From a bacterium (GTDB taxonomy: Bacteria > Zhuqueibacterota > Zhuqueibacteria > Oceanimicrobiales > Oceanimicrobiaceae): a stretch of DNA of 64,000 bases. The stretch spans positions 16,294 through 80,293 of the forward strand of contig JBBIIG010000014.1 of NCBI GenBank assembly GCA_037446635.1. Direction: 5' to 3'. The notes under the pieces were generated by a model that was given only the letters and a program-made list of their open reading frames with translations, was not told the origin of the DNA and ran no database searches. Both the position numbers and the translations under genes were made by a program. How positions within the stretch are numbered: position 1 is the stretch's first letter; each line of letters begins with the position of its first letter. Positions 1 to 64,000 of the stretch are shown in pieces.

Positions 1-1
1 G

Positions 2-178
2 CAGCGTACGGACAACCGCAGTGACTACGGAATGCAATGCCGGGTCTATTTTGTGGATGGCCATTTCACCGGCGTACCGAGTAAGCAAATGATTCAGGTA
101 GCCTTGCAGCACGCGCTGGCTGAGCAACAGGGAATCTCAGTCTTAATTACACGGAGCAATAATGGAGGATTGAATTGA
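2..178 (+). CDS. 3' end of an unidentified CDS (5' part lies outside the window)
   Basis: The frame is open from the window edge to TGA at 176-178 (...YFVDGHFTGVPSKQMIQVALQHALAEQQGISVLITRSNNGGLN). I recognise no family. Confidence 0.3.
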   Translation, partial: QRTDNRSDYGMQCRVYFVDGHFTGVPSKQMIQVALQHALAEQQGISVLITRSNNGGLN

Positions 179-232
179 TGGATTAATGAAAGACAAACCG
201 CATGAATCCACCGATCCATATATCCATTAATC
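161..232. repeat. Family-G inverted array (aatggaggattgaattgatggattaatg ... catgaatccaccgatccatatatccattaatcc)
   Basis: Forward TGGA(G/T)TA-type units face inverted copies across a 13-nt spacer. The element overlaps the stop of the upstream CDS. Confidence 0.75.
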
Positions 233-259
233 CTTTGGAAATTTAGAGGAGAAAAGACG

Positions 260-1246
260 ATGACACTCAAAGTAATCTTCTTGACGGGTTTCATTATGGT
301 GTTGGCTTCCGCGCTCTACGCACAGTCAAAAGATTTGCCAGCGGAGTACAAACAGATTCTGCCGCGCGGACAAATTGCGGCCATCACGCAGCCGCAATTT
401 GTTCCAGCCGACAAAGCCGAAATCGCCGATGACTCGTGGGTGCTGGGCGTGGTCATCGACGGTCAGGCACGGGCGTACAGCTTGAATCTGTTGAACAGCC
501 ATGAAGTGGTGAACGACCAAATCGGAGAGCAGGCTTTTGCCGCGGTGTGGTGACCGCTGGCTAATACCGGCGTCGTGTACGACCGCAAATATCAAGATAA
601 AACCATCACGTTTGAAGCTTCGGGCGGGCTGCTAAACAGCGCGTTGGTCATGCAGGATCGCGAGACCGATAGTTACTGGCCGATTATGCAGGGCGAGGCC
701 ATCGCCGGCGAAATGAAGGGGACGAAGTTAAAAGAAATGCCGGTCGCTGAAAAAGTCCAGTGGAAGGATTGGGTCAAAAAGCACCCGAACACATTGGTGC
801 TCTCGGTGAACGGCCGCGAAGACGGCTTCAATCCCTACAAAACATATTTTGAATCGAAAGAAGGCTTTCGCGGGACGGCGGCAAAGGATCGGCGTTTGGC
901 AACTAAGGAGCCGATCTTCGCTTTTCATTATCAAGGAAAAAGTTACGCGGTACCTTATAAGAATTTTGAGGGCGGCAAAACCTTCGATTTGAATGGTGTG
1001 AAACTCTTTCTCTATCGTCCGCCAAAATCCGAAATTTTCTACTCCACCGCGGCCTTTGCGGCTGCGGGTGATGGGTTTAAGATCGAAAACGGAAAGTGGT
1101 ACCACGTGGATTCGGGCTGCCAGTTTAATCCGAATTCGGGTTCATTTGAAAAGGGACCGGGAGCGTGCCCGGAGAAATTTCATGGGTTTGATACCTTTTG
1201 GTACAATTGGAGTTTGTCCAATCCGGATACCCAACTTTTACGGTAA
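260..1246 (+). CDS. DUF3179 domain protein with a single in-frame TGA (551-553): candidate selenoprotein, or a nonsense-mutated gene
   Basis: ORFs 260-553 and 575-1246 share one frame and are separated only by the TGA. GAGGAG RBS before ATG 260, followed by a signal peptide. Read-through gives FAAVW-[TGA]-PLANTGVVYDR...DRETDSYWPIMQGEAIAG, matching the DUF3179 core (Y/W)CPLCNT...D.ET.S.W as I recall it. Confidence 0.7.
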
Positions 1247-1354
1247 TTGTAATGAAATGGATTTAACTTTCCGAGAGGAGGTGAAAGAGGAGAGCAAGTA
1301 ACCCCTTTAACTCGCTGTCAAAATTATTCATTCACAAAAAACGGGAGGGTTCCA

Positions 1355-1978
1355 ATGAAAGCATTCAGGACTTTGGTCGTATTCGCTCTGGCAACGGTTG
1401 TAGCTTTTGCTCTGGTCAATCTTTCAGCGCAGGAAACCAAGCATCAGCCCAAACCGCTCACCGAAGAGCAAAAAATGATGATGAAAAACATGGCCATGAA
1501 AAACATGGATAAGTTCATGGCCAGCAAAGACGCCATGATGCAGCTACCTCAGCATCTGAAAAAAACCCAGGACGAATCTATTAAGCTGGGGGAAGAATTA
1601 TTTAATTCGAAGACCGCGCTCAGCACCAATGGCCAGGCTTGCGCCAGTTGTCACCCCGGCGGCGGCACCACCGGCGGCGAAGCCGAGACGCCTATGGCCA
1701 GCGAGGTGACGGGCAAACCGTATAAACTGCCCATCCCGACTCTCATTGGCTCGGCGGCCACGTTTCCGAAATACAAAATTCCTAATGATGCGGTTATTAC
1801 CGTGGGCGATATGGCCAACAACTGCATCATGATGTTTATGGCTGCGCAGCCGCTTGACCCCAAAAGCAAAGAATTTAAGGCGTTGTCTGCTTACGTGACC
1901 TCCTTGAGCAACGAGGACAAAGTGTCGGTGGGAGAAGTGCCAGAGATGATGAAAAAAATGATGGGCGAAAAGAAGTAG
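1355..1978 (+). CDS. Monohaem c-type cytochrome, Met-rich (SoxA/TsdA-like domain)
   Basis: GGGAGG RBS, signal peptide and one CASCH haem motif. Met-rich tracts MMMKNMAMKNMDKFMASKDAMMQ and PEMMKKMMGEKK. The segment NNCIMMFMAAQPL...ALSAYVTSLS resembles SoxA/TsdA-type domains (recollection). Confidence 0.85.
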   Translation: MKAFRTLVVFALATVVAFALVNLSAQETKHQPKPLTEEQKMMMKNMAMKNMDKFMASKDAMMQLPQHLKKTQDESIKLGEELFNSKTALSTNGQACASCHPGGGTTGGEAETPMASEVTGKPYKLPIPTLIGSAATFPKYKIPNDAVITVGDMANNCIMMFMAAQPLDPKSKEFKALSAYVTSLSNEDKVSVGEVPEMMKKMMGEKK

Positions 1979-1996
1979 CTTTTCCATAACTGTGAT

Positions 1997-2029
1997 AACC
2001 CTGACGGGGTTCGCAACCCTGTCAGGGTT
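1997..2029. repeat. Family-E double palindrome, probable terminator of the monohaem cytochrome gene
   Basis: AACCCTGACGGGGTTCGCAACCCTGTCAGGGTT, 19 nt after the stop at 1978. Confidence 0.8.
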
Positions 2030-2058
2030 AAAACCATTGCACAAACTTTAAATTAGTC

Positions 2059-3072
2059 ATGAAGATTGTCAATATCTGTTTACTATTTGTGGTAGTAAGT
2101 TTGTCTATTGTAACCGCGCAAGATGGTGAAGATGCTGCGCGCTGGAAGAACACGCCGCAGGAGGCTTTCTTAAACAGCGAAATTGTTCAAACCTATCAAT
2201 GCACCAGTTGCCACACCATCGCCGAGCGCGGGGGTACCGTCGGGCCGATCCTGAATCAAGTGGGCAATCGCCGAACCGAAGAGTGGCTGCGCCGCTGGCT
2301 GGCCGACCCGCAGCAGGTTAAGCCCGGAACCAAGATGCCCAAGTTTGATTTCACGCCCGAGCAATTGGATGCGGTGGTCGGCTATTTGACCAACATGAAA
2401 AAAACGCTCCGCACCGATGCCATTCTCGCGCAAAACAAATCTTTAATCGAAACAGGCGAGATGCTGTTTGAGGATTACGATTGCCTGGCCTGCCATCGCG
2501 TGGGCTCCGACGGCAGATTTATCGGGCCGGACTTAACCTGGGTTGGGTTGCGAAAGACCGCGGCCTGGGAAAAAACCTGGCTGGCCGATCCCCCCGGATT
2601 TAAGCCCGATACCTTCATGCCTAATTTTCATATCCCGCAAAAGGGAATAGAAGCGCTGGCGGAGTATCTGCATAACCAGCAAGGACAGAAAAATGCCGAT
2701 TCGCAGGAGTGGGAATTTCGCACCAACTTCTTTCTGGGAAACAGCGATCGCGAACGCGGCGAATTGGTATTCAAGCGCTTTGCGTGTTGGGCGTGCCACG
2801 GTGAGAGCGGCAGCGGCGGCATCAAAAATCCCAACATGGCGCCCGACGAAATGATGCCGCCGCTGAAAGAAGCCGCGGTGAAATATACCGAAGCCGAGCT
2901 TTTGGCGCGGCTGAAAACGAAAACCGCGCCCCGGTCGCTGGATGGCAATAAACCAGCTCCGCCATTTTTCTGTCCGGACTATGGCAATTATATGGAAACT
3001 TCCGAATTCAGCGACCTTTACGCTTATTTGAAATCATTCGCGCCCAAGAAACTCAAGTGGCGGTTTAATTAA
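2059..3072 (+). CDS. Trihaem c-type cytochrome
   Basis: Signal peptide. Three CxxCH motifs (CTSCH, CLACH, CWACH), each inside a ~100 aa class-I cytochrome c-like unit. Confidence 0.9.
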   Translation: MKIVNICLLFVVVSLSIVTAQDGEDAARWKNTPQEAFLNSEIVQTYQCTSCHTIAERGGTVGPILNQVGNRRTEEWLRRWLADPQQVKPGTKMPKFDFTPEQLDAVVGYLTNMKKTLRTDAILAQNKSLIETGEMLFEDYDCLACHRVGSDGRFIGPDLTWVGLRKTAAWEKTWLADPPGFKPDTFMPNFHIPQKGIEALAEYLHNQQGQKNADSQEWEFRTNFFLGNSDRERGELVFKRFACWACHGESGSGGIKNPNMAPDEMMPPLKEAAVKYTEAELLARLKTKTAPRSLDGNKPAPPFFCPDYGNYMETSEFSDLYAYLKSFAPKKLKWRFN

Positions 3073-3128
3073 GTAAGCGGCATTATTCACAGACGGCAAA
3101 AGGTGAGGACGACATCTACATTGAAGTT

Positions 3129-3172
3129 TATTAATCCAAATGGGAGTAATGGATTATTGGATCGTTGGATCG
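3129..3172. repeat. Family-G units (tattaatccaaatgggagtaatggattattggatcgttggatcg)
   Basis: Same TGGAGTAATGGATTA vocabulary as the other family-G sites. Followed by two hairpins (GCCCGCC...GGCGGGC 3194-3221; CTCAAAGC-GGA-GCTTTGAG 3223-3241). Confidence 0.65.
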
Positions 3173-3280
3173 TAACGCAAACCTCAGGTTTGCCCGCCTG
3201 CCTAAGGCCTCTGGCGGGCAGCTCAAAGCGGAGCTTTGAGTTACATATATAAAATTATCCAAGCTAAAAGGAGCAGAATC

Positions 3281-4012
3281 GTGTCAGTCAGGAAAGTTTT
3301 TTCGATAGCTTTGCTAGCGGTAGTTGCGCTCATCTATTTGGCCAATCATCGTACCTCCGAGGCCAGTTTAAACGGCGGCGCCGTCACCGGCGTGGTGCGA
3401 TTTCCTGGGGAGTATCCGGATCGCGAAAAGATCATGATCACCAAAGACCAGCAGGTTTGCGGCGCGTTTCAGTACTCGGAGATTTTTGTGGTGGCGGAAG
3501 AAAACCACGGGTTGAAAAACGTCGTGATTACGCTGGTAAATGTCAAAGGTGGGCAAGCGCCGGCCGCGGTAACGGCCACCATCGATCAGAAAGGGTGCCG
3601 CTATATGCCCCACGTGCAGGCCGTGCCGGTCGGCAGCAATTTGGAAATTCTGAATAGCGATGGCATCTTGCATAACATTCATGCCTATTACAATGGACTG
3701 GATCCTAAAAATACCGTCTTTAATAAAGCCCAACCTAAGTTTCTCAAAAAAATCACTCATACGCTGGATAAGGCCGGGATGTACTACTTCAAGTGCGATG
3801 TGCACAGTCACATGAGCGCGTATGTGGCGGTGATGGATCACCCGTATTATGCGGTGAGCGATGACTACGGTAAATTTACGATCGATAACGTGCCTCCCGG
3901 TTCCTATAAAATTCAAGCCTGGCATGAGGCTCTCGGCGTTTTAGAGAAGAACGTTACCGTCGCGGCTGGCAAAACCACTGATGTAAATTTTGATATTTTG
4001 CCAAATGAGTAA
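3281..4012 (+). CDS. Cupredoxin (type-1 copper) protein with a C-terminal carboxypeptidase-regulatory-like domain
   Basis: The ORF spans 3236-4012. I prefer GTG 3281 as the start (AAAGGAG RBS upstream, then a TM/signal segment). Cu-ligand pattern LHNIHA ... C-DV-H-SH-M has amicyanin-type spacing. The tail GKFTIDNVPPGSYKIQAWHE is CarboxypepD_reg-like. Confidence 0.8.
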   Translation: MSVRKVFSIALLAVVALIYLANHRTSEASLNGGAVTGVVRFPGEYPDREKIMITKDQQVCGAFQYSEIFVVAEENHGLKNVVITLVNVKGGQAPAAVTATIDQKGCRYMPHVQAVPVGSNLEILNSDGILHNIHAYYNGLDPKNTVFNKAQPKFLKKITHTLDKAGMYYFKCDVHSHMSAYVAVMDHPYYAVSDDYGKFTIDNVPPGSYKIQAWHEALGVLEKNVTVAAGKTTDVNFDILPNE

Positions 4013-4033
4013 TTTATCGAGAGAATGTGAATC

Positions 4034-4521
4034 ATGAAAAAGCTGTTCTTCTATTTTTTAGCCATTTCTAGTTTATTGTTAGTCTCGTGCAATAGTGACC
4101 AACCGTTGGGCAGCAATGACGGGGCAAATCCGAGTAAGTCGGGTTTCGGGGTCTCCGGACTTTTGTTTGAGAACAACCTGGTGATGTGGGATCGCGAGAA
4201 CCAAGGCAGCCGCAGCGAATTATTTCCACAAATGTATTTCACCCGCGCCGACGCCGCCGACTTTCCCACCTGGGACACATTTCCTTCCAACCAGATGGTT
4301 TCCGGCGGTCCGCCACGTGATGGCATACCTGCGCTGACCAATCCCAGAATCGTATCCTCAACTTCATAAGTAACGCGAATCCATTTCAGATGACTGATAA
4401 CGAGACCAACAGCGTTTGGAACATCAAAGGCGAGGCGATTTCCGGTGCACTCTCCGGCGTGAAGCTGACACAGATTCCCGCATACAATGTCAAATCTCAA
4501 TATCGTCGTTCCGATTGCTGA
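4034..4521 (+). pseudogene. Second DUF3179 gene, internally deleted and truncated
   Basis: The N-terminal lipoprotein part ends ...GGPPRDGIPALTNP then hits a stop at 4369. A different frame (4387-4521) carries QMTDNETNSVWNIKGEAISGALSGVKLTQIPAYN, the D.ET.S.W...G..G..L block of DUF3179. The central ~130 aa, including the CPLC region, is missing. The 3' end overlaps the convergent gene 4497-4907. Confidence 0.7.
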
Positions 4522-4907
4522 ATGGGGAGGTCGTTGGCGCTCATGTCTCTTCGCCTCATGAGACCCTCCTCATCGAACTCCCAGTGCTCGTTGCCGTGCG
4601 TACGATACCATTGACCGGTATCGGCATCGCGCCATTCGTATTCAAAGCGCACGGAAATGCGGTTATCTGTGTAAGCCCAGAGTTCCTTCATGAGGCGGTA
4701 ATCCAATTCTTTCGCCCACTTTCGTTTCAAAAACTCTTTAATCGCTTCTCTCCCGGTGAAAAATTCAGTGCGGTTTCGCCATTGGGAATCTTCCGTATAA
4801 GCGAGCACAACCCGTTCGGGGTCGCGGGTATTCCAGGCGTCTTCAGCAGCCTTTACTTTCGCCCGTGCGGTCTCTGCAGTGAATGGAGGTTTTATCGGTT
4901 GCTTCAT
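4497..4907 (-). CDS. DUF1348 / NTF2-like family protein
   Basis: Full-length 136 aa [30 protein letters not shown]...[22 protein letters not shown] is typical of DUF1348. Confidence 0.85.
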
Positions 4908-4942
4908 TTTGTGGTTCTCCTCTTGGTAAATTGAATTTATTT

Positions 4943-5275
4943 TTATAAAAGCGTTTTCAGCCTCTCTGTCAACTCACTTTTTGAAATCACCCCGTTTAGT
5001 CGGTCGATCACTCTACCATTTTTGAAAAAGAGCATGGTTGGGATACATTCAATCCCAAATGTCGTGGCGATCGCAGGGTACTCGTCCGCGTTTATTTTCG
5101 CAAAATTAGCTTTACCAGAGAATTCCAGCGCCAAATCTTCGACGATGGCTGTCATGATTTCAGAAGCCCCACTCCAACTGGTCGAGAATAGCACCAGAAC
5201 CGGGAGTACGTTTTCGAGGACCCGGTGATTGAAATTCTTGCTCGTTAATATGATCGTTCTATTGGTTCTCGGCAT
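4943..5275 (-). CDS. Thioredoxin-fold protein with a degenerate active site (WSGAS instead of WCGPC)
   Basis: Trx-like layout: [16 protein letters not shown]...[30 protein letters not shown]. Start placed at the internal Met (MPRTNRT) to avoid overlapping the upstream gene. Confidence 0.7.
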
Positions 5276-5295
5276 CGATGTTTTTATGTCATTCG

Positions 5296-5898
5296 TTACA
5301 ACCGAATTCTTGCTGGGCAACACGATCTTAAAATATCCGGGTTTAATTTAGCGATTTCTTCGGCAATTTCTTCACTGGTGAATCGGGGTGTGATATGCTG
5401 CGGGCAGTTCCAATCAAAAGCCTGGATTTTGAAAATGATCAGACGCTCAATGTTGGCTTTGTAATCGGGCATCTTCAGTTCTTTTAACAATTCAGCATTC
5501 TGCTCGGCGTCGATCATTTCTGATTCAGCCCATATTTTCAGACGTTGTTGAGAAGGATAGTCCATTAAGAATAGTGACGCTTTACGGCTCGAATTGATGT
5601 TGCCAACACTGATGTATTGCATGTTGCCGCGAAAATCGGCATAGCCGAGCGTGGTGCTATCGATTACTTTCAGAAATCCTTTCGGACCACCGCGGAATTG
5701 CACATACGGCCAGCCGTTTTCGCCAACGGTAGCCATGTAAAAGCTGTCCCTTGATTCAATAAAAGAAATTTCTCTGTTTGTTAGAACATATTGGTTGCCG
5801 GACGCTTCCACACGGGCGTAGGATTGGCGAGAGCCGTACCGTTGCTGAGCCCTTCTAACGCTATCGGTGAAAGCAAACTTGGTGAAATTCTGGTTCAT
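5296..5898 (-). CDS. Pyridoxamine 5'-phosphate oxidase-like FMN-binding protein
   Basis: SFYMATVGENGWPYVQFRGGPKGFLKV...FRGNMQYISVGN is typical of the PNPOx-like split-barrel family. Confidence 0.85.
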   Translation of the reverse strand: MNQNFTKFAFTDSVRRAQQRYGSRQSYARVEASGNQYVLTNREISFIESRDSFYMATVGENGWPYVQFRGGPKGFLKVIDSTTLGYADFRGNMQYISVGNINSSRKASLFLMDYPSQQRLKIWAESEMIDAEQNAELLKELKMPDYKANIERLIIFKIQAFDWNCPQHITPRFTSEEIAEEIAKLNPDILRSCCPARIRL

Positions 5899-5961
5899 GA
5901 TTTTCCTTTTCTTAAACCTCGAAGCCGCGACAGTGAGCCTGCCGCGGCCTTGAGTTTCCGG

Positions 5962-6975
5962 TTATTTCTCCGCGACCAGTTCAAGCTTCGTTGTCAAAAA
6001 GTTTCGGATGTAGCTGGCAATTAGCTCACCATCCTCTTCGAGCGCAAAATGACCCGTGTCCAGCAAATGAAATTCGATGTTCTTTAAGTCACGTTTGTAG
6101 GGATGAGCCCCTTCCGCCGGGAAGATGTAGTCATTCTTGCCCCAAACGATGAGTGTCGGCGGTTGATACTCTCTGAAATAGGCTTGCCAGCGGGGGTACA
6201 AAGGAACATTGGTTTGATAATCATAAAATAATTGCAGCTGTATGGCGGGATTGCCTTCACGTGTCAGATGTCTCAAGTCCATGTTCCACGTGTCGGGGCT
6301 AATGACTTCTTTATTCCTGACGCCATGGGTAAATTGCCATTCGACGCCTTCCTTGGTTATGAATCCTTTGAGCGGCTCCGCATTTTCGGGCGTCCTATCA
6401 TTCCAATATTTCTTTATTGGAACCCAGAACTCTCTCAGTCCTTCGTCGTAGGCGTTGCCATTCTGTACGATGAGCGCTTGCACTCTTTCTGGATGCTTTG
6501 CCGCGATTCGGAAACCCACCGGGGCGCCGTAGTCCATCAAATATATTGAATAAGATTGGATGCCGAGCTGATCCAGAAACTTCTCGATTAGCAGACTATA
6601 ATTATCAAAGCTGTATTCAAACTTGTCCATGGTTGGCTGATCGCTATTTCCAAAGCCCGGGTAGTCGGGAGCAACCAAATGGAACTGATCAGAGAGGGAT
6701 GGGATCAAGTTGCGAAACATGTGGGAAGAAGTCGGAAAACCGTGCAGCAGCAGAATCGTTGGTGCATTGTCAGGTCCGGCCTCGCGATAGAAGATGTTCA
6801 GGCCATCTACATTAACAGTTTTGTAAAAGGTGCGCTGAGTTCTTGAATCAGTTTTGGCCGTCTCTGCCGAGACCGGTTGTGCATCTTTTGTAAACACGGA
6901 CAAGCCAATAACACCGATGATTACAACTGCCGCCAGCATCAGGGCTTTCTGAAAATTAACTTGTAAATGCTTCAT
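5962..6975 (-). CDS. Alpha/beta hydrolase (epoxide hydrolase/haloalkane dehalogenase-like), membrane-anchored or secreted
   Basis: [38 protein letters not shown]. Start set at MKHLQ (GAAAGGA RBS) inside ORF 5962-7041. Confidence 0.85.
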
Positions 6976-7083
6976 GGTCTTAAATCCTTTCTTTATTGAC
7001 TTCATCGTTTTTTCATGATGGAGAGCATTGGGGCTGCCCATCAGCTACAAGCGGACAGCCCAAGTCCTTTCCTTCATTGTTAA

Positions 7084-7830
7084 TTAATTAGTAGCGGTTG
7101 CTTGTTTGATGGCTTCGACGGCTTCCTCGGTGGTCCAAACGGCATTGGCGATGAAACGAAAATTGACCAGGGCCGCCGCATAGCCGTCGCCGTCGGGGAT
7201 GACAGCCGCTGCCGTTGCATCTTTGACCACGGCAACTTCAAAACCCTGTTCCAGCAATTCGCGCAAATGTGATTCGGTACACAGATTTGCCGACATGCCG
7301 GCGAGGATAACTTTGTCGATGCCCCGCTTGCGTAGTTGCAAAACCAGGTCATTTGCTTCCGGTCCGTAAACCTTGTGAGGGCTGGTAACCACGGTTTTGC
7401 CATCCTGAATGTAGGGTTTATAAATTTCGAGAAAGTCGGCGCCGGAGCCTTCAAAGCCGTCCAGGCTCAAGGCGTCTTTGCGGTCGAACATGCCGATGTT
7501 GTGCATCAGCACCTCCAGAGCGCCTCCGAATTTCCATCCTTTGTCCGTCGGGTAGTAATAGTGAGGCGAAACAAAAACCGGAAGGTTGTTTGCTTTCGCT
7601 ATTTTTAACAGGGCCTCAATGTTGGCGACCGTGTTGTTTTCCGTTACACTTTTTCCAACCACCCCCCAGGTCACACCGTCCGGACTCAAAAAGTCGTTTT
7701 GTGGGTCTGTGATGACGATTGCCGTACGCTGCGGATCGATTTTCATCCCTGGATTGGGAAGTTGTGCCATGCCAACTGAGACGATGCCCATCAAAAAAGC
7801 GACTACGATTGTTATTCTTACTGCTTTCAT
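7084..7830 (-). CDS. Isochorismatase-family cysteine hydrolase (secreted)
   Basis: AIVITDPQNDFLSPDG ... VILAGMSANLCTESHLRELLEQGFEV. Start at MKAVRITIV, preceded by an AAGGAGG RBS, with a signal peptide. Confidence 0.85.
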   Translation of the reverse strand: MKAVRITIVVAFLMGIVSVGMAQLPNPGMKIDPQRTAIVITDPQNDFLSPDGVTWGVVGKSVTENNTVANIEALLKIAKANNLPVFVSPHYYYPTDKGWKFGGALEVLMHNIGMFDRKDALSLDGFEGSGADFLEIYKPYIQDGKTVVTSPHKVYGPEANDLVLQLRKRGIDKVILAGMSANLCTESHLRELLEQGFEVAVVKDATAAAVIPDGDGYAAALVNFRFIANAVWTTEEAVEAIKQATATN

Positions 7831-7900
7831 CTTCGTCCTCCTTAATAAGGATTCCTGATTGAGTTTAATTGATTGGTGATGATCATCACTACGGTCGAAG

Positions 7901-7915
7901 GCAAGGTGTATGCCA
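7901..7915 (-). promoter_or_regulatory. Candidate sigma-54 promoter (-24/-12) for operon 7830->4497
   Basis: The minus strand reads TGGCAT-ACACC-TTGCC with GG and GC 12 nt apart. It lies 71 nt upstream of ATG 7830 and directly downstream of the EBP gene. Confidence 0.55.
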
Positions 7916-8062
7916 CCTGAAATGGCGCAGGAAAATACCAGAGGCAATGGACTGATTATCTAATGGCTTAGGAGACCATCAGACATGTTTTGAAGAGAAT
8001 GAATGGTAGGAATAGAATCTTTGGGATTTCGTAGAACCGCGAAATATCACAGAAAAATGGGG

Positions 8063-9613
8063 CTAGACCGGTTTCCTGATGCCCAGCTTCTGCATGCGAG
8101 AGCGCAGGGTATTGGGATTAATTCCTAACCGCAAGGCCGCACCCTTCGGTCCTTCGATGCGCCACTTCGTTTCCTGAAGAACCGATATGATATGATTTCG
8201 TTCAACATCCTCAAGGGTGGCGACGCTTAAAGCCGGGCTTGATGGCTTTTTCAAGAGTTCTAAGCTTTCATCCACTTGCAGAGTTTTGCCTTTTGCGAGA
8301 ATGATCGCTCGTTCGATAATGTTTTCCAATTCTCTGACATTTCCCGGAAAATGATAGCCTTGCAGAGTCTGCATGACTTGTTGTGACACTTGGGAAATCT
8401 TCTTTCCCATTTTTGCTCCGTATTTTTTGACGAAATGGTTGATGAGCAACGGAATGTCTTCCCGGCGTTCCCGAAGTGGCGGGAGCCTAATAGGAAACAC
8501 ATTCATTCGGTAGAAAAGATCATTCCGGAACTCACCGGATTGAACGGCGTGTTCCAGGTCCCGATTGGTAGCAGCTATCACCCGAACATTTACTTTGAGA
8601 GTCTGCGTGCCGCCGACTCTTTCAAATTCACCTTCTTGCAAAACACGCAGAAGTTTAGCCTGTAAGTCCAAAGGCAACTCACCAATCTCATCCAGAAAAA
8701 TAGTACCGCCATTTGCCAATTCAAAACGGCCTTGCTTGCGAGACAGGGCTCCCGTAAATGCTCCTTTTTCGTGGCCGAAGAGTTCGCTTTCGATCAAATT
8801 GGCAGGCAATGCAGCGCAGTTAACTTTTACGAGCGGTCTTTCCCTGCGCGGACTAATCGTATGTAACGCGCGCGCAATGAGTTCCTTGCCGGTGCCGGTT
8901 TCTCCCAATATGAGCACCGTCGCATCTGTTACAGCTACCCTCTCCACATTTCTCAGGACTTTCTTAAACGGCTTACTCGTGCTAATGATTTCATCAAAGT
9001 TGTGTTCGAGTTTGATTTCTTCCTGTAAATAGACGTTTTCGGCCTGGAGCCGGTTTTTCAATTCCACAACTTCTGAGAAAAGCTGGGCGTTTTTAATTGC
9101 AATGGCCGCCTGGTTGGCAAAAACGGCCAGTCGATCAAATTCTGCCGGCGTCATGACCCGACGGCTGAACATGGCAATGACGCCAAGCAATTCACCGCGA
9201 AAGATAAGTGGGTGGCCTGCAAAGGACTGCAACATGTTCTCCACGAGCCACTTTTTGTTTGGGAGCCGATCATCGTTCAGCACATCATTTGTGGACAGCG
9301 GTTCTCTACTCTGGCCAATTTCTCCGATCTTTAATGCACCGAGAGGAACTCGCCGATACCCCCCATGCGTGCGTGTGTACATCCCGGCACTGGCCTTCAG
9401 GTGTAAGCATTGTTCTCGGCTGGAGCAGCTATCCGCTTTGTAGCATTCCGCGCACAGGTCGCCCGGACCGAGCAGCCAGATGCGTGCAAAGGCCGCGTCT
9501 AATTCATCTACCAGACCTTGGGTAATTGTGGTAAGCACTTCCTGAAGGTTCAGACGCGAGGTCATCTGGAGTGTGATACGCTCGAAACTGTCGTCTTTGA
9601 GTTTTTGCTTCAT
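8063..9613 (-). CDS. Sigma-54-dependent transcriptional activator (GAF - AAA+ - Fis HTH)
   Basis: GETGTGKE Walker A, GAFTGA loop (EKGAFTGA), [10 protein letters not shown], and a C-terminal HTH. N-terminal GAF-like domain, no receiver domain. Confidence 0.95.
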
Positions 9614-9750
9614 GAATGAATCAGCCTAACATATTATGAGCAGACGCGCCGCTTGCTGTCACAAATAATCTGGAGTGGGCAGAAAAGCAAGGCCTGAAGT
9701 CAACAATCGCGGCGGCAAATGTGTCGACCGGACGGATGTTGTTAATAATC

Positions 9751-10446
9751 TCAGAAAATCTCAGCTTTCAAAACTTCAGGTTTACAAATGGTGAGCGATT
9801 TTGTCGTGAAGTCGATGACGCTTTCCGCGCGCAGTTCGTTCAAAACCGTGGCGACGGTTTGGCGGCTGGCGCCGGTGAGGTGGGCGATTTCTTCCTGGGA
9901 GAGAAATTTGGGCACAGAGATTTGGCGATCCTTAACTGTGCCAAAGTCTTCCGCAAATCGCAGCAGAAAAATGATGATGCGCTGCCGCACATTTTTAAAA
10001 ATTAGATCTTCGATTTTCGACTCCACCTTGCGCAGCTTTAAGCCCATCAATTTGAGCATGCGCAGGTTGAGCTTTGGATTCTTTTCAAGAAACTTAATGA
10101 AGTCGTTTTTATTCATCGCACAAATCAGCACCTCGTCGAGCGCCTCGGCCATTTCGACGTAGATTTCTCCCTCATCTTCCGCCAGCGCCAACTCTCCAAA
10201 AATTTCGCCCGGTCCGATAACATCCAGAATCGTCTGGCGTCCCTCTGGAGAAAGCCGGGTGATCTTCACATGCCCGGTTTTTAGAAAATAAATATTCTTT
10301 GATTGCGCCTCCGGAAAATAAATGACGCTGTTTTTCCGAAGTTGGCTCATAGAAGTGCGTGCGGCGAGCGCCCTCAATTCCCTCTCGGACAATCCCTCAA
10401 GAATGTTGATGTTTTTTAGATACCAGAGTTTGGTTTTTTCTGACAT
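9751..10446 (-). CDS. Crp/Fnr family transcriptional regulator
   Basis: cNMP-binding fold (IYFLKTGHVKITRLSPEGRQTILDVIGPGEIFGE) plus a C-terminal HTH (QEEIAHLTGASRQTVATVLNEL). Confidence 0.9.
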   Translation of the reverse strand: MSEKTKLWYLKNINILEGLSERELRALAARTSMSQLRKNSVIYFPEAQSKNIYFLKTGHVKITRLSPEGRQTILDVIGPGEIFGELALAEDEGEIYVEMAEALDEVLICAMNKNDFIKFLEKNPKLNLRMLKLMGLKLRKVESKIEDLIFKNVRQRIIIFLLRFAEDFGTVKDRQISVPKFLSQEEIAHLTGASRQTVATVLNELRAESVIDFTTKSLTICKPEVLKAEIF

Positions 10447-10621
10447 TATCTATCATTAAAGTTTTGCTCGCGCTTCTAATCAACATCGCGAACGAATTAA
10501 ATATTTCTGCTTTATCTGTTGCTGAACAGTTCTACGGAAGAAAAAGGGATTGAATTTTGTCATTAATATAGTAACTTTATGTAGCTAATGAAATAAGCTC
10601 TTAAATCGAGCGGAAAATCCA

Positions 10622-12943
10622 ATGCCCGCTTTTCGTTTGCCATCTCAAAAGAATTTCATTATACTCATTACCTCAGTATGTGTGATCGCCGTTCTTGTCG
10701 TGTTCGGCCGATCCATCTTCACGCCGTCCTCGGGTTCACATTCATTTTCAGCGGAGGCTTTGCCAGTGCAATCTGATTCCAGCAAATTTAAAAATACTAT
10801 TGAAGCCGTCATCCAGCGTCATCTCGCGGCTGGTGAAAAACCGAATCGGCTCATCCATGAAAAAAGTCCGTACTTGCTGCAGCACGCCTTTAATCCCGTG
10901 CATTGGTATCCGTGGGGCGAAGAAGCGTTCGAAAAAGCGCGCCGGGAAGATAAGCCGATTTTTCTGTCGATTGGATACTCCACTTGCTACTGGTGTCACG
11001 TGATGGAGCGAGAGGTGTTTGAAAACGACTCCCTCGCCGCGCTCATGAACCAGTACCTGGTGAGCATCAAAGTTGATCGCGAGGAGCGCCCGGACGTGGA
11101 CCGCGTTTACATGACAGCGCTGCAGGCCATGACCGGCAGCGGCGGCTGGCCCATGTCCATGTTTTTGACGTCGGATCTCAAGCCATTTTACGGCGCCACT
11201 TACATTCCACCGCACGCCAAGTGGGGGCGGCCCGGTTTCGGCGAAATCATCACCCGAATTCATGAGGTGTGGACCAGTAATCGCCAGGTCGTTTTGGAGA
11301 ACAGCCAGAAGATGGCGGATTACCTGAAGCAAGTGTCGATCCCCAAATTAGATGCGGCCAAAGCCGATCAGCTCGCGCTGCAGCGTGGGTTCGAGTCCTT
11401 TGCTGAAAGTTTTGATTCTGTCACCGCCGGCTTTGGCGGCGCCCCGAAATTTCCGCGGCCCGTGGCGTTCAATTTTCTTTTGCGCTACTACAGCCGAACT
11501 GGCGAGAAAAAAGCGCTCGACATGTCCCTGGCGACCCTCATTAATATGGCGAAAGGCGGCATGTACGATCACATCGGCGGCGGCTTTCACCGCTATGCCA
11601 CCGATGAGCGCTGGCACGTTCCCCACTTCGAAAAAATGTTGTACGATCAGGCGCAGTTGGCGATTTCTTATCTTGAGGCTTTTCAAATTACCAACGAGCC
11701 GTTTTACGCCGATGTCGCTCAGGATGTGCTGTCCTATGTCCAGCGCAACTTGACCCACTCCGAAGGCGGATTCTACTCCGCGGAAGATGCGGAGAGCGCC
11801 GTTGATCCCCAAAAGCCGCAGGAAAAGGAAGAGGGGGCGTTTTACGTTTGGACCAAAAGTGAAATCGACGAGCTCCTCTCGCCCGAGGAAGTCCGTTTGT
11901 TCGACTTTCATTTTGGTGTGAAAAACGACGGCAACGTGATCGCCGATCCCCATCAGGAATTTGTGGGAGAAAATATCCTCTATATTGCCCACACGCCGGA
12001 AGAGACGGCAAAGCAATTTAATATCTCAATCGATGAGGTGCTCGCCGCACTTTCGTCGGCACGGCAAAAATTATTTCAGGCCCGGGAAAAACGGCCGCGT
12101 CCCCATCTCGATGATAAGATTTTGGTGTCGTGGAACGGGCTGATGATTTCGGCGTTTGCGCGCGCGCATCAGGTTCTCGACGAGGTGAAATATCGTGACG
12201 CCGCGGAGCGCGCCGCGAAATTCATTTTGACGAAGTTGTATAATGAAAAGAAGAAGCAGCTTTTGCGGCGCTACCGCGCTGGCGAAGCCCGCTTCGACGC
12301 TCATCTCGAGGATTATGCGTTTTTGATTCAGGGACTAATCGATTTGTATGAATCTACATTTGACATACAGTGGTTGATGACAGCCATCGAATTGACCGAG
12401 CAACAAACCCAACTTTTTTATGATCAAGACGCGGGCGGATTTTTTGATACCTCAGGCGAAGACAAATCCATTCTCGTCCGCACCAAAGAATCGTACGACG
12501 GCGCGGAGCCCACCGGCAATTCCATTGCCATTTTGAATCTGCTGCGGTTGTCGCAAATGATCGACCGTCAGAAGTGGCGCGTGCTGGCAGAAAAATCGCT
12601 GGCTTATTTTGGCAGCCAGATGCTGAATATTCCGCAAGGGCTGGCGCAATTCTTGGTCGCACTTGATTTCAGTTTGTCGAAACCGAAACAGATTATCATT
12701 GCGGGAAAAGCCGACGATCCGCACACTGGCAACCTGCTGGCAGAGGTTCACAAGCGATTTATCCCCAACAAAATAATTTTGCTGGCCGATGGCGCGCAAG
12801 GCCAGAAAACGCTGGCTTCGTACGTTCCATTTATCGACAGTGTGCGAATGATCGATGGCAAGCCCACGGCGTATATTTGCGAAAATTATGCGTGCCAGTT
12901 GCCGACTTCTGATCCGCAAACAATGGTAAAATTGCTGCAATAA
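10622..12943 (+). CDS. Thioredoxin-domain / DUF255 protein (YyaL/SPATA20-like, six-hairpin glycosidase-like C-terminus)
   Basis: [38 protein letters not shown] and the long alpha/alpha-toroid tail are typical of this family. N-terminal TM anchor. Confidence 0.9.
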
Positions 12944-13034
12944 ATAATAAAATTGGGAACTAAAGAAAAGCTGACGGATTAAAAAACACGTCAAACCAAT
13001 CAATTCAACATATCAAAATTTCAAGGAGGTAATC

Positions 13035-13517
13035 ATGAATCGTCCCCCGCGTCTATTGACTTGTTTGTTCAGCATGGTCGTTCTTCTCATGTTTGGCCTT
13101 GCCGCCGGCTTTACGCAGGAACACCCCGAACATCCGAAGCAGGAACATCCGAAAAAAGAGCACCCGAAGGCCGCCGTTAATATCACTAAAGAATCGCTGG
13201 CCGAAGCGATTGAAGGCTACATCCAAAAAGACACGGCTTTGAAAGGCGGCTTTTTCTGCGTTTATGATGCGCAGGCAAAAGCTCCGCTGGCGCTCAAGTT
13301 GGACAAAGTGCATCAGGACAAATTGGCGAAGGTGAGCGATGGCCTCTATTTCGCGTGCAGCGACTTCAAGACCGCCGACGGCAAAACCTACGATCTCGAT
13401 TTCTTTATGAAGGCCACCGACTCCGGGCTGGAAGTGAGTGAGGTGATGATCCACAAAGAAGCCGGCGTCGCCCGCTACGGCTGGGTGGAAGAAGGCGGCG
13501 TGTGGACGCGCAAATAA
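13035..13517 (+). CDS. Secreted hypothetical protein with an N-terminal (Q/K)EHP(E/K) repeat
   Basis: AGGAGG RBS and signal peptide. The mature N-terminus is QEHPEHPKQEHPKKEHPK. I recognise no family. Confidence 0.6.
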   Translation: MNRPPRLLTCLFSMVVLLMFGLAAGFTQEHPEHPKQEHPKKEHPKAAVNITKESLAEAIEGYIQKDTALKGGFFCVYDAQAKAPLALKLDKVHQDKLAKVSDGLYFACSDFKTADGKTYDLDFFMKATDSGLEVSEVMIHKEAGVARYGWVEEGGVWTRK

Positions 13518-13545
13518 CGCTTTGCCTGAAAGAGTCGGCGTTAAG

Positions 13546-13640
13546 TGATTGGAGTGATGGAGCGTCCATCGTGAAGTGATAAAGGGGAGTAATGGAAAAA
13601 CAACGCATCAATCCATTAATCCAGCAATCCATCACTCCAT
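13546..13640. repeat. Family-G inverted array (gattggagtgatggag ... catcaatccattaatccagcaatccatcactccatt)
   Basis: GGAGTGATGGA at 13550-13560 is mirrored by TCCATCACTCC at 13627-13637, with internal ggggagtaatgg units. Confidence 0.75.
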
Positions 13641-13667
13641 TATATATTAACTTGGGAGAATAGCCGC

Positions 13668-14663
13668 TTGAACAAAATAACGCTTTTGCTTTTCATTAGC
13701 CTCGCCGGTGCCGCCGGTCTTCTTTCCTGCACAAAATCCCCCGCACATTCCAACGATTTGACGAGAAGAATTCAGTTCTCGTATGCCTTCACCGTGAAAA
13801 ACATCCCGCCAGATGCCAAGCGCGTTGACATCTGGGCGCCCGTTCCGCAATCGGATGCGTGGCAAAGCATTTCGAACCTCGAAGTTAGGTGCCAAGCTCC
13901 GTACTCGTTCGAGACCGAGCCGGAATATGGCAACTCGATTCTTCGGGTATCCGCGAATGGCAGCGTTCCCGACAGCCTTTCGGTGGTGATGAATTTTTCG
14001 GTGACGAGGACGGGCTACCACCTTTTGAAAGGCGAGGATGAATCTGTGGGGGCGGTTTCCGAAAAAATCCGCCAGCGTTTTCTCGCTCCGGATCGCTTGA
14101 TTCCCATCGACGGCAAAATCGCGGAGGAAGCAAAAAAAGTCGTGCGCGAGGACATGCCGCCGCTCGAAAAAGCCCGCGCCATTTATGATCACGTCGCCCG
14201 CACGCTCAAGTATGACAAAAGCGGCGCCGGCTGGGGCCTCGGGGACGCGCTCTACGCTTGTGATGTCCGCGCCGGCAATTGTACCGATTTCCATTCGCTG
14301 TTTATCGGCATGGCGCGCGCCAGCGGCATCCCCGCGCGTTTTGTGATTGGATTTCCGCTGCCGGAAGATGCGGCCGTAGGCGAGATTCCCGGCTATCATT
14401 GCTGGGCGGAATTTTATATCGATGGCAGGGGATGGCTGCCGGTGGATGCTTCGGAAGCTAGCAAACATCCGGAAAAATGGCATGATCTCTTCGGCGGTCT
14501 CGATCCTCACCGTGTCCAGTTCACAGTTGGCCGCGACATTCAAATCCCGTCTTTAGCTCAGTCTGAGCCCCTCAATTATCTCATTTATCCCTATGTGCTG
14601 ATCGATGGCCAGCCACATGAGAAGGTAGAGCGGCAGTTCCGGTTTTCGGAGTTGACGAATTGA
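13668..14663 (+). CDS. Transglutaminase-like cysteine peptidase domain lipoprotein
   Basis: Lipobox LLSC. Core GNCTDFHSLFIGMARASGIPARFVIGF...GYHCWAEFYIDGRGWLPVDASE carries the Cys-His-Asp triad pattern. Confidence 0.85.
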   Translation: MNKITLLLFISLAGAAGLLSCTKSPAHSNDLTRRIQFSYAFTVKNIPPDAKRVDIWAPVPQSDAWQSISNLEVRCQAPYSFETEPEYGNSILRVSANGSVPDSLSVVMNFSVTRTGYHLLKGEDESVGAVSEKIRQRFLAPDRLIPIDGKIAEEAKKVVREDMPPLEKARAIYDHVARTLKYDKSGAGWGLGDALYACDVRAGNCTDFHSLFIGMARASGIPARFVIGFPLPEDAAVGEIPGYHCWAEFYIDGRGWLPVDASEASKHPEKWHDLFGGLDPHRVQFTVGRDIQIPSLAQSEPLNYLIYPYVLIDGQPHEKVERQFRFSELTN

Positions 14664-14675
14664 ACGCGGAGTGAA

Positions 14676-15425
14676 TTGTTGACATCAAAAAAAATCACCC
14701 TGACGGCGCTCCGAAAAGCGCTGCGCCAGGTTGCGGAAAAAGAGCGGGTGCCGGTGCTCATGCGCTTTTTCAAAACCGGAAAAGGAGAATACGGCTACGG
14801 CGATGTTTTTTTAGGCGTCACGGTGCCGAACAGCCGCAAGGTCGCCAAGCAATTCGCTGCCCTTTCATTTCCCGATCTCGAGACACTGCTGCACTCGAAA
14901 TTCCACGAGGAGCGGCTTGTGGCTTTGCTGATTTTGGTTAAAAAATTTGCTCGTGCGGATGAGTCAACGAAGAAGCAGATATACCAGTTCTATCTCGCAG
15001 AGACAAAATGGATAAACAATTGGGATTTAGTCGATCTTTCTGCCGAATACATCATCGGGGAATATTTGCTTTCACATCCGGCGGAAAATGGGGGCATACT
15101 CGCTGAGCTCGCCGTTTCGCCCAATCTTTGGGAGCGGCGCATTGCGGTGCTTTCGACCTTCGCTTTCATCAAAGCCGGCCGGGCAGAAGAGACGATGCGC
15201 ATCGCGGAGATGTTGCTCTCTGATAAGCATGATCTCATTCACAAAGCCGTTGGCTGGATGCTGCGCGAAGTGGGCAAGCGTGTTTCGAAAGAAGAAGAAA
15301 AGAAGTTTCTCGATGCTCATGCGCACCGCATGCCGCGCACCATGCTGCGCTACGCCATCGAGCATTTCCCAGAGTCTGTGCGCAGAAAGTACCTGTCCAT
15401 GAAAGCGGCCAGAGCTTCCAACTAA
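14676..15425 (+). CDS. DNA alkylation repair protein (AlkC/AlkD-like HEAT repeat)
   Basis: MRFFKTGKGEYGYGDVFLGVTVP...HEERLVALLILV...NNWDLVDLSA...HDLIHKAVGWMLREVGKR. Confidence 0.85.
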   Translation: MLTSKKITLTALRKALRQVAEKERVPVLMRFFKTGKGEYGYGDVFLGVTVPNSRKVAKQFAALSFPDLETLLHSKFHEERLVALLILVKKFARADESTKKQIYQFYLAETKWINNWDLVDLSAEYIIGEYLLSHPAENGGILAELAVSPNLWERRIAVLSTFAFIKAGRAEETMRIAEMLLSDKHDLIHKAVGWMLREVGKRVSKEEEKKFLDAHAHRMPRTMLRYAIEHFPESVRRKYLSMKAARASN

Positions 15426-15585
15426 TCTCATTCGCACCAATAGACAAATAAACCCGATATTTCGATCCCCCTGAAATATCGGATTCTACCTCGATTTTTT
15501 CCCTCAACTAATCCTTATTTCAAAGCCCCGTAAGTTTCTTTATCAACATCCGTTTGTAATTCCAAGCAGGCGGCTGTTTTTATTT

Positions 15586-15600
15586 TGGCACAGCGCTTGT
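15586..15600 (+). promoter_or_regulatory. Weak candidate sigma-54 promoter upstream of the YHS-like gene
   Basis: TGGCAC-AGCGC-TTGT has the correct spacing, but the -12 element is GT rather than GC. It lies 82 nt upstream of ATG 15682. Confidence 0.3.
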
Positions 15601-15681
15601 TTAATCCTGAGCCGTCGACAAACTCAGTTTTGGCTAATTAGCTGTACAATTTACAAACCTTGAAAATAAGGAGAACAATTA

Positions 15682-16169
15682 ATGAAAAAATTAACCCTTT
15701 TCTCGGCCATTTTTTTTCACTGCGCTGACGCTCGCGATGGCCGGCTCGGTTTTTACCGTTCAAATGACGAAGTCGGAAACGCGCAGTAATATCGAACGCT
15801 ACAATCTCGATGACACCCGCATTGCGCTGGCCGACTACAGCCCGGTTTCCCATTTCGAAAAAAGGCAAAACCGAGCGCGGCAAGAAGGAATTCAAAGCCG
15901 AGCATCGCGGCATCAAGTACTACTATTTCACCAGCGAGGCTCAGCGGCAGAAATTTCTGAATAACCCCGAAAAGTACGAGCCGGCGTTTGGCGGCGGAGT
16001 CGAATTGAGCTTGGCCGGAAATCAGGTTTTTCAACGGGCAAAAAGCGGCGACACCAGCGGCGTCTTTTCCGTGGTGGAGCTGGTTTCTCGGCCGGGAACT
16101 GGAGTTTATTTTGTCCAACTGGACACCACCAAACAGACCATCGTTCGTCAAGTCACTTTGCAAAAATAA
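15682..16169 (+). pseudogene. YHS-domain periplasmic protein family gene broken by two 1-nt homopolymer frameshifts
   Basis: AAGGAG RBS, then ATG 15682 (MKKLTLFSAIFF). The frame switches at T8 (15710-15717) and again at A6 (15857-15862). The repaired product reads ...LADYSPVSHFEKGKTERGKKEFKAEHRGIKYYYFTSEAQRQKFLNNPEKYEPAFGG..., matching the GYDPVSYF...NPxKYxPxYGG family. Confidence 0.6.
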
Positions 16170-16234
16170 CCCGCCAATAGATTTCAAATCATCTCATGAA
16201 GGCGCGCCTGCCTTCTGAGTTTCTGATTTTCAAG

Positions 16235-16267
16235 CCCCCGGAGGCAGCAAGTCTTCGGGGGTTTTTA
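16235..16267 (+). terminator. Rho-independent terminator
   Basis: CCCCCGGAG-9 nt loop-CTTCGGGGG (9 bp including one G-U pair) followed by TTTTT. Confidence 0.8.
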
Positions 16268-16473
16268 TTTCACCCAATCTTCACCTGCCCTTAAGTGAAT
16301 TGTAACTCTCCGAGTCTATATTTTTCTCGCGAAATTAGTTTTGAAAAATTAGACGCGAACACCAGCGACGGACACTTTACTGAAAATTTACTCATTCTTA
16401 AGAAATGTGTAACACGGTAATGTTAAGTATGAACACAAGAATTTCAATTACAGATTCCGAGGCCCTCGACCTG

Positions 16474-17169
16474 ATGACGAAGCGCATTTTAATTGTTGAA
16501 GACGAAGCGGATATCAATATGCTGATCAACCAGCATCTTAGTAATTCCGGTTTCGAGGTGGACTCTGTGTACGATGGGTTCCAGGCGTTGGAAGCTGTGG
16601 AATACGGCCGCTTGGATCTGGTGGTGCTTGACATATTATTGCCCGGAATAGATGGCTGGGAAGTGTGCCAGTTTTTGCGGAAGTCGCACACTACCGTGAA
16701 TGTGCCAATCGTGTTTCTTTCGGCGCTCAACAGCGAAGTGGAGCGCATCAAGGGGTTTGATCTGGGCGGCGACGATTATTTAGTCAAACCGTTTTCGCCG
16801 CGCGAGTTGGTGTCGCGAATCAAAGCGGTGCTCAAGCGCAGCGAAAACGGCGCCGCGGGAAAAAACCTGCACAGCGTCGGCGATTTGAACATCGATGATT
16901 TAAAGCATCAGGTGAATGTGGACGGCAGGCACCTTCATTTGACCGGCAGTGAATTTCTGCTTCTTCATCTACTAATCTCACATGAAGGCAGAGTCTTTTC
17001 GCGCCAGGAACTACTTGATGCCATTGGCGGCGAAAATCAAGTTTTGGAGTATGGCAACGTTGATGTGCACGTTCATAACATCCGCCAAAAAATCGAAAAA
17101 AATCCCAAACAGCCGCAATACATTCAAACGGTTTGGGGCGTGGGTTATCGCTTCAGAAATTCCAAATGA
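16474..17169 (+). CDS. OmpR-family response regulator (receiver + winged helix); no cognate kinase adjacent
   Basis: KRILIVEDEADI...DLVVLDILLPGIDGWEVC...LSA...KPFSPRELVSRIKAVLKR, and C-terminal IQTVWGVGYRF. The start is ambiguous (16405/16429/16474). Confidence 0.9.
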   Translation: MTKRILIVEDEADINMLINQHLSNSGFEVDSVYDGFQALEAVEYGRLDLVVLDILLPGIDGWEVCQFLRKSHTTVNVPIVFLSALNSEVERIKGFDLGGDDYLVKPFSPRELVSRIKAVLKRSENGAAGKNLHSVGDLNIDDLKHQVNVDGRHLHLTGSEFLLLHLLISHEGRVFSRQELLDAIGGENQVLEYGNVDVHVHNIRQKIEKNPKQPQYIQTVWGVGYRFRNSK

Positions 17170-17190
17170 GCTTAAATAAGGAGTTGTGCT

Positions 17191-17460
17191 ATGAATGTAG
17201 TAATAAAGCGCTTGCAAATTTTTTCAGCCAGCGTTTCGCACCAGTCGCAATGGCAGTTAGTGCTGACCACGATGGCGCATTCATTCTGGCTGCTTGCGAA
17301 GAGCCTCAAGATCGTGGCGATTTTGCACAAGGAGATGTTTGACTATTTGCTTGGCCGCATGGATTCGGGCATTGTCATGAAACGCAATATCTTCAATCGT
17401 TATGGGACCTGGTTCGTGGATATTCGCGAACTGATTCATGAGGAAATGGGAGTGAAATAA
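17191..17460 (+). CDS. Small hypothetical protein
   Basis: 89 aa ORF with an AAGGAG RBS 7 nt upstream, lying between the regulator and the receptor. No recognisable motif. Confidence 0.4.
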   Translation: MNVVIKRLQIFSASVSHQSQWQLVLTTMAHSFWLLAKSLKIVAILHKEMFDYLLGRMDSGIVMKRNIFNRYGTWFVDIRELIHEEMGVK

Positions 17461-17495
17461 ATTCTTTCAAAACTAAAACTCGAGGTGAAGTAAGA

Positions 17496-20360
17496 ATGAA
17501 AGTGATCAAAATGTTTTTTGCCGTGGGTGTGATTGTTGTGGTTAGCAGTACTTCGGTGTTCGCGAATGGTTACGCGCGCATCACTGGCACGCTGGTCGAT
17601 GCCGAAACCGGCGAGCCGCTGATTGGCGCCAACGTGTTTTTGGAAAACACCACCATCGGCGCCGCCAGCGATCTCGAAGGCCGCTTTACCATCGCCAAAA
17701 TTCCTTCCGGAAATTACACGGTGGTGGTTTCCATTATTGGCTATTCCACCCGCAAGCTGGCCGATGTTAAAATCGTTGCCGGGGAAACAGTCACTCTTAA
17801 TTTGGCGTTGACGCCGGAAGCCGTTGCCACCGCGGACGTGATTGTCACCGCTGCACTGTTAACCAACACCGAGGCCTCGCTTCTGCGGCAGCGCCAGAAA
17901 TCCATTGCCGTTAGCGACGCCATCAGCGCCGAGGCGATTTCGCGTTCGGCGAGCGGATCGGCTGCCGATGCTATGGAGCAGGTGACTGGCGCCTCCATCG
18001 TCGATGGGCGATACATTTACGTGCGCGGTCTCGGCGATCGTTATATGAACACTCAGCTCAACGGCACGCTTCTCCCCAGCGCCGATCCCAACCGCAACAC
18101 GGTTGCGATGGATTTGTTTCCCGCAAAGTTTATCGAGAACATCGTCACCACCAAAACCTTCACGCCGGACAAACCCGGCAACTTCACCGGCGGCAGTGTA
18201 AACATCACCACCAAGTCGTTTCCCGAGCGCTTCTCCATGTCCTTTTCGGCCTCGTCTGCGTTCAATACTCAGACCTCACTGAAAAGCGGACTGACTTATC
18301 CCGGCGGCGATTTAGATTGGCTGGGATTCGATGATGGCACCCGCGATATTCCAGATCCGCTGACGGATCCGAACGTCGTGATCCCGAACATTGGTTCAGC
18401 GTTTACTAATCGCGAACAAGCGTTGGAGTTGGATCGGCTATCAAAGGCATTCAATCCGGTTATGTCGGTCTCCTCAAAAGACGCGCCGGTGGATCAAAGC
18501 TACGCTTTTTCAGTGGGAAACCAGTTGAGTTTGTTGGGCAAGCCGCTGGGATTTTTTATGAGCCTCAGTTACAATCGCAGCTTTTCTTCCTATCATGATG
18601 GACTCACGGCGCAATACAATTTGAGCGGCAAAGTGGCCGAGGTTAACGAGCTGACGAACCTGTTGGAGTTGAACGACTCCAAGAGTTCGGAAGAGGTGTT
18701 GTGGGGCGGTTTGGCCAGCCTCTCTTTCAAGCCCAGCGCCAGCCACAGCCTTCAGGCCAACTTCACCTACAATCGCACTGGTGAATCGCAGGCGCGTTAT
18801 CAAGTCGGTTCGATGCCGCGCGACCTTGCCCCCGGGACGTTTTACGAAACGCGTGTTTTGAAATGGGTCGAGCGCGACCTGCGCTCATTGCAGTTTAGCG
18901 GCGATCACTATTTCAAGAGTCTCTTGAATATGCGGGTGGATTGGGCCAGCTCGCTCACCGGCTCCAAGCAGGATGAGCCAGACCTGCGCTTCTTCAGCAA
19001 CGACTTTACGCCCTCCGTTCGCCAGGGACGAGATACGACCTTCTACGCCATTTCGGTGTCAAACTATTCGCGCCCCGTGCGTTATTACCGCAACCTCGAG
19101 GAAAATATTTGGGACTCGTATCTCAACATTTCCATTCCATTCAAGCAATGGAGCGGTTTGGGCAGCTCGTTCAAATTTGGCGGCGCTTACGGATTGAAAG
19201 ATCGCACCTTTCGCGAGCGGCGCTACGAATATTTTCAATCATCCATTCGCTACAGCGGCGATCCGGAATCGTTTTTCGCCCCAGAAAATGTCGGCATCGT
19301 TGACAGCACCTCGGGCCGGTTCTACCGGTTTGGCAACTACATTGTGGACGCGACTCAGCCCTCCAGCAACTACGATGGCGAACAGGATATTTACGCTGCT
19401 TTTGCCATGATCGATATGCCACTGCTCCGGCGGCTGCGGCTGATCACCGGCTTGCGGTATGAGACGACGCGCATCGAGGTTGCGAGTCAGGATGCCAGCA
19501 AACAAGCAGGCCAGCTTTCAACAAACGATATCTTGCCGGCCACAAACTTGATTTTTCAATTGACTGAAAATATGAACCTGCGCGCGGCGTACGGCCGGAC
19601 TTTGGCGCGCCCGACATTCCGCGAGTTGGCGCCATTCGCTTCTTTCGATTTTATTGGCGATTTCATTTTCGTCGGCAATGCCAATCTCGAACGCACGCTC
19701 ATCGACAACTTCGACCTGCGCTGGGAATGGTTCTCGCGCCCCGGCGAGATTTTTGCGGTCAGTGGATTCTACAAGAATTTCAAAAATCCCATCGAGCGTG
19801 CCATTGTCTCCAACAACAACAACGGACAATTTCAAAATGTTGACAACGCGCGCGTGATTGGGCTGGAATTTGAGCTGCGCAAGCGCCTCGATCAGATTCA
19901 CCCGATTTTGAGCAACTTTCAAATCGGCGGCAATTTCACTCTCATAAATTCGCGAGTGGATATCCCGCAAAAAGAGCTGTTGCCCATTCTCGCGCTCGAC
20001 CCGAATGCCTCGCATCAGCGCCCATTGCAGGGGCAGTCGCCGTACGTTCTGAACCTCGACCTCGGTTACGACAACAACGCCACGGGCACGGCGGTAAGCG
20101 TGTTCTACAATCTGTTTGGCAGGCGCTTGTCCGAAGTCAGTCTCGGCGGCACACCTAATGTGTTCGAGCAAGCGCGCAGCACGCTGGACGTCACGCTTTC
20201 GCAGAAAATCTGGAAAGGGTTCGCATTGAGAGCTTCCGCAAAGAACCTGCTCGATACCAGTGTTCGCAAGTCACACGCTTATAAAGGCCAGGAGTTTGTG
20301 GTTTCCGAGTACAAGTTGGGGCGCACCTTGTCATTTGGAACAAGCTTCAGTATTAATTGA
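17496..20360 (+). CDS. TonB-dependent receptor with an N-terminal carboxypeptidase-regulatory-like domain
   Basis: Signal peptide, then ITGTLVDAETGEPLIGANVFLENTTIGAASDLEGRFTIAKIPSGNYTVVVSIIGY, a plug domain (VTGASIVDGRYIYVRGLGDRY), a long beta-rich barrel and a terminal aromatic-rich strand. Confidence 0.9.
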   Translation: MKVIKMFFAVGVIVVVSSTSVFANGYARITGTLVDAETGEPLIGANVFLENTTIGAASDLEGRFTIAKIPSGNYTVVVSIIGYSTRKLADVKIVAGETVTLNLALTPEAVATADVIVTAALLTNTEASLLRQRQKSIAVSDAISAEAISRSASGSAADAMEQVTGASIVDGRYIYVRGLGDRYMNTQLNGTLLPSADPNRNTVAMDLFPAKFIENIVTTKTFTPDKPGNFTGGSVNITTKSFPERFSMSFSASSAFNTQTSLKSGLTYPGGDLDWLGFDDGTRDIPDPLTDPNVVIPNIGSAFTNREQALELDRLSKAFNPVMSVSSKDAPVDQSYAFSVGNQLSLLGKPLGFFMSLSYNRSFSSYHDGLTAQYNLSGKVAEVNELTNLLELNDSKSSEEVLWGGLASLSFKPSASHSLQANFTYNRTGESQARYQVGSMPRDLAPGTFYETRVLKWVERDLRSLQFSGDHYFKSLLNMRVDWASSLTGSKQDEPDLRFFSNDFTPSVRQGRDTTFYAISVSNYSRPVRYYRNLEENIWDSYLNISIPFKQWSGLGSSFKFGGAYGLKDRTFRERRYEYFQSSIRYSGDPESFFAPENVGIVDSTSGRFYRFGNYIVDATQPSSNYDGEQDIYAAFAMIDMPLLRRLRLITGLRYETTRIEVASQDASKQAGQLSTNDILPATNLIFQLTENMNLRAAYGRTLARPTFRELAPFASFDFIGDFIFVGNANLERTLIDNFDLRWEWFSRPGEIFAVSGFYKNFKNPIERAIVSNNNNGQFQNVDNARVIGLEFELRKRLDQIHPILSNFQIGGNFTLINSRVDIPQKELLPILALDPNASHQRPLQGQSPYVLNLDLGYDNNATGTAVSVFYNLFGRRLSEVSLGGTPNVFEQARSTLDVTLSQKIWKGFALRASAKNLLDTSVRKSHAYKGQEFVVSEYKLGRTLSFGTSFSIN

Positions 20361-20392
20361 GGCACTCAAGGATTATCAATAGGTGAACCAAC

Positions 20393-20916
20393 ATGAATCC
20401 GCGCGCAAAAACCCATACGAGCCGACTATCAACCCAGTTTGTTTTTGGAATTCTGTTCGTGGCCGGCGTCGCCATCGGCCAGCCTCCGACCGGTTTGACT
20501 TTCAAAGAAACGCGTCAATTGTTTCCATGGGCGGATATGTTTAAACCCATCAAGGATATCAATGAGACGACGAAGATTGCCGAAGTTTGGGATACCGACG
20601 ACCCCATCGAATTGCTTGGTTGGGCGATCGTGAAGGAGATGGCTTACGAGGACCGCGAATTCTCACTCGTCTTAGGCATCAAAAAACAAGATCGCGCGAT
20701 TTCAAAAATCATGATCTCCCACAGGACTTCCTCGCGCAATTCGAGGGCCGAAGCTTGCGCCATAGTTTTGAGATTGTTAAAACGCCGGAGGACGAAATGT
20801 TCTTGCCCCGAAAAGTCAGGCCAATCCGGGATCGCATTGAGCTTTCCGAGGAAATTGCCAAGAGCGTGGAAGAGGTGCTTTCCCTGTTTCAGAAAATGAG
20901 CGAAAACGTCAACTGA
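20393..20916 (+). pseudogene. Hypothetical exported protein (FMN_bind-like layout?) split by a frameshift near 20700-20725
   Basis: Frame A (20393-) gives a signal anchor and ...FSLVLGIKKQDRAISKIMISH. Frame B continues (P)QDFLAQFEGRSLRHSFEIVKTPEDEMFLPRKVRPIRDRIELSEEIAKSVEEVL to the stop at 20916. The junction sits at short A5/C3 runs. Confidence 0.5.
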
Positions 20917-20985
20917 AGATTTGCTAACTCACTCAAATAACCTAATCGAATGACTAATCCTAAACCAGAAGGAGAGGAGGTCTAA

Positions 20986-22647
20986 ATGAAGCGTTGGACA
21001 TTTGTTTTGTTAATCCTGTTATTTCCGGCTGTGCTTGCCGCACAAGGCGTCGTGCAGGTGTTTGATGCGGATATAGTTGGGGATGTGCTTTGGACTAAGA
21101 ACAACACCTACGTTTTGAACGGTTTGGTATTCGTGGAGGACGGCGAGACCTTGACCATCGAAGCTGGCACGGTGGTGAAAGGGAAGCCGGGGCAAGCGGA
21201 GGCGGCGAGTGCGTTAATTGTGGCGCGCGGCGGGAAGATTTTTGCGGAGGGCACGCCGACGCAGCCGATAATTTTCACCGCGGAGGCGGACGACGTGACA
21301 GACCCGAACGATTTGCCGGCGAACACGCGCGGCTTGTGGGGCGGCGTGATTATCTTGGGCCGCGCGGTGATCAACGTGGCAGGCGGGGAGCAGGACATCG
21401 AAGGCATTCCGGTGACGGAGCCGCGGGGGGTTTATGGCGGCACGGACGACGATGACAACAGCGGAGTTTTTCGGTACGTATCGATTCGCTACGGCGGCAC
21501 CAACATCGGGGCCAACAACGAGATCAACGGCTTGACGATGGGCGCGGTGGGGCGCGGGACGACAATTGAATTTGTAGAAGTGTTCAACAACGCGGACGAC
21601 GGCTACGAGTGGTTTGGGGGGACGGTGAACACGCGTTATTTAGTGAGCGCCTTCAACGATGACGACGGTTTTGATTATGATGAAGGGTGGCGCGGCCACA
21701 ACCAATTCTGGTTTTTGATTCAGGCGGAAGACGCCGGCGGTTCGGGCGGTGAGCATGACGGCGGCACGACGCCGGAGGATGGCTTGCCGTTTGCGATCCC
21801 GTTGATTTACAATGCGACGTATATTGGCAGCGGCGCCAGTTCAGCTAACACGCGCAGTGACTTTGCTTTGAACATTCGGGACAACGCGGGCGGGAAGTAT
21901 TACAACAGTATTTTCACGGATTTCTTTGGGCGGGCGGTTCAGATTGAAGATTTGGCGAGTGGGGAAGACAGTCGGGCGCGTTTGGACGCCGGCGATTTGG
22001 TGCTGCAAAACAACATTTGGTTTGGGTTTGGCGCCGGCAGCGCGACCACGGATTTGTTTGCGCAGGATTTCGTGCATACATACATGACCGACGCTGCCAA
22101 CAACAATCGCTTCGTCGATCCCATGCTGAATGGCGTCAGCCGCGCCGCCGATGCCGGCCTTGATCCACGTCCCGATGATGCAAGTCCAGCGTTGAGCGGA
22201 TTCGTTCAGCCGCCGACTGACGGTTTTTTTGCGCCCGTCGATTATGTCGGAGCGTTTGGCGACCAAAACTGGGCAGCCGACTGGACGTTCCTTTCAGAGG
22301 CCGGCTATCTGACGACCGCTGGCGCCCGTACGCCCAACGTGGTCACTTCAGTGGAGGAAGAGCGAATTCCAAACGTTCAGCCCACCAGATTTACGCTCAG
22401 CCAGAATTATCCGAATCCGTTCAACCCGACCACCAACATCAACTATGATTTGGTAACGACTACCCAGGTTCGGTTGACGGTGTACAACCTGCGCGGCCAG
22501 AAAGTCGCCACGCTAGTGGATGGTGTGCGCCCTGCTGGCAGCTACACCGTTACCTGGGATGCCGCAAATCTTTCGAGCGGAATATACATCTACCGTTTGG
22601 AAGCTGGCAAAAATGCCGTCTCGCGTATGATGACGCTTTTGAAGTAA
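20986..22647 (+). CDS. Secreted beta-helix-like protein with a T9SS C-terminal sorting domain
   Basis: Strong RBS and signal peptide. Repetitive G/D-rich body (NNADDGYEWFGGTVN, NDDDGFDYDEGWRG). C-terminal NYPNPFNPTTNINY...GIYIYRLEAGKNAVSRMMTLLK. Confidence 0.85.
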   Translation: MKRWTFVLLILLFPAVLAAQGVVQVFDADIVGDVLWTKNNTYVLNGLVFVEDGETLTIEAGTVVKGKPGQAEAASALIVARGGKIFAEGTPTQPIIFTAEADDVTDPNDLPANTRGLWGGVIILGRAVINVAGGEQDIEGIPVTEPRGVYGGTDDDDNSGVFRYVSIRYGGTNIGANNEINGLTMGAVGRGTTIEFVEVFNNADDGYEWFGGTVNTRYLVSAFNDDDGFDYDEGWRGHNQFWFLIQAEDAGGSGGEHDGGTTPEDGLPFAIPLIYNATYIGSGASSANTRSDFALNIRDNAGGKYYNSIFTDFFGRAVQIEDLASGEDSRARLDAGDLVLQNNIWFGFGAGSATTDLFAQDFVHTYMTDAANNNRFVDPMLNGVSRAADAGLDPRPDDASPALSGFVQPPTDGFFAPVDYVGAFGDQNWAADWTFLSEAGYLTTAGARTPNVVTSVEEERIPNVQPTRFTLSQNYPNPFNPTTNINYDLVTTTQVRLTVYNLRGQKVATLVDGVRPAGSYTVTWDAANLSSGIYIYRLEAGKNAVSRMMTLLK

Positions 22648-22660
22648 CAGTCGACGACTT

Positions 22661-22896
22661 GCCACGCACTTCAAAAGTGCGTGGCACGTTTTGAGTAACC
22701 TGGAATTGCCTGGCACTTTAAAAGTGCCAGGCAATTTTAATCCCGTGCCATGCCCTTCAAAAGTGCCTGGCAAGTGTATAACCAAAAACTCCCTTCACTC
22801 TCGAACCTTTCCTCGAGTCAGGCGCTGGGCTAAGTTAGCCGGCGCCTGTTTTATTTTGAAGTGCACAAGTGCCAGGCACTTTCAAAGTGCCTGGCA
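22661..22896. repeat. Cluster of four family-A palindromes (GCCAGGCACTT-N-AAGTGCCTGGC)
   Basis: Copies at 22661-22685 (variant GCCACGCACTT/AAGTGCGTGGC), 22706-22734, 22747-22772 (degenerate) and 22870-22896. All lie just 3' of a T9SS cargo gene. Confidence 0.9.
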
Positions 22897-22907
22897 CTTT
22901 GTCTCCC

Positions 22908-22923
22908 CGGCTTTTCTGTTGCA
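22908..22923 (+). promoter_or_regulatory. Candidate sigma-54 promoter upstream of lipoprotein gene 22987
   Basis: CGGCTT-TTCTG-TTGCA with correct GG/GC spacing and a perfect -12 TTGCA, but a weak -24 element. It lies 64 nt upstream of the ATG. Confidence 0.35.
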
Positions 22924-22986
22924 TTTCAGGACGATTTGTTTTAAAATTCAACAAAATTCAACAAACAATTTTAGCCGCGATGACTC

Positions 22987-23979
22987 ATGAAACCACAACC
23001 GCAGAAGCTAGCGTTCGTCTACTTCGTTCTGGTTATTTGTGGCTGTCTCAACGACGCCGACCGCAACAACCCGCTCGATCCCGCTTCTCCAAATTTTAAA
23101 AACACCGGGGGCATTTCCGGGCAAACACTTAGTTTTTACTCGCCGTTTTCTCCTATCGCCGATGTGGAAGTTCGTTTAGACCCCGGCCCGCTGTTGACGA
23201 CCAGCGACGCTCAAGGCCGATTTAGTTTTGCAAATTTACTCGCGGCGGCCTACCAGATTCGCGCCTCCAAAGATGGGTATGCCGCAGTTTTCGACACGGT
23301 CGAAGTTCCGCTGCAGCAACTGGCACAAATAAGTTTGAATCTGGACGCCTTGCCCGTGATCACGAACCCCCGCGTCAGCTCCAGCCACATCAGCCGCTGG
23401 TGGCCGCAGACCGATTTGTATTTGCTCGCGGCCAACGTTCGAGTGGAGGATTTAGACGGCGTCAACGACATCGCCACCATCGAGTTGCTGATTCCGGATT
23501 TGAGTTTCGTCGATACGTTGTCGATGACGGCCGCGCCGGGAGTGTTTCAGATTCAGGTTCTGGAATCGCAGTTGCCGGGGCGCAACTTGCAGGAGGTGTT
23601 GGGACGAGAGATTTTGATTCGCGCCAAAGATCGCGCAGGCTTCAACAGCACGTCGGCGCCGCAGTTCATCGCCCGCATTATTGAGGAGGTGCCAATAACG
23701 TTATCTCCGCAGGGATTAGAAACCGTTGCCACCGCCAATCCCACTTTGCAGTGGCAGGCACTGAACCAGCCCTATCGCTTCACGTATCGCGTTGAGTTGT
23801 ATCGCGTGGATTTTGGCATTAACAATCTGGTTTGGCAACGTGGCGAGATTGATCGCGCTACCACAGAAATCATCGTCCCGGAAAATCTGACTCCCGGAAC
23901 TTATTTCTGGACTATCGCCGTAGTTGATGAATTTGGCAACCTGAGCCGCTCGAAAGAGGCCTCGTTTCAAGTGAATTAA
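22987..23979 (+). CDS. Lipoprotein with a carboxypeptidase-regulatory-like domain, otherwise unknown
   Basis: Lipobox VICGC. VEVRLDPGPLLTTSDAQGRFSFANLLAAAYQIRASKDGY. The rest is unrecognised. Confidence 0.7.
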   Translation: MKPQPQKLAFVYFVLVICGCLNDADRNNPLDPASPNFKNTGGISGQTLSFYSPFSPIADVEVRLDPGPLLTTSDAQGRFSFANLLAAAYQIRASKDGYAAVFDTVEVPLQQLAQISLNLDALPVITNPRVSSSHISRWWPQTDLYLLAANVRVEDLDGVNDIATIELLIPDLSFVDTLSMTAAPGVFQIQVLESQLPGRNLQEVLGREILIRAKDRAGFNSTSAPQFIARIIEEVPITLSPQGLETVATANPTLQWQALNQPYRFTYRVELYRVDFGINNLVWQRGEIDRATTEIIVPENLTPGTYFWTIAVVDEFGNLSRSKEASFQVN

Positions 23980-24000
23980 CCGGAGTAAAACGCTTAAGCG
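23971..24000. repeat. Family-C palindrome (CGGAGTRAAACGCTTAAGCGTTTCACTCCG)
   Basis: 14-bp arms with one mismatch. It overlaps the stop codon of 22987-23979 and is related to the units at 29702-29785. Confidence 0.8.
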
Positions 24001-24018
24001 TTTCACTCCGAAGTCTAT

Positions 24019-24042
24019 AGGGGCGTATGACTATACGCCCCT
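24019..24042. repeat. Family-B palindrome (AGGGGCGTAT-N4-ATACGCCCCT)
   Basis: Perfect 10-bp arms. A second copy lies at 32804-32831. Confidence 0.85.
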
Positions 24043-24059
24043 GCGAAGTGAACCACCAA

Positions 24060-25547
24060 ATGCAAATCAAATCCAACAACTCGCGCTCTTCCCTCGAAGC
24101 CCTTTCCGAAATCGCGCAGGTGATCAACACCATTCAGGAGATCGATCCCCTGCTCGAAAAAGTTTTGGAGATCGCAATGGCCACGCTGGAAGCGGAGCGC
24201 GGATTCGTGCTGCTAAAATCTGCCGCGGCGCCGCAGGGTTTCGAAATCCGCAGCAGCCGCAATTTCGCCGAAACGCAGATTTCCGATCTCACCCGCATTT
24301 CCACCAGCGTGGTGCAAGCGGTGCTGAGCGCCGGCGAACCGTTGCTGGTTTATGAAGCGCAGACCGATCCCAAATTCCGCGAGACCGAGAGCGTGGTGCT
24401 GCAAAAAATCCAGTCCATTGCCTGTGTGCCGCTGCGGCTGAAAGCCAAACAGATCGGCGCCATTTATCTCGACAGCCTCACCCGCCGCAGCAAATTCACG
24501 CAGGACAGCCTGCCGTTTCTGACGGCGTTCGCCAATCAGGCCGCCATCGCCATTGAAAATGCCAAGCTCTATCACGCCCTGCGGGATGAAAATCGCCGGC
24601 TGCGCTCTGAGGTGCAGCGGCTGCACGGTTTCAAAGAGATCATCGGGCAGAGCCCGAAGATGCGCGCGGTGTTCGACATGCTGAGCCGGGTAGTGGAGTC
24701 CGATGCCACCGTGCTCATCGAAGGCGAGAGCGGCACCGGCAAAGAACTGATCGCCCGCGCGCTGCATTACAACGGGCCGCGCAAAGACCAGCCGTTCATG
24801 GCGCTGTTTTGCGGCTCGCTGCCGGACTCGCTGTTGGAAAGCGAGCTCTTCGGCCACAAAAAGGGCGCGTTCACCGGCGCGGTTTCGGACAAACGCGGAC
24901 TTTTTGAAGCGGCGGACGGCGGCACGTTTTTTCTCGATGAAATCGGCGATCTCAGCCCGCAAATTCAAACCAAGCTGTTGCGCGTTTTGCAGGAGGGCGA
25001 AATCAAACGCGTGGGCGAAAATCAAATTCGCAAAGTGGACGTGCGCATCGTCTCCGCTACCAACAAAGTGCTCAAAGATTTGGTGAAAGCCGGCAGCTTT
25101 CGCGAAGACTTGTTTTATCGCCTCAACACCATCAACATCGTGTTGCCGCCGCTGCGCCAGCGCAAAAGCGACATCCCGCTTTTAGCGCATCACTTTCTCG
25201 ACAAGTATGCCGCCAAGAAAAAAAATCACATCAAAGGATTCGACAAATCCGCGCTCGAGGCGTTGACGAATTATTTGTGGCCCGGCAACGTGCGCGAGCT
25301 GGAAAACACGATCGAACGCGCGGTGGTGATGGCGCGCGGTGAGTTTATCACCGTCGCGGATTTGCAACTGCCGAAAAATGAGCCCGCGGCAGAAATCGAA
25401 TCCGGTTTAACTCTGGAAGAAGTCGAAAAGCGGTTGGTGCAAAAAACATTGCTGGATCAAAACCATAATATCTCCGAAACCGCGCGCGTGCTGGGCGTGT
25501 CGCGGCGCTGGCTGCATTATAAAATCAAAGAATGGAATATTTCGTGA
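24060..25547 (+). CDS. Sigma-54-dependent transcriptional activator (GAF - AAA+ - Fis HTH), paralogue of 8063-9613
   Basis: [24 protein letters not shown], and a C-terminal HTH ([22 protein letters not shown]). ATG 24060 is preferred because ATG 24027 sits inside the family-B hairpin. Confidence 0.95.
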
Positions 25548-25593
25548 GCAATTCGTAAATCGCTGAGCAAGGTGTTAATTAAGAGAATGGAGT

Positions 25594-25830
25594 ATTGGAT
25601 TGATGGAGTAATGGATTAATGCGCCAGCGTTCCCACTCCTTGCCAAGGAGGGGGTTAGGGGGGTCGGTGATCTGATGTGGAGTTGTGGAGTACTGGATTA
25701 ATAGATGACTGCTTTGGGACGATGCGCTCTTCGCTTGACCCGTACGAATGTGCGCTTTTTCATCACTCCACTACTCCATCAATCCATTACTCCAATAATC
25801 CAATAATCCAATAATCCATCAACTCCGTCA
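25594..25830. repeat. Family-G array pair: forward TGGAGTA/TGGATTA units (25594-25631) and inverted units (25771-25830) around a ~140 bp core
   Basis: Left arm: atggagtattggattgatggagtaatggattaatg. Right arm: catcactccactactccatcaatccattactccaataatccaataatccaataatccatcaactcc. Confidence 0.85.
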
Positions 25831-25846
25831 TCGAAATTATCAAGAC

Positions 25847-27571
25847 ATGAAGACGACGAAAGAGATCGGGGGAATTCAAATTTTCGCCGAAATCCATTCG
25901 GGCGCCACCACGTTGGTGTTCAAAGGCTATCAGCCGGCGCTCGACCGCATGGTGCTGCTCAAAGTGCTGCGCCCGGAATTTAATCACGACGCCGAACTCA
26001 CCCGGCGCTTCGAGGAGGAGGCGCGCCTCACCGCCAAAATCCAGCATCCGAACGTGGCCGCGATTTACGATTACGGCCGCGCCGGCGACTGGCGCTACTT
26101 CGCCGCCGAATTTGTGGAAGGGTTTAATTTAGGAGAAATCATTCATCAGCGAAAACTGCCGCCGGAATTGGCCGCGTTCATTTTGTTGGAATGTGTGCGC
26201 GGACTGAAAGCCGCTCACGACAAAAAAATTTTGCACCGCGATCTCAAACCTTCGAACATCTTGATTTCCCACGAAGGTCAGGTGAAGCTCACCGACTTCG
26301 GCATGGCTTCGCTGCGGCCAAGCGCAGAGCAGCAACTTGAAGAAAAAATTTCCGGAACGTTAGCCTATCTCGCGCCCGAACAAATTTTGGGAAAGCCTGC
26401 CAGTCCCTCCTCCGATATTTTTTCGCTGGGCGCGACTTTCTTCGAAATGGTGACCGGCGAACCGGCATTTGCCGGTGAAAATCCCGGCAATATATTCGAG
26501 GTAATATTGCATTCAGATCCTTTCGCAAAAATTTCCAGCGCCGCTTTCCCGGAAATATGGCGGCGAATTTGTGCGAAGATGCTGGCAAACGATCCGGCGC
26601 AACGATACAGCGAGTGCTCTGCGCTGATCGCAGACATTGAGGTCGCTGGCGTTTTTGTAAATTCTTCTGACTTGAAAAGTTATTTGTTCGATCCAGTTAG
26701 TTATTTAGAAAAAGTCGTGATCGCCCCGGGTTCCGTTTCCAGGTTTTCGCCGACTGCCACGGAAGGTGCTCGTTCGGGATTTTTCCGCCTGCGCGGGCAG
26801 GCAATTCCGCACGCTACGTTGCGCCGAGTCTGGCCGGCAGCCGCGGCGATAATCCTTATCGTTATGGCTGCGGCTATTGGGTTTTCATTTTTGCAAAAGA
26901 AAGAAAAACTAGCTTTGCGCGAAGAGCAGCAGGCAGCATTTTTATCACCATCAGACTCAAACGCCATTCAAAATAATCAATCAAAATTTGTTGATGAGCC
27001 GAAGCCAACCACAACCGTCGCAGCACGCGAAGCTGAAATTAATGCGCCAGCGCAACCGCAGCCAGGGCAAATGATGATTGGGATTGAAAAAGACGCAACC
27101 CCATCAGCCCAAATTCCGGCCGAACATCCGGCGCCGGAGTTTGGCTATTTGACTATCATCTGCACGCCGTGGGCAGCGGTTTTTGTCAACGGCGATTCGC
27201 TCACCACGACGCCGCTGCGCTCGCCGATAAAATTACCGCTCGGCCGCCATGAGTTGATTTTGCGAAATCCGCAATTTCCAGAATTCAAGCAGTGGATCGA
27301 ATTAAGTGAGGAAAATACGACGATCGAAATTTCGCTGTGGAGTCTGGTCGGCACGCTCAAATTAGAAGTGAGTCCGTGGGCGGAAGTTTATGTCGATGGC
27401 CAATACCAAGACACGGTGCCGCCGCAGCGGCGGCCGCTGATTTTGTCGCCGGGCCAGCACGTGCTCATGCTCAAACATCCGCAATTAGGCGCGTGGGAGA
27501 CGCCTATTGAGATCGCCGCCGGCAAAAATTTGGAGATGAAATTTAATCTTCAAACCCTGCTGTCAAAATAG
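25847..27571 (+). CDS. Hanks-type Ser/Thr protein kinase with a TM helix and two C-terminal PEGA-like domains
   Basis: HRDLKPSNILIS, DFG, GTLAYLAPE. TM segment VWPAAAAIILIVMAAAIGFSF. PEGA-like GYLTIICTPWAAVFVNG and GTLKLEVSPWAEVYVDG. Confidence 0.9.
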   Translation: MKTTKEIGGIQIFAEIHSGATTLVFKGYQPALDRMVLLKVLRPEFNHDAELTRRFEEEARLTAKIQHPNVAAIYDYGRAGDWRYFAAEFVEGFNLGEIIHQRKLPPELAAFILLECVRGLKAAHDKKILHRDLKPSNILISHEGQVKLTDFGMASLRPSAEQQLEEKISGTLAYLAPEQILGKPASPSSDIFSLGATFFEMVTGEPAFAGENPGNIFEVILHSDPFAKISSAAFPEIWRRICAKMLANDPAQRYSECSALIADIEVAGVFVNSSDLKSYLFDPVSYLEKVVIAPGSVSRFSPTATEGARSGFFRLRGQAIPHATLRRVWPAAAAIILIVMAAAIGFSFLQKKEKLALREEQQAAFLSPSDSNAIQNNQSKFVDEPKPTTTVAAREAEINAPAQPQPGQMMIGIEKDATPSAQIPAEHPAPEFGYLTIICTPWAAVFVNGDSLTTTPLRSPIKLPLGRHELILRNPQFPEFKQWIELSEENTTIEISLWSLVGTLKLEVSPWAEVYVDGQYQDTVPPQRRPLILSPGQHVLMLKHPQLGAWETPIEIAAGKNLEMKFNLQTLLSK

Positions 27572-27587
27572 TGGAACGCCATTTGCC
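27572..27587 (+). promoter_or_regulatory. Candidate sigma-54 promoter for the Kelch/TPR operon
   Basis: TGGAAC-GCCAT-TTGCC with correct spacing, 74 nt upstream of ATG 27660. Confidence 0.5.
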
Positions 27588-27659
27588 TTTTTCATGGCCG
27601 GTTTGGCTCGGACCATTCATCAGCGGGAAAAATTTGCACAATAAACTGGAATTTTCAAC

Positions 27660-28910
27660 ATGAAACAGATCGTCTTTTTTTTGATTGTGCTTGGTTGGTT
27701 GGTGTGGGTTGAGGACATCTCGGCGCAAGCCGGCTGGATTTTCAAAACGCCGATGCCCACGGCGCGCGCCGGCATTTGCGCCGCGGTGCTCGACGGCAAA
27801 GTCTATGTGATGGGCGGCCGCAGCAGCAGCGGCCAGGTGCTCGATTTGGTGGAGCGATACGACCCGCAAAACGACCGTTGGGAAAGTTCGCCGCGTTTGC
27901 GGGATGGGCGCGAGAACGCCGCGGCGGTGGTTTATGATGGCACCATCTTTGTGCTCGGCGGCCGCGATCACGAAGGAGAAGTCATAAAGAAGGTAGAATT
28001 TTTTAATCACAATAGAAATGAATGGGAGGGCTTTGATGATATGTTAGAAAAGCGGGAGGGGCTCGGCGCCGTAGTGGTGAATGGTCTTCTGTATGCCGTG
28101 GGCGGTGGCGATGAACACGAAGTGTTGTTGGATGGCGTGGAATTTTTTGATCCAAGCCAGCGGAAATGGATTAAAGCGAATGACTGGCAGCTGATTTTGC
28201 CGGCGGCATCGCTGGTCGCGGTGGCGGTGCGGGATTCCGCCTTCACCATCGGCGGATTTGGGGGCGTGTTGGGACCGCTGAATATTGTGCAGCGGTACTA
28301 CGCCGGCTTGGAAACGGCGGTGCGTGCCTCCCTGCTGATTGGGCGCGGGGGGTCGGCTGTCGTCGCCCGCGGCGACTCCATTTTCGTTTTGGGAGGAAGC
28401 GGATTGTTGGGCACGTTAAATTCCGTTGAGGTGTTCATCCCGAAATTCAATCGCTGGGAAAGCTTCTCATCTCTGCAAACCGCCCGCGAGAACTTCGCCG
28501 CGGTGGCGGTGGATCACACGCTGTTCGTCTTTGGCGGCCGCGGCGCCAACGGCCACGCCCTCAACTCCGTGGAAGCGTATGAGCTCGTGACCGCGGTGGA
28601 AGACGAGCCGCCGATTTTGCCGCTCGGTTTTGCGCTGGAGCAAAACTATCCCAATCCCTTCAATGCTGGCACGAAGATCGTTTTTCGTGTTCCAGCCTCT
28701 AACAGTACGGCGGCGATTCGATTAGAGATTTTTAATGTGCGCGGCGCGCGCGTGGCAACTTTGGTCGATGGGCCGCGGCTGCCAGGCGAGTACGAAGTGT
28801 TTTGGGACGGCGCTGATTTTCAAAAGCGGCCGGTTGCCAGCGGAATTTATGTGTACATATTAGAAATGGGCGGACAACGCATCGCCAAAAAAATGATCCT
28901 GAGCCGATGA
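27660..28910 (+). CDS. Kelch-repeat beta-propeller protein with a T9SS C-terminal sorting domain
   Basis: Repeated GGR..G..L..VE.YDP..N.W units. C-terminal NYPNPFNAGTKIVF...GIYVYILEMGGQRIAKKMILSR. Confidence 0.9.
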   Translation: MKQIVFFLIVLGWLVWVEDISAQAGWIFKTPMPTARAGICAAVLDGKVYVMGGRSSSGQVLDLVERYDPQNDRWESSPRLRDGRENAAAVVYDGTIFVLGGRDHEGEVIKKVEFFNHNRNEWEGFDDMLEKREGLGAVVVNGLLYAVGGGDEHEVLLDGVEFFDPSQRKWIKANDWQLILPAASLVAVAVRDSAFTIGGFGGVLGPLNIVQRYYAGLETAVRASLLIGRGGSAVVARGDSIFVLGGSGLLGTLNSVEVFIPKFNRWESFSSLQTARENFAAVAVDHTLFVFGGRGANGHALNSVEAYELVTAVEDEPPILPLGFALEQNYPNPFNAGTKIVFRVPASNSTAAIRLEIFNVRGARVATLVDGPRLPGEYEVFWDGADFQKRPVASGIYVYILEMGGQRIAKKMILSR

Positions 28911-29701
28911 AACCTACTATTATTTTTCTGATTCTATTTTTGCAGGCTACCGTTTTTGGACAGGGCGCCGAGCGCGATCTGATTGAAGAAATTCAAACGG
29001 CGTACAATCAATTGAATTACCCGGAAGCGGAAATCAAAGCGCAGGCGGCGCTCAAAGATTTCCAGCGCTTCACTCCCGCCCAGTTGACCGAGATTCACAA
29101 AATTTTAGCTCTCATTTATTTTTCTCAAAACCAAGAAGACGCCGCCCGTTTGCAATTTGAAAATGCGCTGTCGCTCTCGCCGGATTTAAAACTCGACCCG
29201 CTGTTTGTCTCGCCCAAGATCGTGGAGTTTTTTGAGGACATAAAAAAAGCGCGCGCGGCAAAGGTGAATGATGCCGGCGCGCCGCGAGCGGATGTGCGGT
29301 ACGTGCTAGTGCAAGACCCGCGTCCGGCCGCGGCCATGCGCTCGATGATTTTGCCGGGCTGGGGCCAGCTTTATAAAGGCGAGAAAACCAAAGGTCGCGT
29401 GCTGCTCGGACTCTGGAGCGCCGGCGTCATAGGAACCGTCGCCGCACACATTGCCCGCGCCAACGCCGAGGACAAATACCTTGCGGAAACCGATCCCAAT
29501 CGCATCGAATCCCGTTACGACGCCTTCAACCGTTATCACAAGCTGCGCAACAACCTGTTGATTTTCTCCGGCGGCGTCTGGCTCTTCAGCTACCTCGACG
29601 CCATCGTCAAAAAACAAAATCCCAATTATTCCTCTCAAAATTCCGTTCTCATTCTCCCAAATTTCGACAAACCGCAGGTGAGCTTCGTCGTTCGTTTCTA
29701 A
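28907..29701 (+). CDS. TPR-like N-terminal / DUF5683-like membrane protein
   Basis: ATGA start-stop overlap with the Kelch gene. Signal peptide and a TPR-like helix pair. The ILPGWGQLYKGEKTKG motif followed by two hydrophobic helices resembles DUF5683 (recollection). Confidence 0.65.
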   Translation: MKPTIIFLILFLQATVFGQGAERDLIEEIQTAYNQLNYPEAEIKAQAALKDFQRFTPAQLTEIHKILALIYFSQNQEDAARLQFENALSLSPDLKLDPLFVSPKIVEFFEDIKKARAAKVNDAGAPRADVRYVLVQDPRPAAAMRSMILPGWGQLYKGEKTKGRVLLGLWSAGVIGTVAAHIARANAEDKYLAETDPNRIESRYDAFNRYHKLRNNLLIFSGGVWLFSYLDAIVKKQNPNYSSQNSVLILPNFDKPQVSFVVRF

Positions 29702-29785
29702 CCGGAGTGAAACGCTTTAGCGTTGCAGTTTCCCTGTGGAGTGCCAAACTTTAGTTGGCCTACGTCACCTAAAGCTTGACACTCC
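29702..29785. repeat. Three family-C units GGAGTG-N6-CTTTAG (two direct, one inverted)
   Basis: ggagtgaaacgctttag (29704-), ggagtgccaaactttag (29738-), and the inverted copy cacctaaagcttgacactcc (ending 29785). Confidence 0.75.
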
Positions 29786-29927
29786 TCGCCTGCGCAAACT
29801 TTTCTCACGCCATTGCAAACCCTGCGCATACCAATTTTTCAACGACTCAATTGGGCGCGTTAAATCACGAATCGTAAACCATCACAAGATTACCACTTAA
29901 CGCCCCTCGATTGTGACGCGACCGCGC

Positions 29928-29942
29928 TGGCATCGCCTTTGC
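29928..29942 (+). promoter_or_regulatory. Candidate sigma-54 promoter for the DUF5666-repeat cargo gene
   Basis: TGGCAT-CGCCT-TTGCG with correct spacing, 57 nt upstream of ATG 29999. Confidence 0.6.
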
Positions 29943-29998
29943 GTGATGAACGTCCAAACCAATTCACCCAATTTATTTCAAAAATAGGAGGATTTGTC

Positions 29999-32740
29999 AT
30001 GCCAACGGTACGGTTTACAAAATCAATTTTATGGACGTTGCTGGCGAGCGCGATATTGCTGGCCGCAACGAACCTGTGGGCGGCGGGAGAATTCGTTCTA
30101 TCCACGCGCTCCGATTTTTCCACCAATGATCGCATTTTCACCCGCGACGACACGCTGTTCATGAAAGTCATTGTGCCCAATATCGATGTCACTGAAATTC
30201 ACGACAACGAATTTCGTTTGCACGCTGAGAGCGGCGGCGGAAATTTCGAGGGCAAATTCACCAACCATCTGAACGGCACCTTCACCGCGAAGCTGGCGCT
30301 AAAAAACGCCGATCCCGGCGAAGCTAACTGGGAATGGCGCGGCCGCATCCGCGATCGCCACGGCCGCGAATTTGAAGCCGAAGTGAATCTGCAAATCGTC
30401 GCCAGCATCAATGGCGATATCGAAGTGAGGCTCAAGGGTAAGATTGAGGCACTGGGTGCGGATTTTGTCGTTGTCCAAAAAACGAAAGTCTTTGTGGATG
30501 CCCATACCCAAATCGTTGATGAAAATGGACAGGCGTTGACGTTCGTCGATTTGCGCGTCGGGCAGTCGGTGACAGTGACCGCGGTACGGAAAGAGAACGG
30601 CGATCTACTGGCGCGGCGCATCGCGTTTGTTTCGCGTTCGGAAAACGAACTGGAGTTGAAAGGCGTCATCGAAAGCATCGACGAAAGCAGTCTCGTGGTG
30701 CTTGGTCTCACGTTCAAGGTCGATGCCAACACCGAAATTGAAGACCACGACAACAACCCGATTTCGTTGAATGATTTATCGGTTGGCCAGTTCGTGGAAA
30801 TCAAAGCGAAAATTCAGAGCGACGGCTCGCGGCTGGCGCTGCGCATCCGCGTTGAAGATCACTCCGGTGAAATCGAATTGAAGGGGAAAATTGAAGCGCT
30901 GGGCGACCACAGTTTGGTTGTCTCCGGCGTGACGTTTGAAGTTACAGCGAATACCGAAATCCTCGGCGACGATAACCAGCTTATTTCGTTTGCCGATTTG
31001 CAGGTCGGCTTTTTGGTGGAGGTGAAAGGCATTCCAACTCAAGGGGAAACGATCATGGCAACGCGCATCAAAGTGGAGGGAGAATTATTTGTCGATGATG
31101 AAATCGAGTTTACCGGGCTGGTGTTCGAGGTCGGCGATCATTTCATCGTGGTTTCCGGGTTGCGATTTGAAGTGAGCGCCGCCACCGTGATTTTAGATGA
31201 CGACAATCATCCCATTACTTTGGCCGACATTCGCGCCGGCGTGTTTGTGGAAATTCGCGCGGACGTTGCCGCCGATGGCTCATTGCAAGCGACCAAAATT
31301 AAAATCGAAGATCGCTTCGACGATGAGGTCGAATTGACCGGCGAAATCGAAAGCATCGGAGAAAACACCCTGACGGTCGATGGCAAAGTTTTTGTGGTCA
31401 ACGAAAGCACGGTGGTGCTGGACAACCGGAACCTGCCGATTCCCTTCAGTGCGCTGCAGGTTGGGATGCTCGTCGAAGTGCGCGCTGATTTGCAGTTGGA
31501 CGGCTCGCTGCTGGCGACGCGCATCAAAATCGAAGATCGCGATGACGACGAAGTGGAGCTGACGGGCCGCATTGAGGCGATTGTTGGCCAAACGCTGGTG
31601 GTCGGCGGCTTCACGTTCACCGTGGACGCCAACACCGTTGTTCTCGACAACCGCAATAACGCAATCGCCTTTGCCGACCTGCGCGTTGGGTTGATTGTGG
31701 AGATTCGCGCCGATAAGCAATTGGACGGAACGCTGCTCGCCACCCGCATCAAAATTGAAGACCGCATGGCAGACGAAGTGGAAATCACCGGATTGATTGA
31801 AGCCCTCACCGAGTCCGCGATCACCGTCGCAGGCCAAACCTTCCTGTTCACGGAAAACACCATCGTGCTGGATAATAACAATTTGCCCATTCCGCGCGCG
31901 AATCTTTCGGTGGGGCAGCGGGTGGAAATCAAAGGCGATCTTTTGGCGGACGGCACGCTCATCGCGCTGCGAATAAAATTAGAGGACGGCGCCAACAACG
32001 AAGTGGAGGTTGAAGGGCCAATCTCCGCGGTTGGTCTCGGCACGCTTGCGGTTCTGGAAAATAATTTCATCGTCAACCTCGGCACCGAGATTCTCGACAT
32101 CAACAATTTGCCAATCACATTGGGCGATTTGTTAGTTGGACAGGTCGTGAAAGTGCGCGCTGTGCTGGAACTGAACGGCACGCGCATCGCTACGCGCATT
32201 CAGTTGAAAAACGTGGTTGTGATGTCAGGCAATATCGCGCAGGTGAACGTGAATAGCGTGGTGATTTTGAATAAAGTTGTGAAGATTGATGCCAACACGT
32301 TGATTCTGGCCGAACAGAATCGCGCCATCGCTTTTGCGGATTTGAAAGTCGGCGACCGCGTGGAAGTGCGCGGTGAGCCGCAGCCCAACGATGAAGTAAA
32401 CGCGACGAAAATCAAAACTCAGCAGCCGAATGTGATTACCGGTATCGGCGATTCTGATGCGGGTTCCAACCTTCCCAAGCAGTTTGCGCTGGAGCAGAAT
32501 TATCCCAATCCCTTCAACCCGAGCACGAACATCAGTTACAATCTCGCGCGCGACGGCCGGGTTCGTCTCGCGGTGTACAACTTGCTGGGTCAGCGAGTCG
32601 CCACGCTGGTGGACGAGGTTCGCCCGGCTGGGAGTCACACTTTAACCTGGAATGCCGCGAATCTTCCCAGCGGCATTTACATCTACCGTCTGGAAGCCGG
32701 CGGCAATGTGTTGTCGCGGCGGATGACACTTTTGAAGTGA
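29999..32740 (+). CDS. Large secreted protein: nine tandem DUF5666-like modules plus a T9SS C-terminal sorting domain
   Basis: AGGAGG RBS before ATG 29999, then a signal peptide. ~70 aa modules of pattern E(L/V)xGxIE(A/S)(I/L)...TF.V.ANT.(I/V)LD..N..I.FADL.VG..VE(I/V)RA....DG(S/T)LLATRIKIED. C-terminal NYPNPFNPSTNISY...GIYIYRLEAGGNVLSRRMTLLK. Confidence 0.85.
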   Translation: MPTVRFTKSILWTLLASAILLAATNLWAAGEFVLSTRSDFSTNDRIFTRDDTLFMKVIVPNIDVTEIHDNEFRLHAESGGGNFEGKFTNHLNGTFTAKLALKNADPGEANWEWRGRIRDRHGREFEAEVNLQIVASINGDIEVRLKGKIEALGADFVVVQKTKVFVDAHTQIVDENGQALTFVDLRVGQSVTVTAVRKENGDLLARRIAFVSRSENELELKGVIESIDESSLVVLGLTFKVDANTEIEDHDNNPISLNDLSVGQFVEIKAKIQSDGSRLALRIRVEDHSGEIELKGKIEALGDHSLVVSGVTFEVTANTEILGDDNQLISFADLQVGFLVEVKGIPTQGETIMATRIKVEGELFVDDEIEFTGLVFEVGDHFIVVSGLRFEVSAATVILDDDNHPITLADIRAGVFVEIRADVAADGSLQATKIKIEDRFDDEVELTGEIESIGENTLTVDGKVFVVNESTVVLDNRNLPIPFSALQVGMLVEVRADLQLDGSLLATRIKIEDRDDDEVELTGRIEAIVGQTLVVGGFTFTVDANTVVLDNRNNAIAFADLRVGLIVEIRADKQLDGTLLATRIKIEDRMADEVEITGLIEALTESAITVAGQTFLFTENTIVLDNNNLPIPRANLSVGQRVEIKGDLLADGTLIALRIKLEDGANNEVEVEGPISAVGLGTLAVLENNFIVNLGTEILDINNLPITLGDLLVGQVVKVRAVLELNGTRIATRIQLKNVVVMSGNIAQVNVNSVVILNKVVKIDANTLILAEQNRAIAFADLKVGDRVEVRGEPQPNDEVNATKIKTQQPNVITGIGDSDAGSNLPKQFALEQNYPNPFNPSTNISYNLARDGRVRLAVYNLLGQRVATLVDEVRPAGSHTLTWNAANLPSGIYIYRLEAGGNVLSRRMTLLK
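30419..32420 (+). repeat. Coding tandem repeat (9 x ~210 nt, diverged) inside 29999-32740
   Basis: Module starts: KGKIEALGADF, KGVIESIDESS, KGKIEALGDHS, TGLVFEVGDHF, TGEIESIGENT, TGRIEAIVGQT, TGLIEALTESA, EGPISAVGLGT, SGNIAQVNVNS. The copies are similar but clearly diverged at nucleotide level, by eye. Confidence 0.85.
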
Positions 32741-32757
32741 CCCGGAATTGCCCGGAA

Positions 32758-32786
32758 TTGCCTGGCACTTCAAAAGTGCCAGGCAA
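32758..32786. repeat. Family-A palindrome, near-identical to copy 22706-22734
   Basis: GGAATTGCCTGGCACTT(C/T)AAAAGTGCCAGGCAATTTTAA(C/T)CCC is shared over ~45 nt with 22702-22745. It is preceded by a CCCGGAATTG x2 direct duplication. Confidence 0.9.
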
Positions 32787-32803
32787 TTTTAACCCCACGT
32801 TGT

Positions 32804-32831
32804 GTAGGGGCGTATGGCCATACGCCCCTAC
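32804..32831. repeat. Family-B palindrome (GTAGGGGCGTATGGCCATACGCCCCTAC)
   Basis: Perfect palindrome sharing the AGGGGCGTAT core with 24019-24042. A further hairpin GGGCGATTCATGAATCGTCCC follows at about 32857-32877. Confidence 0.85.
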
Positions 32832-32915
32832 TGTGAAATGATTCTGTAACCCGGGGGGGCGATTCATGAATCGTCCCTCCGGGATCCCATAATTATCGCC
32901 TTTCTCCTTAAATCA

Positions 32916-32960
32916 AAAGCAGGCGCGGACGTTTGAAAGTCTCGCGCCTGCTTTATTTTT
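32916..32960 (+). terminator. Rho-independent terminator
   Basis: AAAGCAGGCGCG-15 nt loop-CGCGCCTGCTTT followed by ATTTTT. Confidence 0.8.
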
Positions 32961-33042
32961 CTGGATGAAATTTTTCATTCAAAGGGTTGCCTTAGTTGCA
33001 AAGATTGTTAGATTGATGGATTAATTCAAGGAGACCAAATTC

Positions 33043-34434
33043 ATGCCGACCGAAAAATTCGACGCCATCGTCATCGGCTCCGGACAGGGTGGGGGGCCGC
33101 TTGCCACCACCCTCGCCAACGCCGGCTGGAAAAGCGCGCTCATCGAAAAAGAGCACGTGGGCGGCACCTGTGTGAACGAAGGCTGCACGCCGACGAAAAC
33201 TATGGTCGCCAGCGCCCGCGTGGCGTATTTGACGAGGCGCGCTGCGGACTACGGGGTCCACACCGGGCCGATCAGCGTGGATATGAAAAAAGTGCGCCAG
33301 CGCAAGCGGGACATCGTCACCAGCTTCCGCAGCGGCAGCCAGAAGCGAATGGAGAGCACTAAAAATCTCGAGCTGATTTTTGGCGAAGCGCGCTTCACGG
33401 CGCCGAAAACCATCGAAGTGAAATTGAACGCGGGCGGCGTGCGACAAATGGCCGCCGATAAAATTATCATCAACACTGGCACGCGGCCGGTGAATCCACC
33501 GGTGCCGGGACTCGATCAGGTTCCCACGCTCAACTCAACTTCGATCATGGAACTCGACACCGTGCCGAAGCGCCTGCTGGTAATGGGCGGCGGCTACATC
33601 GGTTTGGAGTTCGGACAAATGTTCCGGCGTTTCGGCAGCGAGGTGACGATTGTCCAGCGCGGCAAGCAACTGCTGGCGCGCGAAGACGACGACGTAGCCG
33701 ATGAGGTCGCAAAAATTCTGCGCGCAGATGGCATCGAAGTGCTGCTGGAAACCGAAGCCGTGAGCGTTTCAAAAAATTCGAATGGCGAAATTAATCTCAA
33801 AGTCAAAAACAGCGCGGGCGAACGAACGCTGACCGGGACGCATTTTCTGGTGGCGGTGGGTCGTATTCCCAACAGCGATCGCCTCAACCTCGAATCCGCC
33901 GGCGTGAAGCTTGACAAACGCGGCTTCATTCAAGTAAACGAGCGGCTCGAAACCTCGGCGGCGGAGGTGTACGCCCTCGGCGATGTGAAGGGCGGACCGA
34001 TGTTCACTCACATTTCTTACGATGATTTTCGCATCCTGCGCGCCAATCTTTTGGAAAAGGATGGCGCCGCGATCACGGGGCGGCTGGTGCCCTACACGGT
34101 GTTCATCGATCCGCAATTAGGCCGCGTGGGATTGACCGAAACCGAAGCCCGCGAAAGAGGCTTGAATTTCAAAGTCGCGAAAATGCCCATGAATTACGTC
34201 GCTCGCGCGTTGGAAATGGACGAGTCCCGCGGCTTCATGAAAGCCGTTGTGGATGCCGGCAGCAAACAAATTCTCGGCGCCGCGATTTTTGGCATCGAGG
34301 GCGGGGAGATGATGGCGGCCCTGCAAATAGCGATGATGGGCAAGCTGCCGTACACCGTATTGCGCGACGCCGTCTTTGCGCACCCCACTTTAGCGGAGGC
34401 CTTCAACAATCTTTTCTCGACATTGGATTCGTAG
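33043..34434 (+). CDS. Class-I pyridine nucleotide-disulfide oxidoreductase (MerA/RclA-like core, without a metal-binding N-domain or C-terminal Cys pair)
   Basis: [16 protein letters not shown] (FAD fold), redox-active [24 protein letters not shown] (NAD fold), and a dimerisation-domain HPTLAE motif. Confidence 0.9.
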
Positions 34435-34477
34435 AAGACAGTCCGAAATTGTAGCCAAAGTTGTCCGCAGCGGACGC

Positions 34478-35428
34478 GTGGAGAGCAGCCACCGTGGGCA
34501 CATTACTGTAGTCGATGCCGACGGAAATTTGCACGCGTCTGTGGGCGATCCTAACCACGCTACCTACATGCGCTCCGCCGCCAAGCCGGTGCAGATCATG
34601 CCGCTGCTCGAAGACGGCGTGGACCAACATTTCGGACTCACCGATTCGGAGCTGGCAGTGATCATGGCTTCGCACAACGGCGAGGAGGTTCACGTTCGCG
34701 CCGTTGAAAGCATCCTCAAAAAAATTGGACTCACGGACAGCAATCTCAAATGCGGCTTTCATCCCCCGATGTACGGACCCGCCGCGGCTCATCACATCCA
34801 ACAAAATCTTCCCAAATCCCCGATTTACAACAACTGCTCCGGCAAGCACTCCGGCATGTTGGCGGTGGCTAAATTTCACAACTGGCCGCTGGAGAATTAC
34901 CTCGATCCCCATCATTCCCTGCAAAGTCGCATCAAAGAACGGATGGCGTTTTTCTCGGGTTTAAATGAAGATGAAATCGGCGTGGGCGTGGATGGCTGCA
35001 GCGCGCCGGTGTTTTATCTGCCCCTCAAAAACATGGCGCTGATTTATGCGAAGTTAGCCGCGGGTGTGACTCAATCCGCCAACCGAGTTTTTGAAATCAT
35101 GACTGCTCATCCGGAAATGATTGCCGGCACCGGCCGCTTCGATTCTGAATTGATGCGAGTGACGTCCGGCCGCATGATCAGCAAAGTCGGCGCGGAGGGA
35201 ATTCGGTGCGTTGGAGTTGTGGGTGAGCGGCCGCTGGGTATTGCTCTCAAAATTGCAGACGGCAGCAAACGCGCTTCGGAGGCGGTGATGCTGGAGGCGC
35301 TGGGGCAATTGAAGTTGATTTCTGAAGCCGAATTGGATGCTCTGGCAGATTTTTATCGTCCCGAGATTGTGAATTTTGCGGGAATTGAGACGGGCGTCAT
35401 TCGTCCGGAGTTTGAGTTGCGGCTCTAA
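34478..35428 (+). CDS. L-asparaginase II family protein (PF06089-like)
   Basis: VESSHRGHITVVDADGN...MRSAAKPVQ...NNCSGKHSGMLA...GVDGCSAPVF. Family-like sequence (EIVAKVVRSGR) continues upstream of GTG 34478 with no canonical start, so the true start is uncertain. Confidence 0.85.
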   Translation: MESSHRGHITVVDADGNLHASVGDPNHATYMRSAAKPVQIMPLLEDGVDQHFGLTDSELAVIMASHNGEEVHVRAVESILKKIGLTDSNLKCGFHPPMYGPAAAHHIQQNLPKSPIYNNCSGKHSGMLAVAKFHNWPLENYLDPHHSLQSRIKERMAFFSGLNEDEIGVGVDGCSAPVFYLPLKNMALIYAKLAAGVTQSANRVFEIMTAHPEMIAGTGRFDSELMRVTSGRMISKVGAEGIRCVGVVGERPLGIALKIADGSKRASEAVMLEALGQLKLISEAELDALADFYRPEIVNFAGIETGVIRPEFELRL

Positions 35429-35507
35429 ACACCGGGGTCTTTAAGACGCCGGAGTTTCATTGATCTACTTTCGTGCAAACTCCGGGGTCTTTAAGACCCG
35501 GAGTTTT
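35427..35507. repeat. Two family-D hairpins (AAACTCCGGGGTCTTTAAGACCCGGAGTTT)
   Basis: Copies at 35427-35457 and 35477-35507. A third copy lies at 37088-37119. Each sits directly after a stop codon and looks terminator-like. Confidence 0.85.
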
Positions 35508-35638
35508 AGTGAGTTTCTCTCACTTTTGCGTTTCCGTTTATCAGAAATAAGAAAAGTTCTCTCCCCACGGAAATCTCCCAATTCAGCAGAGCTTTATAAA
35601 TCAGTCGGTTAAACTCCTCTAGAATCTCACCCAAAATC

Positions 35639-35654
35639 TGGCATCATTTTCGCT
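35639..35654 (+). promoter_or_regulatory. Candidate sigma-54 promoter for the beta-eliminating lyase gene
   Basis: TGGCAT-CATTT-TCGCT with correct GG/GC spacing, 54 nt upstream of ATG 35708. Confidence 0.45.
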
Positions 35655-35707
35655 TGAGCGACTTAAACCTTTGCAAGGTTTTTTGAAATCAAACCGAGGA
35701 GAACATA

Positions 35708-37084
35708 ATGCAATTCCCTGCTGAGCCGTTCAAAATCAAAGTCGTGGAAAAAGTCAAACGCACTACCCGCGAGGAGCGCGACCGGCTGCTGCGGGAGGGC
35801 GGATTCAATGTTTTCAATTTGCCGGCGGAGAGCATCTACATCGATCTGCTCACCGACAGCGGCACCGCGGCCATGAGCGACTACCAGTGGGCCGGCCTGA
35901 TGATGGGCGATGAGTCCTACGCCGGCAGCCGCAATTTTTACAACTTCCAAAATGTTGCGCGCGAGATTTTCGGGTTCAAACACATCGTGCCCACTCACCA
36001 GGGGCGCGTGGCGGAGAACCTGCTGTTCTCGGTGGTGCTGAAAGAGGGCGACATCGTCCCCAACAATATCCACTTTGACACCACGCGCGCCAACGTGGAG
36101 TATCACAAAGCCCGCGCCGCGGATCTGGTAATCGATGAGGGCTTGGACCCGAGCAGCGAGTTTGCGTTCAAAGGCAACATAGATTTGCGGAAGTTGGAGG
36201 CCGTGATCAAAGAGTACGGACGCGAGCGCATCCCGCTGGTGATGATGACCATCACCAACAACTCCGGCGGCGGCCAGCCGGTATCGATGCAGAATATTCG
36301 CGAGACCAAAGCGCTTTTACAGAAATACAACATCCCGCTCTTTTTCGACGCCTGCCGTTTTGCCGAGAATTGTTATTTCATCAAAGAGCGCGAGCCGGGC
36401 TGCGAAAACAAAACCATCCTCGAAATCGCGCAGGAATTGTTTTCTTACGGCGACGGCTGCACCATGAGCGCCAAAAAAGACGGATTGGTGAACATCGGCG
36501 GGTTCCTCGCCACCAACAATGACGAGTGGGCCGAGCACATCAAGAATCTCGAAATTTTGATAGAGGGCTTTCCCACCTACGGCGGACTCGCCGGCCGCGA
36601 CCTCGAAGCCATGGCGCGCGGCCTGCAGGAAGTGCTGGATGAAGATTACCTGCGCTTCCGCATCAGTCAAGTCCGCAATCTCGGTGAGCAGTTGATCGCC
36701 GCCGGCGTGCCGATTGTCAAGCCCGTGGGTGGCCACGCGGTTTATCTCAATGCCCGCGAGTTTCTGCCGCACATTCCGCAGGAACAATTTCCGGCGCAGG
36801 CGCTGACGGTGGCGCTCTATCGCGAAGCCGGCATCCGCGCGGTGGAAATCGGCAGCTTGATGTTCGGCTCGAAAGACCCGAAGACCGGCAAAGTCACGTA
36901 TCCCAAGTTGGAATTGGTGCGGCTGGCGATTCCGCGGCGAGTTTATACGACGATGCATATCAACTACGTGGCGGAATCGATCATCGAGATTTTCAAGAAT
37001 CGCGAGTCGTTGAAGGGGCTGCGAATCGTGAAAGAAGCGCCGTTTCTGCGTCACTTCACGGCGGTGTTGGAGGAGGTGGGGTGA
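35708..37084 (+). CDS. PLP-dependent beta-eliminating lyase (tryptophanase / tyrosine phenol-lyase family)
   Basis: AEPFKIKVVEKVKRTTREER...YIDLLTDSGTAAMSDYQWAGLMMGDESYAGSRNFY...FGFKHIVPTHQGRVAENLL...MSAKKDGLVNIGG...FPAQAL...LRHFTA. It has features of both TnaA and Tpl, so substrate is not assignable by eye. Confidence 0.9.
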   Translation: MQFPAEPFKIKVVEKVKRTTREERDRLLREGGFNVFNLPAESIYIDLLTDSGTAAMSDYQWAGLMMGDESYAGSRNFYNFQNVAREIFGFKHIVPTHQGRVAENLLFSVVLKEGDIVPNNIHFDTTRANVEYHKARAADLVIDEGLDPSSEFAFKGNIDLRKLEAVIKEYGRERIPLVMMTITNNSGGGQPVSMQNIRETKALLQKYNIPLFFDACRFAENCYFIKEREPGCENKTILEIAQELFSYGDGCTMSAKKDGLVNIGGFLATNNDEWAEHIKNLEILIEGFPTYGGLAGRDLEAMARGLQEVLDEDYLRFRISQVRNLGEQLIAAGVPIVKPVGGHAVYLNAREFLPHIPQEQFPAQALTVALYREAGIRAVEIGSLMFGSKDPKTGKVTYPKLELVRLAIPRRVYTTMHINYVAESIIEIFKNRESLKGLRIVKEAPFLRHFTAVLEEVG

Positions 37085-37087
37085 TCT

Positions 37088-37119
37088 AAACTCCGGGGTC
37101 TGGAAGAACCCGGAGATTT
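37088..37119. repeat. Family-D hairpin, third copy
   Basis: AAACTCCGGGGTCTGGAAGAACCCGGAGATTT, immediately after the lyase stop codon. Confidence 0.8.
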
Positions 37120-37130
37120 ATAAGCAATTT

Positions 37131-37177
37131 TCGAAAATCGGATAACGTTATTCGGTTTTCGATTTCCGATTTCCGAA
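37131..37177. repeat. Family-F element (CGAAAATCGGATAACGTTATTCGGTTTTCG plus TTTCCGA repeats)
   Basis: Imperfect 16-bp-arm palindrome centred on AACGTT, followed by gatttccgatttccgaa. Related to 41827-41930. Confidence 0.75.
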
Positions 37178-37248
37178 TCCCAAAAATAAGCCTTGAAAAT
37201 CCACCTTTATTATCCTATATTGTGGCGTTTTATTCTTGAAAATAAACC

Positions 37249-37281
37249 GAACCCTGTCAGGGTTTCAAACCCTGACAGGTT
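37249..37281. repeat. Family-E double palindrome (AACCCTGTCAGGGTT / AACCCTGACAGG)
   Basis: GAACCCTGTCAGGGTTTCAAACCCTGACAGGTT. Other copies at 1997-2029 and 56364-56379. Confidence 0.85.
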
Positions 37282-37298
37282 ATGACAGCGGAGGTTAA

Positions 37299-37973
37299 TT
37301 GCTCAAAGCCGTGCTCTTTGATTACGATGGCGTATTAGTTGACAGCATGAATTATCATGTGCAGGCCTGGCAGATCGTGTTCAAAGAATTCAACATCGAG
37401 ATTCGCCCCGAAGAGGTGTTGCTTGCCGAAGGCGCCCGTTCCATTGAGTTGGCGCGTCAAATTTTGTCCCAAAATAACATTCTCATTGCGGAAGATAAAT
37501 TAGTGGAGTTTGTAGAAAAGAAGCAGCGGACTTATCATGAAATCACCGGCGCCAAATTTTTGGAGGATGCGCGAAAGTTGATTCTGAAAGTAAAGAAGCG
37601 TGAGATGCGCGTGGGAGTGGTGAGCGGCGGCGCGCGCTTCGATATTGAAAATTCGCTGCCGCCGGACGTGCGCGGGCAAATCGATGTGATTATTTCCGGC
37701 GAAGACGTTCGCCGCGGCAAACCCGACCCCGAAGGATACCTGAACGCCGCGCAGAAGTTAGGGGTATTGCCAGCCGAGTGTTTGGTGATCGAGAACGCGC
37801 CGTTTGGCATTGAGGCCGCGAAACGCGCCGGGATGAAAGTGGCCGCGGTGGCGACGACCTTGCCGCGGCATCTGTTAAATGGCGCCGATTTTCACGCCGA
37901 TGATCTCGCGCACTTGAATAAACAATGGCCATTAATTTTTAAGCCGCAAGTCCAAACCCAGAAAGTCGATTGA
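37299..37973 (+). CDS. HAD-superfamily hydrolase (beta-phosphoglucomutase-like subfamily IA)
   Basis: Motif I LFDYDGVLVDS, motif II VVSGG, motif III/IV KPDPEGY...IENAPFGIEAAKRAGM. TTG start with a GGAGG RBS. Confidence 0.85.
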   Translation: MLKAVLFDYDGVLVDSMNYHVQAWQIVFKEFNIEIRPEEVLLAEGARSIELARQILSQNNILIAEDKLVEFVEKKQRTYHEITGAKFLEDARKLILKVKKREMRVGVVSGGARFDIENSLPPDVRGQIDVIISGEDVRRGKPDPEGYLNAAQKLGVLPAECLVIENAPFGIEAAKRAGMKVAAVATTLPRHLLNGADFHADDLAHLNKQWPLIFKPQVQTQKVD

Positions 37974-37996
37974 TCTTTTTACCCAAGGAATGGTTC

Positions 37997-39166
37997 GTGC
38001 CAGTTAATCGTACTATTCGAAGTTTTGTTATTCATCTCTTCCTTCTCGTTTTATTTTTTTCTTGCACACAGAATCCCATCCAGGTTGATGTCCGCGTCTC
38101 GCCGGAGCTATCCGAGCTTATTGTGCCGGCGCTGGTGTACAATCAATCTGCCCGCAAACACGTGATCTCGGTTAAAGTGGTAGATCCCCAGGGCGTAGCG
38201 GACATTTCGCAAGTATCGCTCACGATTACCAAAGCCGGCGAGTCCGTTCCGGCGCTGCAAAAAAATCTGGTGGATGACGGAACTCAGGGGGACATCATTC
38301 CCAAGGATGGCGTGTTCGCGGCGCAAATTGATGGCAACTTCGCTGGGGGCGAGGTCGGCGAGTTTCGCGCAGCGGCATCGGCCACCGACTTAAGCGGTAA
38401 CCAGAGTAACACGCTGGAGGCGACCATCACCGTCGCGGCGGGCGCCGAGAATCTGCCGCCGGAAATTAAAAATGTTTCGGCGCCGAGTTCGGTGGCAGTG
38501 GATGTGCCGTCGGATTTTATTGTGCAAGTGGAGATCACCGATCCCAATGGTCTGGAAGACGTGCTTCTCGTGCGCTCGGAATTTTTTCCGCCAGCTCACC
38601 CAACTCCAACAAAAGTTGACACTCTCAACGATGATGGCCTGAATGGCGATATCGAAGCCGGCGACGGGGTTTACACCGCCACGTTTAGCTCAAGCCAATT
38701 TCGGGAAGCAGCGGATTATTTTCTGCGCATTGTGGCGGAAGACCGCGCGGGCGATTTCAGCGCGGCGGCGGTGGCCGGAATCCGCGGCGTATTTTTGAAT
38801 CCACGCGCGCCAGTGATCTCCAATTTAGTGGCGCCCGACACCGTTCGGGTGGACCCCAATCAGGTGGTGCAGATTTTAATGACCATCGACGCCTCCGACC
38901 CGCAGGGTTTGTCGGACATCGATTTCGTGCGCTTCCGCAGCTTCCTGCCCGATGGCCGGGAAGCCACCGACAGCCCGTTTGAAATGGCCGACGACGGCAA
39001 CCGCGCCCGCAGCGGCGATCTGATTGCCGGCGACGGCACCTACAGCATCATCATCAATCTGCCGCCAGGGACCACGCCCGGAAATTTTCGTTTCGTGTTT
39101 GAAGCCAAAGATAAATCGAATTTGTTCAGCAACCAAATCGAACATATTATCACGGTGATTCAGTGA
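37997..39166 (+). CDS. Lipoprotein built from three ~110 aa modules, each ending in a DDGxxGDxxAGDGxY motif
   Basis: Lipobox FFSC. Module motifs: VVDPQGVADISQVSL...VDDGTQGDIIPKDGVFAAQI; ITDPNGLEDVLLV...NDDGLNGDIEAGDGVYTATF; SDPQGLSDIDFV...ADDGNRARSGDLIAGDGTYSIII. The start could be 37970 or 37997. Confidence 0.65.
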   Translation: MPVNRTIRSFVIHLFLLVLFFSCTQNPIQVDVRVSPELSELIVPALVYNQSARKHVISVKVVDPQGVADISQVSLTITKAGESVPALQKNLVDDGTQGDIIPKDGVFAAQIDGNFAGGEVGEFRAAASATDLSGNQSNTLEATITVAAGAENLPPEIKNVSAPSSVAVDVPSDFIVQVEITDPNGLEDVLLVRSEFFPPAHPTPTKVDTLNDDGLNGDIEAGDGVYTATFSSSQFREAADYFLRIVAEDRAGDFSAAAVAGIRGVFLNPRAPVISNLVAPDTVRVDPNQVVQILMTIDASDPQGLSDIDFVRFRSFLPDGREATDSPFEMADDGNRARSGDLIAGDGTYSIIINLPPGTTPGNFRFVFEAKDKSNLFSNQIEHIITVIQ

Positions 39167-40776
39167 AAAATTTATCCGCTCGACAAGGATTTGTTATCCT
39201 CGTCGAACAATTATTTGGGGGATTTAATCCCTTTTCAATGATTCGCGGGAATTGGGACTGCATTGACTGTGTCAATGCTGCTGCAGCGACACAGTCGCCG
39301 CACTCCAAGAGGTTATTTTTTCCGAGACGATTGGTTTTAATAGCTGTTCTTTTGTTAGCGCCCTTTTTTAGCTTCTCCAACTCCTTCTCCCAAATTCTTC
39401 ACAAATACGCTTTCCGTCTCGATGCCCAGCCCAAACCCGGATTGGCCAGCAACACCATCACCGACATTAAAGTTTTCGGCAGCGCAATCTGGTTTGGCAC
39501 CGGCGACGGCCTGAGTCGCACCAAAGATGACGGCCTGTCATTCGAATCCTTTCGGCACGAGCAGGAGATTGGCCGCGGCGGCGTTTCAGGGTTGGCAATT
39601 GGCGACGGCATTATCTGGGTGGCCACGGGGTTTGATTCCACCACTCCGTTGGGCCGTTTTCAAACCGGCGGCGGCCTGGCCTATTCGAAGGATGACGGCC
39701 AGACCTGGGTGTTCGTTCCGCAGCCCGGCCCGACTCCCATCAACAACATTACATTTGATATTGCGCTGCGCGGCGACGAAGTGTGGATCACCAGCTTTGC
39801 CGGCGGCCTGCGCAAATCGGTGGATCTCGGACAGTCGTGGGAGATCGTTTCGCCGGATTCGTTCATTTTCGATCCGGTGGCGCACCTCAACCACCGCGTG
39901 TTTTCGGTGACCGTGGTGGACAGCATTCTTTGGGTGGGCAGCGCCGGCGGCATCAATCGCTCCAACGATGGCGGCATCACCTGGACTAAATTCAGCCATC
40001 AAAATCAAGCGCGTCCCATTTCCGGAAATTTTGTGGTGGCAATTGGGCGGCAGCGTTATGCCAACAAAGACATCATTTGGGCTGCCACGCGCGAGACCAC
40101 CATCGAGTCCGGCGACGAAACCGAATTTCGCGGCGTGTCGTGGAGCGAGGACCAGGGCTTCACCTGGCGCACGGCCTTGGAGGGCGAAACCGTTCACAAT
40201 TTTGCTTTCGATGATTCGGTGGTGTACGCAGCTTCGGATAACGGCCTGTGGAAATCCATTGACGGCGGCGAAACCTGGGCGCTGTTTCCCAACATTGTAG
40301 ATGTCTCGAATGGCCGGCAGATTCTTGCTAATGAAGTTTTTTCGGCCGGCGTCAGCGCGGGGCACACGCTGTGGGTTGGCACACGCAATGGTTTAGCCAA
40401 AACTTCCGATAACGCGCTCACCTGGGAAGTCTTTCAAGTATTTGAACCCACCGGCCGCGACGGCGCGCCGCGCACCTATGCGTATCCCAATCCTTTTTCG
40501 CCCAGCGTTCACAACAATTTGGGCGGAAGAGGACACGTACGCTTTCAGTACAACACCATCAACCCCACGCAGGTTACATTAAAAGTCTATGATTTTGCGA
40601 TGAAGCTGGTGCGAACCGTGGTGGCGGATGCGCCGCGCCCCGGCAGCAGCGACATTTATGAAACCTGGGATGGCACCGATGAAGGCGGCCGGCAGGTGGA
40701 CAACGGCGTCTATTTTTATCGGCTGGAGTTGTCCGGCGACGGCACGTATTGGGGAAAATTGGTTGTTCTGAATTAA
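39163..40776 (+). CDS. BNR/Asp-box beta-propeller protein with a C-terminal T9SS/FlgD-Ig-like sorting domain
   Basis: Six SxDxGxTW boxes (SKDDGQTW, SVDLGQSW, SNDGGITW, SEDQGFTW, SIDGGETW, TSDNALTW). C-terminal YAYPNPFSP...GVYFYRLELSGDGTYWGKLVVLN. The start is uncertain because a hairpin at 39265-39296 lies in the annotated N-terminus, ahead of the signal peptide. Confidence 0.8.
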   Translation: MKNLSARQGFVILVEQLFGGFNPFSMIRGNWDCIDCVNAAAATQSPHSKRLFFPRRLVLIAVLLLAPFFSFSNSFSQILHKYAFRLDAQPKPGLASNTITDIKVFGSAIWFGTGDGLSRTKDDGLSFESFRHEQEIGRGGVSGLAIGDGIIWVATGFDSTTPLGRFQTGGGLAYSKDDGQTWVFVPQPGPTPINNITFDIALRGDEVWITSFAGGLRKSVDLGQSWEIVSPDSFIFDPVAHLNHRVFSVTVVDSILWVGSAGGINRSNDGGITWTKFSHQNQARPISGNFVVAIGRQRYANKDIIWAATRETTIESGDETEFRGVSWSEDQGFTWRTALEGETVHNFAFDDSVVYAASDNGLWKSIDGGETWALFPNIVDVSNGRQILANEVFSAGVSAGHTLWVGTRNGLAKTSDNALTWEVFQVFEPTGRDGAPRTYAYPNPFSPSVHNNLGGRGHVRFQYNTINPTQVTLKVYDFAMKLVRTVVADAPRPGSSDIYETWDGTDEGGRQVDNGVYFYRLELSGDGTYWGKLVVLN

Positions 40777-40787
40777 TTTCTCACAAA

Positions 40788-40815
40788 TGCCAGGCACTTA
40801 GAAAGTGCTTGGCAT
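40788..40815. repeat. Family-A palindrome (ATGCCAGGCACTT-AG-AAAGTGCTTGGCAT)
   Basis: Lies 12 nt after the stop of the third T9SS cargo gene. One mismatch in the arms. Confidence 0.8.
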
Positions 40816-40842
40816 TTTCTTGTAAATGAAGGAGCTGATTTT

Positions 40843-41823
40843 TTGACCCATTTTTTTAAGACGATTTTTTTGGTCTTTTGCCTGCTGGTCTCCGCCACCA
40901 CGGCGCTGGCGCAGGCCGGTAAGGCCGGCGCCTTTTTACGGCTGGGCGTCAGCGCCCGCGCCAAAGCCATGGGCGACGCCTACACCGCGATGGCGCGTGG
41001 CGCCGAAGCCAGTTATTACAATCCGGCGGGATTGCCTTTTCTCGAGCACAAGGAAGTTGCGGCGTCGTACTGGCTGCTTTCCCTCGATCGCCAATTCACT
41101 TACATCGGTTTTGGATTGCCCATTCACCCAAAGGAAGATAGCACTGGCCGCGGCGCCTTCGACGGCGGCTTCGCGCTTTCGTGGATTCACGCCGGCGTGG
41201 ACAATATCGATGGCCGCGACACCGACGGCCAGTCCTTTGGCGACATCTCCAACTCGGAAGACGCGTTCGTGTTTTCGTTTGCGCTGAATCCGGTGCAGAA
41301 ATTATCGCTGGGACTTTCGGTGAAGATTTTGTGGAACCGCTTTCCCGATCTCGGAATTGATGGGCAAACCATCTCCGCCACCGGCGTGGGCTTCGATTTT
41401 GGCGCCCTGCTGACGCCGGCGCCGTGGCTCACGTTGGGCGTTTCGGTGCGCGACATCAATTCCAAATATACCTGGAACACGCAGGATTTGTACGGCGAAG
41501 ATGACGGCTCCGAAACCACTAACAAGTTTCCAAAAATTTTGCGGGTGGGCGCCGCCTTTCAGCCGCCGCAAATTCCGAACGTGACCTTGGCATTTGATTT
41601 TGAGGACAGCAAAGAGCTGGACAACCGGGTTCACTTCGGCGCAGAGGCGGTACTGGGAAACCATCTGTTTCTCCGCAGCGGCTTTGATGACGGTTCGCTC
41701 GCTGCCGGCGCCGGCTACGGTTTCGGCGTGTTCGGCAGGATGTCGCAGATCAATTATGGCTTTGCCTCCGCTGGTGACCGTCCGGAGGCCGAGCATGTTT
41801 TCAGTTGGGTGTTTCAGTTTTAG
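40843..41823 (+). CDS. PorV/PorQ-family outer-membrane beta-barrel protein
   Basis: AAGGAG RBS with a TTG start, then a signal peptide. AGAFLRLGVSARAKAMGDAYTAMARGAEASYYNPAGL is the family N-terminal signature as I recall it. Alternating beta pattern, C-terminal F. Confidence 0.75.
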   Translation: MTHFFKTIFLVFCLLVSATTALAQAGKAGAFLRLGVSARAKAMGDAYTAMARGAEASYYNPAGLPFLEHKEVAASYWLLSLDRQFTYIGFGLPIHPKEDSTGRGAFDGGFALSWIHAGVDNIDGRDTDGQSFGDISNSEDAFVFSFALNPVQKLSLGLSVKILWNRFPDLGIDGQTISATGVGFDFGALLTPAPWLTLGVSVRDINSKYTWNTQDLYGEDDGSETTNKFPKILRVGAAFQPPQIPNVTLAFDFEDSKELDNRVHFGAEAVLGNHLFLRSGFDDGSLAAGAGYGFGVFGRMSQINYGFASAGDRPEAEHVFSWVFQF

Positions 41824-41826
41824 GTG

Positions 41827-41930
41827 TCGCAAATCGGAAATCGGAAAACGGAAATCGCAAACCGGAAAACGTAAACCGTAAATCGGAAATCGAAAAACGT
41901 TATTCGATTTCCGTTATTCGATATGCGGAA
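41827..41930. repeat. Family-F degenerate CGGAAA/TCG tandem tract ending in the palindrome CGGAAATCGAAAAACGTTATTCGATTTCCG
   Basis: cgcaaatcggaaatcggaaaacggaaatcgcaaaccggaaaacgtaaaccgtaaatcggaaatcgaaaaacgttattcgatttccgttattcga, between the two PorV-like genes. Confidence 0.8.
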
Positions 41931-41947
41931 TTGCATAGGAGTACAGC

Positions 41948-42868
41948 GTGAGAAATATTCAAATTACAACCGTATTGATTTGCTCGCTCGGCGTTTTTTT
42001 GAACTCAGCCTTTGCCCAAACCGGCAGCGCCGGCGCCACCGGGCTGGCGTTTCTGAAATTGGGCGTTGGCGCGCGCGCTAACGGCATGGGGGAGGCCTTT
42101 GTCGCGGTTGCCAATGACGCCGCCGCCACGTTCTGGAATCCGGCCGGTCTTTCCCAACTCGAACGTTCGCATTTCACCTTCACGCACAGCGAATGGATTC
42201 AGGATATTTCCAGCGAGTTTCTGGCGTTGGCGTTTCCGGCTTTTGGCGGCGTGACCGGCTTCAGCGTTTACGTCAACAATGTGGGCGGCATTGAACGCCG
42301 CGTCAACCCTTCTGAAGAACCGCTTGGAACCATTGACGCCAACGATGTTGCTCTGGGCGTCTCGTATGGCCGCTCGTTGGGTTCATCCATGCAGGCCGGC
42401 ATCACGGTAAAATATCTTTACGAGAAAATTTACCTGGAAAGCGCTTCGGGGTATGCTTTTGATTTCGGCCTGAATGTTCAACCTTTTGGCAGCGCGTTAA
42501 ATTTGGCGGTCGCGGCGCAGAATTTAGGCTCAATGAATGAGCTGCTGGCCGAGTCCATCGATTTGCCGAAAACCCTGCGCTTCGGCGCCGCTTATTCGTT
42601 TCCGCTGGCCGCGCTCGATGGCGCGGTGGTGCTGGCTGCAGAGGGCGTCAAAGTTGTGGAGAACGATCTGCGCGGCAGCTTCGGCGCCGAAGTGCAATTG
42701 AAAAAAATGCTGGCTTTACGCTTGGGATACCAGAGTGGCTACGAGGATAGAAGCTTGGCCGGCGGGTTTGGTTTGTCCTTCCAGCGCTACCACCTCGATT
42801 ATGGCTACACCCCGGTTGGTTCGAATTTAGGCGATACCCATCGTTTTTCCTTCGGCCTGGATTGGTAA
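41948..42868 (+). CDS. PorV/PorQ-family outer-membrane beta-barrel protein (second paralogue)
   Basis: Signal peptide. GSAGATGLAFLKLGVGARANGMGEAFVAVANDAAATFWNPAGLSQL. C-terminal ...HRFSFGLDW. Confidence 0.8.
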   Translation: MRNIQITTVLICSLGVFLNSAFAQTGSAGATGLAFLKLGVGARANGMGEAFVAVANDAAATFWNPAGLSQLERSHFTFTHSEWIQDISSEFLALAFPAFGGVTGFSVYVNNVGGIERRVNPSEEPLGTIDANDVALGVSYGRSLGSSMQAGITVKYLYEKIYLESASGYAFDFGLNVQPFGSALNLAVAAQNLGSMNELLAESIDLPKTLRFGAAYSFPLAALDGAVVLAAEGVKVVENDLRGSFGAEVQLKKMLALRLGYQSGYEDRSLAGGFGLSFQRYHLDYGYTPVGSNLGDTHRFSFGLDW

Positions 42869-43128
42869 AACTCGGAATTCGAAGCTATACGCCAGAACTG
42901 ATCCCGCCTTCGGCGGAAATCGGCCCGCAAAAATTAGGGGTGAAGAGGCGGATCTGCTGCTAAGAAGGCTTATTGGATTTGCTTGTATTTCGAGTTTCGA
43001 TATTCGGAATTTGTAAGTTGCTCTAAAAAAATAACTATCAAGATTGCCATTGACTGCAGCTAAAAATTATCGTATTATTTGCCGTATTTTTTGTGTTGTT
43101 TCCCAAGTCTTTATGAGGAGGAATCAGT

Positions 43129-45297
43129 TTGAAGCGGATCAATATTGCGTTCGGAATTCACAATCATCAGCCGGTGGGCAATTTCGATTTTGTGTTTGAA
43201 GGCGCGTACAACGACGCCTACCTGCCCTTTCTCGAGGTTCTCGAAAAGCATCCCAAAATTCGCATCGCCCAGCATTACACGGGCATTCTCTTTCAGTGGA
43301 TAAAAGATCACAAGCCGGAATTCATCCCGCGACTCAGAAAGTTAGTGAAATCCGGACAGATCGAAATGATGACCGGCGGATTTTATGAACCGATTCTGTC
43401 GGTGATTCCGTACCGCGATAAAATCGGCCAGATCAACAAGCTCACTAAGTTTGTGAAAGAACACACGGGCTACGATCCGCAGGGGATGTGGCTGGCGGAG
43501 CGCATTTGGGAGCCGCAGCTTCCCAAGCCCATCAGCGAGGCCGGGGTGACCTACGTTGTATTGGACGATTCCCATTTCAAAAGCGCCGGCTTGCAAAACG
43601 AGCAGCTCCTCGGCTATTACATTACCGAAGAGGAGGGCGCGCCGGTTTTTCTGTTTCCCATCAGTGAGACCTTGCGTTACACCATTCCATTTCAAAAGCC
43701 GGAAAAGACCATCGAGTATTTGCGTTCGATTGCCACGGAGGGCGGGCAAACGCTCGTGGTGTTTGCGGATGACGGCGAGAAATTCGGCGTCTGGCCGGGC
43801 ACCCATAAACACTGTTATAAAGATGGCTGGCTGGAGCAATTCTTCCAACAGCTCGAAGCCAATCTCGATTGGATCAACATCCTGCATTTTTCGGAAGCGC
43901 TGAAAAAGATTAAACCTTTGGGGCGAATTTATTTGCCCACCGCTTCATATCGGGAGATGATGGAATGGGCCATGCCCACCCGCGCGATCCATCAGTATGA
44001 GGAGTTCGAAAATATTCTCAAAAAGAATCACCTGCATGATCAATACAAAGTTTTTGTGCGCGGCGGCTTCTGGCGCAATTTCATGGCCAAGTATCCTGAG
44101 GCCAACAACATGCACAAAAAGATGCTGCACATTAGCGACCGCCTCGCGCGTCTCGACGCCAAACATCGCACGTCTAAGGCCTTTCAGGAAGCGCAGGATC
44201 ACCTCTGGGCCGGTCAGTGCAATTGTCCCTACTGGCACGGCGTGTTCGGCGGGCTTTATCTCAACCATTTGCGGTTTGCCACCTACCGCCAGTTTATTGA
44301 AGCCGAGCGCATTTTGGAGCGCTTGGAAAAGAGCGCCGAAGAATTTAAAAACGGCTGGGTCGATCTCCAAACCTGCGATTACGACAGCGACGGCCTGGAC
44401 GAAGTCATCGTGACCAACAAAGTCATGAATCTTTACTTTGCTCCGGAAAACGGCGCGTCGTTGTTCGAGTGGGATTACAAACCCAAAGCCATCAATCTGC
44501 TTGACACCATGACCCGGCGCGAGGAAGGTTATCATAAAAAGCTGTTGCAGCATCAACAAAATCATCACCAAAAAAATGAAGGCGAGATCGCCAGCATTCA
44601 TGACTTAGTGGTGATGAAAGAAGAAGGGCTGCAAAATTTTTTGCATTATGATTTTTACCGCCGCGCCTCACTGCTTGATCATTTTTTGAAGGATGACGCC
44701 ACGCTGGACTCATTCGCACAATCTCAATACGAGGAAGCCGGCGATTTTCTAACCGCGCCCTACGAATGGTCGCGCAGCGAATTGAAAAATGGCCGCACCA
44801 TTGAGTTTTGGCGATCGGGCCGGGTGAGTGGTTCCCACGGAGCGAGCGCAGTGTGGTTGGAGAAGCGGATCACGGTGCTCAATTCGGAGGCCCGCATCGT
44901 CGTCGATTATAAGATAAAGAACGACGAACAGCAGGAGCGGGCGTTCTGGTTTGGCAGCGAATTGGATTTTGCGCTGCTGGCCGGCGACGCGGACGATCGT
45001 TACTTCGTTTTTCCGGGGCGCGAATTGAATGGCGCGCGCCTGCGCAGCACGGGTGAAATAAAAGACGCCAACCAGGTGTATTTGGTTGACGAATGGCTGG
45101 GCCTGCGGATTGGGCTCAAATTTGAACCATCCGGCTGCATCTGGCGTTTTCCCATCGAAACCATCTCGCAATCGGAAGCCGGCTTCGAGCGCGTCTATCA
45201 AAGCTCGGTGGTGTTCCCCAATTGGAAATTTAAGTTGCAACCCGGAGCCGTGTGGAGCAATAAACTCGAAATCACGATTGAAGATTTGAAGAGGTAA
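43129..45297 (+). CDS. Glycoside hydrolase family 57 alpha-glucan enzyme (amylase / 4-alpha-glucanotransferase type with DUF1925/1926-like tail)
   Basis: INIAFGIHNHQPVGNFDFVFEGAYNDAYLPFLEVL..., WLAERIWEP, FADDGEKFG. GAGGAGG RBS with a TTG start. Confidence 0.9.
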   Translation: MKRINIAFGIHNHQPVGNFDFVFEGAYNDAYLPFLEVLEKHPKIRIAQHYTGILFQWIKDHKPEFIPRLRKLVKSGQIEMMTGGFYEPILSVIPYRDKIGQINKLTKFVKEHTGYDPQGMWLAERIWEPQLPKPISEAGVTYVVLDDSHFKSAGLQNEQLLGYYITEEEGAPVFLFPISETLRYTIPFQKPEKTIEYLRSIATEGGQTLVVFADDGEKFGVWPGTHKHCYKDGWLEQFFQQLEANLDWINILHFSEALKKIKPLGRIYLPTASYREMMEWAMPTRAIHQYEEFENILKKNHLHDQYKVFVRGGFWRNFMAKYPEANNMHKKMLHISDRLARLDAKHRTSKAFQEAQDHLWAGQCNCPYWHGVFGGLYLNHLRFATYRQFIEAERILERLEKSAEEFKNGWVDLQTCDYDSDGLDEVIVTNKVMNLYFAPENGASLFEWDYKPKAINLLDTMTRREEGYHKKLLQHQQNHHQKNEGEIASIHDLVVMKEEGLQNFLHYDFYRRASLLDHFLKDDATLDSFAQSQYEEAGDFLTAPYEWSRSELKNGRTIEFWRSGRVSGSHGASAVWLEKRITVLNSEARIVVDYKIKNDEQQERAFWFGSELDFALLAGDADDRYFVFPGRELNGARLRSTGEIKDANQVYLVDEWLGLRIGLKFEPSGCIWRFPIETISQSEAGFERVYQSSVVFPNWKFKLQPGAVWSNKLEITIEDLKR

Positions 45298-45304
45298 TTT
45301 AAAG

Positions 45305-46891
45305 ATGAAACAGTATCGCAGAAGCTTTCTCGTCATTTCCTCGGTTACTTTGCTGTTTTTAATTTTGGCGTGGCGCTTTGACGCCCAAACCAAAACCGGA
45401 AACATCTACGAACAGAGCCAGCGCTTCATCGAAGTGATGCGGGCGGTGAAAGAATTTTATGTGGAAGATTTGGACACCGGCGAAATGGTGGAGGGCGCCA
45501 TCAACGGCATGTTGGAACGGTTGGACCCGCATTCGGTTTTTATCCCCAAAGAAAAGGTGCAGGAAATCAACGAACAATTTGAGGGAGAATTCGAGGGCAT
45601 TGGCGTGGAGTTCGTCATTAACAATAAATTGCCGACGATCGTTTCCCCCATCGCTGGTTCGCCTTCGGAAAAGGTGGGGCTGCGCGCTGGCGATCGCATT
45701 GTCCGCATCGAAGGCGTTTCGACCTATGGATTCACCGAGGATCAAGTACGGGAAAAACTGTTGGGCCGCAAAGGCGCCAAAGTGACCATTGAAATTTTGC
45801 GCCCCGGTTTGGAGGAGCCGTTCACGGTGACCATCACTCGCGACAAAATTCCGGTGTACAGCGTGCTGGCGGCTTTCATGCTCGACGCGCGCACCGGCCT
45901 GATCAAAATCGGGCGCTTTGCGCGCACCACCAATGAGGAGTTTCAGAAGGCGCTGCTCGACTTAAGGGGCAGGGGCATGAGGCGGCTCATTATCGATTTG
46001 CGCGGCAATGCCGGCGGCTATCTCGAACAAGCGGTGGAGATGGTCGATCACTTTTTGGGCGGCGAAAAGCGCATTGTTTACACTCGCGGCCGCACTCCCA
46101 ACTCCAGCGAAGATTACTTTGCCACCGCCGCCGGCGATTACGAGCAATTGCCGCTGGTGGTGTTGATCGATCACGGTTCGGCCAGCGCCGCAGAAATTGT
46201 GGCCGGCGCGATTCAAGATTGGGATCGGGGATTGGTCGTGGGGCAAACCAGTTTTGGAAAAGGGTTGGTGCAGCAACAAATTCCTTTAAAAGACGGCTCG
46301 GCCTTGCGGGTAACCATCGCCCGCTACTACACGCCCAGCGGCCGGATGATCCAGCGCCCCTACGAGTATGGCCTCGAAAGCTATTTTGCCGAGGGTTTGG
46401 ATGATCGCGATCCCAACGCGGAGGCGGACAGCGCCTCCGGTCGTCCGGTCTTTTTAACCAGCGGCGGACGGAAGGTTTATGGCGGCGGCGGGATCTCGCC
46501 GGATGTGATCGTCAAACCCGAAGTGATTTCGCTCACCTCGGTTAGATTACTACAACAGCAGATTTTCTTTGAATACGGCACCACCTACGCCGCGCAGCAT
46601 CGTAGTTTGGCCAGCAATTTTCTGGGGTTTCGCGATCGTTTTCAGGTTGATGAGCAGATGGTGAACGACTTTATCGGCTTGGCGCGCCGCCGTGGCGTCG
46701 AGGTGAACGATCAACATGTTGCGCAGGACAGCGGCTTCATCAAACGGAGGATCAAAAGCGAGCTCGCCCGCAATTTGTGGGGTACACGGGAGTTTTATCA
46801 AATCGAAGCGCTGGGGGACCAGCAGGTGGTGGAGGCCAGAAAACTCTTCGAGCGCGCCGCGAAGATCGCCGGGCTGAAACTCGAAGGCTAA
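45305..46891 (+). CDS. S41 family C-terminal processing peptidase (PDZ-containing)
   Basis: PDZ domain (GIGVEFVINNKLPTIVSPIAGSPSEKVGLRAGDRIVRIEG). Catalytic region LIIDLRGNAGGYL...VLIDHGSASAAEIVAGAIQD...GQTSFGKG. Confidence 0.9.
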   Translation: MKQYRRSFLVISSVTLLFLILAWRFDAQTKTGNIYEQSQRFIEVMRAVKEFYVEDLDTGEMVEGAINGMLERLDPHSVFIPKEKVQEINEQFEGEFEGIGVEFVINNKLPTIVSPIAGSPSEKVGLRAGDRIVRIEGVSTYGFTEDQVREKLLGRKGAKVTIEILRPGLEEPFTVTITRDKIPVYSVLAAFMLDARTGLIKIGRFARTTNEEFQKALLDLRGRGMRRLIIDLRGNAGGYLEQAVEMVDHFLGGEKRIVYTRGRTPNSSEDYFATAAGDYEQLPLVVLIDHGSASAAEIVAGAIQDWDRGLVVGQTSFGKGLVQQQIPLKDGSALRVTIARYYTPSGRMIQRPYEYGLESYFAEGLDDRDPNAEADSASGRPVFLTSGGRKVYGGGGISPDVIVKPEVISLTSVRLLQQQIFFEYGTTYAAQHRSLASNFLGFRDRFQVDEQMVNDFIGLARRRGVEVNDQHVAQDSGFIKRRIKSELARNLWGTREFYQIEALGDQQVVEARKLFERAAKIAGLKLEG

Positions 46892-46922
46892 AAAATCGGC
46901 GCCGGGCGCAACAAAAAAAGAG

Positions 46923-46951
46923 TTGACTTTTTAACAAAAATTATTTATACT
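46923..46951 (+). promoter_or_regulatory. Sigma-70-type promoter for the exbB operon
   Basis: TTGACT-17 nt-TATACT, about 70 nt upstream of ATG 47022. Confidence 0.55.
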
Positions 46952-47021
46952 TTTGCAAATTTTTGAAATTAAAGGGTGTTATGCGAGTAATTTAATCACT
47001 TATTTGGGAGGAGAAACCGTA

Positions 47022-47657
47022 ATGAATTTGCTGAAAATGTTCCACGACGGCGGCGGTTTTATGTGGCCGATTTTAGCCTGTCTGATCCTCGGAATCGCAA
47101 TTAGCTTGGAACGATTTTGGACCCTATCAAGAGCTTCAGTTAATACTCGAAAGTTTCTCGCCACCATTAAAAAAGCGCTGCAAGAGGGTGGGGTGAAGGC
47201 GGCGACGGAGGTGTGCACCAACACTCGCGGGCCCGTGGCCTCGATTTTTCACGCCGGGCTGCTGCGCGTTGATCGTGGAATCGAACACGTTGAGAAAGCG
47301 ATCATGAACGCTGGCAGCATTGAAATGGCCTTCCTCGAAAAGGGCCTGGTATGGTTGGCTACCATCGTCAGCGTAGCGCCCATGTTGGGCTTCCTCGGCA
47401 CCGTGTGGGGCATGATCTTAGCGTTCGATCAGATCGCCCTTGCTAACGACATTTCTCCCGCCATCGTGGCCGGTGGTATTTCGGTAGCGCTTTTGACCAC
47501 CCTGTTTGGTCTGGTGGTCGCCATCATCATTCAAACTGCCAACAACTATTTCATCTCTCGTGTTGACAAGCTCATCGTCGATATGGAAGAGAGCTCGGTT
47601 GACTTTGTTGACACGCTCATCGAAATGGAAAAAGAAGGCCGGCTCAAAAAGGCGTAA
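47022..47657 (+). CDS. exbB: MotA/TolQ/ExbB proton-channel protein
   Basis: GGAGGA RBS. MWPILACLILGIAISLERF and ...APMLGFLGTVWGMILAF.... Confidence 0.9.
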   Translation: MNLLKMFHDGGGFMWPILACLILGIAISLERFWTLSRASVNTRKFLATIKKALQEGGVKAATEVCTNTRGPVASIFHAGLLRVDRGIEHVEKAIMNAGSIEMAFLEKGLVWLATIVSVAPMLGFLGTVWGMILAFDQIALANDISPAIVAGGISVALLTTLFGLVVAIIIQTANNYFISRVDKLIVDMEESSVDFVDTLIEMEKEGRLKKA

Positions 47658-47696
47658 TCGAGTTTTGAGGCAGTATTTTTTAAGGAGCATTCAAAT

Positions 47697-48098
47697 ATGC
47701 TGGTAGAAAAAAAGAAAAGTCGCATGACAGAAATTCCGTCGGCGTCGTTGGCTGATATCGCATTTCTACTCCTGATCTTTTTCCTGGTTACCACCACTAT
47801 CGACGTGGATAAAGGCATCGGTTTGACGCTGCCTGCCAAGGGCGAGGAGACCCAGGTTCGCACCAAAAATATCACCAATCTATTGATCAATGCCCAGGGC
47901 CAAGTTTTGCTGGATAACGAATTGATCGAGATTGGCGATATTAGCCGAATCGTTCAGGAAAAGATCCGCGAGAACGAAAATTTGATCGTCTCCGTCAAAA
48001 CCGATCGCGAAACCAAATACGAAGTCTTCGTTCAGGCTTTGGACCAATTGAAAATAGCCAACGCATCGCGTATTTCAATTGCCGAACCCGAGAAGTAA
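47697..48098 (+). CDS. exbD: ExbD/TolR biopolymer transport protein
   Basis: SLADIAFLLLIFFLVTTT followed by the periplasmic domain. Confidence 0.9.
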   Translation: MLVEKKKSRMTEIPSASLADIAFLLLIFFLVTTTIDVDKGIGLTLPAKGEETQVRTKNITNLLINAQGQVLLDNELIEIGDISRIVQEKIRENENLIVSVKTDRETKYEVFVQALDQLKIANASRISIAEPEK

Positions 48099-48114
48099 AA
48101 AGGAGGGTGCAAAT

Positions 48115-48528
48115 TTGAAATTCTCGAAAAAGCAAAATGTGCAAGCAGGCATCCCGTTGGCGTCGTTGCCGGACCTGGTCTTTTTGCTATTGATATTTTT
48201 TATGGTGTCATCGGTTTTCAAGGAATTTTCCGGCATCCCGGTGCGGCTGCCGAACGCCTCGAAGATTGAAAAATTGTCCGGCAAACGTGACGTCGCCTAC
48301 CTTTGGCTCAGCAGAGACGGCCAAATCTCCATCGACGATAAATTCGTCAACCTGTCGGATGTTTCGAAAATCATGTACCAGAAACGTATCGACCCCATGC
48401 ACCCATTGAAAGTGGTGTCGTTGAAAATCGATAAGGAAACGGAAATGGGGAGAGTTACCGACATCCACGAGCAGCTCCGTGAAGCCGACGCGCTAAATAT
48501 CAATTACTCCGCAAAACCTTCATCATGA
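48115..48528 (+). CDS. exbD: ExbD/TolR biopolymer transport protein (second copy)
   Basis: AGGAGG RBS with TTG 48115. SLPDLVFLLLIFFMVSSVF. Confidence 0.85.
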   Translation: MKFSKKQNVQAGIPLASLPDLVFLLLIFFMVSSVFKEFSGIPVRLPNASKIEKLSGKRDVAYLWLSRDGQISIDDKFVNLSDVSKIMYQKRIDPMHPLKVVSLKIDKETEMGRVTDIHEQLREADALNINYSAKPSS

Positions 48529-48538
48529 GAGGTGATGT

Positions 48539-49177
48539 ATGAAAAAGAATCCAGAGGCGAACTTGAAGCTCAAATACCGTAAAGTATTTGAAGTGAGCTT
48601 GATCATCACGCTGGTGGTGCTGATCGTTTTCTTTCAAATGCTGCGCGCCATCAGCTTGGAGGCCACCGAAGCCAAAACTCCGGAAATTAAGATCGAGGTA
48701 GCAGACATTCCGCCCACCGAGCAGATAAAACGTCCGCCTCCGCCTCCCAAGCCTTCGGTGCCGATTCCCACTGAAAATGAGGACATTCCGGAGGATTTGA
48801 CGATTGAAAGCACCAACCTCGATTTAACCGAAATACCGCCTCCGCCTCCGCCTCCCGAGGACGACGGCGAAGTCAATATTTTTGTGCCGTATGATGAACC
48901 CCCAAGCCCAATCGGAGGCTTTGCCGCTATTCAGCGCGCCTTGAAATATCCGGAAATTGCGCGCAAAGCCGGCATCGAAGGCAAGGTTATCGTGCAGGTG
49001 CTGGTCTCCGAAAAAGGGGAAGTGGTGGATACCAAAGTGATTAAATCCCTGGGACACGGCGGCATGGATGAAGCGGCAGTGAATGCTATTCGCAGCGTTA
49101 AATGGAAACCCGCTTTGCAAAGAGATAAACCCGTCAAAGTTTGGGTGGCTATTCCGGTTATTTTCAAGCTCAAATAA
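48539..49177 (+). CDS. tonB: TonB-family energy transducer
   Basis: N-terminal TM anchor, Pro-rich spacers (RPPPPPKPSVP, PPPPPPPED), and a C-terminal TonB domain (IARKAGIEGKVIVQVLVSEKGEVVDTKVIKSLG...AVNAIRSVKWKPA). Confidence 0.85.
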   Translation: MKKNPEANLKLKYRKVFEVSLIITLVVLIVFFQMLRAISLEATEAKTPEIKIEVADIPPTEQIKRPPPPPKPSVPIPTENEDIPEDLTIESTNLDLTEIPPPPPPPEDDGEVNIFVPYDEPPSPIGGFAAIQRALKYPEIARKAGIEGKVIVQVLVSEKGEVVDTKVIKSLGHGGMDEAAVNAIRSVKWKPALQRDKPVKVWVAIPVIFKLK

Positions 49178-49210
49178 TTGGGGCTAAAAATTGCCTTCAG
49201 ATTTTTTGTA

Positions 49211-49247
49211 AAAGCGGCGACCGAGAACCGGCGCCGCTTTTTTTGTT
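49211..49247 (+). terminator. Rho-independent terminator after tonB
   Basis: AAAGCGGCG-12 nt loop-CGCCGCTTT followed by TTTTT. Confidence 0.8.
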
Positions 49248-49264
49248 GTGAATGAGTTAATGCT

Positions 49265-49783
49265 ATGAGTCCACAGCTCCGCAATTTCCCTTTCGTGGTT
49301 TTGATTTTGCACTTTGCGGCGTGCTTCAATCCTTTCGCTCCGAGCCTGGATAAAGCTCCCGATTTCTCTAACATCATTACCGAGCAGCGAAGTCCGGAAG
49401 AGGTGCTGCAGAATTTTAAATATGCCTATACTTTCAAAGACTCTCTCCTCTACCACGACGTTTTGGAAGAGTCGTTTGTATTTGAATATTTCGATCCCAA
49501 TCTCGCGCCTTCGGGCGGGTTTCGCACCTGGGGCCGCGATGTTGACTTAAAAACGACTGGCCAGCTTTTTCGCAATTTTGACGTGATTGACCTCGAATGG
49601 CTGGCCACCCTGTTTTCAGAATCGGACGGAGAATTTGAGCGGCGGTTCATGCGATTCAACCTGAATCTGGTCGGGCCTAATTTTAATTTTATTGTGAGCG
49701 GGACCGCCATTTTCACCTTCCGGCGCTCCGACCTCGATAACAAGTGGCGGATCGTCCGCTGGAAGGATGAATCGGATCTCTAA
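49265..49783 (+). CDS. Hypothetical lipoprotein
   Basis: Lipobox-like HFAAC. 172 aa with no recognised motif. It sits at the tail of the Ton cluster. Confidence 0.55.
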   Translation: MSPQLRNFPFVVLILHFAACFNPFAPSLDKAPDFSNIITEQRSPEEVLQNFKYAYTFKDSLLYHDVLEESFVFEYFDPNLAPSGGFRTWGRDVDLKTTGQLFRNFDVIDLEWLATLFSESDGEFERRFMRFNLNLVGPNFNFIVSGTAIFTFRRSDLDNKWRIVRWKDESDL

Positions 49784-49961
49784 CAGCTAACAGGCTGTTT
49801 GAAACTCACCTGGAGTTTTTTAGCAACCTAATGTAACCCAAGTAAATTTTCCGGAATATTTTTTTTGAAGCCCATGTTCACTCTTTTGAATCACGTCAGA
49901 AGTATCGCCCAGTTCTTATTCCTGTGTAATTTAATTAAGAGCATTTTGGAGGATTTCGTTG

Positions 49962-50615
49962 ATGGAACAAGAGTGTCGCCGCTTTTCAAATCTAATCACC
50001 GCGCTGGTGGATGACGAATTGCAAAGCGCAGAAAAGAGTGAAGTTGAAAATCACTTCAAAATCTGCCCCCCCTGCCACCAGCGCTATCAGAATGAAAAGC
50101 GGGTTAAAAGGGTGGTTGCCGATCGTTTGCCTGTTATCAGCGCGCCGGCGTATCTGGTGCAGCGAATCCGCCATCATCTGCAATCGGGCAGAGCGTGGCC
50201 GGGTTTCTGGGAGTTGCTGCGCGATTTGTTTGTTTACCATCCTCTTTCTGCATCCTTTGCGGCTGCGGCGTTGATTTTAATCGTGGCGCTGCCGACATAT
50301 TTTCTCTCCATCCACCGTGATCAGACCGCGAATTTCGCGGGTGAGTTGAATGGCAAAGTTGTTGAGCTCCAGGGGCAAATCATCTGTTTGGATTGTGCAT
50401 ACACCTATCACGATGAACAGAATCAAACGCCGCACACTGAGATTCATCGCATCGGGATCCGCTGCGCCGCCGATCAAATCTGGACGTTTCTTGATACCCG
50501 TCCGCACCAGGAACTGCTGCACGATCCGAAGTATTTGCAGCGGAATGTTCTCGTCAAGGGCGTCGTTTATCAAGATGCGCGCTATGTTTTCATTAAAGAC
50601 TACCAACTATTGTAA
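49962..50615 (+). CDS. zf-HC2 anti-sigma-factor-like membrane protein, with no sigma factor gene adjacent
   Basis: GGAGGA RBS. CRRFSNLITALVDDELQSAEKSEVENHFKICPPCHQRY (H-x3-C-x2-C). One TM helix. The external domain contains CLDC...H...C. Confidence 0.65.
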   Translation: MEQECRRFSNLITALVDDELQSAEKSEVENHFKICPPCHQRYQNEKRVKRVVADRLPVISAPAYLVQRIRHHLQSGRAWPGFWELLRDLFVYHPLSASFAAAALILIVALPTYFLSIHRDQTANFAGELNGKVVELQGQIICLDCAYTYHDEQNQTPHTEIHRIGIRCAADQIWTFLDTRPHQELLHDPKYLQRNVLVKGVVYQDARYVFIKDYQLL

Positions 50616-50657
50616 TACCTTCCCACGGTTTTTCATCGAGCCCAAACCTGAACCAGC

Positions 50658-51560
50658 ATGTTCAAACGAATCAGCGTGGTGGTTAATCCCGTTGCTGGCG
50701 GAAAGAAAGACAAATCGCAGCTCATCGCCAGGCTCACGAAGTTGCTTTCCGCCCCCGGGCGCAGCCTCTCCATTCAGTACACCGAAAAATCCGGCGACGC
50801 CAACCGCTTGGCTCGCGAAGCCGTGCAGCAAAATTCACAGCTCGTGGTGGTGATCGGCGGCGACGGCACCGTAAACGAAGTCGGCTCGGCCCTGGTTGAT
50901 ACCGACGTGCCCATGGCCATTATCCCGCGCGGCTCGGGAAACGGCTTTGCCCGGACGCTGCGGCTGCCGCCGCAATTAGAAGACGCCGCGGCTTTAATCA
51001 ATGATGGAGCGATTTCGCTAATCGACGTTGGGCAGGCGAACGAGCGCTACTTTTTTATGCTAATGGGAGTTGGCTTTGATGCCCGGATCGGCGAGCGATT
51101 TAACGCGCACTCCTCACGGGGGCCGCTGCCGTACTTCTATCTCAGCGCCAAAGAATTTTTTAACTACCGGCCCGCGCCGCTTCAAATCAACTTCAACGGA
51201 AAAGCTTTAGCGCTGGCGCCGTTTATGATTATCATCGCCAACGCCCAGCAGTTTGGCAACAACGCGCGCATAGCGCCGCACGCGATTTTGAACGACGGCC
51301 TGCTCGATATTTGCATCGTGCGCCGCCTCTCTTTTTTCGATCTACTCTTCGCACTGCCCAAACTTTTCAGCGGCCGCATTCACAATTATTCCGGTGTCGA
51401 GTTTTATCAAGCCCAACAGGTTCAGTTACAGCGCGAGCGCGCGGATTTTATCAACCTCGATGGCGAAGCCGTTTGGGAGGAAGCGGTGGTCAACGTTAGG
51501 GTGCTGCCGCGGCGCCTGAAAGTCATCACCCCAAAATTTTGCCCGGCGTTGGCGCCATGA
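50658..51560 (+). CDS. Diacylglycerol/lipid kinase family protein (YegS/BmrU type)
   Basis: VVVNPVAGGKK...VVVIGGDGTVNEV...IIPRGSGNGFAR... Confidence 0.85.
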   Translation: MFKRISVVVNPVAGGKKDKSQLIARLTKLLSAPGRSLSIQYTEKSGDANRLAREAVQQNSQLVVVIGGDGTVNEVGSALVDTDVPMAIIPRGSGNGFARTLRLPPQLEDAAALINDGAISLIDVGQANERYFFMLMGVGFDARIGERFNAHSSRGPLPYFYLSAKEFFNYRPAPLQINFNGKALALAPFMIIIANAQQFGNNARIAPHAILNDGLLDICIVRRLSFFDLLFALPKLFSGRIHNYSGVEFYQAQQVQLQRERADFINLDGEAVWEEAVVNVRVLPRRLKVITPKFCPALAP

Positions 51561-52213
51561 ATTCTCTGGTCATTTTTGTCAAACATCCCGCACCCTACAA
51601 GGTGAAAACCCGGCTCGGAGCGCAAATTGGTTATGCCTTAGCCGCCGACTTGTATAAAATTTTTATTGAACAAACCATCACGATGGCGGCGCGCAGCTCC
51701 GCCGACCGCGTGTTGATTGCGTATGAGTCGGCCGAGCGCGCTGACGACGTTAATTTGGCATTGCCCGCGGCGATGGCGGCGTTTCCGCAAACTGGCAGGG
51801 ATTTAGGCCAGCGGATGTTCAACGCTTTTCAACACACGTTTGCAGAAGGAGCCCATTCCACCGTGATCATCGGCAGCGACAGCCCCACGCTGCCGCGGCA
51901 TTTTCTAAAGCGAGCGTTCGATTATTTGGAACATAAAGATTTAGTGCTTGGCCCGGCGCAAGATGGCGGCTATTATTTGATCGGTTTAAAAACTCCCGTG
52001 CAAAAACTTTTTGAAAACATCGAATGGAGCTCGCCAGTTGTTTTGGAAAAAACGCTGGCGCGCGCCGAACAATTGCAGCTCTCTTTTGATTTGCTGCCCG
52101 TCTGGTACGACGTCGATGAAATCGAATCGCTGAAGCGCGCCGCCCACGATGACGCCAGCGGCCAGATTAAAAACTTCCTGCTGCGAAACTGTCCCACCAT
52201 CCAGCTTGATTGA
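51557..52213 (+). CDS. DUF2064 (TIGR04282-type) putative glycosyltransferase
   Basis: ATGA overlap with the kinase gene. LVIFVKHPAPYKVKTRL...DLGQRMFNAF...IIGSDSPTLP...VLGPAQDGGYYLIGL. Confidence 0.8.
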   Translation: MNSLVIFVKHPAPYKVKTRLGAQIGYALAADLYKIFIEQTITMAARSSADRVLIAYESAERADDVNLALPAAMAAFPQTGRDLGQRMFNAFQHTFAEGAHSTVIIGSDSPTLPRHFLKRAFDYLEHKDLVLGPAQDGGYYLIGLKTPVQKLFENIEWSSPVVLEKTLARAEQLQLSFDLLPVWYDVDEIESLKRAAHDDASGQIKNFLLRNCPTIQLD

Positions 52214-52214
52214 A

Positions 52215-52910
52215 ATGATTTTAGCCGCCCACCAACCTGGCTATTTGCCGACGATTGATTTTTTCTACAAAATGTCGCGCGCGGATGTTTTTGTTTTGGC
52301 GGACGATCTGGTTTTTACGACCCACTCGGATATTAATCGCGCCAAAATTAAAACCGCCCGCGGCCCGAGTTGGCTGACGGTGCCAGTTCGCACGAAGAGC
52401 CGGCGCGGCCAGCTCATTCATCAAGTCGAAACCGATCACCAGCAAAATTGGCGCGCCAAGCATTGGAACACCCTGCGCATGAATTACGCCTACGCGCCCT
52501 ATTTCGAGCTGCACTCCGACTACTTTGAAACTCTTTACTTGTTCGGCGATCCTCCGGCCCGTTTGTTTGAATGGAACGCCGCCGTCATCGATTATCTCGC
52601 GGCCTCGCTGAAATTAAAAACTAAATTGATTCGCAGTTCGGGCCTTAACGTTCACGCCCGCGGCCAGGAGTGGGTTTTCGGCGTCGCCGCCGCCACTGGC
52701 TGTCGCACTTATTTGGCGGACGCAGCCTTCGCGAGGTATCTATCAAAAGAAAAATTTGCTCAACATGGACTCGCCCTGCAATTCTTGCAAAATCCCAAAT
52801 TGCGATACCACCAACAATTTGGCGATTTCATCAGTGGACTTTCTATTGTCGATCTCCTGTTCAACGAGGGAGAACGCAGCCGCGAAATTTTGATGGAGAA
52901 CTCGCCGTGA
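52215..52910 (+). CDS. WbqC-family protein
   Basis: Starts 2 nt after the previous stop. ILAAHQPGYLPTIDFFYKMSRADVFVLADDLVFT...WLTVPV...NWRAKHWNTL. Confidence 0.8.
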   Translation: MILAAHQPGYLPTIDFFYKMSRADVFVLADDLVFTTHSDINRAKIKTARGPSWLTVPVRTKSRRGQLIHQVETDHQQNWRAKHWNTLRMNYAYAPYFELHSDYFETLYLFGDPPARLFEWNAAVIDYLAASLKLKTKLIRSSGLNVHARGQEWVFGVAAATGCRTYLADAAFARYLSKEKFAQHGLALQFLQNPKLRYHQQFGDFISGLSIVDLLFNEGERSREILMENSP

Positions 52911-53590
52911 AGGTAGTCGTCATCATCCCGGCTTTCAATGAGGAGCAGTCCATCGGTCTGGTTTTACAGGATATTCCGCGGCAGCTTGTTGACGCCGTGA
53001 TCGTCGTCGATAACGGCTCGCGCGATCGCACTGCGGAACTCGCCCGGCTTGGCGGCGCGGAGGTGGTTCGCGAAACACGCCGCGGCTACGGCAGCGCCTG
53101 CCTCGCCGGCATTAAACACGCAAAAACAATGAACCCCGACGCCGCGGTTTTTCTCGACGCGGATTTCAGCGATCACCCGCAGGAGCTGGTCGCACTTTTG
53201 GAAAAGATCGAAAGCGGCTTCGATCTTGTCATCGGTTCCCGCACTCTCGGAAAGGCCGAGCCCGGCGCGCTGCTGCCGCAGGCGCGTTGGGGAAACTGGT
53301 TGGCGGTTTCGCTGATTAAATGGTTCTTTGGATTTCGTTACACCGACCTCGGGCCATTCCGTGCCATCAAGTGGGACAAGCTGTTGGCGCTGGATATGCA
53401 GGATCGCAACTTTGGCTGGACCGTTGAAATGCAGGTGAAGGCAGTAAAAGCAGAATTGCGGATTACCGAGGTTCCGGTGAGTTACCGCAAACGCATTGGC
53501 ATCTCGAAAGTAACCGGCACGATTTCGGGAACCATCAAAGCCGGTTACAAAATCATTTTCACCATCTTAAAATATGCGTTTCGGAAATAA
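52907..53590 (+). CDS. Family-2 glycosyltransferase (polyprenol-phosphate glycosyltransferase-like)
   Basis: GTGA overlap with wbqC. VVIIPAFNEEQSIGLVLQDIP...VIVVDNGSRDRTAELA...RRGYGSACLAGI...DADFSD. Confidence 0.85.
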   Translation: MKVVVIIPAFNEEQSIGLVLQDIPRQLVDAVIVVDNGSRDRTAELARLGGAEVVRETRRGYGSACLAGIKHAKTMNPDAAVFLDADFSDHPQELVALLEKIESGFDLVIGSRTLGKAEPGALLPQARWGNWLAVSLIKWFFGFRYTDLGPFRAIKWDKLLALDMQDRNFGWTVEMQVKAVKAELRITEVPVSYRKRIGISKVTGTISGTIKAGYKIIFTILKYAFRK

Positions 53591-53610
53591 CGAGCAGAGC
53601 GTCTCCTGTT

Positions 53611-53635
53611 CGCTCCCACGCGGGGCGTGGGAGCG
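53611..53635. terminator. Hairpin CGCTCCCACGC-GGG-GCGTGGGAGCG between convergent genes
   Basis: Perfect 11-bp stem. It shares the CCCACGC/GCGTGGG core with 53672-53702. Confidence 0.6.
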
Positions 53636-53671
53636 AGAGAGCTCTCGTGGTAGCAAGAGGCTACTGAATGA

Positions 53672-53702
53672 CTTGTTCCCACGCTTTTTGCGTGGGAACA
53701 AG
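53672..53702. terminator. Hairpin CTTGTTCCCACGC-TTTTT-GCGTGGGAACAAG between convergent genes
   Basis: Perfect 13-bp stem, 4 nt from the stop of the minus-strand gene 53706-54290. Confidence 0.6.
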
Positions 53703-53705
53703 CTG

Positions 53706-54290
53706 CTAAAAACTCGCGCCAGACAAGGCCTGTGAATGAGGATGTGAATCGGCGATGACGGTGACATATTTTATCATCACCGAGTATTTGTTGGCAAGCG
53801 ATTCCACCGGGTTGACGCGAATTCCAAAATTATAAAAAAAGGATTTTTCGTCGCTGTCAAAACAGGCGCGCAGCGGCGCCCTGCTGCAGTCGAACAACTT
53901 GATGGCCAGCAGCGAAAAATCGAATTCAAAATCCAGGGCAAGATCATAACTCGATTTTTGCAGATGCTGCTTGAGCGCGTTTTTGGGCAGGCCCAGCAGG
54001 TTGATATCTTCTTTGGAATAGGGCAGGATATCCAATTTGAGGCGGCTGTCGATAAAACTCACCATTTCAAGTTGAGCGACCACCGTGATGCGCCAGTTCG
54101 GGCGCTTTTCCCGCAGCTTCTCCAAAGCTTTGAGCGCGACGCCAAAATGCTCGACTTTAACCGGCATGAAAATTAAAATTTTCTGCGCTTTAGCCAATCG
54201 TTCCACCACGTCAACCGCGCCTGCTTTTTCAGAAATTCGAAATTTCAATCGCAGCGCCGCGCTGGCAAGTTTAGCGAGAGGAGGAGTCAT
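53706..54290 (-). CDS. Hypothetical protein
   Basis: 194 aa ORF, last gene of the minus-strand cluster 57513->53706. No motif recognised. Confidence 0.5.
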   Translation of the reverse strand: MTPPLAKLASAALRLKFRISEKAGAVDVVERLAKAQKILIFMPVKVEHFGVALKALEKLREKRPNWRITVVAQLEMVSFIDSRLKLDILPYSKEDINLLGLPKNALKQHLQKSSYDLALDFEFDFSLLAIKLFDCSRAPLRACFDSDEKSFFYNFGIRVNPVESLANKYSVMIKYVTVIADSHPHSQALSGASF

Positions 54291-54355
54291 TCGAGTAGCG
54301 AGAGTTGGTTAGCCATTTTGGCGGAATATAATCATAAAACCCGTTTCGAGCAAGA

Positions 54356-56344
54356 TTAAATTTTGAGATCGATTTGCACGCCGAAGCGTCGGTCGCGTTG
54401 GCCTTGAATTTCGTCGGCGCCGCTGCCGATGACGTCGGTATCGTCGCGAAAGGTCTCCGCATATTTCGCCGAGAACCCCATGAACCTGAACTGGTAGTTT
54501 ATAAGTACATACCAACGCGCGCCCTCGCCGAATAAGCTGCGGTTGGTGGCCAAGCCGGGCAGATCGGGCTCGTATTGAAACACCGCGGAGTCGAAGGAGT
54601 CGGTGTCAAAAATGGTTAAACGCGCGGTCAGGGTCAGGGCTTTCGTGGGCTGGAGGCGAACATCCTGGTACATCAAAAAACCCTGCTCATCGGTTTCTGC
54701 GACCGCCGAGTTGAAGCGATTCGTTTTGAACGAAACGAATTCCCAGCGGCTGCGCAACCGCAGCTGCCGGCTGAGATCGTAATCCAATTGCAGCCGCCCC
54801 TGCCGTTTTAGAATCTCAACGAATTCGCGCCGCTCCCGCATTAATTCATCCTCGAACGTTTCAGTTTCTTGTTTTTGATTTTCGCGATAGCGCAGCGTCA
54901 GCCGCAGACGGTTGGAGAATCGCTGCTCAATCTGCGCCAAAAATTCGTTGCCATCGAACGGCAGCGGCTCAAAAAACGTCCGCCACGGATGGGTGAAAAT
55001 ATCGTAGTAGGCGCTGACCGCGGTGCGCTCGCCAATTTTGAAATGAAGGCCGGAATAATACCCGCGCTCGTTTTGGGTGCTGCCGTTGGCGTCGGCGAAG
55101 GCGAAGCCGTGCAGGTTCTGAAAATCTTTTCCGTAATCGCGAAACAGAAACGCCAGTTGGATTTTTTTGAAGTCGAGCAGGGCGCCGGCCAGCAGCGCGC
55201 GGCCGCCGTTTTTTGATCCCGCTGCTTCTCCAAAAAGATTGGCGCTGGGAATTCGCCAATCCCAGTGAAATCCGGCCACGGCGTTTTTTCTGCCGCGAAA
55301 TGCGAAGCGCTGCCGGACAAGATCGGGATCGTTGATGGTTTTGTCGAATTTTGAAAAGTAAAAGCTGCCGCCAACCGTAAGCTGCAACGGCAGTTGCAAT
55401 CGCAGCGCCGCGCCGGCCAGCGATTCCGTGAGCGCGTCCTTTTTGCTGAGCTCGTTTTCGTTGCGGTGGAAACCAGTGGCGAAAAGTCCGGAGACTTCAT
55501 TTTCGGAAGTGAGAGTAGCATCCAACTTGGCGCGCGACGCAAAAATGGTGGCGGCGAAATGTTTCAAAGTCACATGCGCGACCCCGCCGTGCAGCGCGGC
55601 GTTTTCATCTACTGTGCTGTAGCCGCGAAATTCACGGCCGCGTTTTTTGATGGGGAAAATCGCGTCGGCGCTTTTGGAAAAGCCGTACGGCCCCCACAGC
55701 GTCAGCCCCTGCCCGATTTGCAGCAGATAATTTCCAACCAGAAAAGAGAAGTTTGGGTGGGCGTCCACGGCGACGTAGTAGAGCCGCAGATCGTCCCAGC
55801 GCCGTTCGCCGCTGTCTTTCTCCAATAAAAATCCGCCGGAAATTTTTTCAGCGATTTGATATTGAATGCGGTGATAAATTTTTTGCGGCGAGTAGAGATA
55901 ATCGCCCTCCTCGAAGCCAACCGGCCGATCGACGCGATCGCTCAGCCGGCTGCGCAGGTTGAGGCGAATGCTTTTTGGGGCGGGCCGCGCCGGCTTTTTT
56001 ACAAACACCAGCTCGCGCAAATATTCGTACGTTTCGGCATTCACCCCGTCAACGCGCAGTAATTCTTCGACGCGCTTAAATTCGCCGCGCCGCTGGCGGT
56101 AGCGCAAAATGTTGTCGCGCAGAACCGGGGTGAGTCCGGGAATGATCTCCAATTCCTCCAGCGTCGCCGAGTTGAGATCGAGGGGATATTCTTTCAAGTT
56201 CAAAAGAATTTCGTAAAGCTCGGATTGTTCCGAGCTTTCTTCCTGGCTTTCCAGCAGTTTTTCCGCCATGGTTTCCTGGGCGAAAAGGGGGGCAGAAAGG
56301 CAAAGATAAATTACGAAGAAAGATGTTGTAGATAGGTTTTTCAT
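54356..56344 (-). CDS. Secreted protein: N-terminal ComEA-like helix-hairpin-helix domain plus a ~540 aa beta-rich (barrel-like) domain
   Basis: Signal peptide. LDLNSATLEELEIIPGLTPVLRDNILRYRQRRGEFKRVEELLRVDGVNAETYEYL. The remainder alternates beta-strand patterns and ends ...RRFGVQIDLKI. Confidence 0.75.
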   Translation of the reverse strand: MKNLSTTSFFVIYLCLSAPLFAQETMAEKLLESQEESSEQSELYEILLNLKEYPLDLNSATLEELEIIPGLTPVLRDNILRYRQRRGEFKRVEELLRVDGVNAETYEYLRELVFVKKPARPAPKSIRLNLRSRLSDRVDRPVGFEEGDYLYSPQKIYHRIQYQIAEKISGGFLLEKDSGERRWDDLRLYYVAVDAHPNFSFLVGNYLLQIGQGLTLWGPYGFSKSADAIFPIKKRGREFRGYSTVDENAALHGGVAHVTLKHFAATIFASRAKLDATLTSENEVSGLFATGFHRNENELSKKDALTESLAGAALRLQLPLQLTVGGSFYFSKFDKTINDPDLVRQRFAFRGRKNAVAGFHWDWRIPSANLFGEAAGSKNGGRALLAGALLDFKKIQLAFLFRDYGKDFQNLHGFAFADANGSTQNERGYYSGLHFKIGERTAVSAYYDIFTHPWRTFFEPLPFDGNEFLAQIEQRFSNRLRLTLRYRENQKQETETFEDELMRERREFVEILKRQGRLQLDYDLSRQLRLRSRWEFVSFKTNRFNSAVAETDEQGFLMYQDVRLQPTKALTLTARLTIFDTDSFDSAVFQYEPDLPGLATNRSLFGEGARWYVLINYQFRFMGFSAKYAETFRDDTDVIGSGADEIQGQRDRRFGVQIDLKI

Positions 56345-56363
56345 TAGCGTTTTCGAAAGTGTT

Positions 56364-56379
56364 AAACCCTGTCAGGGTT
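56364..56379. repeat. Family-E palindrome (AAACCCTGTCAGGGTT) in the 44-nt gap between the two HhH genes
   Basis: Same core as 1997-2029 and 37249-37281. Confidence 0.75.
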
Positions 56380-56388
56380 GTAATTTTT

Positions 56389-57513
56389 TTAATTGCTTTC
56401 TAAAGTTACAAATGGTTTGATTTTCTCCAGTTTGTTTTTTCCGATTCCCGGGACGTTGAGTAAATCGTCAATTTTTTGGAAGGGGCCGTTTTGCTCGCGA
56501 AATTCCAAAATGGCGCGCGCCAAACTCTCGCCGATGCCCGGCAGTTTTTTGAGATCATCAATCCTGGCGGAATTGATGTTAATTTTGCCGGGCGGAGATT
56601 CCGGATCCGGCGCCGGTTCGATTTTAGTCGAATCGATAGGCAGGATTTCGGGAGAAACCTCCACCACCGGTTTGGGTTCGGGCGGCGGTTGTTTTCCAAA
56701 ATGAATGGCCAGCGAAGTTTGATGAGTGAGCCCGAGATCGTTGTGGGTGAAGAAGGCGTAATCAATGGCGACGCGCTGGATGGCGACGCCGAATCCCGCG
56801 GAGAAGCGGCTGGGGTGATTGGCCGCGCCGGCGCGAATGGCTAAATTTGCCAGCGGCTTGAATTCGCAGCCGAAACGCGCCTCTGCGGCAAAGCGCACGT
56901 CTTTGAAAATTTCAAAATTCAAAATAAGATTGTTGAGGGGATGAACCGAAACGCCACTAGAAAAAATTTGCGGCGCATGTTCGTCGGTTTGTCCAATGGT
57001 GGGACGGTTGACGTTTTTGGCGACGAATCCAAGATTGATCTCAGACGAGAGTGGTACTAAAATTCCAAGATCGAGTCCTACTGCGCCGCCGGAGCCGTAG
57101 CCCTCGATGTGAACGGTTTGATAGCGCAGGCCCACGCCGTAAAAAAGCTTGCGCTGATAGTGGTGGCTGAACGTTAGGCTGAGCGCCTGCTCGCGGTAGA
57201 GGCCGTTGCCAAAGGTGAGCGCACCCAATCCCACGCGCCGATTCCAAATCGGGAAACTGAGGGCGAGAGTTCCAAAGTTGATCTCGGAAAGCCCGAACGG
57301 CTTTTGATAAAAAATCGCCAGCTCGGTTCCAACCAACTGACCCAACCCGCCGACGTTGAGAAAGACGGCGTCGGCGGTGTTGGCCAGCGCCACATAGGTG
57401 GCGCCCATTCCCAGCGACCGAGCGCCCACCGGCCACTCTTCCGCGCCCACTGGCTCTGGAACGTACAATAGTGCAACCACCGCGAAGAAGAAAAAAATCT
57501 TGCGTTGAGTCAT
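56389..57513 (-). CDS. PorV/PorQ-like beta-barrel fused via a Pro-rich linker to a C-terminal ComEA-like HhH DNA-binding domain
   Basis: Signal peptide. VGARSLGMGATYVALANTADAVFLNVGGLGQL plus barrel strands. Linker QPPPEPKPVVEVSPE...PAPDPESPPG. Then ININSARIDDLKKLPGIGESLARAILEFREQNGPFQKIDDLLNVPGIGKNKLEKIKPFV. Confidence 0.8.
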   Translation of the reverse strand: MTQRKIFFFFAVVALLYVPEPVGAEEWPVGARSLGMGATYVALANTADAVFLNVGGLGQLVGTELAIFYQKPFGLSEINFGTLALSFPIWNRRVGLGALTFGNGLYREQALSLTFSHHYQRKLFYGVGLRYQTVHIEGYGSGGAVGLDLGILVPLSSEINLGFVAKNVNRPTIGQTDEHAPQIFSSGVSVHPLNNLILNFEIFKDVRFAAEARFGCEFKPLANLAIRAGAANHPSRFSAGFGVAIQRVAIDYAFFTHNDLGLTHQTSLAIHFGKQPPPEPKPVVEVSPEILPIDSTKIEPAPDPESPPGKININSARIDDLKKLPGIGESLARAILEFREQNGPFQKIDDLLNVPGIGKNKLEKIKPFVTLESN

Positions 57514-57614
57514 CTTCGCCTCGCAACAATTAGCTTGACATTCATTGACGGTTTTATCTATATTTTTTCAAAATCAGTGTAAAATCTGGACACCCATTCC
57601 GGGAGGTCGCGTCC

Positions 57615-58505
57615 GTGGCAACCACGAAACTCTCTTATTTGCGCTTCCAAATGCTTCCCCTCCTTTCCTCGATAAGTTTAGCAATTGCGGTTCTGCTGCC
57701 TTCACGGGCAGCGGCGCAGGCGGTGAAGGCGAACGTGAACGTTATCATCGATAAGCTGCCTATTGAAAAACAGGAAAAAATGAGAAACTTCCACCGCGTC
57801 GTCAAAGACTACATCGAAAACGCCAATTGGTTTTTGGATGACGACGCCGTGCCCATCGAAGTGACCCTGCAAATGTTTCTCACCGATATTCCCTCCAACA
57901 TCGAAGATCGCTATCTCTGCGAGCTACTGGTCTCAAGCGCGGACGTGCAGTACTTCGATAAGCGCTTCCGTTTTCCGTTTCAACCGGGAACGCAATTGGT
58001 TTACAGCGAACAAGCGATTGACCCGCTTACCGGCGTGATCGATTTTTACCTGAACCTGGTTTTAGGCAATGAGCTGGATAAATACAGCGGCTTTGGGGGA
58101 GACGTTTACTACAAACGAGCGCAAAGCATTGCGGCGCTGGGCAAGTTCGTGCGCACGGAATTTGTGCGCGGCTGGCCCGAGCGCGAACAACTGATTAAAC
58201 GGGTGTTCGAGGAGCCATTTATCACCTTCCGCAAAATGAAGGATTTCTATTTTTATGGGCTGTACGTCCGCGAAAAAAATCTCGCCGACGCCCGCAAAAA
58301 TGTGAAGATTGCTTTGGACATGCTCGAAACTGTCATCGAGAAGAAAGGCGATCTGGATGAGCCGCGACAGTTTTTAAACGCGCACTACTTGGAGTTTATC
58401 GATCTTTTCAAAGACTACGAAAACAAAAAAGAGATTTTCAAAAAGTTGATCAAGTTAGATTCGGCTCACAGAGAATTGTATGAAGCGCACGTTGGGGAGT
58501 CGTGA
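57615..58505 (+). CDS. DUF4835 family protein (PorD-like T9SS-associated protein)
   Basis: Signal peptide. VKANVNVIIDKLPIEKQEKMRNFHRVVKDYIENANW...PIEVTLQMFL...DPLTGVIDFYLNLVLGNELDKYSGFGGDVYYKRAQSIA follows the DUF4835 pattern as I recall it. Confidence 0.7.
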   Translation: MATTKLSYLRFQMLPLLSSISLAIAVLLPSRAAAQAVKANVNVIIDKLPIEKQEKMRNFHRVVKDYIENANWFLDDDAVPIEVTLQMFLTDIPSNIEDRYLCELLVSSADVQYFDKRFRFPFQPGTQLVYSEQAIDPLTGVIDFYLNLVLGNELDKYSGFGGDVYYKRAQSIAALGKFVRTEFVRGWPEREQLIKRVFEEPFITFRKMKDFYFYGLYVREKNLADARKNVKIALDMLETVIEKKGDLDEPRQFLNAHYLEFIDLFKDYENKKEIFKKLIKLDSAHRELYEAHVGES

Positions 58506-59136
58506 GTGAACAGCGACAATTTATAAATTGTTTGGAATAAGTCAAGAGCTTTTTTTCACTGACATCATTTTATACATTAGTATTACGCAACAAGTACACT
58601 CTTTAGTATTTCAATTACGGTCGAAGTTTTGATTGCGACAGATCAGTGAAAGGCAAGGGAACCGTGACTACTGTGCCACTTGTAAGTGTGCCCACGCTTC
58701 GTCCTCCTCTGGGCGATTCCAATCAACCGCCAGGGCTTCTTCCCTTAGCAGGGCGGTTATATTCAGTTTTTTCGTCAAGAGCTAAGATGGTTACAGGCGC
58801 ACGATTAAATGGATGGGGACGAGCTTTGATCAACCCACGGGCGTGCCGGATGTCTCGGCCAATGCAATTGGGATTGGATATCGGCATCCTCGTGCAAAAC
58901 CTGTTTCCACACTGGACGCTCTCCAGACAAAGCGAGTCGTTCCCCAAACGCTTTCGCAAGTTTGACCGCCCACCTGCGGCTGGGTTTCAGGGACTCTCCT
59001 TTGGCCTGGCGCTGGCCTGTTGACTGTCGCCGGCCAACTGTTGGCGGATTTGGGGCCGGGTGAAATTAGGAAGGCTTCAGTCGCAAATCTCAAAATGGTT
59101 TGGAAGAGATTGCCCAGATAATCCGTTAGCTTAAAC

Positions 59137-62100
59137 TTACCGCATCACCACCAACTTCTCCACCACCTCCACCTGCTCGTCGCCGCGGCGGGCGATGAGT
59201 TTGTATAAATACACGCCGTTCGCCAGCGCGTCGCCGTCGAAGTCGCGGGCGTTCCAGTGAAATTGATTGAAGCCGACGCGCGCCGGTAGAAAGTCCGCTT
59301 CGTGGATCAGACGGCCCGCGACGGTGTAAATTTTCAAGCGCACTTCATCGGCGTCCTGGGAGAGAATGTAGGTGAACGCGGTTTCGTTTTGAAAGGGATT
59401 GGGATAGTTCAGCACCTCGGTGATCTGGAAACGCGAGCTCACCTGAAACGCCTGCTCGAAATAATTGAGGTTGCCAGACGGGTCGCGGGCAAACACTTCG
59501 ATTTGATGATCGCCCTCGGAAAGGTTTGCGGTGAACAGGACCAGCGCTTTCAAATCGCGCTGCTCGGGGTTGGACTGCGGCAGAAATTGCGCCTGGCTCG
59601 CGCCGCTGCCGTAACTCACCTTTTGCTGATCGAGATAGACCACCACCTGCGAGGTGTCGGTGAACTGCGCCGGTCCGCGGTCGCGGATTTCCACCACCAC
59701 TTGCGGCGCGGCGGAAACAAAATCGCCGGCGGCCACCGTGCGGCCATCCATCTGTACGCGGATGACCGGCGCCAGCGTGTCGCGCACCACCCATAAACTG
59801 AAATCAGCGGCGTTGTTGGTCTCATCCAATTCCGTGATGCGATCATCCGCATCGAGTCGCACCGTCAGTTCGATTTTTCCGCTCAAACCACTAGTGGAAA
59901 TCAACGCCGGGTATTCGCGGATTTCATCCACCTGCAATCCGCCGACTTTCATTTTCTGCACTTCAGTTGCGCCCCGGAACATACTCACGAAGAAACTATC
60001 AGCGGCGGCGAGGCCAAAGTTGGCCGCGCCGATCGTGACCTGCGCTTCCGCGCCCACTTCGACTGTATCCTGCTGCACGTGAATCTCACTTTTGACGGTG
60101 GCGAGATCCGGCGGCGGAGAAAAATCCACTGACCATGACTGCAGCCGCGGCGTCGTCAATCCATTCGCGCTGGTGAGCGCGGCTGCCAATTGGATTTGTG
60201 GATAAGCCTGCGCCGGGATTTGCGAGAGGTCAATTTCGGCGGCGGAAAAGTTGGAGATCAACGTATCCAATGCGCTGCTGCCGCGCGGTTTTCCGATCAC
60301 CGAAAATATGATTTGATTTTGCTGATCTGATTCAAATGCGAGCCGCGCCGATTTCCACTCCAGCGCCGGCCCAATGAGCGGCGAAATCATGCGCCCGTTT
60401 TTCGCAAAACGATACAGCGTATCCGCGATGGCGATGGCGCCCTCCCCAACTTTTTTCCATTCTTCCGGCACCGTTCCAATGGCCGCACCCTTGCGCCCGA
60501 TGATCGCCCAGGCGTCGCGAAAGCGCACCTGCCGCGTGAATTGGCTGCCGATGCTTTCCAGCGCCAAATAGGCGCTTTCGGTCATGGAGACGCTGCCGTC
60601 ATCGCGAATGGCGGCGAGCACGATTCTGCCCTCTGGCAGCGCGTTGATGAACTGCGCCAGCGCCTCGGCGTTGGCGGTCGCGCCGTAGGTGTCGAAGCTG
60701 GCGCGATCCAGCAGCGCGCCGTCAGTCTCATCGAATACCGCGAGATTGTGGCCGCGCCTGTTGAGACTGACGTGCTCGTCGTTGCGCCACAGCCGCGCAA
60801 AGTTGCCGTCGCTGAACCCCGCCGATTCCGCCAGAAATGAAAGCTGGTTTTGTCGCAGCACCGCAAAGCGCGGCGTCACGCTAACGTTCTCCAAAAAATT
60901 GTTTTCAAATTGTTCGGCGCGCTGCTGCCGCCATTGCCCCGACGTTTGCGGCGAATAGGTGAACGATGCCGTCGCCCACGGCCCAAATTGTTCGCCGTCG
61001 AAGGTGCGGACGCGCCAGTAGTAAACGCCGGCCTGCGAAAGGTTCGGCTGCCAACGCGTGGTCAATCTCCCTTCGTCAATGGGCGGCGAGGCCTGGCGCA
61101 GCGGGCTGTCGAACGCCGCGCTGGTGTCGATTTCAAAAAAATAAACCAATCCCGCGATTTGAATTTTCGAATTGTTGGCGACCAGTTCCGGATTCGCGTT
61201 TTGCACCACGCCAAAATTCAGCGGCTTGATCAAAGTTAAGTCCGATGAGAAAACGGTAACCGTTTGTTCGGCAAAATTGTTGTTTTTGTCTGTTTCCGAA
61301 ATGCGATTTTGCGGATCGATTTCCACTTGAATGCGATACGCTCCGGGTTCATCCGGGAGACGCCACGACACCGTCACCGAATCGCGAAAGCCGGTTGGCG
61401 GGCGGATGAGCGCAGCGATCGGTGTCGAGTTGTTTTCGAAATCCAAAATCGAAATTTGCCCGGCCACGCTGTCAACCGGCTGCAGTCCGAAATTGCGAAT
61501 GACGGCGGAGATGGCCGCCGTGGAATCGGTGGTGAGCAGCAACTCGGGGGCGACGGTGATGTCCTCGTTTTGAATGCTCAACTCCGGTTGTGTGGGAATG
61601 TTCAACGCCAGCGCTGGGTCGCCGATGAGGATGTACTGGTCGATGACAAATTTGCTGCGCGGCTGGCCGCCGAGCCGCTGCCACAGTTGATACTTCGCGG
61701 AAGTGGTCGCCGCGCCCACGCTGCGCAAGGTGTCTTTGGTCACCGCGCGAAACAAACCATCGAGCAGAAAATAATCCTGAGTAATGTACCCAAAGCCCGC
61801 CGAGCCCCAGTATGCCGCTGCGCCGTTGGGGTGCAGCACAAACTCTTCGCTGAGACTGTTCAGCACGGGTTCGGCGAAGCGGGCGGAGTGGCAGGACATG
61901 CCGGTGATGAACGGGAACACCTCGCGGTTTTGCCAGTCGTCCGGGTGGCCGATGTCGATGTCCCACACCTGGCTGCCGGCGTGGCCGATGAAATTAACCC
62001 AGAGAACGCCATCGTGAATTTTCTCCGAAGCGGTACGTTTAAAATTCAGGGTGATGGCCTCATTGGTGGTTTTGTTGTACGGGATGGCGAGGCCGCTGAA

Positions 62101-64000
62101 GGGCGCCGGCGCGACGTGGTCGTTGACGAGTCGGGTGCCCTGCGAAAGAAAAATAGCTTGCTCGGTGGCGTTGATGCCGCCATTGGCAAAGGCAATTTCT
62201 TTGTTCCACGCGCCGAAGGGCAAGCGCTCGTACGCCATGATTTTGTCGATGACGATGGCCGCCTGCTCCGCGGTTTCGACCGGAATGCGCCCGACGAACA
62301 GATCCGGCAGCACATCGTCCGGGCCGTCGAGCAGGGCGTACCAGTTGTCGGCGACGAGGATGCCGTAGGAAGGAACGTAATTGGTTTTCACCGCGCCCGC
62401 CGATAGTTTTTTCGGATCCCACGAAGCGTCGCCGAGCAGAACCAAATAGGTGGGCGCCGGCTTTTCCCAAAACTCAAAGGCGTAACTCAAAAACGATTTG
62501 ATGGCTTCGGGCGCAATGATGCCGAAATTGAATTCGTCATAAATATCTTGCACATCGACGACCGCTGTCCGGAAGCCATTCCGATCGCGGCGGTAGTCTG
62601 CCAGCCTCTGCGCTTCATCCAAAAAATTTTTGTGGGTGATGATGATGTAATCCGCGGCGCTGGCGGTTGAATGCAGATCGCTATTTTTTTCTTTTTCAAT
62701 GCGGCTGATTTTTTTGAGGCCGGATTTCGACGCGGCGAAATAAAATGTCGCCGCGCTGGTGTCCGTGAACCCAGCCGAGTAGCCCAGCGCCGACTCGCCC
62801 CGCAGCGTGTCGCTGACTGCGGCCGGTCCGCTCAATCTCCTCGAAAGAACTTCTTTAGCCGAGCCCACCACCGCGCCCTTGCGGCCGACGAACGCCCAAC
62901 TATCGCGGAACGCAACTTGCCGAATGAGGCCGCTGCCAGCGGACTCATAAGCTTGATACACCGCTTCGTTCAAGTTGGTGGCGCCTTCGTCGCAAATGCC
63001 GGCCAGCACGATTTGACCCGCAGGCAGGGAATTCAAATAGGCCGCCAGTTCATCGGCGGCGGCCGGCGCGCCGAAGGGATCGAAGCGGCGAATTTCCGAG
63101 GCCCCGGTTTGGGGATCGATGGTCATGATGTGATGGCCGCGGCTGCGGAATTCCTGCACCTCAAAATGGGCGATGAGCTTCACAAAGTTGCCGTCGTTGA
63201 AGCCGGCGGATTCCACTTGAAAAAAAGAGGCGCGGTCGATTAGCGGTTGCCACCGCCTGCCTTTTAGAGGATCGAAAATGGTGATCTGTGAATCCGAAAA
63301 ATTGTGCAGCAAATAATTTTTGATGACGCGGCCGGGGTTGTCGGCTTTGAATTTGAAATGACTTTGCGCCGCGGCCGGCGTTCGTGGGTAGATGACGTCC
63401 ACCCAATCGAGATAGATTTGATTCACCAGCGCGCCGCTGCCGCCGACGAGATGCAGGTCGAAACGATTCTGGCCGTTGACGAAAAGCGACGTCGGCAGAA
63501 TTAGATTCCACAGCAGCTCTTCGCGATCGTCAAAGAAATTTTCGCCGACGAGTTGATTATTAATAGTGAGCCGGACGTGGTGATCCGGATTCACCGGATC
63601 TTGGGTCGTTCCCTGCAGCCGCAGTTTGAGCGTGCAATTTTCCACGGCGTAGTGCAGGCCACTTAAATTGAAACTGAAAATGTCGTGTTCGTTTTCAAAA
63701 ATGTAGCGGCCAATCCAGCCTTCATCCGGGTCGATTTCGCTGGAGCTGTTGGAGCGATGAAAGATAACTTCGCGCTCGAGATGCAGGGTTTCCCAATAAA
63801 ATGGGTCGGGCTGGTTTTGTGAAATTCCGGATGGAATCAATTGGTAGCGCGGCCCGGGGTCGCCATCGTCCGTGAGAAAATAGACATTGGTGTCGGTGTA
63901 AAAATCGTAGTAGCGATCGCTTGCCTGCGCAGGCAGGCGGCCGCGATGCCAGTCGGCGTAAAAGTAAATGGTGTCCAGCGGAGAAAATGTGACATTCTGC
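59137..64000 (-). CDS. Giant C25 (gingipain-type) cysteine peptidase, PorU-like, with two ILEI/FAM3-like domains, CARDB-like domains and a T9SS/FlgD-Ig C-terminal domain; 5' end outside the window
   Basis: The frame stays open from 63840 to the window edge (...YYDFYTDTNVYFLTDDGDPGPRYQLIPSG). C25 core: ADYIIITHKNFLDEAQRLADYRR...YLVLLGDASWDP...LPDLFVGRIPV. Catalytic NFIGHAGSQVWD (His ~61981) and ITGMSCHSARF (Cys 61891-61893). C-terminal LNYPNPFQNETAFTY...GVYLYKLIARRGDEQVEVVEKLVVMR. Confidence 0.9.
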   Translation of the reverse strand, partial: QNVTFSPLDTIYFYADWHRGRLPAQASDRYYDFYTDTNVYFLTDDGDPGPRYQLIPSGISQNQPDPFYWETLHLEREVIFHRSNSSSEIDPDEGWIGRYIFENEHDIFSFNLSGLHYAVENCTLKLRLQGTTQDPVNPDHHVRLTINNQLVGENFFDDREELLWNLILPTSLFVNGQNRFDLHLVGGSGALVNQIYLDWVDVIYPRTPAAAQSHFKFKADNPGRVIKNYLLHNFSDSQITIFDPLKGRRWQPLIDRASFFQVESAGFNDGNFVKLIAHFEVQEFRSRGHHIMTIDPQTGASEIRRFDPFGAPAAADELAAYLNSLPAGQIVLAGICDEGATNLNEAVYQAYESAGSGLIRQVAFRDSWAFVGRKGAVVGSAKEVLSRRLSGPAAVSDTLRGESALGYSAGFTDTSAATFYFAASKSGLKKISRIEKEKNSDLHSTASAADYIIITHKNFLDEAQRLADYRRDRNGFRTAVVDVQDIYDEFNFGIIAPEAIKSFLSYAFEFWEKPAPTYLVLLGDASWDPKKLSAGAVKTNYVPSYGILVADNWYALLDGPDDVLPDLFVGRIPVETAEQAAIVIDKIMAYERLPFGAWNKEIAFANGGINATEQAIFLSQGTRLVNDHVAPAPFSGLAIPYNKTTNEAITLNFKRTASEKIHDGVLWVNFIGHAGSQVWDIDIGHPDDWQNREVFPFITGMSCHSARFAEPVLNSLSEEFVLHPNGAAAYWGSAGFGYITQDYFLLDGLFRAVTKDTLRSVGAATTSAKYQLWQRLGGQPRSKFVIDQYILIGDPALALNIPTQPELSIQNEDITVAPELLLTTDSTAAISAVIRNFGLQPVDSVAGQISILDFENNSTPIAALIRPPTGFRDSVTVSWRLPDEPGAYRIQVEIDPQNRISETDKNNNFAEQTVTVFSSDLTLIKPLNFGVVQNANPELVANNSKIQIAGLVYFFEIDTSAAFDSPLRQASPPIDEGRLTTRWQPNLSQAGVYYWRVRTFDGEQFGPWATASFTYSPQTSGQWRQQRAEQFENNFLENVSVTPRFAVLRQNQLSFLAESAGFSDGNFARLWRNDEHVSLNRRGHNLAVFDETDGALLDRASFDTYGATANAEALAQFINALPEGRIVLAAIRDDGSVSMTESAYLALESIGSQFTRQVRFRDAWAIIGRKGAAIGTVPEEWKKVGEGAIAIADTLYRFAKNGRMISPLIGPALEWKSARLAFESDQQNQIIFSVIGKPRGSSALDTLISNFSAAEIDLSQIPAQAYPQIQLAAALTSANGLTTPRLQSWSVDFSPPPDLATVKSEIHVQQDTVEVGAEAQVTIGAANFGLAAADSFFVSMFRGATEVQKMKVGGLQVDEIREYPALISTSGLSGKIELTVRLDADDRITELDETNNAADFSLWVVRDTLAPVIRVQMDGRTVAAGDFVSAAPQVVVEIRDRGPAQFTDTSQVVVYLDQQKVSYGSGASQAQFLPQSNPEQRDLKALVLFTANLSEGDHQIEVFARDPSGNLNYFEQAFQVSSRFQITEVLNYPNPFQNETAFTYILSQDADEVRLKIYTVAGRLIHEADFLPARVGFNQFHWNARDFDGDALANGVYLYKLIARRGDEQVEVVEKLVVMR

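Follow-up and report, generated by a model that had tools for sequence, protein, structure and literature searches.

The protein family DUF3179 has been listed as a selenoprotein family in which the selenocysteine (Sec) motif is UxxC/T (PMC9312934, PMC13188914), and some of its members carry the NCBI name "DUF3179 domain-containing (seleno)protein". Because the family appears in these reviews and in the NCBI naming, the kind of protein considered here is already known. The bacterial SECIS element is a stem-loop that lies directly after the UGA (PMC12013277), and a conserved guanosine in its apical loop is used as a criterion for its recognition (PMC1976440). In the SECIS of Escherichia coli fdhF the upper stem-loop occupies nucleotides 15–31, with G23 and U24 in the loop (PMC8659212).

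The window analysed here, which is the whole 64-kb stretch of DNA, contains a new, mis-annotated member of this known selenoprotein family. In common with the DUF3179 selenoproteins (PF11376), its read-through product gave a full-length Pfam match, the proposed Sec falls on the first position of the x-P-L-x motif, the non-Sec homologues have Cys at that position, and a bacterial-type SECIS-like element lies directly past the UGA. The two differ in that the reviewed DUF3179 motif has Cys or Thr at position +3, whereas the subfamily to which the window gene belongs has the motif U-P-L-A with Ala at +3. This is a difference between subfamilies and no argument against Sec. The features of the gene are collected in Table 1.

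Table 1. Features of the proposed selenoprotein gene, given as positions in the 64-kb window.
Feature	Position	Strand	Remarks
Shine-Dalgarno-like AGGAG	247–251	+	8 nt 5' of ATG 260; read from sequence
Candidate complete DUF3179 selenoprotein gene	260–1246	+	328 codons, stop TAA 1244–1246; single frame, PF11376 match
Predicted N-terminal signal peptide, MTLKVIFLTGFIMVLASALYAQ	260–325	+	Judged by eye
Proposed Sec codon TGA (residue 98)	551–553	+	Cys/Ser column, TGA conservation
SECIS-like hairpin	567–585	+	Stem columns 17–23 with 29–35; pentaloop 574–578 (CGUGU; G575, U576)
223-aa ORF, the publicly annotated gene (P0001)	575–1246	+	GTG start within the SECIS loop

The gene consists of two open reading frames, 260–553 (97 aa, ATG start) and 575–1246 (223 aa, GTG start), which lie in one frame and are split by the TGA at 551–553 alone. 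The first-pass annotation had described the two as being in the same frame with no frameshift between them, and both the sequence and the ORF list agree with this. Translation through the stop gave ...GEQAFAAVW-*-PLANTGVVYDRKYQ..., with the next stop at TAA 1244–1246, and the junction was identical to the peptide quoted earlier, FAAVW-[TGA]-PLANTGVVYDR. The product of 260–1246 aligned over its whole length with Cys-type homologues of 320–345 aa. With Cys substituted for the stop it matched PF11376 at 187.5 bits (cut-off 27) and an E value of 4.7e-55, covering profile positions 2–292 of 292, so that the match runs end to end across the TGA and the codons downstream are intact and family-like, as had been claimed. 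Since the PF11376 domain spans the TGA, neither half of the split frame represents a complete protein. The public record P0001 is 100% identical to the read-through protein and covers only its C-terminal 68%; orthologues from KSB1 (for example MCH6559264.1) are annotated in the same manner, as a C-terminal fragment. The GTG start of the 223-aa ORF is an artefact of annotation, because the gene call halts at the UGA. The predicted signal peptide contains a basic residue, a hydrophobic core and an end resembling A-x-A, and by eye the N-termini of the orthologues are equivalent.

The protein search revealed full-length relatives of 320–345 aa with 45–55% identity to the query, together with closer relatives (56–70% identity) of only ~200–235 aa. 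The latter covered the C-terminal 60–70% alone, indicating that they are cut at the same place as the window gene. When aligned with the homologues of 45–55% identity, the TGA column corresponded to the Cys of VW-C-PLAN; among 44 full-length homologues this column was Cys in 39 and Ser in five, confirming the initial placement of the TGA on a conserved Cys. Position +3 was Ala, rarely Ser or Gly, throughout the subfamily, in Sec-type and Cys-type members alike. The presence of Ala in place of the second Cys of the motif had originally been held against a Sec reading. That objection fails, since Ala is the rule in a subfamily with the motif C/U-P-L-A and the absent second Cys is thus no sign of decay.

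A comparison of TGA with TGC among orthologues had been proposed, and it was made in two collections. Scanning a single genome for each GTDB species recovered 80 loci, all from the genomes of other species, of which 79 could be assessed from the codon that lies eight codons 5' of the matched C-terminal portion. TGA was present at the Sec codon in 76/79. The records bore labels such as KSB1, Calditrichota, Acidobacteriota, Gammaproteobacteria, Planctomycetota and Deferribacteres, so that by label no fewer than six phyla or candidate divisions are represented, and the context ...ARAYSLNLLNxHEVVND......AAVW-TGA-PLAN(T/A)(A/G)VVY... was conserved on both sides of the TGA in one frame. In a metagenome scan for which the Cys-type alignment served as seed, TGA was present in 65/78 loci and TGC or TGT in 13/78; in two more the motif was not found. 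The ~140 TGA sequences had protein identities of 42–81% and bore the mark of purifying selection on either side of the TGA in the same frame. Within the sampled U-P-L-A subfamily the Sec form is therefore far commoner than the Cys form, and the retention of a stop at one position in ~140 sequences effectively excludes its origin by nonsense mutation or by an error of sequencing.

Three of the 79 genome loci departed from this pattern. At L034:5947-6040 the TGA is replaced by TGG while the SECIS is fully intact, pointing to either a recent substitution or an error of polishing. At L061:5757-5850 the Sec region has been deleted and the SECIS bases are retained, and L080:5947-6040 has Ser at the Sec codon and contains neither SECIS nor hairpin.

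The RNA following the TGA was examined in 128 unique Sec-type sequences and in 13 Cys-type genes, with columns numbered from the U of the UGA as 1, such that the window position equals 550 plus the column number. A hairpin was proposed by eye and its pairs were then counted. The 5-bp stem formed by columns 17–21 and 31–35 was 87.6% paired, compared with 15–42% when the partner was slid by 1–3 columns, and its covariation score, which was uncorrected for phylogeny, was reached by none of 500 shuffles. Extension to a 7-bp stem (columns 17–23 with 29–35) added the near-invariant pairs 22–30 and 23–29 and gave 91.1% pairing, compared with at most 50% in the slid controls. Three of the stem pairs covaried, namely 21–31 (CG 55, UA 15, AU 1), 18–34 (GC 49, UA 7) and 20–32 (CG 41, GC 6), all of these counts being uncorrected for phylogeny. 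Column 21 is synonymous and column 31 is the first base of a Gly or Ser codon; the association between them (2x2 table 25/1/2/100, Fisher p 3.6e-23, uncorrected for phylogeny) has no explanation in a constraint at the protein level.

The loop of this hairpin, columns 24–28, read N-G-U-N-U in all 128 unique Sec-type sequences, with CGUGU in 119, GGUCU in five, AGUAU in two and AGUGU and AGUUU in one each. The 9-mer GTCGTGTAC, which spans columns 22–30, the codons for Val-Val-Tyr, was found exactly in 114/128 Sec-type sequences and in 2/13 Cys-type genes, and at least four of the five stem pairs were present in only three of the 13 Cys-type genes. The entropy of third codon positions was 0.2–0.44 bits at columns 24–33 compared with 1.0–1.9 bits in the flanks. 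For the commonest variant the same hairpin was the minimum-energy fold, at -12.4 kcal/mol. Default RNAalifold on a 66-nt alignment returned a weak 4-bp helix only, while Rfam gave no match at E values up to 10 around the TGA and none at the gathering score in the whole window.

The hairpin resembles the fdhF SECIS in lying at a short fixed distance past the UGA and in holding an unpaired G-U in a small apical loop, and the loop guanosine used to recognise SECIS elements is conserved in 128/128 sequences, of which the window copy is a weaker variant. The positions are slightly different: the fdhF element covers nucleotides 15–31 with G23 and U24, and the DUF3179 hairpin covers nucleotides 17–35 with G25 and U26, placing it ~2 nt farther from the UGA. 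The sequences of the two also differ, and the DUF3179 hairpin has the loop N-G-U-N-U and conserves no equivalent of the bulged U.

The stem in the window belongs to a minority class, CCGGC...GACCG, that was seen in seven unique sequences from several lineages. In the register of the family it forms five of the seven pairs; with A582 bulged, 568–573 pairs with 579–585 to give 6 bp around the loop 574–578, at -4.9 kcal/mol. The first-pass annotation had located a hairpin at 570–586 (6 bp, bulged C583, loop UGUA), and this is the minimum-energy fold of 563–590, at -5.9 kcal/mol. When tested as a conserved element across 74 orthologues the 570–586 register gave no covariation, and shuffles matched its score. 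The earlier claim thus stands insofar as a SECIS-like element does lie in the zone that was examined, whereas the conserved hairpin is the one at 567–585 with loop CGUGU and not the one at 570–586 with loop UGUA. The stability of the fold relative to shuffled sequence was z -0.5 for 563–590 and z -0.97 for 551–600. Since the single sequence folds no more stably than its shuffles (z -0.97), the evidence for the SECIS comes from comparison and not from thermodynamics.

Because ~140 relatives retain the same TGA and the RNA hairpin, the TGA at 551–553 is read as Sec, and on this comparative basis it is very probably a genuine Sec codon in an exported DUF3179 protein. The Sec/Cys column, the conservation of the TGA and the covarying SECIS-like hairpin each support the interpretation originally put forward.

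Alternatively, the TGA could be a nonsense mutation from TGC, or the gene could be a decaying pseudogene, for example in a lineage that descends from makers of the selenoprotein and has since lost its Sec machinery. The change from TGC to TGA requires a single step, the hairpin in the window is a weaker variant, a broken DUF3179 copy is found 3 kb from the gene, and the Sec machinery is absent from the window. As previously reported, selA, selB, selC and selD were not found there: the 64-kb window contained no tRNA, and its six frames contained neither a translational-GTPase G1 motif nor a SelD-type motif. Pfam placed ten further window ORFs in unrelated families, and the other window ORFs were read by eye. 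Against decay, the TGA is ancestral and dominant in ~140 orthologues, so that no new mutation is needed to account for it. Both halves of the gene are preserved, free of frameshifts and further stops, and together they score as a complete domain. The SECIS loop is also intact, and the variant of the stem recurs in six further unique sequences, which come from different lineages. Loss of function by mutation is accordingly considered very improbable.

A similarly slight chance is given to the UGA being decoded as a standard amino acid, Cys or Trp, whether through near-cognate suppression or through SelB loaded with Cys-tRNA(Sec), which would yield a protein containing no selenium. The TGG of L034 beside an otherwise intact SECIS is in keeping with this, as are the forms of the protein that have Cys or Ser. 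Within the window, however, TGA is the normal stop of 15 of the 46 long ORFs, indicating that the code has not been reassigned, and a conserved, covarying hairpin specific to the TGA-type genes is the signature of decoding by SelB and not of leaky termination. Other pairs of same-frame ORFs split by TGA in the window were noise only. One such pair, 13668–14663 and 14676–15425 (+), was considered as a second selenoprotein and rejected, as these are unrelated genes with the TGA and 12 nt between them. The pair at 13668–15425 (+) encodes a transglutaminase-like protein followed by a DNA alkylation repair enzyme.

The two remaining alternatives are less probable still. An error of sequencing or assembly that conceals a true TGC or TGT is conceivable for what is probably a metagenome-assembled genome, but it would have had to recur independently in ~140 assemblies, and the Sec-specific RNA motif downstream, missing from most Cys-type genes, is present in the window as well. 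Two separate genes, one for an exported peptide of 97 aa and one for a cytoplasmic protein of 223 aa with its start at GTG 575, would match the 223-aa ORF produced by gene callers (P0001 and the KSB1 entries), yet the junction lies inside both the Pfam domain and the predicted fold, the Cys-type homologues are single chains, the GTG belongs to the invariant SECIS loop and the stretch between the TGA and the GTG codes in frame for the conserved PLANT(A/G)V.

Under the Sec reading, 260–1246 would be a single gene in which SelB carrying Sec-tRNA(Sec) is held at the UGA 551–553 by the hairpin at 567–585, whose pentaloop 574–578 (CGUGU) would present G575 and U576. SelB would then deliver selenocysteine and translation would run on to the TAA at 1244–1246, giving a pre-protein of 328 residues that the signal peptide may direct across the inner membrane. 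The mature protein is predicted to contain a single Sec in the sequence W-U-P-L-A-N, at the end of a β-strand within a β-rich fold that may have a Rieske-like subdomain. SelB-dependent decoding in the source organism, export of the protein and a chemical role for the Sec are what we infer from these features.

The AlphaFold model used for the protein is that of a Cys-type homologue with 55% identity to the window protein. This model is confident, with a pLDDT of 91.5, and mostly β, with the Cys situated at the end of a strand that leads into the PLAN turn. Sequence searches of the PDB gave no related solved structure, Foldseek against the PDB gave nothing significant and NCBIfam gave no family match. 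The relationship to Rieske [2Fe-2S] ferredoxins is at most a resemblance of fold and not membership, as the CxH...CxxH ligand set is missing; the alignment summaries contained one invariant His only and no CxH or CxxH box. Across 121 sequences there was a single conserved Cys/Sec column. Our working view is that the protein is exported and carries a single Sec, most likely redox-active or binding a metal or chalcogen, on what may be a Rieske-like scaffold.

Two further cysteines, Cys287 (1118–1120, in SGC-QFN) and Cys303 (1166–1168, in GA-C-PE), were present in 27 and 26 of 77 Sec-type proteins, respectively, and in 4/44 of the Cys-type. They were considered as a resolving pair for the Sec and rejected, being found together in only about one third of the Sec-type proteins, which makes them a feature of a clade. 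They probably form a clade-specific disulphide of the exported protein and are not a universal partner of the Sec.

Directly downstream on the same strand as the selenoprotein gene, positions 1355–4012 (+) encode three exported redox proteins. Two are cytochromes c, one SoxA/TsdA-like and the other multi-haem, and the third is cupredoxin-like and contains a CarboxypepD_reg domain. This cytochrome c/cupredoxin neighbourhood was discarded as a clue to function, as it is not kept beside the orthologues at the 80 loci in other genomes. An ECF-type sigma factor was found within a few kb at 18 of the 80 loci and a putative anti-sigma factor at nine, both identified by eye from example sequences of the clusters. 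No other recurrent neighbours were seen among the 80 loci, and the window holds no equivalent of the ECF or anti-sigma factor.

The second DUF3179 copy, at 4034–4521 (+), is a degenerate remnant with a lipoprotein-type signal, MKKLFFYFLAISSLLLVSC, and its earlier description as a pseudogene was correct. The order of its motifs is scrambled, with profile positions 81–111 preceding the N-terminal GGPxxDGIP, a stop and then DNETNSVWNIKGEAISG..KLTQIP, and the CPLC/UPLA segment is absent from it. A DUF1348 gene at 4497–4907 (-) overlaps its 3' end. This pseudogene copy is irrelevant to the reading of the TGA at 551–553 as Sec.

The general picture of selenoproteins is left unchanged by this finding. 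A broader proposal is that the U-P-L-A subfamily forms a distinct, mainly Sec-containing class of exported single-Sec proteins, with a partly Rieske-like fold that lacks the cluster, a SECIS pentaloop that hardly varies and an occurrence across at least six phylum-level labels, and that it performs a periplasmic reaction not yet described, dependent on selenium and concerned with redox chemistry or with metal/chalcogen handling; we regard this as speculative and rather doubtful. The near-identical SECIS found across phyla could reflect horizontal spread of the gene.

The consequences for annotation are more direct. The public record gives the gene a product of 223 aa, a fragment of what, if the Sec reading is true, is an exported selenoprotein of 328 aa. 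Fragments likewise stand in the record for dozens of orthologues from metagenome-assembled genomes, those of KSB1 and Calditrichota among them, and because the annotated C-terminal part of ~223 aa starts at the GTG in the SECIS loop, many of these database entries would be truncated selenoproteins. The SECIS consensus of the family, which is well supported, a 7-bp stem with an N-G-U-N-U loop lying 13 nt past the UGA, can be used to find and annotate members of the subfamily. For the organism itself, a true Sec codon at this position would mean that it possesses the Sec-decoding trait.

What the first reader, a model, noticed from the sequence alone, without database searches (positions are those of the whole stretch)
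260..4521. DUF3179 / Met-rich monohaem cytochrome / trihaem cytochrome / amicyanin-type cupredoxin cluster: an uncharacterised periplasmic redox module
Five co-directional genes, all with export signals, sit in 4.3 kb. They are DUF3179 (function unknown); a monohaem cytochrome c whose mature ends are Met-rich (MMMKNMAMKNMDKFMASKDAMMQ; PEMMKKMMGEKK), reminiscent of Cu(I)-binding Met motifs, and whose fold looks SoxA/TsdA-like; a trihaem cytochrome c; a type-1 copper protein (C-x2-H-x2-M spacing) fused to a carboxypeptidase-regulatory-like sandwich; and a second, decayed DUF3179. No terminal oxidase or reductase is present. The set therefore looks like a soluble electron-transfer chain serving an unidentified substrate (metal, sulfur species or copper handling), and DUF3179 is the only candidate catalytic or binding partner. 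I do not know of a described pathway with this composition.
Basis: inference. Interest (0 to 1): 0.65.

Follow-up and report, generated by a model that had tools for sequence, protein, structure and literature searches.

The report
SoxA-like cytochrome–cupredoxin module beside a selenoprotein
The region holds a three-gene periplasmic redox cassette (a cysteine-ligated SoxA-type cytochrome, a three-haem cytochrome and a blue copper protein) that recurs in the same order in about ten bacterial phyla and has not been characterised, while the two flanking DUF3179 genes (one an overlooked selenoprotein, one a pseudogene) are only lineage-specific neighbours.

Summary
The five co-directional genes are real, but they are not one conserved unit.

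**Conserved core.** The core is g2-g3-g4 (1355-4012).
- g2 is a monohaem SoxA/TsdA-fold cytochrome with an invariant distal Cys.
- g3 is a trihaem cytochrome with SoxX-like domains.
- g4 is a type-1 copper cupredoxin.

This trio occurs in the same order in 37 of 48 genome loci from about 10 phyla, and its flanks are otherwise unrelated.

**g2 is the likely catalytic subunit, not DUF3179.** It departs from SoxA/TsdA: the Arg that is invariant four residues before the Cys is Met in 57 of 58 family members. No soxYZ-type gene is nearby.

**The DUF3179 genes.**
- That codon aligns with the family's Cys. It is TGA in 79 of 84 relatives and is followed by a covarying SECIS-like hairpin.
- DUF3179 is already listed as a selenoprotein family.
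- None of 80 independently found g1-type loci carries the trio.
- A different, Cys-type DUF3179 follows g4 only in KSB1/Calditrichaceae relatives. Here it is a scrambled remnant (g5).

**Verdict.** This is an uncharacterised variant of the SoxA-family systems. The substrate is unknown; a sulfur compound is the most likely, and copper is a rival. Interest is moderate.

The parts
2..178 (+). 3' end of a DUF2703-family gene, cut by the window edge
   Evidence: Window 11-125 is 85% identical to the end of the DUF2703 gene that precedes DUF3179 in L051 and L052.
260..1246 (+). g1: exported DUF3179 selenoprotein (328 codons including the Sec codon)
   Evidence: PF11376 scores 187 bits straight through the TGA. 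The closest homologues are all split at the same codon.
551..553 (+). In-frame TGA read as selenocysteine (motif W-U-P-L-A-N)
   Evidence: It aligns with the Cys of WCPLAN in full-length homologues. The codon is TGA in 79 of 84 related loci and TGC/TGT in the other 5.
567..585 (+). SECIS-like hairpin: 7-bp stem with a CGUGU loop, starting 14 nt after the TGA
   Evidence: 90% of cells are paired across 73 sequences, with compensatory GC<->UA changes at two pairs; 0 of 500 shuffles reach the observed value. The window copy forms 5 of 7 pairs. The Val-Val-Tyr codons are nearly invariant at synonymous sites.
1355..1978 (+). g2: monohaem SoxA/TsdA-fold cytochrome c with Met-rich N- and C-terminal arms; candidate catalytic subunit
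   Evidence: PF21342 scores 51 bits and TIGR04484 52 bits, below its cut-off of 110. The profile hits SoxA and TsdA structures. The family is conserved across phyla.
1640..1654 (+). g2 haem-binding motif C96-A-S-C-H100
   Evidence: Invariant in A1 and in the 56 locus sequences that cover the motif.
1811..1825 (+). g2 motif M153-A-N-N-C157: predicted distal Cys haem ligand, with Met where SoxA/TsdA have the invariant Arg
   Evidence: Cys157 aligns with SoxA Cys114 and Cys222 (1h31) and with TsdA Cys96. Met sits at Cys-4 in 57 of 58 sequences. [quoted passage not shown]
1996..2030 (+). 16-bp hairpin between g2 and g3, built from a repeated palindrome
   Evidence: Energy -28 kcal/mol, z = -4.9, no U tail. 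The same palindrome recurs at 37250 and 56365. Relatives carry a hairpin, in many followed by a T run, at this position.
2059..3072 (+). g3: trihaem class-I cytochrome c (CxxCH at 2200-2214, 2482-2496 and 2785-2799) with SoxX-like domains
   Evidence: TIGR04485 (SoxX) scores 83 bits against a cut-off of 61, in two stretches. PF00034 and FixO-type motifs are also present. It always follows g2.
3196..3242 (+). Two adjacent hairpins in the g3-g4 spacer
   Evidence: z = -2.3 for the whole spacer. Their function was not tested.
3281..4012 (+). g4: type-1 copper cupredoxin with a C-terminal CarboxypepD_reg-type beta-sandwich
   Evidence: The ligands H131(N132), C172, H175 and M178 are invariant in 45 homologues. 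The AF2 model has pLDDT 93. Foldseek matches amicyanin, pseudoazurin and plastocyanin at E about 1e-6.
4034..4488 (+). g5: scrambled pseudogene of the Cys-type DUF3179 lipoprotein that follows g4 in KSB1 relatives
   Evidence: A lipobox signal is followed by out-of-order fragments equivalent to residues ~123-157, ~45-64 and, in another reading frame, 310-345 of the intact protein. The Cys motif is lost.
49959..50660 (+). 'Empty site': the anti-sigma homologue abuts the diacylglycerol kinase (DAGK) gene, the place where relatives carry g2-g3-g4-(OMP)-DUF3179
   Evidence: The backbone S41-ExbB-ExbD-ExbD-TonB-lipoprotein-anti-sigma-DAGK-DUF2064-GT2 lies at 45305-53590. It is syntenic with L003, L004, L006, L009-L012 and L015, but carries neither the trio nor the ECF sigma gene.

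Best explanation
The region contains two separable things.

**(A) A self-contained periplasmic redox cassette, g2-g3-g4.**
- g2 is a SoxA-family cytochrome whose single haem is predicted to be His100/Cys157-ligated.
- By analogy with SoxA and TsdA, this Cys-ligated haem is the reactive site. A reduced substrate, most likely a sulfur nucleophile, would be oxidatively conjugated at or next to the Cys.
- The electrons would pass to a SoxX-like domain of the trihaem g3, through its other haems, and on to the type-1 copper of g4. g4 would then feed the respiratory chain.
- The thiosulfate-binding Arg of SoxA/TsdA is replaced by an invariant Met, and the protein carries conserved Met-rich arms. The substrate or partner is therefore probably not thiosulfate bound in the canonical way.
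- A hairpin or terminator after g2 probably sets a higher g2:g3-g4 expression ratio.

**(B) DUF3179 genes that are lineage-specific neighbours.**
- g1 is an exported selenoprotein. A single Sec replaces the family Cys, and a SECIS-like hairpin follows it.
- g1 belongs to an upstream thiol-redox neighbourhood (DUF2703, redoxins).
- g5 is a dead copy of a Cys-type DUF3179 lipoprotein.

**Shown:** the gene content, conservation of the trio, conservation of the ligand residues, the Sec codon and its hairpin, and the lack of DUF3179 co-occurrence.

**Inferred:** the haem ligation, the direction of electron flow, and the substrate class.
For: - The trio occurs in the same order and orientation in 37 of 48 genome loci. 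These come from KSB1, Calditrichota, Acidobacteriota, Zixibacteria, Gemmatimonadota, Marinimicrobia, Krumholzibacteriia, Fidelibacterota, Ignavibacteriales and Polyangiaceae. The flanks are unrelated outside the KSB1 clade.
- g2 matches PF21342 and structures of SoxA and TsdA. Its invariant Cys157 aligns with their haem-ligand Cys.
- In TsdA the Cys ligand forms the catalytic S-thiosulfonate intermediate (PMC4423706).
- g3 passes the NCBIfam SoxX cut-off.
- The copper ligands of g4 are invariant and its fold is a cupredoxin.
- A hairpin follows g2 in most loci.
- g1 carries TGA in 79 of 84 relatives, with a covarying hairpin. selD and selB lie next to a homologue in L001.
- DUF3179 is listed as a selenoprotein family (PMC9312934 and PMC13188914).
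- None of 80 independently found g1-type loci carries the trio.
Against: - No biochemical data exist for any member of the g2 family.
- The Arg that is invariant and catalytically most important in SoxA/TsdA is Met in 57 of 58 g2 sequences. g2 scores best against the non-catalytic haem-1 domain of SoxA.
- g2 fails the SoxA equivalog cut-off, 52 against 110.
- No soxYZ or soxB gene, nor any other sulfur gene, is conserved nearby.
- Proteobacterial members lack g4 and have a shorter g3.
- g4-like cupredoxins also occur alone in unrelated contexts.
- Some physical linkage of DUF3179 with the trio does exist in the KSB1 lineage.
Confidence: 0.55

Rival explanations
1. DUF3179, through its single Sec or Cys, is the substrate-carrying or substrate-binding partner of the cytochromes, in the way SoxY partners SoxXA. 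The Sec-type g1 has functionally replaced the decayed Cys-type g5.
For: - A Cys-type DUF3179 lies 0.2-2.2 kb downstream of g4 in 7 KSB1/Calditrichaceae loci.
- In this genome, g2-g3-g4-g5 sits away from the ancestral backbone with its order preserved.
- A Sec-type DUF3179 directly precedes g2 in the window, L051 and L052.
- In L089, a Cys-type relative of g1 is followed by a partial g2-like cytochrome.
- g5 decayed only where g1 is present.
Against: - Thirty of 37 trio loci in other phyla have no DUF3179 within 10 kb.
- None of 80 g1-type loci carries the trio.
- The only recurrent neighbour of DUF3179 is an outer-membrane barrel of the Phenol_MetA_deg type. The same barrel separates DUF3179 from g4 in several KSB1 loci.
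- g1 is 77% identical to L051 at the nucleotide level, against 91% for g2-g3. This suggests a separate history.
- The replacement argument rests on a single event.
Confidence: 0.2
2. A copper-handling module. The conserved Met-rich arms and the Met-lined pocket of g2 bind Cu(I). The cassette either oxidises periplasmic Cu(I) or delivers copper to its own cupredoxin.
For: - The Met motifs are conserved in sequence: KMMMKNMAMKNMDK, MPEMMKKMM, and M153/M160 around the Cys.
- Met content is 8-13% in most single-copy g2 genes (KSB1 and Acidobacteriota loci).
- Met-rich domains recruit Cu(I) in CueO-type systems (PMC11494321).
- A cupredoxin is an obligatory partner in most phyla.
Against: - No cop, cus or cue genes are conserved nearby.
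- The second g2 paralogue in many phyla is not Met-rich (4-7%) and has Arg or Lys at Cys+2.
- Cys-ligated haems are normally several hundred mV too negative to accept electrons from Cu(I); this rests on established knowledge and PMC9562282.
- Structural work gave no support for a copper site in SoxA-family enzymes, according to PMC4423706.
Confidence: 0.15
3. A pure electron shuttle. The three proteins only carry electrons between respiratory complexes (for example ACIII or bc to cbb3, caa3, NirK or NosZ) and have no substrate of their own.
For: - No partner enzyme is conserved nearby.
- The g3 domains resemble CcoO, caa3 subunit II and QcrC cytochromes.
- The g4 family has about 2000 members, and some of them stand alone.
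Against: - The invariant distal Cys and the SoxA fold of g2 are typical of catalytic or very low-potential haems, which are poor links in a high-potential chain.
- The tight three-gene synteny, and tandem g2 duplication in 11 loci, are unusual for generic carriers.
Confidence: 0.1

Closest known systems
SoxXA cytochrome complex of the Sox thiosulfate-oxidising system (types II/III, with a monohaem SoxA)
   Same: - g2 is a monohaem SoxA-fold subunit, and its distal Cys aligns with the SoxA haem ligands.
- The partner cytochrome has SoxX-like domains, is encoded immediately downstream, and passes the TIGR04485 cut-off.
- Both systems are periplasmic.
   Different: - g2 fails the SoxA equivalog cut-off (52 against 110).
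- The invariant Arg at Cys-4 is Met.
- g2 has Met-rich arms.
- The partner has three haems and 337 aa.
- A dedicated cupredoxin is present.
- No soxYZ, soxB or soxCD gene lies within 10 kb in 48 loci.
TsdA thiosulfate dehydrogenase/tetrathionate reductase (with TsdB)
   Same: - The N-terminal catalytic domain has the same fold.
- The CxxCHPG motif and the ligand Cys align (TsdA His53/Cys96).
- JGI pipelines already label g2 homologues 'thiosulfate dehydrogenase'.
   Different: - TsdA is a dihaem protein with a fused electron-transfer domain, whereas g2 has one haem.
- Arg119 and Arg109 of TsdA correspond to Met153 and Pro143 in g2.
- The electron acceptor is a trihaem cytochrome plus a cupredoxin, rather than TsdB or HiPIP.
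Amicyanin/pseudoazurin-type cupredoxins
   Same: - The ligand set His...Cys-x2-His-x2-Met is the same, with the conserved Asn after the first His.
- The fold is a cupredoxin.
   Different: - g4 carries extra N-terminal strands and a C-terminal CarboxypepD_reg-like beta-sandwich.
- It scores just under the PF00127 gathering threshold (20.8 against 21.2).
- It is linked to cytochromes rather than to methylamine dehydrogenase or nitrite reductase.
DUF3179 selenoprotein family (PF11376; listed with a UxxC/T motif)
   Same: - g1 is a full-length PF11376 member with Sec at the family's conserved Cys position.
- NCBI already names relatives 'DUF3179 domain-containing (seleno)protein'.
   Different: - The motif here is U-P-L-A, with no second Cys or Thr at +3.
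- This subfamily is overwhelmingly Sec (79 of 84 loci).
- The function remains unknown, and no solved structure exists.

Membership tests
SoxA (NCBIfam TIGR04484, equivalog) | Whole-protein score at or above the curated cut-off of 110 bits | tested here: not met
   g2 scores 52.4 bits.
SoxA/TsdA cytochrome c domain superfamily (PF21342) | Domain score above the gathering threshold of 27 bits | tested here: met
   g2 scores 51.3 bits. The A1 profile hits SoxA 1h31, 2c1d and 3oa8, and TsdA 4wq7.
SoxA family of Cys-ligated cytochromes | A CxxCH haem with a distal Cys ligand at the homologous position | tested here: met
   Cys157 is invariant in A1. It aligns with SoxA Cys114 and Cys222 and with TsdA Cys96. 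The actual ligation cannot be tested with these tools.
SoxA family of Cys-ligated cytochromes | An invariant active-site Arg four residues before the ligand Cys (TsdA Arg119) | tested here: not met
   Met occupies that position in 57 of 58 g2-family sequences and Ile in one. The feature is defined in PMC4423706.
TsdA | A second, fused haem domain (dihaem protein) | tested here: not met
   g2 has a single CxxCH in 207 aa.
Sox system | Genomic association with the carrier SoxYZ (C-terminal GGCGG motif) and with SoxB | tested here: not met
   No ORF ends in GGCGG in 48 loci or in the window. No further conserved gene cluster accompanies the trio. SoxB was not searched for by profile.
SoxX (NCBIfam TIGR04485, equivalog) | Score at or above the cut-off of 61 bits | tested here: met
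   g3 scores 83.2 bits in two stretches, the best covering residues 47-112. The architecture, with three haems and 337 aa, differs from known SoxX.
Type-1 copper cupredoxin | The His, Cys, His, Met ligand set in a cupredoxin fold | tested here: met
   H131, C172, H175 and M178 are invariant in 45 homologues. Foldseek matches amicyanin and pseudoazurin at E 1e-6 to 1e-5. PF00127 is borderline at 20.8 against 21.2 bits. Copper content cannot be tested.
DUF3179 (PF11376) | A full-length match above the gathering threshold | tested here: met
   187.5 bits, covering profile positions 2-292 of 292.
Bacterial selenoprotein | An in-frame TGA aligned with Cys in homologues and conserved among orthologues | tested here: met
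   The codon is TGA in 79 of 84 loci and Cys in 5. Full-length Cys homologues are aligned.
Bacterial selenoprotein | A SECIS hairpin shortly downstream of the UGA | tested here: met
   A 7-bp stem occupies positions 17-35 counted from the first base of the UGA. 90% of cells are paired, with compensatory changes at pairs 18-34 and 21-31. The window copy is weaker, with 5 of 7 pairs.
Bacterial selenoprotein | Sec machinery (selA, selB, selD, tRNA-Sec) present in the genome | not testable with these tools
   None was found in the 64-kb window. selD and selB lie next to the homologue in L001.

The most novel reading that the evidence does not exclude
g2-g3-g4 defines a new enzyme system of the SoxA family, spread over at least 10 mostly uncultured phyla. 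Its Cys-ligated haem sits in a Met-lined pocket in place of the usual Arg-lined one. It acts on a substrate other than free thiosulfate, for example sulfide, polysulfide, an organic thiol or a Cu(I)-thiolate. It feeds electrons through a dedicated trihaem cytochrome and a cupredoxin into respiration. In the KSB1 lineage it has recruited a DUF3179 Sec/Cys protein as a carrier.
Probability: 0.25. Interest if true: 0.7.

Novelty: new variant of a known kind. Interest (0 to 1): 0.48.

Why it matters
- If g2 is catalytic, this cassette would be an unrecognised route for oxidising sulfur, or another soft nucleophile, in sediment phyla that are abundant but uncultured: KSB1, Calditrichota, Zixibacteria, Marinimicrobia, Gemmatimonadota and Acidobacteriota.
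- Annotation pipelines currently label g2 homologues 'thiosulfate dehydrogenase', although the key catalytic Arg is missing. Metagenomic sulfur budgets that rely on that label may be wrong.
- The module offers a compact, expressible test case of how the pocket around a Cys-ligated haem tunes chemistry: Arg in SoxA/TsdA, Met here.
- The DUF3179 result corrects the annotation of g1, which is a selenoprotein and not two fragments. It also shows that this subfamily is almost always Sec-dependent.

Tried and rejected
- **Exact-sequence look-up of the window's own g1 and g2 products.** Neither is on record, so the contig could not be extended upstream. The close relatives L051 and L052 served instead.
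- **Conserved neighbours of the trio outside KSB1.** Only unrelated housekeeping genes turned up. The ECF sigma/anti-sigma pair upstream of g2 is limited to the KSB1 clade and is absent at the trio's site here.
- **Conserved neighbours of Sec-type DUF3179.** There is nothing consistent apart from an outer-membrane barrel in 8 loci, an FtsX-type permease in 8 and YceI in 6.
- **The extra Cys pair of g1 as a resolving pair for Sec.** C287 and C303 are present in only 31 of 79 Sec loci, always together, so they more likely form a structural disulfide.
- **Rfam and tRNA scans of the window.** Neither found anything.
- **Mobile-element repeats flanking 1250-4520.** None were found.
- **Literature searches.** Searches for SoxA plus cupredoxin, for TsdA in these phyla, and for Met-rich cytochromes found no description of this module.
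- **An alternative hairpin at 553-580.** It starts right at the TGA in the window's minimum-energy fold, but it is not conserved across relatives.

Full report
**1. What is in the sequence**

ORF listing and translation show five co-directional genes between 260 and about 4500.

- **g1 (260-1246).** This is a DUF3179 protein (PF11376, 187 bits, profile positions 2-292 of 292). Its reading frame contains a TGA at 551-553...AFAAVW-TGA-PLANTGVVYDR. Mechanical ORF calling, and the public gene call (P0001, 223 aa), therefore split or truncate it.
- **g2 (1355-1978).** It has one CxxCH motif (C96-H100). It matches the SoxA/TsdA cytochrome c domain (PF21342, 51 bits). It matches NCBIfam SoxA only weakly (52 bits against a cut-off of 110).
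- **g3 (2059-3072).** It has three CxxCH motifs (residues 48, 142 and 243). Its N-terminal domains pass the NCBIfam SoxX cut-off (83 against 61 bits).
- **g4 (3281-4012).** It combines a borderline plastocyanin-family match (20.8 against 21.2 bits) with a CarboxypepD_reg domain.
- **g5 (4034-4369).** It keeps a lipoprotein signal and a short DUF3179 match.

**2. g1 is a selenoprotein gene**

- Full-length homologues (about 50% identity) have Cys at the TGA position (VVWCPLAN).
- The closest homologues (56-77% identity) are all called as C-terminal fragments of about 223 aa. Where DNA was fetched, they appear as a 97-aa plus 224-aa split gene (L001, L002, L051, L052).
- A metagenome scan with alignment A2 returned 80 loci. 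Together with the four loci above, 79 of 84 have TGA at that codon, 4 have TGC and 1 has TGT.
- The 65 nt starting at the TGA align without gaps in 73 distinct sequences. The Val-Val-Tyr codons GTC GTG TAC are almost invariant at synonymous sites.
- A 7-bp hairpin spans columns 17-23 and 29-35, with a CGUGU loop.
  - It is paired in 90% of cells.
  - GC<->UA compensatory changes occur at two pairs.
  - No shuffle (0 of 500) and no slid register reaches the observed value.
  - The window's own copy (567-585) forms 5 of 7 pairs.
- In L001, selD and selB lie next to the gene. The window itself has no sel genes, no tRNA and no Rfam hit.
- DUF3179 is already listed as a selenoprotein family with a UxxC/T motif (PMC9312934 and PMC13188914). 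NCBI names relatives 'DUF3179 domain-containing (seleno)protein'.
- This part is therefore a corrected annotation and not a discovery. The motif here is U-P-L-A.

**3. g2-g3-g4 is a conserved cassette**

A profile of g2 homologues (A1) retrieved 48 genome loci.

- tblastn with the window proteins shows g2, g3 and g4 in the same order and strand in 37 of these loci. Two further loci are cut by contig ends.
- The loci come from candidate division KSB1, Calditrichota, Acidobacteriota, Zixibacteria, Gemmatimonadota, Marinimicrobia, Krumholzibacteriia, Fidelibacterota, Ignavibacteriales and Polyangiaceae.
- Eleven loci carry two tandem g2 paralogues.
- Four proteobacterial loci have g2 plus a shorter g3-like cytochrome (matching only two of g3's three domains) and no g4.
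- All-against-all clustering of ORFs from the loci finds no further gene family shared beyond the KSB1 clade.
- Flanking genes in distant phyla are housekeeping or otherwise unrelated.
- The g2 family is compact. In 1.84 billion cluster representatives, 25 score at E <= 1e-30 and 102 at E <= 1e-10.
- The g4 family is much larger (about 2000 hits) and also occurs alone elsewhere.

**4. What the three proteins look like**

*g2*
- Cys157 is invariant. In profile alignments it coincides with SoxA Cys114 and Cys222 (1h31) and with TsdA Cys96. These are the distal haem ligands, and in TsdA the Cys is the site of the S-thiosulfonate intermediate (PMC4423706).
- The Arg four residues before that Cys is reported to be invariant in SoxA and TsdA, and to be the residue whose loss most affects catalysis. 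In the g2 family it is Met in 57 of 58 sequences.
- TsdA Arg109 corresponds to the invariant Pro143 of g2.
- g2 scores best against the non-catalytic haem-1 domain of SoxA, which also has Met at that position.
- The residue at Cys+2 is Arg or Lys in the phyla with tandem paralogues, but Met or Gln in the KSB1/Acidobacteria clade.
- The N-terminal (KMMMKNMAMKNMDK) and C-terminal (MPEMMKKMM) Met motifs are conserved as sequence, not merely as composition.

*g4*
- H131-N132 and C172-x2-H175-x2-M178 are invariant in 45 homologues.
- The AF2 model (pLDDT 93) matches amicyanin, pseudoazurin, plastocyanin and the cupredoxin domain of a NirK.

**5. Transcription signals**

- The hairpin at 1996-2030 is strong (-28 kcal/mol, z = -4.9) but lacks a U tail.
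- It is built from a palindrome that recurs at 37250 and 56365.
- In most other loci the g2-g3 spacer carries its own GC-rich hairpin, in many followed by a T run.
- A terminator or attenuator after g2 is therefore a conserved property of the cassette. This fits a higher dosage of g2, and does not fit unrelated regulation.
- The simple terminator scan found nothing above chance in the first 5 kb.

**6. DUF3179 and the cassette**

*Against an obligatory link*
- Thirty of 37 trio loci have no DUF3179 within 10 kb.
- None of the 80 metagenome loci found through g1 carries the trio. Across all 84 loci analysed, 46 have at least 3 kb of flank.
- Sec-type DUF3179 has no consistent neighbour.
- The most frequent neighbour is an outer-membrane barrel of the Phenol_MetA_deg type. 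A similar barrel separates DUF3179 from g4 in several KSB1 loci.

*For a lineage-specific link*
- A Cys-type DUF3179 lipoprotein (YCPLTG motif, 29-36% identical to g1) lies downstream of g4 in seven KSB1/Calditrichaceae loci.
- g5 is its scrambled remnant.
- In the window and its two closest relatives, the order is DUF2703 - DUF3179(Sec) - g2 - g3.
- L089 has a Cys-type relative of g1 followed by a partial g2-like cytochrome.
- The backbone that surrounds the cassette in KSB1 relatives is S41 peptidase - ExbB - ExbD - ExbD - TonB - lipoprotein - ECF sigma - anti-sigma - [g2 g3 g4 (OMP) DUF3179] - diacylglycerol kinase (DAGK) - DUF2064 - GT2. The same backbone is present in this window at 45305-53590.
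- There, the anti-sigma homologue directly abuts DAGK, and neither the cassette nor the ECF sigma gene is present.
- The cassette, together with g5, therefore sits at a secondary location in this genome. g5 decayed next to a Sec-type paralogue.
- This pattern is compatible with functional redundancy, but it rests on a single event.
- g1 is also only 77% identical to L051 at the nucleotide level, against 91% for g2-g3.

**7. Interpretation**

The best-supported reading is a self-contained SoxA-family redox cassette. The Cys-ligated haem of g2 is the reactive centre. g3 supplies the SoxX-like acceptor plus two relay haems. g4 is the exit carrier.

The missing Arg residues, the Met-lined pocket and the absence of soxYZ make canonical thiosulfate chemistry doubtful. 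I favour a sulfur substrate, with moderate confidence. Copper handling and a pure shuttle role remain as rivals.

DUF3179 is not the conserved partner. A lineage-specific role cannot be excluded.

Within the searchable literature I found no description of this cassette.

**8. Verdict**

- Novelty: a new variant of the SoxA-family systems, plus a new member of a known selenoprotein family.
- Interest: about 0.5.

Noticed in passing
window 45305-53590: The gene backbone that flanks the cytochrome cassette in KSB1 relatives is present here without the cassette and without the ECF sigma gene. That backbone is S41 peptidase, ExbB, two ExbD genes, TonB, a lipoprotein, an anti-sigma gene, diacylglycerol kinase (DAGK), DUF2064 and GT2. 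The anti-sigma homologue (49959-50615) is only 31-40% identical, whereas its neighbours are 54-87% identical. The cassette therefore occupies a secondary site in this genome.
   Followed up: partly
window 1996-2030, 37250-37282, 56365-56379: The palindromic unit AACCCTG(A/T)CAGGGTT recurs in three intergenic places (7 matches against 0.14 expected by chance). It forms the hairpin between g2 and g3. It looks like a REP-like or terminator element.
   Followed up: partly
L003-L047, g2-g3 spacers: Most loci across phyla carry a strong GC-rich hairpin right after g2, in many followed by a T run. The stem sequences are unrelated between clades. A terminator or attenuator at this position therefore seems to be conserved as a function.
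   Followed up: partly
window 4943-5323 (-): A thioredoxin-fold ORF (PF00085, 68 bits) has WSGAS where the redox motif WCGPC would be. It is therefore probably not redox-active.
   Followed up: no
L051 1-8800; window 2-178: Upstream of the Sec-type DUF3179, close relatives carry a thiol-redox neighbourhood. It comprises DUF2703, two AhpC/redoxin genes, YceI, FGE-sulfatase and a 680-aa FAD/4Fe-4S protein. A 47-aa ORF precedes DUF2703 and might hide another split gene.
   Followed up: no
L001 9193-12207: selD and selB lie immediately next to a Sec-type DUF3179 gene that is 60% identical to g1.
   Followed up: no
L089 28-2274; L006 13450-14361: An outer-membrane barrel of the Phenol_MetA_deg type is the most recurrent neighbour of DUF3179, in 8 g1-type loci. 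A similar, Pfam-negative barrel-like protein is found in 6 KSB1/Calditrichaceae loci; in L006 it lies next to the Cys-type DUF3179. L089 also has a partial g2-like cytochrome (from the haem motif to FPRY only) after its DUF3179.
   Followed up: partly
[not shown]
   Followed up: partly
window 239-1252 versus 1250-3268, compared with L051/L052: Nucleotide identity to the closest relatives is 77% across g1 and 91% across g2-g3. The Cys pair C287/C303 of g1 is absent in those relatives. The region may be a mosaic or have recombined at the g1/g2 junction.
   Followed up: no
L028-L036, L039, L041: These loci carry two tandem g2 paralogues. The first is Met-rich (10-12% Met) and the second Met-poor (4-9%). 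Both have Arg or Lys at Cys+2, which recalls the two domains of dihaem SoxA.
   Followed up: partly
L046 2062-3270; L018 12352-13989; L023 3208-4713: In a Burkholderiales locus, g2 and a shorter g3-like cytochrome are followed by a molybdopterin-binding (MoCoBD) protein. In two loci grouping with the Acidobacteriota (L023 is labelled Acidobacteria; L018 is an unclassified MAG), an extra multihaem cytochrome follows g4.
   Followed up: no

Follow-up and report, generated by a model that had tools for sequence, protein, structure and literature searches.

Two conserved sigma-54-type promoters sharing a palindrome in a gene module that encodes a GAF-domain activator, a Hanks-type kinase and predicted T9SS cargo

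The locus analyzed here raises the question of whether an enhancer-binding protein (EBP) encoded among genes for predicted T9SS cargo activates these neighbors from sigma-54 promoters. The first-pass annotation had placed three such promoters in the window, i.e., the whole stretch of 64,000 nucleotides that was analyzed, and the three strings are indeed present on the plus strand with the GG-N10-GC spacing: CGGCTTTTCTGTTGCA at 22908-22923 (site 1, CGGCTT-N5-TTGCA), TGGAACGCCATTTGCC at 27572-27587 (site 2, TGGAAC-N5-TTGCC) and TGGCATCGCCTTTGCG at 29928-29943 (site 3, TGGCAT-N5-TTGCG). As promoters, sites 2 and 3 are borne out by conservation across loci, whereas site 1 loses GG-N10-GC in 6 of 9 loci.

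The genes concerned, all on the plus strand, comprise a module with the order lipoprotein, EBP, Hanks kinase, Kelch-CTD, TPR/DUF5683 and DUF5666x9-CTD. Cross-locus comparison shows that this six-gene order is conserved, and the module was found in loci L001-L003 and L018-L026, whose genomes range from KSB1-labelled ones to Rhodothermaceae; several of the loci are close relatives (window/L019, L003/L017 and L001/L022), so that the locus counts given below are not fully independent. Domain profile scores confirm the earlier gene calls (GAF EBP, Hanks/PEGA kinase, Kelch-CTD, TPR and 9x DUF5666-CTD). The first gene of the cluster, conserved in the orthologous loci, encodes a lipoprotein (22987-23979) with a Cys-containing signal peptide, a CarboxypepD_reg domain and an Ig-like C-terminus. 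Both the Kelch beta-propeller protein (27660-28910; Kelch_1, 169.3 bits) and the secreted protein with nine DUF5666 stretches (29999-32740; signal peptide; DUF5666, 405.5 bits) carry a T9SS type A C-terminal sorting domain (TIGR04183, 26.7 and 41.1 bits, respectively; cut-off 23 bits) and are therefore predicted to be exported to the cell surface. The TPR/DUF5683 membrane protein gene (28907-29701; 138 homologs at E <= 1e-20) overlaps the Kelch gene by 4 nt, and PorV/PorQ-family genes are also encoded within the window. The DUF5666-CTD gene starts at ATG 29999, which is preceded by an AGGAGG ribosome-binding site; in view of this site, TTG 29939 was rejected as the start.

Four palindromic hairpins of the TGCCWGGCACTTynAAAGTGCCWGGCA type (22660-22900), located at the 3' side of the upstream CTD gene, are probable intrinsic terminators that would insulate the lipoprotein-EBP unit. 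A 13-mer of these hairpins is present in 9 copies in the window (0.1 expected), only at 22660-22900 and at 32759-32785, and the DUF5666 unit ends with a terminator hairpin, AATTGCCTGGCACTT-CAA-AAGTGCCAGGCAATT, followed by TTA (32756-32788).

The EBP (24060-25547) has a NifA-like architecture (GAF; Sigma54_activat, 236.9 bits; AAA_lid; HTH_8), with the GAFTGA loop at residue 269; GAFTGA or GSFTGA is found in every ortholog. It aligns over its full length (residues 11-494) with the NifA structure 9qq6_C in PDB but scores 430 bits against TIGR01817, short of the 528.85 bits required of a NifA equivalog, and thus is not NifA. As the earlier annotation indicated, the window encodes a second GAF EBP (8063-9613, minus strand). 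The recognition helix of the module EBP, VSRRWLHYK(I/L)KEW, is invariant among 11 orthologs; in the second EBP, this helix is unrelated, and the HTH is only 26% identical. The Hanks-type Ser/Thr kinase (25847-27571; Pkinase, 159.9 bits) contains the HRD, DFG and APE motifs, a single transmembrane helix at residues ~329-348 and extracytoplasmic PEGA domains (28.7 bits). The EBP and kinase genes overlap in most orthologs, unlike in the window, where the gap between them (25548-25846) is occupied by inverted arrays of an 8-nt repeat; in L021, the rest of the cluster is rearranged, yet the two genes are still adjacent and overlapping.

When the window was scanned on both strands with a sigma-54 matrix (our own approximation of the published consensus rather than a curated one), site 3 ranked first (12.65 bits) and site 2 9th (10.5 bits), whereas site 1, at rank 22 (9.5 bits), could not be told from the background by sequence alone. 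Scores of 9.5-12.7 bits in a single genome correspond to ~20 chance occurrences per 64 kb. Conservation was assessed from the best match within 130 nt of the start codon in 8 loci, compared with the background of the same locus and combined by Fisher's method. The DUF5666 class reaches a combined p of 1.2e-8 and the Kelch class one of 1.3e-7; the lipoprotein class (site 1) reaches p = 1e-3, a value owed to only 2 of the 8 loci. In the same test, p is 0.88 for the control region that precedes the EBP gene. Thus, promoter conservation in relatives, which the first-pass annotation had named as a check, is found for sites 2 and 3 but not for site 1. No rpoN gene was found in the window or in any compared locus, and the case for sigma-54 itself is accordingly drawn from the EBPs and the promoters.

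Both conserved sites hold characteristic positions. Site 2 lies directly after the kinase stop codon in 7 of 8 loci; with overlaps of this codon included, Kelch-type sites adjoin it in 8 loci (window, L019, L018, L003, L020, L024, L001/L022 and L026), and L001 keeps a Kelch-type site, ATGGTATGCTTATTGCT, though the flanks have diverged to 39% GC. Strong sigma-54 matches are located 51-95 nt before the DUF5666 orthologs in 7 further loci (L019, L018, L003, L020, L023, L024 and L021), for example, TTGGCACTTGGTTTGCA in L020 and GTGGCACTGAAGTTGCA in L024; in the 70% GC genomes L025 and L026, the -12 element is GT instead of GC. This comparative evidence supports sites 2 and 3 as true -24/-12 promoters, each serving a T9SS-cargo unit.

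The two promoters share a further element, the palindrome TGYGCA-N5-TGCRCA. This palindrome is absent from the first-pass annotation and is newly recognized here. It is usually present as a pair spaced 21 bp apart, ~100-130 nt upstream of DUF5666 promoters, and as a single copy at the Kelch promoter. Upstream of site 3, two 17-bp palindrome-like sites, TGCGCAAACTTTTCTCA and ATTGCAAACCCTGCGCA (29791-29828; 21 bp start to start), form a predicted enhancer (UAS) with centers at -131 and -110 relative to the -24 G; exact 21-bp pairs are found in the window, L019, L023, L024 and L003b. The Kelch-side consensus is cGtGaAnAATTTGCaCA, of which the window has a half-conserved copy, CGGGAAAAATTTGCACA (27624-27640), with a degenerate left half (3 mismatches) and its center 46 nt downstream of the -12 C of site 2. 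In 7 of 8 loci, 43-47 nt separate the Kelch-side 17-mer from the -12 C (in L024, 57 nt), whereas its distance from the ATG varies between 6 and 47 nt, i.e., the spacing is fixed to the promoter and not to the start codon. Being downstream of the promoter (~59 bp from the -24, center at about +35), this site would be an atypical enhancer and might just as well be an operator.

In ~215 kb of loci, there are 19 matches to the palindrome with at most one mismatch, 17 of which are intergenic and beside cluster genes. An unbiased hexamer count over the -200 to -20 regions of 10 promoters places TGCGCA (p = 3.7e-10; 9 of 10 sequences) and TGCACA (p = 1e-9; 8 of 10) as the top two of 1083 hexamers. 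The window by itself shows no enrichment of the palindrome when up to 2 mismatches are allowed (15 found vs. 15.5 expected), so the case for it comes from cross-genome footprinting.

Several other readings of these observations have to be considered. The fullest version of the earlier proposal, in which all three sites are sigma-54 promoters and the lipoprotein-EBP unit is sigma-54 dependent and positively autoregulated, we regard as unlikely. Site 1 does have GG-N10-GC, and, along with the p-value of its class, this proposal would accommodate a better copy in L020 (ATGGCTTTTCTATTGCA, 12.1 bits, located 31 nt ahead of the lipoprotein start), the palindromes that precede the lipoprotein gene in L024 (two copies, 0-1 mismatch) and L021, and the match belonging to the L026 EBP gene itself, CCGGTACGCCTCCTGCT, which is nearly identical to the L026 Kelch promoter. 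However, apart from the window, only L019 and L020 retain GG-N10-GC at site 1; in L001, L002, L023, L024 and L021, the invariant GG has disappeared or moved by 1 nt; site 1 has neither the -26 T nor the CAC of TGGCAC; and no palindrome is located near it in the window. Better conserved is the pattern TTGCNT-N17-TANAAT, which occurs a single time in the window, both strands considered, as TTGCAT-N17-TAAAAT (22919-22947), and at the homologous position in L019, L020 and L002; L001 and L023 carry near variants. The TTGCA that had been taken for the -12 element of site 1 is the -35 box of this pattern. Site 1 is thus probably not a sigma-54 promoter, and the lipoprotein-EBP(-kinase) unit is likely read from this sigma-70-type promoter. 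The notion that -24/-12 matches are functionless chance similarities in GC-balanced intergenic DNA, which draws on the number of matches expected by chance, is viable for site 1 only; for sites 2 and 3, where position, orientation and exact spacing are kept across unalignable flanks with GC content from 38% to 70% and the sites co-occur with the conserved palindrome, it is already contradicted by the comparative data and, as a general account, is hardly credible.

The remaining alternatives accept the promoters. That the palindrome is bound by an EBP encoded elsewhere, with the adjacent GAF EBP regulating something else, seems quite improbable. Binding by the adjacent EBP is a prediction, the window contains the second GAF EBP, and such genomes usually encode several EBPs; but ~12 loci from two phylum-level groups retain the EBP along with the targets and the palindrome, the recognition helix and the site are both invariant while the helix of the paralog differs, and the other sigma-54-like sites of the window lack an associated palindrome. 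Very unlikely, in our view, is the possibility that the TTTGCACA motif before the Kelch gene is part of a Bacteroidota-type housekeeping promoter, with the -7 box TAnnTTTG (PMC9723704), or a repressor operator, so that most Kelch-TPR expression would come from this housekeeping promoter or from kinase-gene read-through. A TAnnTTTG-like sequence is indeed present in L001 (TATTTTGC), there is no terminator between the kinase and Kelch genes, and in L023, the TPR gene follows the kinase gene after a promoterless gap of 9 nt. Nevertheless, most loci lack the TA (AAAATTTG, GAAATTGC), the left half YGTGAA is conserved and the two halves jointly match the upstream palindrome class (e.g., GGTGAACAGTTTGCGCA in the L024 enhancer), the motif is in register with the -24/-12 elements and not with the ATG, and these organisms have a classical -35/-10 promoter at the lipoprotein gene.

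Given that the two conserved promoters share the palindrome, the neighboring GAF EBP most likely activates the two surface-protein units, and it is the best candidate activator on the grounds of synteny, the palindrome at both promoters and the invariant HTH helix, which fits the conserved palindrome. We propose a model, to which as a whole we assign a probability of roughly 0.7, in which the regulator genes would be transcribed from the sigma-70-type promoter, and Kelch-TPR and DUF5666-CTD from sites 2 and 3, respectively. The C-terminal HTH of the EBP would bind TGYGCA-N5-TGCRCA, at the 21-bp-spaced pair ~110-130 nt upstream of the DUF5666 promoter, a classic enhancer geometry, and at the single site at about +35 of the Kelch promoter. 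The EBP would then open the sigma-54 closed complex via ATP hydrolysis and the GAFTGA loop, and the Kelch and DUF5666 products would be exported to the surface by their sorting domains. The sigma-54/EBP control of T9SS surface proteins envisaged earlier would accordingly extend to these two units and exclude the lipoprotein unit. The activity of the EBP may be set by the GAF domain, by the membrane kinase, or by both; the PEGA domains might sense an extracytoplasmic cue, and the kinase might phosphorylate or contact the EBP. This is the weakest step of the model, suggested by the conserved adjacency or overlap of the two genes.

The novelty of sigma-54 control over T9SS cargo was overstated in the first-pass annotation: in Flavobacterium psychrophilum, the sigma-54 (SM4) promoter of the gliding operon remFG-sprCDBF, which encodes the T9SS cargo SprB, has been mapped and mutagenized (PMC9723704). 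There, a -24/-12 promoter drives an operon for a T9SS-secreted surface protein, as sites 2 and 3 would do here in a member of the same superphylum, but the gene families differ, and the evidence presented here is comparative only. That study named neither the activator nor its binding site, and no activator-linked kinase is part of that system.

By analogy with NifA, its best sequence match, the EBP combines GAF, AAA+ and HTH domains and has no receiver domain, and a predicted TGT...ACA-type dyad enhancer lies ~100 nt or more upstream of the -24/-12 promoter, as in nif promoters. Sensor and activator genes are also adjacent and translationally coupled in nifL-nifA, an arrangement similar to the EBP-kinase pair. 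However, the site here is TGYGCA-N5-TGCRCA (TGT-N11-ACA), compared to TGT-N10-ACA for NifA; the partner is a transmembrane Hanks kinase, whereas NifL is a PAS/flavin anti-activator; and the targets are secreted surface proteins rather than nitrogenase.

A dedicated signaling system for T9SS-related genes also exists in Porphyromonas gingivalis, where the two-component system PorX/PorY and the ECF sigma factor SigP act on genes for the T9SS machinery; the system proposed here would instead place cargo genes under sigma-54 and an EBP. The notion of a sigma-54 activator taking its signal from a Hanks-type kinase, not from a histidine kinase, has a parallel in the FHA domain-containing EBPs of Myxococcus xanthus, which are thought to take input from Ser/Thr kinases; unlike these, the EBP here has GAF and no FHA domain, the kinase gene is translationally coupled, and phosphorylation is hypothetical. 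Finally, in the FlbD/ftr system of Caulobacter, activator sites may lie downstream of a flagellar sigma-54 promoter, as predicted for the Kelch site, and FlbD activates or represses depending on the site position. The Kelch site is much closer to its promoter, with the center at ~+35, and FlbD, in contrast to the EBP described here, is of the response-regulator type.

Comparison with related loci indicates that the six genes encoded in the same orientation at 22987–32740 form what is predicted to be a new, well-conserved regulon of sigma-54 and an enhancer-binding protein (EBP), classical in design, with a Hanks kinase partner and a site downstream of one promoter as its putative unusual features. 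The genes encode a lipoprotein in which a domain search finds a CarboxypepD_reg domain (22987–23979), the GAF-AAA+-HTH EBP, with its GAFTGA loop at residue 269 (24060–25547), a Ser/Thr kinase of the Hanks type with one transmembrane helix and extracytoplasmic PEGA domains (25847–27571), a Kelch beta-propeller protein (27660–28910), a TPR/DUF5683 membrane protein (28907–29701) and a protein that combines nine DUF5666 repeats with a sorting domain (29999–32740). An EBP start at ATG 24027 was rejected because orthologue alignments place the true start at 24060; an exact look-up of the sequence read from ATG 24027 returned no record. The DUF5666 gene starts at ATG 29999, which has AGGAGG ahead of it, rather than at the mechanically called TTG 29939.

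The Kelch and DUF5666 proteins have hydrophobic N-termini alongside type A sorting domains (CTDs) that exceed the TIGR04183 cut-off of 23 bits (26.7 and 41.1 bits, respectively), i.e., both predicted products combine the sorting domain and the N-terminal signal peptide typical of type IX secretion system (T9SS) cargo. Neither the DUF5666 protein nor the lipoprotein has a relative among solved structures, and Rfam yields nothing significant in the 5' leaders. T9SS accessory genes share the window with the cluster, namely those for two PorV/PorQ-family outer-membrane proteins (40843–41823 and 41948–42868; 101 and 172 bits against a curated cut-off of 90) and for a PorU-related C25 protein of 1567 aa with ILEI, CARDB and CTD domains (59137–63840, minus strand), which at 288 bits scores below the PorU cut-off of 420. 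None of the core genes gldKLMN/sprA was seen within the window.

A genome scan with the EBP identified three orthologous loci (L001–L003, 76–88% identity), and the cluster was likewise found around nine of the 138 homologues detected in a protein search with the TPR gene (L018–L026); a metagenome scan with the TPR alignment yielded, among the matches listed, one locus (L017), a duplicate of L003. The source labels of these loci run from candidate division KSB1 through Rhodocaloribacter, and the TPR/DUF5683 copy of Rhodothermaceae bacterium RA clusters with that of L026. The order lipoprotein-EBP-kinase-Kelch-TPR-DUF5666 is retained in most loci. The Kelch gene is missing from L023, and L021 is rearranged, yet the EBP and kinase genes are still together there, with the other cluster genes close by.

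The first-pass annotation had placed sigma-54-type elements before the lipoprotein, Kelch and DUF5666 genes, and direct reading finds all three strings in place, with GG and GC exactly 10 nt apart; the second and third are supported as sigma-54 promoters, whereas the first is probably not one. Scored on both strands with a sigma-54 matrix that is our own approximation of the published consensus, whose extended form is TGGCAC-N5-TTGCW, so that bit values are indicative only, the DUF5666 site (29928–29943; 12.65 bits) ranks first in the window, the Kelch site (27572–27587; 10.5 bits) ninth and the lipoprotein site (22908–22923; 9.5 bits) 22nd. A strong -24/-12 match lies 51–95 nt ahead of the DUF5666 gene in L018, L019, L003, L020, L023 and L024, and in L021 it precedes a small ORF located before this gene; the class consensus is cTGGCACcGcCtTTGC. 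For the Kelch class, TGG(A/T/C)A(C/T)GC-N3-TTGC is found right after, or overlapping, the kinase stop codon in the window, L019, L018, L003, L020, L024, L001/L022 and L026. Both classes persist despite flanks that cannot be aligned and GC contents of 38% to 70%. When the best match within 130 nt of each start codon was compared with every 130-nt window in its own locus, Fisher combined p values were 1.2e-8 for the DUF5666 class and 1.3e-7 for the Kelch class, with the element conserved in 7 of 8 loci in each case, and 0.88 for the EBP gene as a control; these values are conservative because the background contains the true sites, and not fully independent because some loci are close relatives. 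Both elements thus stay the same in position, orientation and spacing from one orthologous intergenic region to the next, in support of their reading as sigma-54 promoters.

Several further matches belong beside these promoters. TTTGCACA, located before the Kelch gene, was considered as the -12 element of a further sigma-54 promoter; this reading was rejected, since the GG is misplaced by one base in both the window and L003. The DUF5666-type promoters of L025 (4660) and L026 (11020) read GGCACAGGnCTTGTC, with GT rather than GC at -12. In L026, a Rhodothermaceae locus of 70% GC from the complete genome CP030158.1, there is a separate -24/-12-like site for the EBP gene, CCGGTACGCCTCCTGCT, nearly identical to the Kelch promoter of the same locus, TAGGTACGCCTCTTGCG (sites at 5290–5310 and 8619–8635), which suggests autoregulation of the EBP gene in that genome.

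Alignment of the regions upstream of the DUF5666 promoters revealed a 17-bp palindrome, TGYGCA-N5-TGCRCA, that is a predicted activator site. In the window, it occurs as a pair (29791–29807 and 29812–29828) centred 131 and 110 nt upstream of the -24 G, and the same arrangement of two palindromes, exactly 21 bp from start to start, is present in L019, L023, L024 and ahead of the small DUF5666 genes of L003, with single perfect or near-perfect copies in L020, L026 and L025. Relative to DUF5666-type promoters, the paired palindromes lie at about -97 to -150 in all loci, i.e., within looping distance. The loci, about 215 kb in total, contain 19 palindromes with at most one mismatch, of which 17 are intergenic and adjoin cluster genes. 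An unbiased hexamer count between -200 and -20 of ten such promoters ranks TGCGCA (p = 3.7e-10) and TGCACA (p = 1e-9) as the top two of 1083 hexamers by enrichment. The degenerate pattern shows no enrichment when counted within the window alone, so the evidence for the palindrome is comparative.

The Kelch promoter has a single related site, cGtGaAnAATTTGCaCA (27624–27640 in the window), at about +35, one per promoter. Its centre lies 43–47 nt downstream of the -12 C in 7 of 8 loci, whereas anything from 6 to 47 nt separates it from the start codon; its position therefore follows the promoter rather than translation initiation. An enhancer inside the kinase gene was also considered; the weak matches about 412–424 nt before the kinase stop codon in three loci fall within conserved coding sequence and are inseparable from codon conservation, and this candidate was dropped.

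Both elements recur at additional genes. In L003 (5941–7495; identical in L017), three small single-domain DUF5666 genes lie between the TPR gene and the large DUF5666 gene, served by a separate sigma-54 site that matches the consensus perfectly, CTGGCACCTCCCTTGCA, and by a separate palindrome pair 21 bp apart; in these loci, the predicted regulon has grown through added DUF5666 genes. In several loci (regions 6654–7170 of L001, 4734–5129 of L022 and 10679–11343 of L024), a divergent single-domain response-regulator gene follows the TPR gene, and the adjoining intergenic region carries a palindrome copy and a sigma-54-like site (e.g., 7164 and 7124–7108 in L001; 11181 and 11327 in L024). Other top matches to the sigma-54 matrix in the window are CTGGCATCATTTTCGCT (35638–35654), 54 nt ahead of a beta-eliminating lyase gene (35708), TTGGCACAGCGCTTGTT (15585–15601), before a small ORF (ATG 15683) that is preceded by a ribosome-binding site, and GTGGCATACACCTTGCC (7916–7900, minus strand), which adjoins the gene for a second, paralogous GAF EBP (8063–9613, minus strand). 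There is no palindrome near any of the three, so they may be targets of this other activator.

The element before the lipoprotein gene is better explained by a different kind of promoter. It agrees with TGGCAC at GGC only and by sequence alone is indistinguishable from chance. Only the window, the closely related L019, and L020 retain GG-N10-GC; the spacing is off by one base in L023 and L001, CG replaces GG in L002, and L024 and L021 contain nothing comparable. By contrast, TTGC(A/T)T-N17-TA(A/G)AAT is shared by the window, L019, L020 and L002, and L001 and L023 have near variants of it; in the whole window it occurs once, at 22919–22947. The TTGCA taken for a -12 box therefore most likely serves as the -35 box of a promoter of the housekeeping type that drives the regulator genes, and the four terminator-like hairpins just upstream (22660–22900) imply that the lipoprotein-EBP unit requires a promoter of its own. 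A dual or sigma-54 role of this region would fit the good sigma-54 match at the homologous position in L020 and the palindrome upstream of the lipoprotein gene in L024 and L021; given the loss or shift of GG-N10-GC in five loci and the lack of a palindrome near the element in the window, we consider such a role improbable and favor the housekeeping-type promoter.

The hairpins around the cluster deserve a separate comment. Those with GTGCCAGGCAC beside the lipoprotein promoter were tried as sigma-54 -24 boxes or activator sites and rejected, there being no TTGC at the right spacing; they also follow another CTD gene, in the manner of duplicated terminators. Near-identical long hairpins, AATTGCCTGGCACTTyAAAAGTGCCAGGCAATT, bracket the six genes at 22660–22900 and 32756–32788, and the two different CTD genes that precede them share the ending ...RRMTLLK*, which suggests that the sorting domain's 3' end was duplicated along with its terminator. 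A second type, CCGGAGTRAAACGCTTWAGCGTT, directly follows the stop codons of the lipoprotein gene (23980–24012) and the TPR gene (29702–29730), has no T-run, and may be an RNA stability or processing element.

The EBP contains a sigma-54-interaction AAA+ domain (PF00158, 236.9 bits), with GAFTGA kept in the orthologues, and a C-terminal Fis-type HTH (HTH_8, 45.5 bits). All 11 orthologues have the same recognition helix, VSRRWLHYK(I/L)KEW; the identity of their GAF domains ranges over 62%–95%, and the HTH of the paralogous EBP in the window is unrelated. From the co-conservation of EBP and palindrome, we infer that the former binds the latter. The kinase domain (Pkinase, 159.9 bits) has HRDLKPSN, DFG and APE motifs and a degenerate glycine loop, and is predicted to be catalytically competent. 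In most genomes the kinase gene is translationally coupled to that of the EBP; the two reading frames share 13–22 nt in 9 of the 12 loci. Arrays of an 8-nt repeat, 299 nt in all, have been inserted between the two genes in the window and interrupt this coupling. The unit, TGGAKTAA, forms inverted arrays at 25580–25830 (34-nt arms, 88% complementary) and is found at three more intergenic places (164–233, 3143–3160 and 13605–13638; 15 matches against 0.04 expected), which looks like a dispersed family of hairpin-forming repeats. In the KSB1 locus L020 (1–3257), two GAF-SpoIIE (PP2C-type phosphatase) genes are located immediately upstream of the cluster, and their products could be a phosphatase counterpart to the kinase.

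The link between kinase and EBP is one of genomic linkage, i.e., the gene overlap and their togetherness in the rearranged L021. We tentatively propose, with a probability of about 0.3, that the PEGA kinase is the dedicated sensor of the EBP, in place of a histidine kinase/receiver pair or NifL, and phosphorylates or gates it. This would constitute a conserved Ser/Thr-kinase-to-sigma-54 pathway of the FCB superphylum, from KSB1-like bacteria to Rhodothermaceae, that activates a fixed group of surface proteins exported by the T9SS and in which one activator site lies, unusually, downstream of its promoter. In the mechanism favored for the cluster as a whole, the lipoprotein, EBP and probably kinase genes would be transcribed from the sigma-70-type promoter; input would arrive via the GAF domain, the PEGA kinase or both, by phosphorylation or NifL-like protein contact. 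The EBP would bind the single Kelch site at about +35 and, at the DUF5666 promoter, the paired palindromes about 100–130 nt upstream; once active, it would remodel the sigma-54 holoenzyme at TGGCAT-N5-TTGCG and TGGAAC-N5-TTGCC. The DUF5666-unit transcript would terminate at the 32756–32788 hairpin, and the T9SS would export the Kelch and DUF5666 products. The rpoN gene is absent among the large ORFs of the window, and tblastn with an approximate E. coli RpoN query detected none in the window or the compared loci.

Literature searches found nothing useful on Rhodothermus and sigma-54, nothing on DUF5666 function, this six-gene cluster or KSB1 with T9SS, and no report of a Ser/Thr kinase phosphorylating an EBP. 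The regulon is a concrete one for phyla with almost no genetics, comprising two predicted promoters, one 17-bp operator, an activator and a candidate sensor kinase, and the presence of the module in cultured Rhodothermaceae opens these predictions to experiment. For the DUF5666 repeat protein, which has no known function, the regulator and the co-regulated partners provide a first handle. If true, the kinase link would provide a clear-cut natural example of a Hanks kinase that feeds into a sigma-54 activator.

Conservation partly supports the sigma-54/EBP control of secreted surface proteins proposed in the first-pass annotation; its impression that such a circuit was undescribed gives way to a precedent, given that in Flavobacterium psychrophilum a sigma-54 motif, probed by mutagenesis, drives the remFG-sprCDBF operon (PMC9723704), i.e., sigma-54 control of a T9SS-exported surface protein. 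The present cluster would extend such control of T9SS cargo past this single example and comes with a likely activator and a predicted binding site, both of which the Flavobacterium case lacks. The activator itself is NifA-like in its architecture and best matches (PDB 9qq6_C aligns over residues 11–494). Nevertheless, its score on TIGR01817 (430 bits) is below the equivalog cut-off of 528.85, indicating that it is not NifA, and there are no nif genes near it. Further analogies for the cluster come from Myxococcus EBPs with FHA domains and, in Caulobacter, from the ftr sites of FlbD, which lie downstream.
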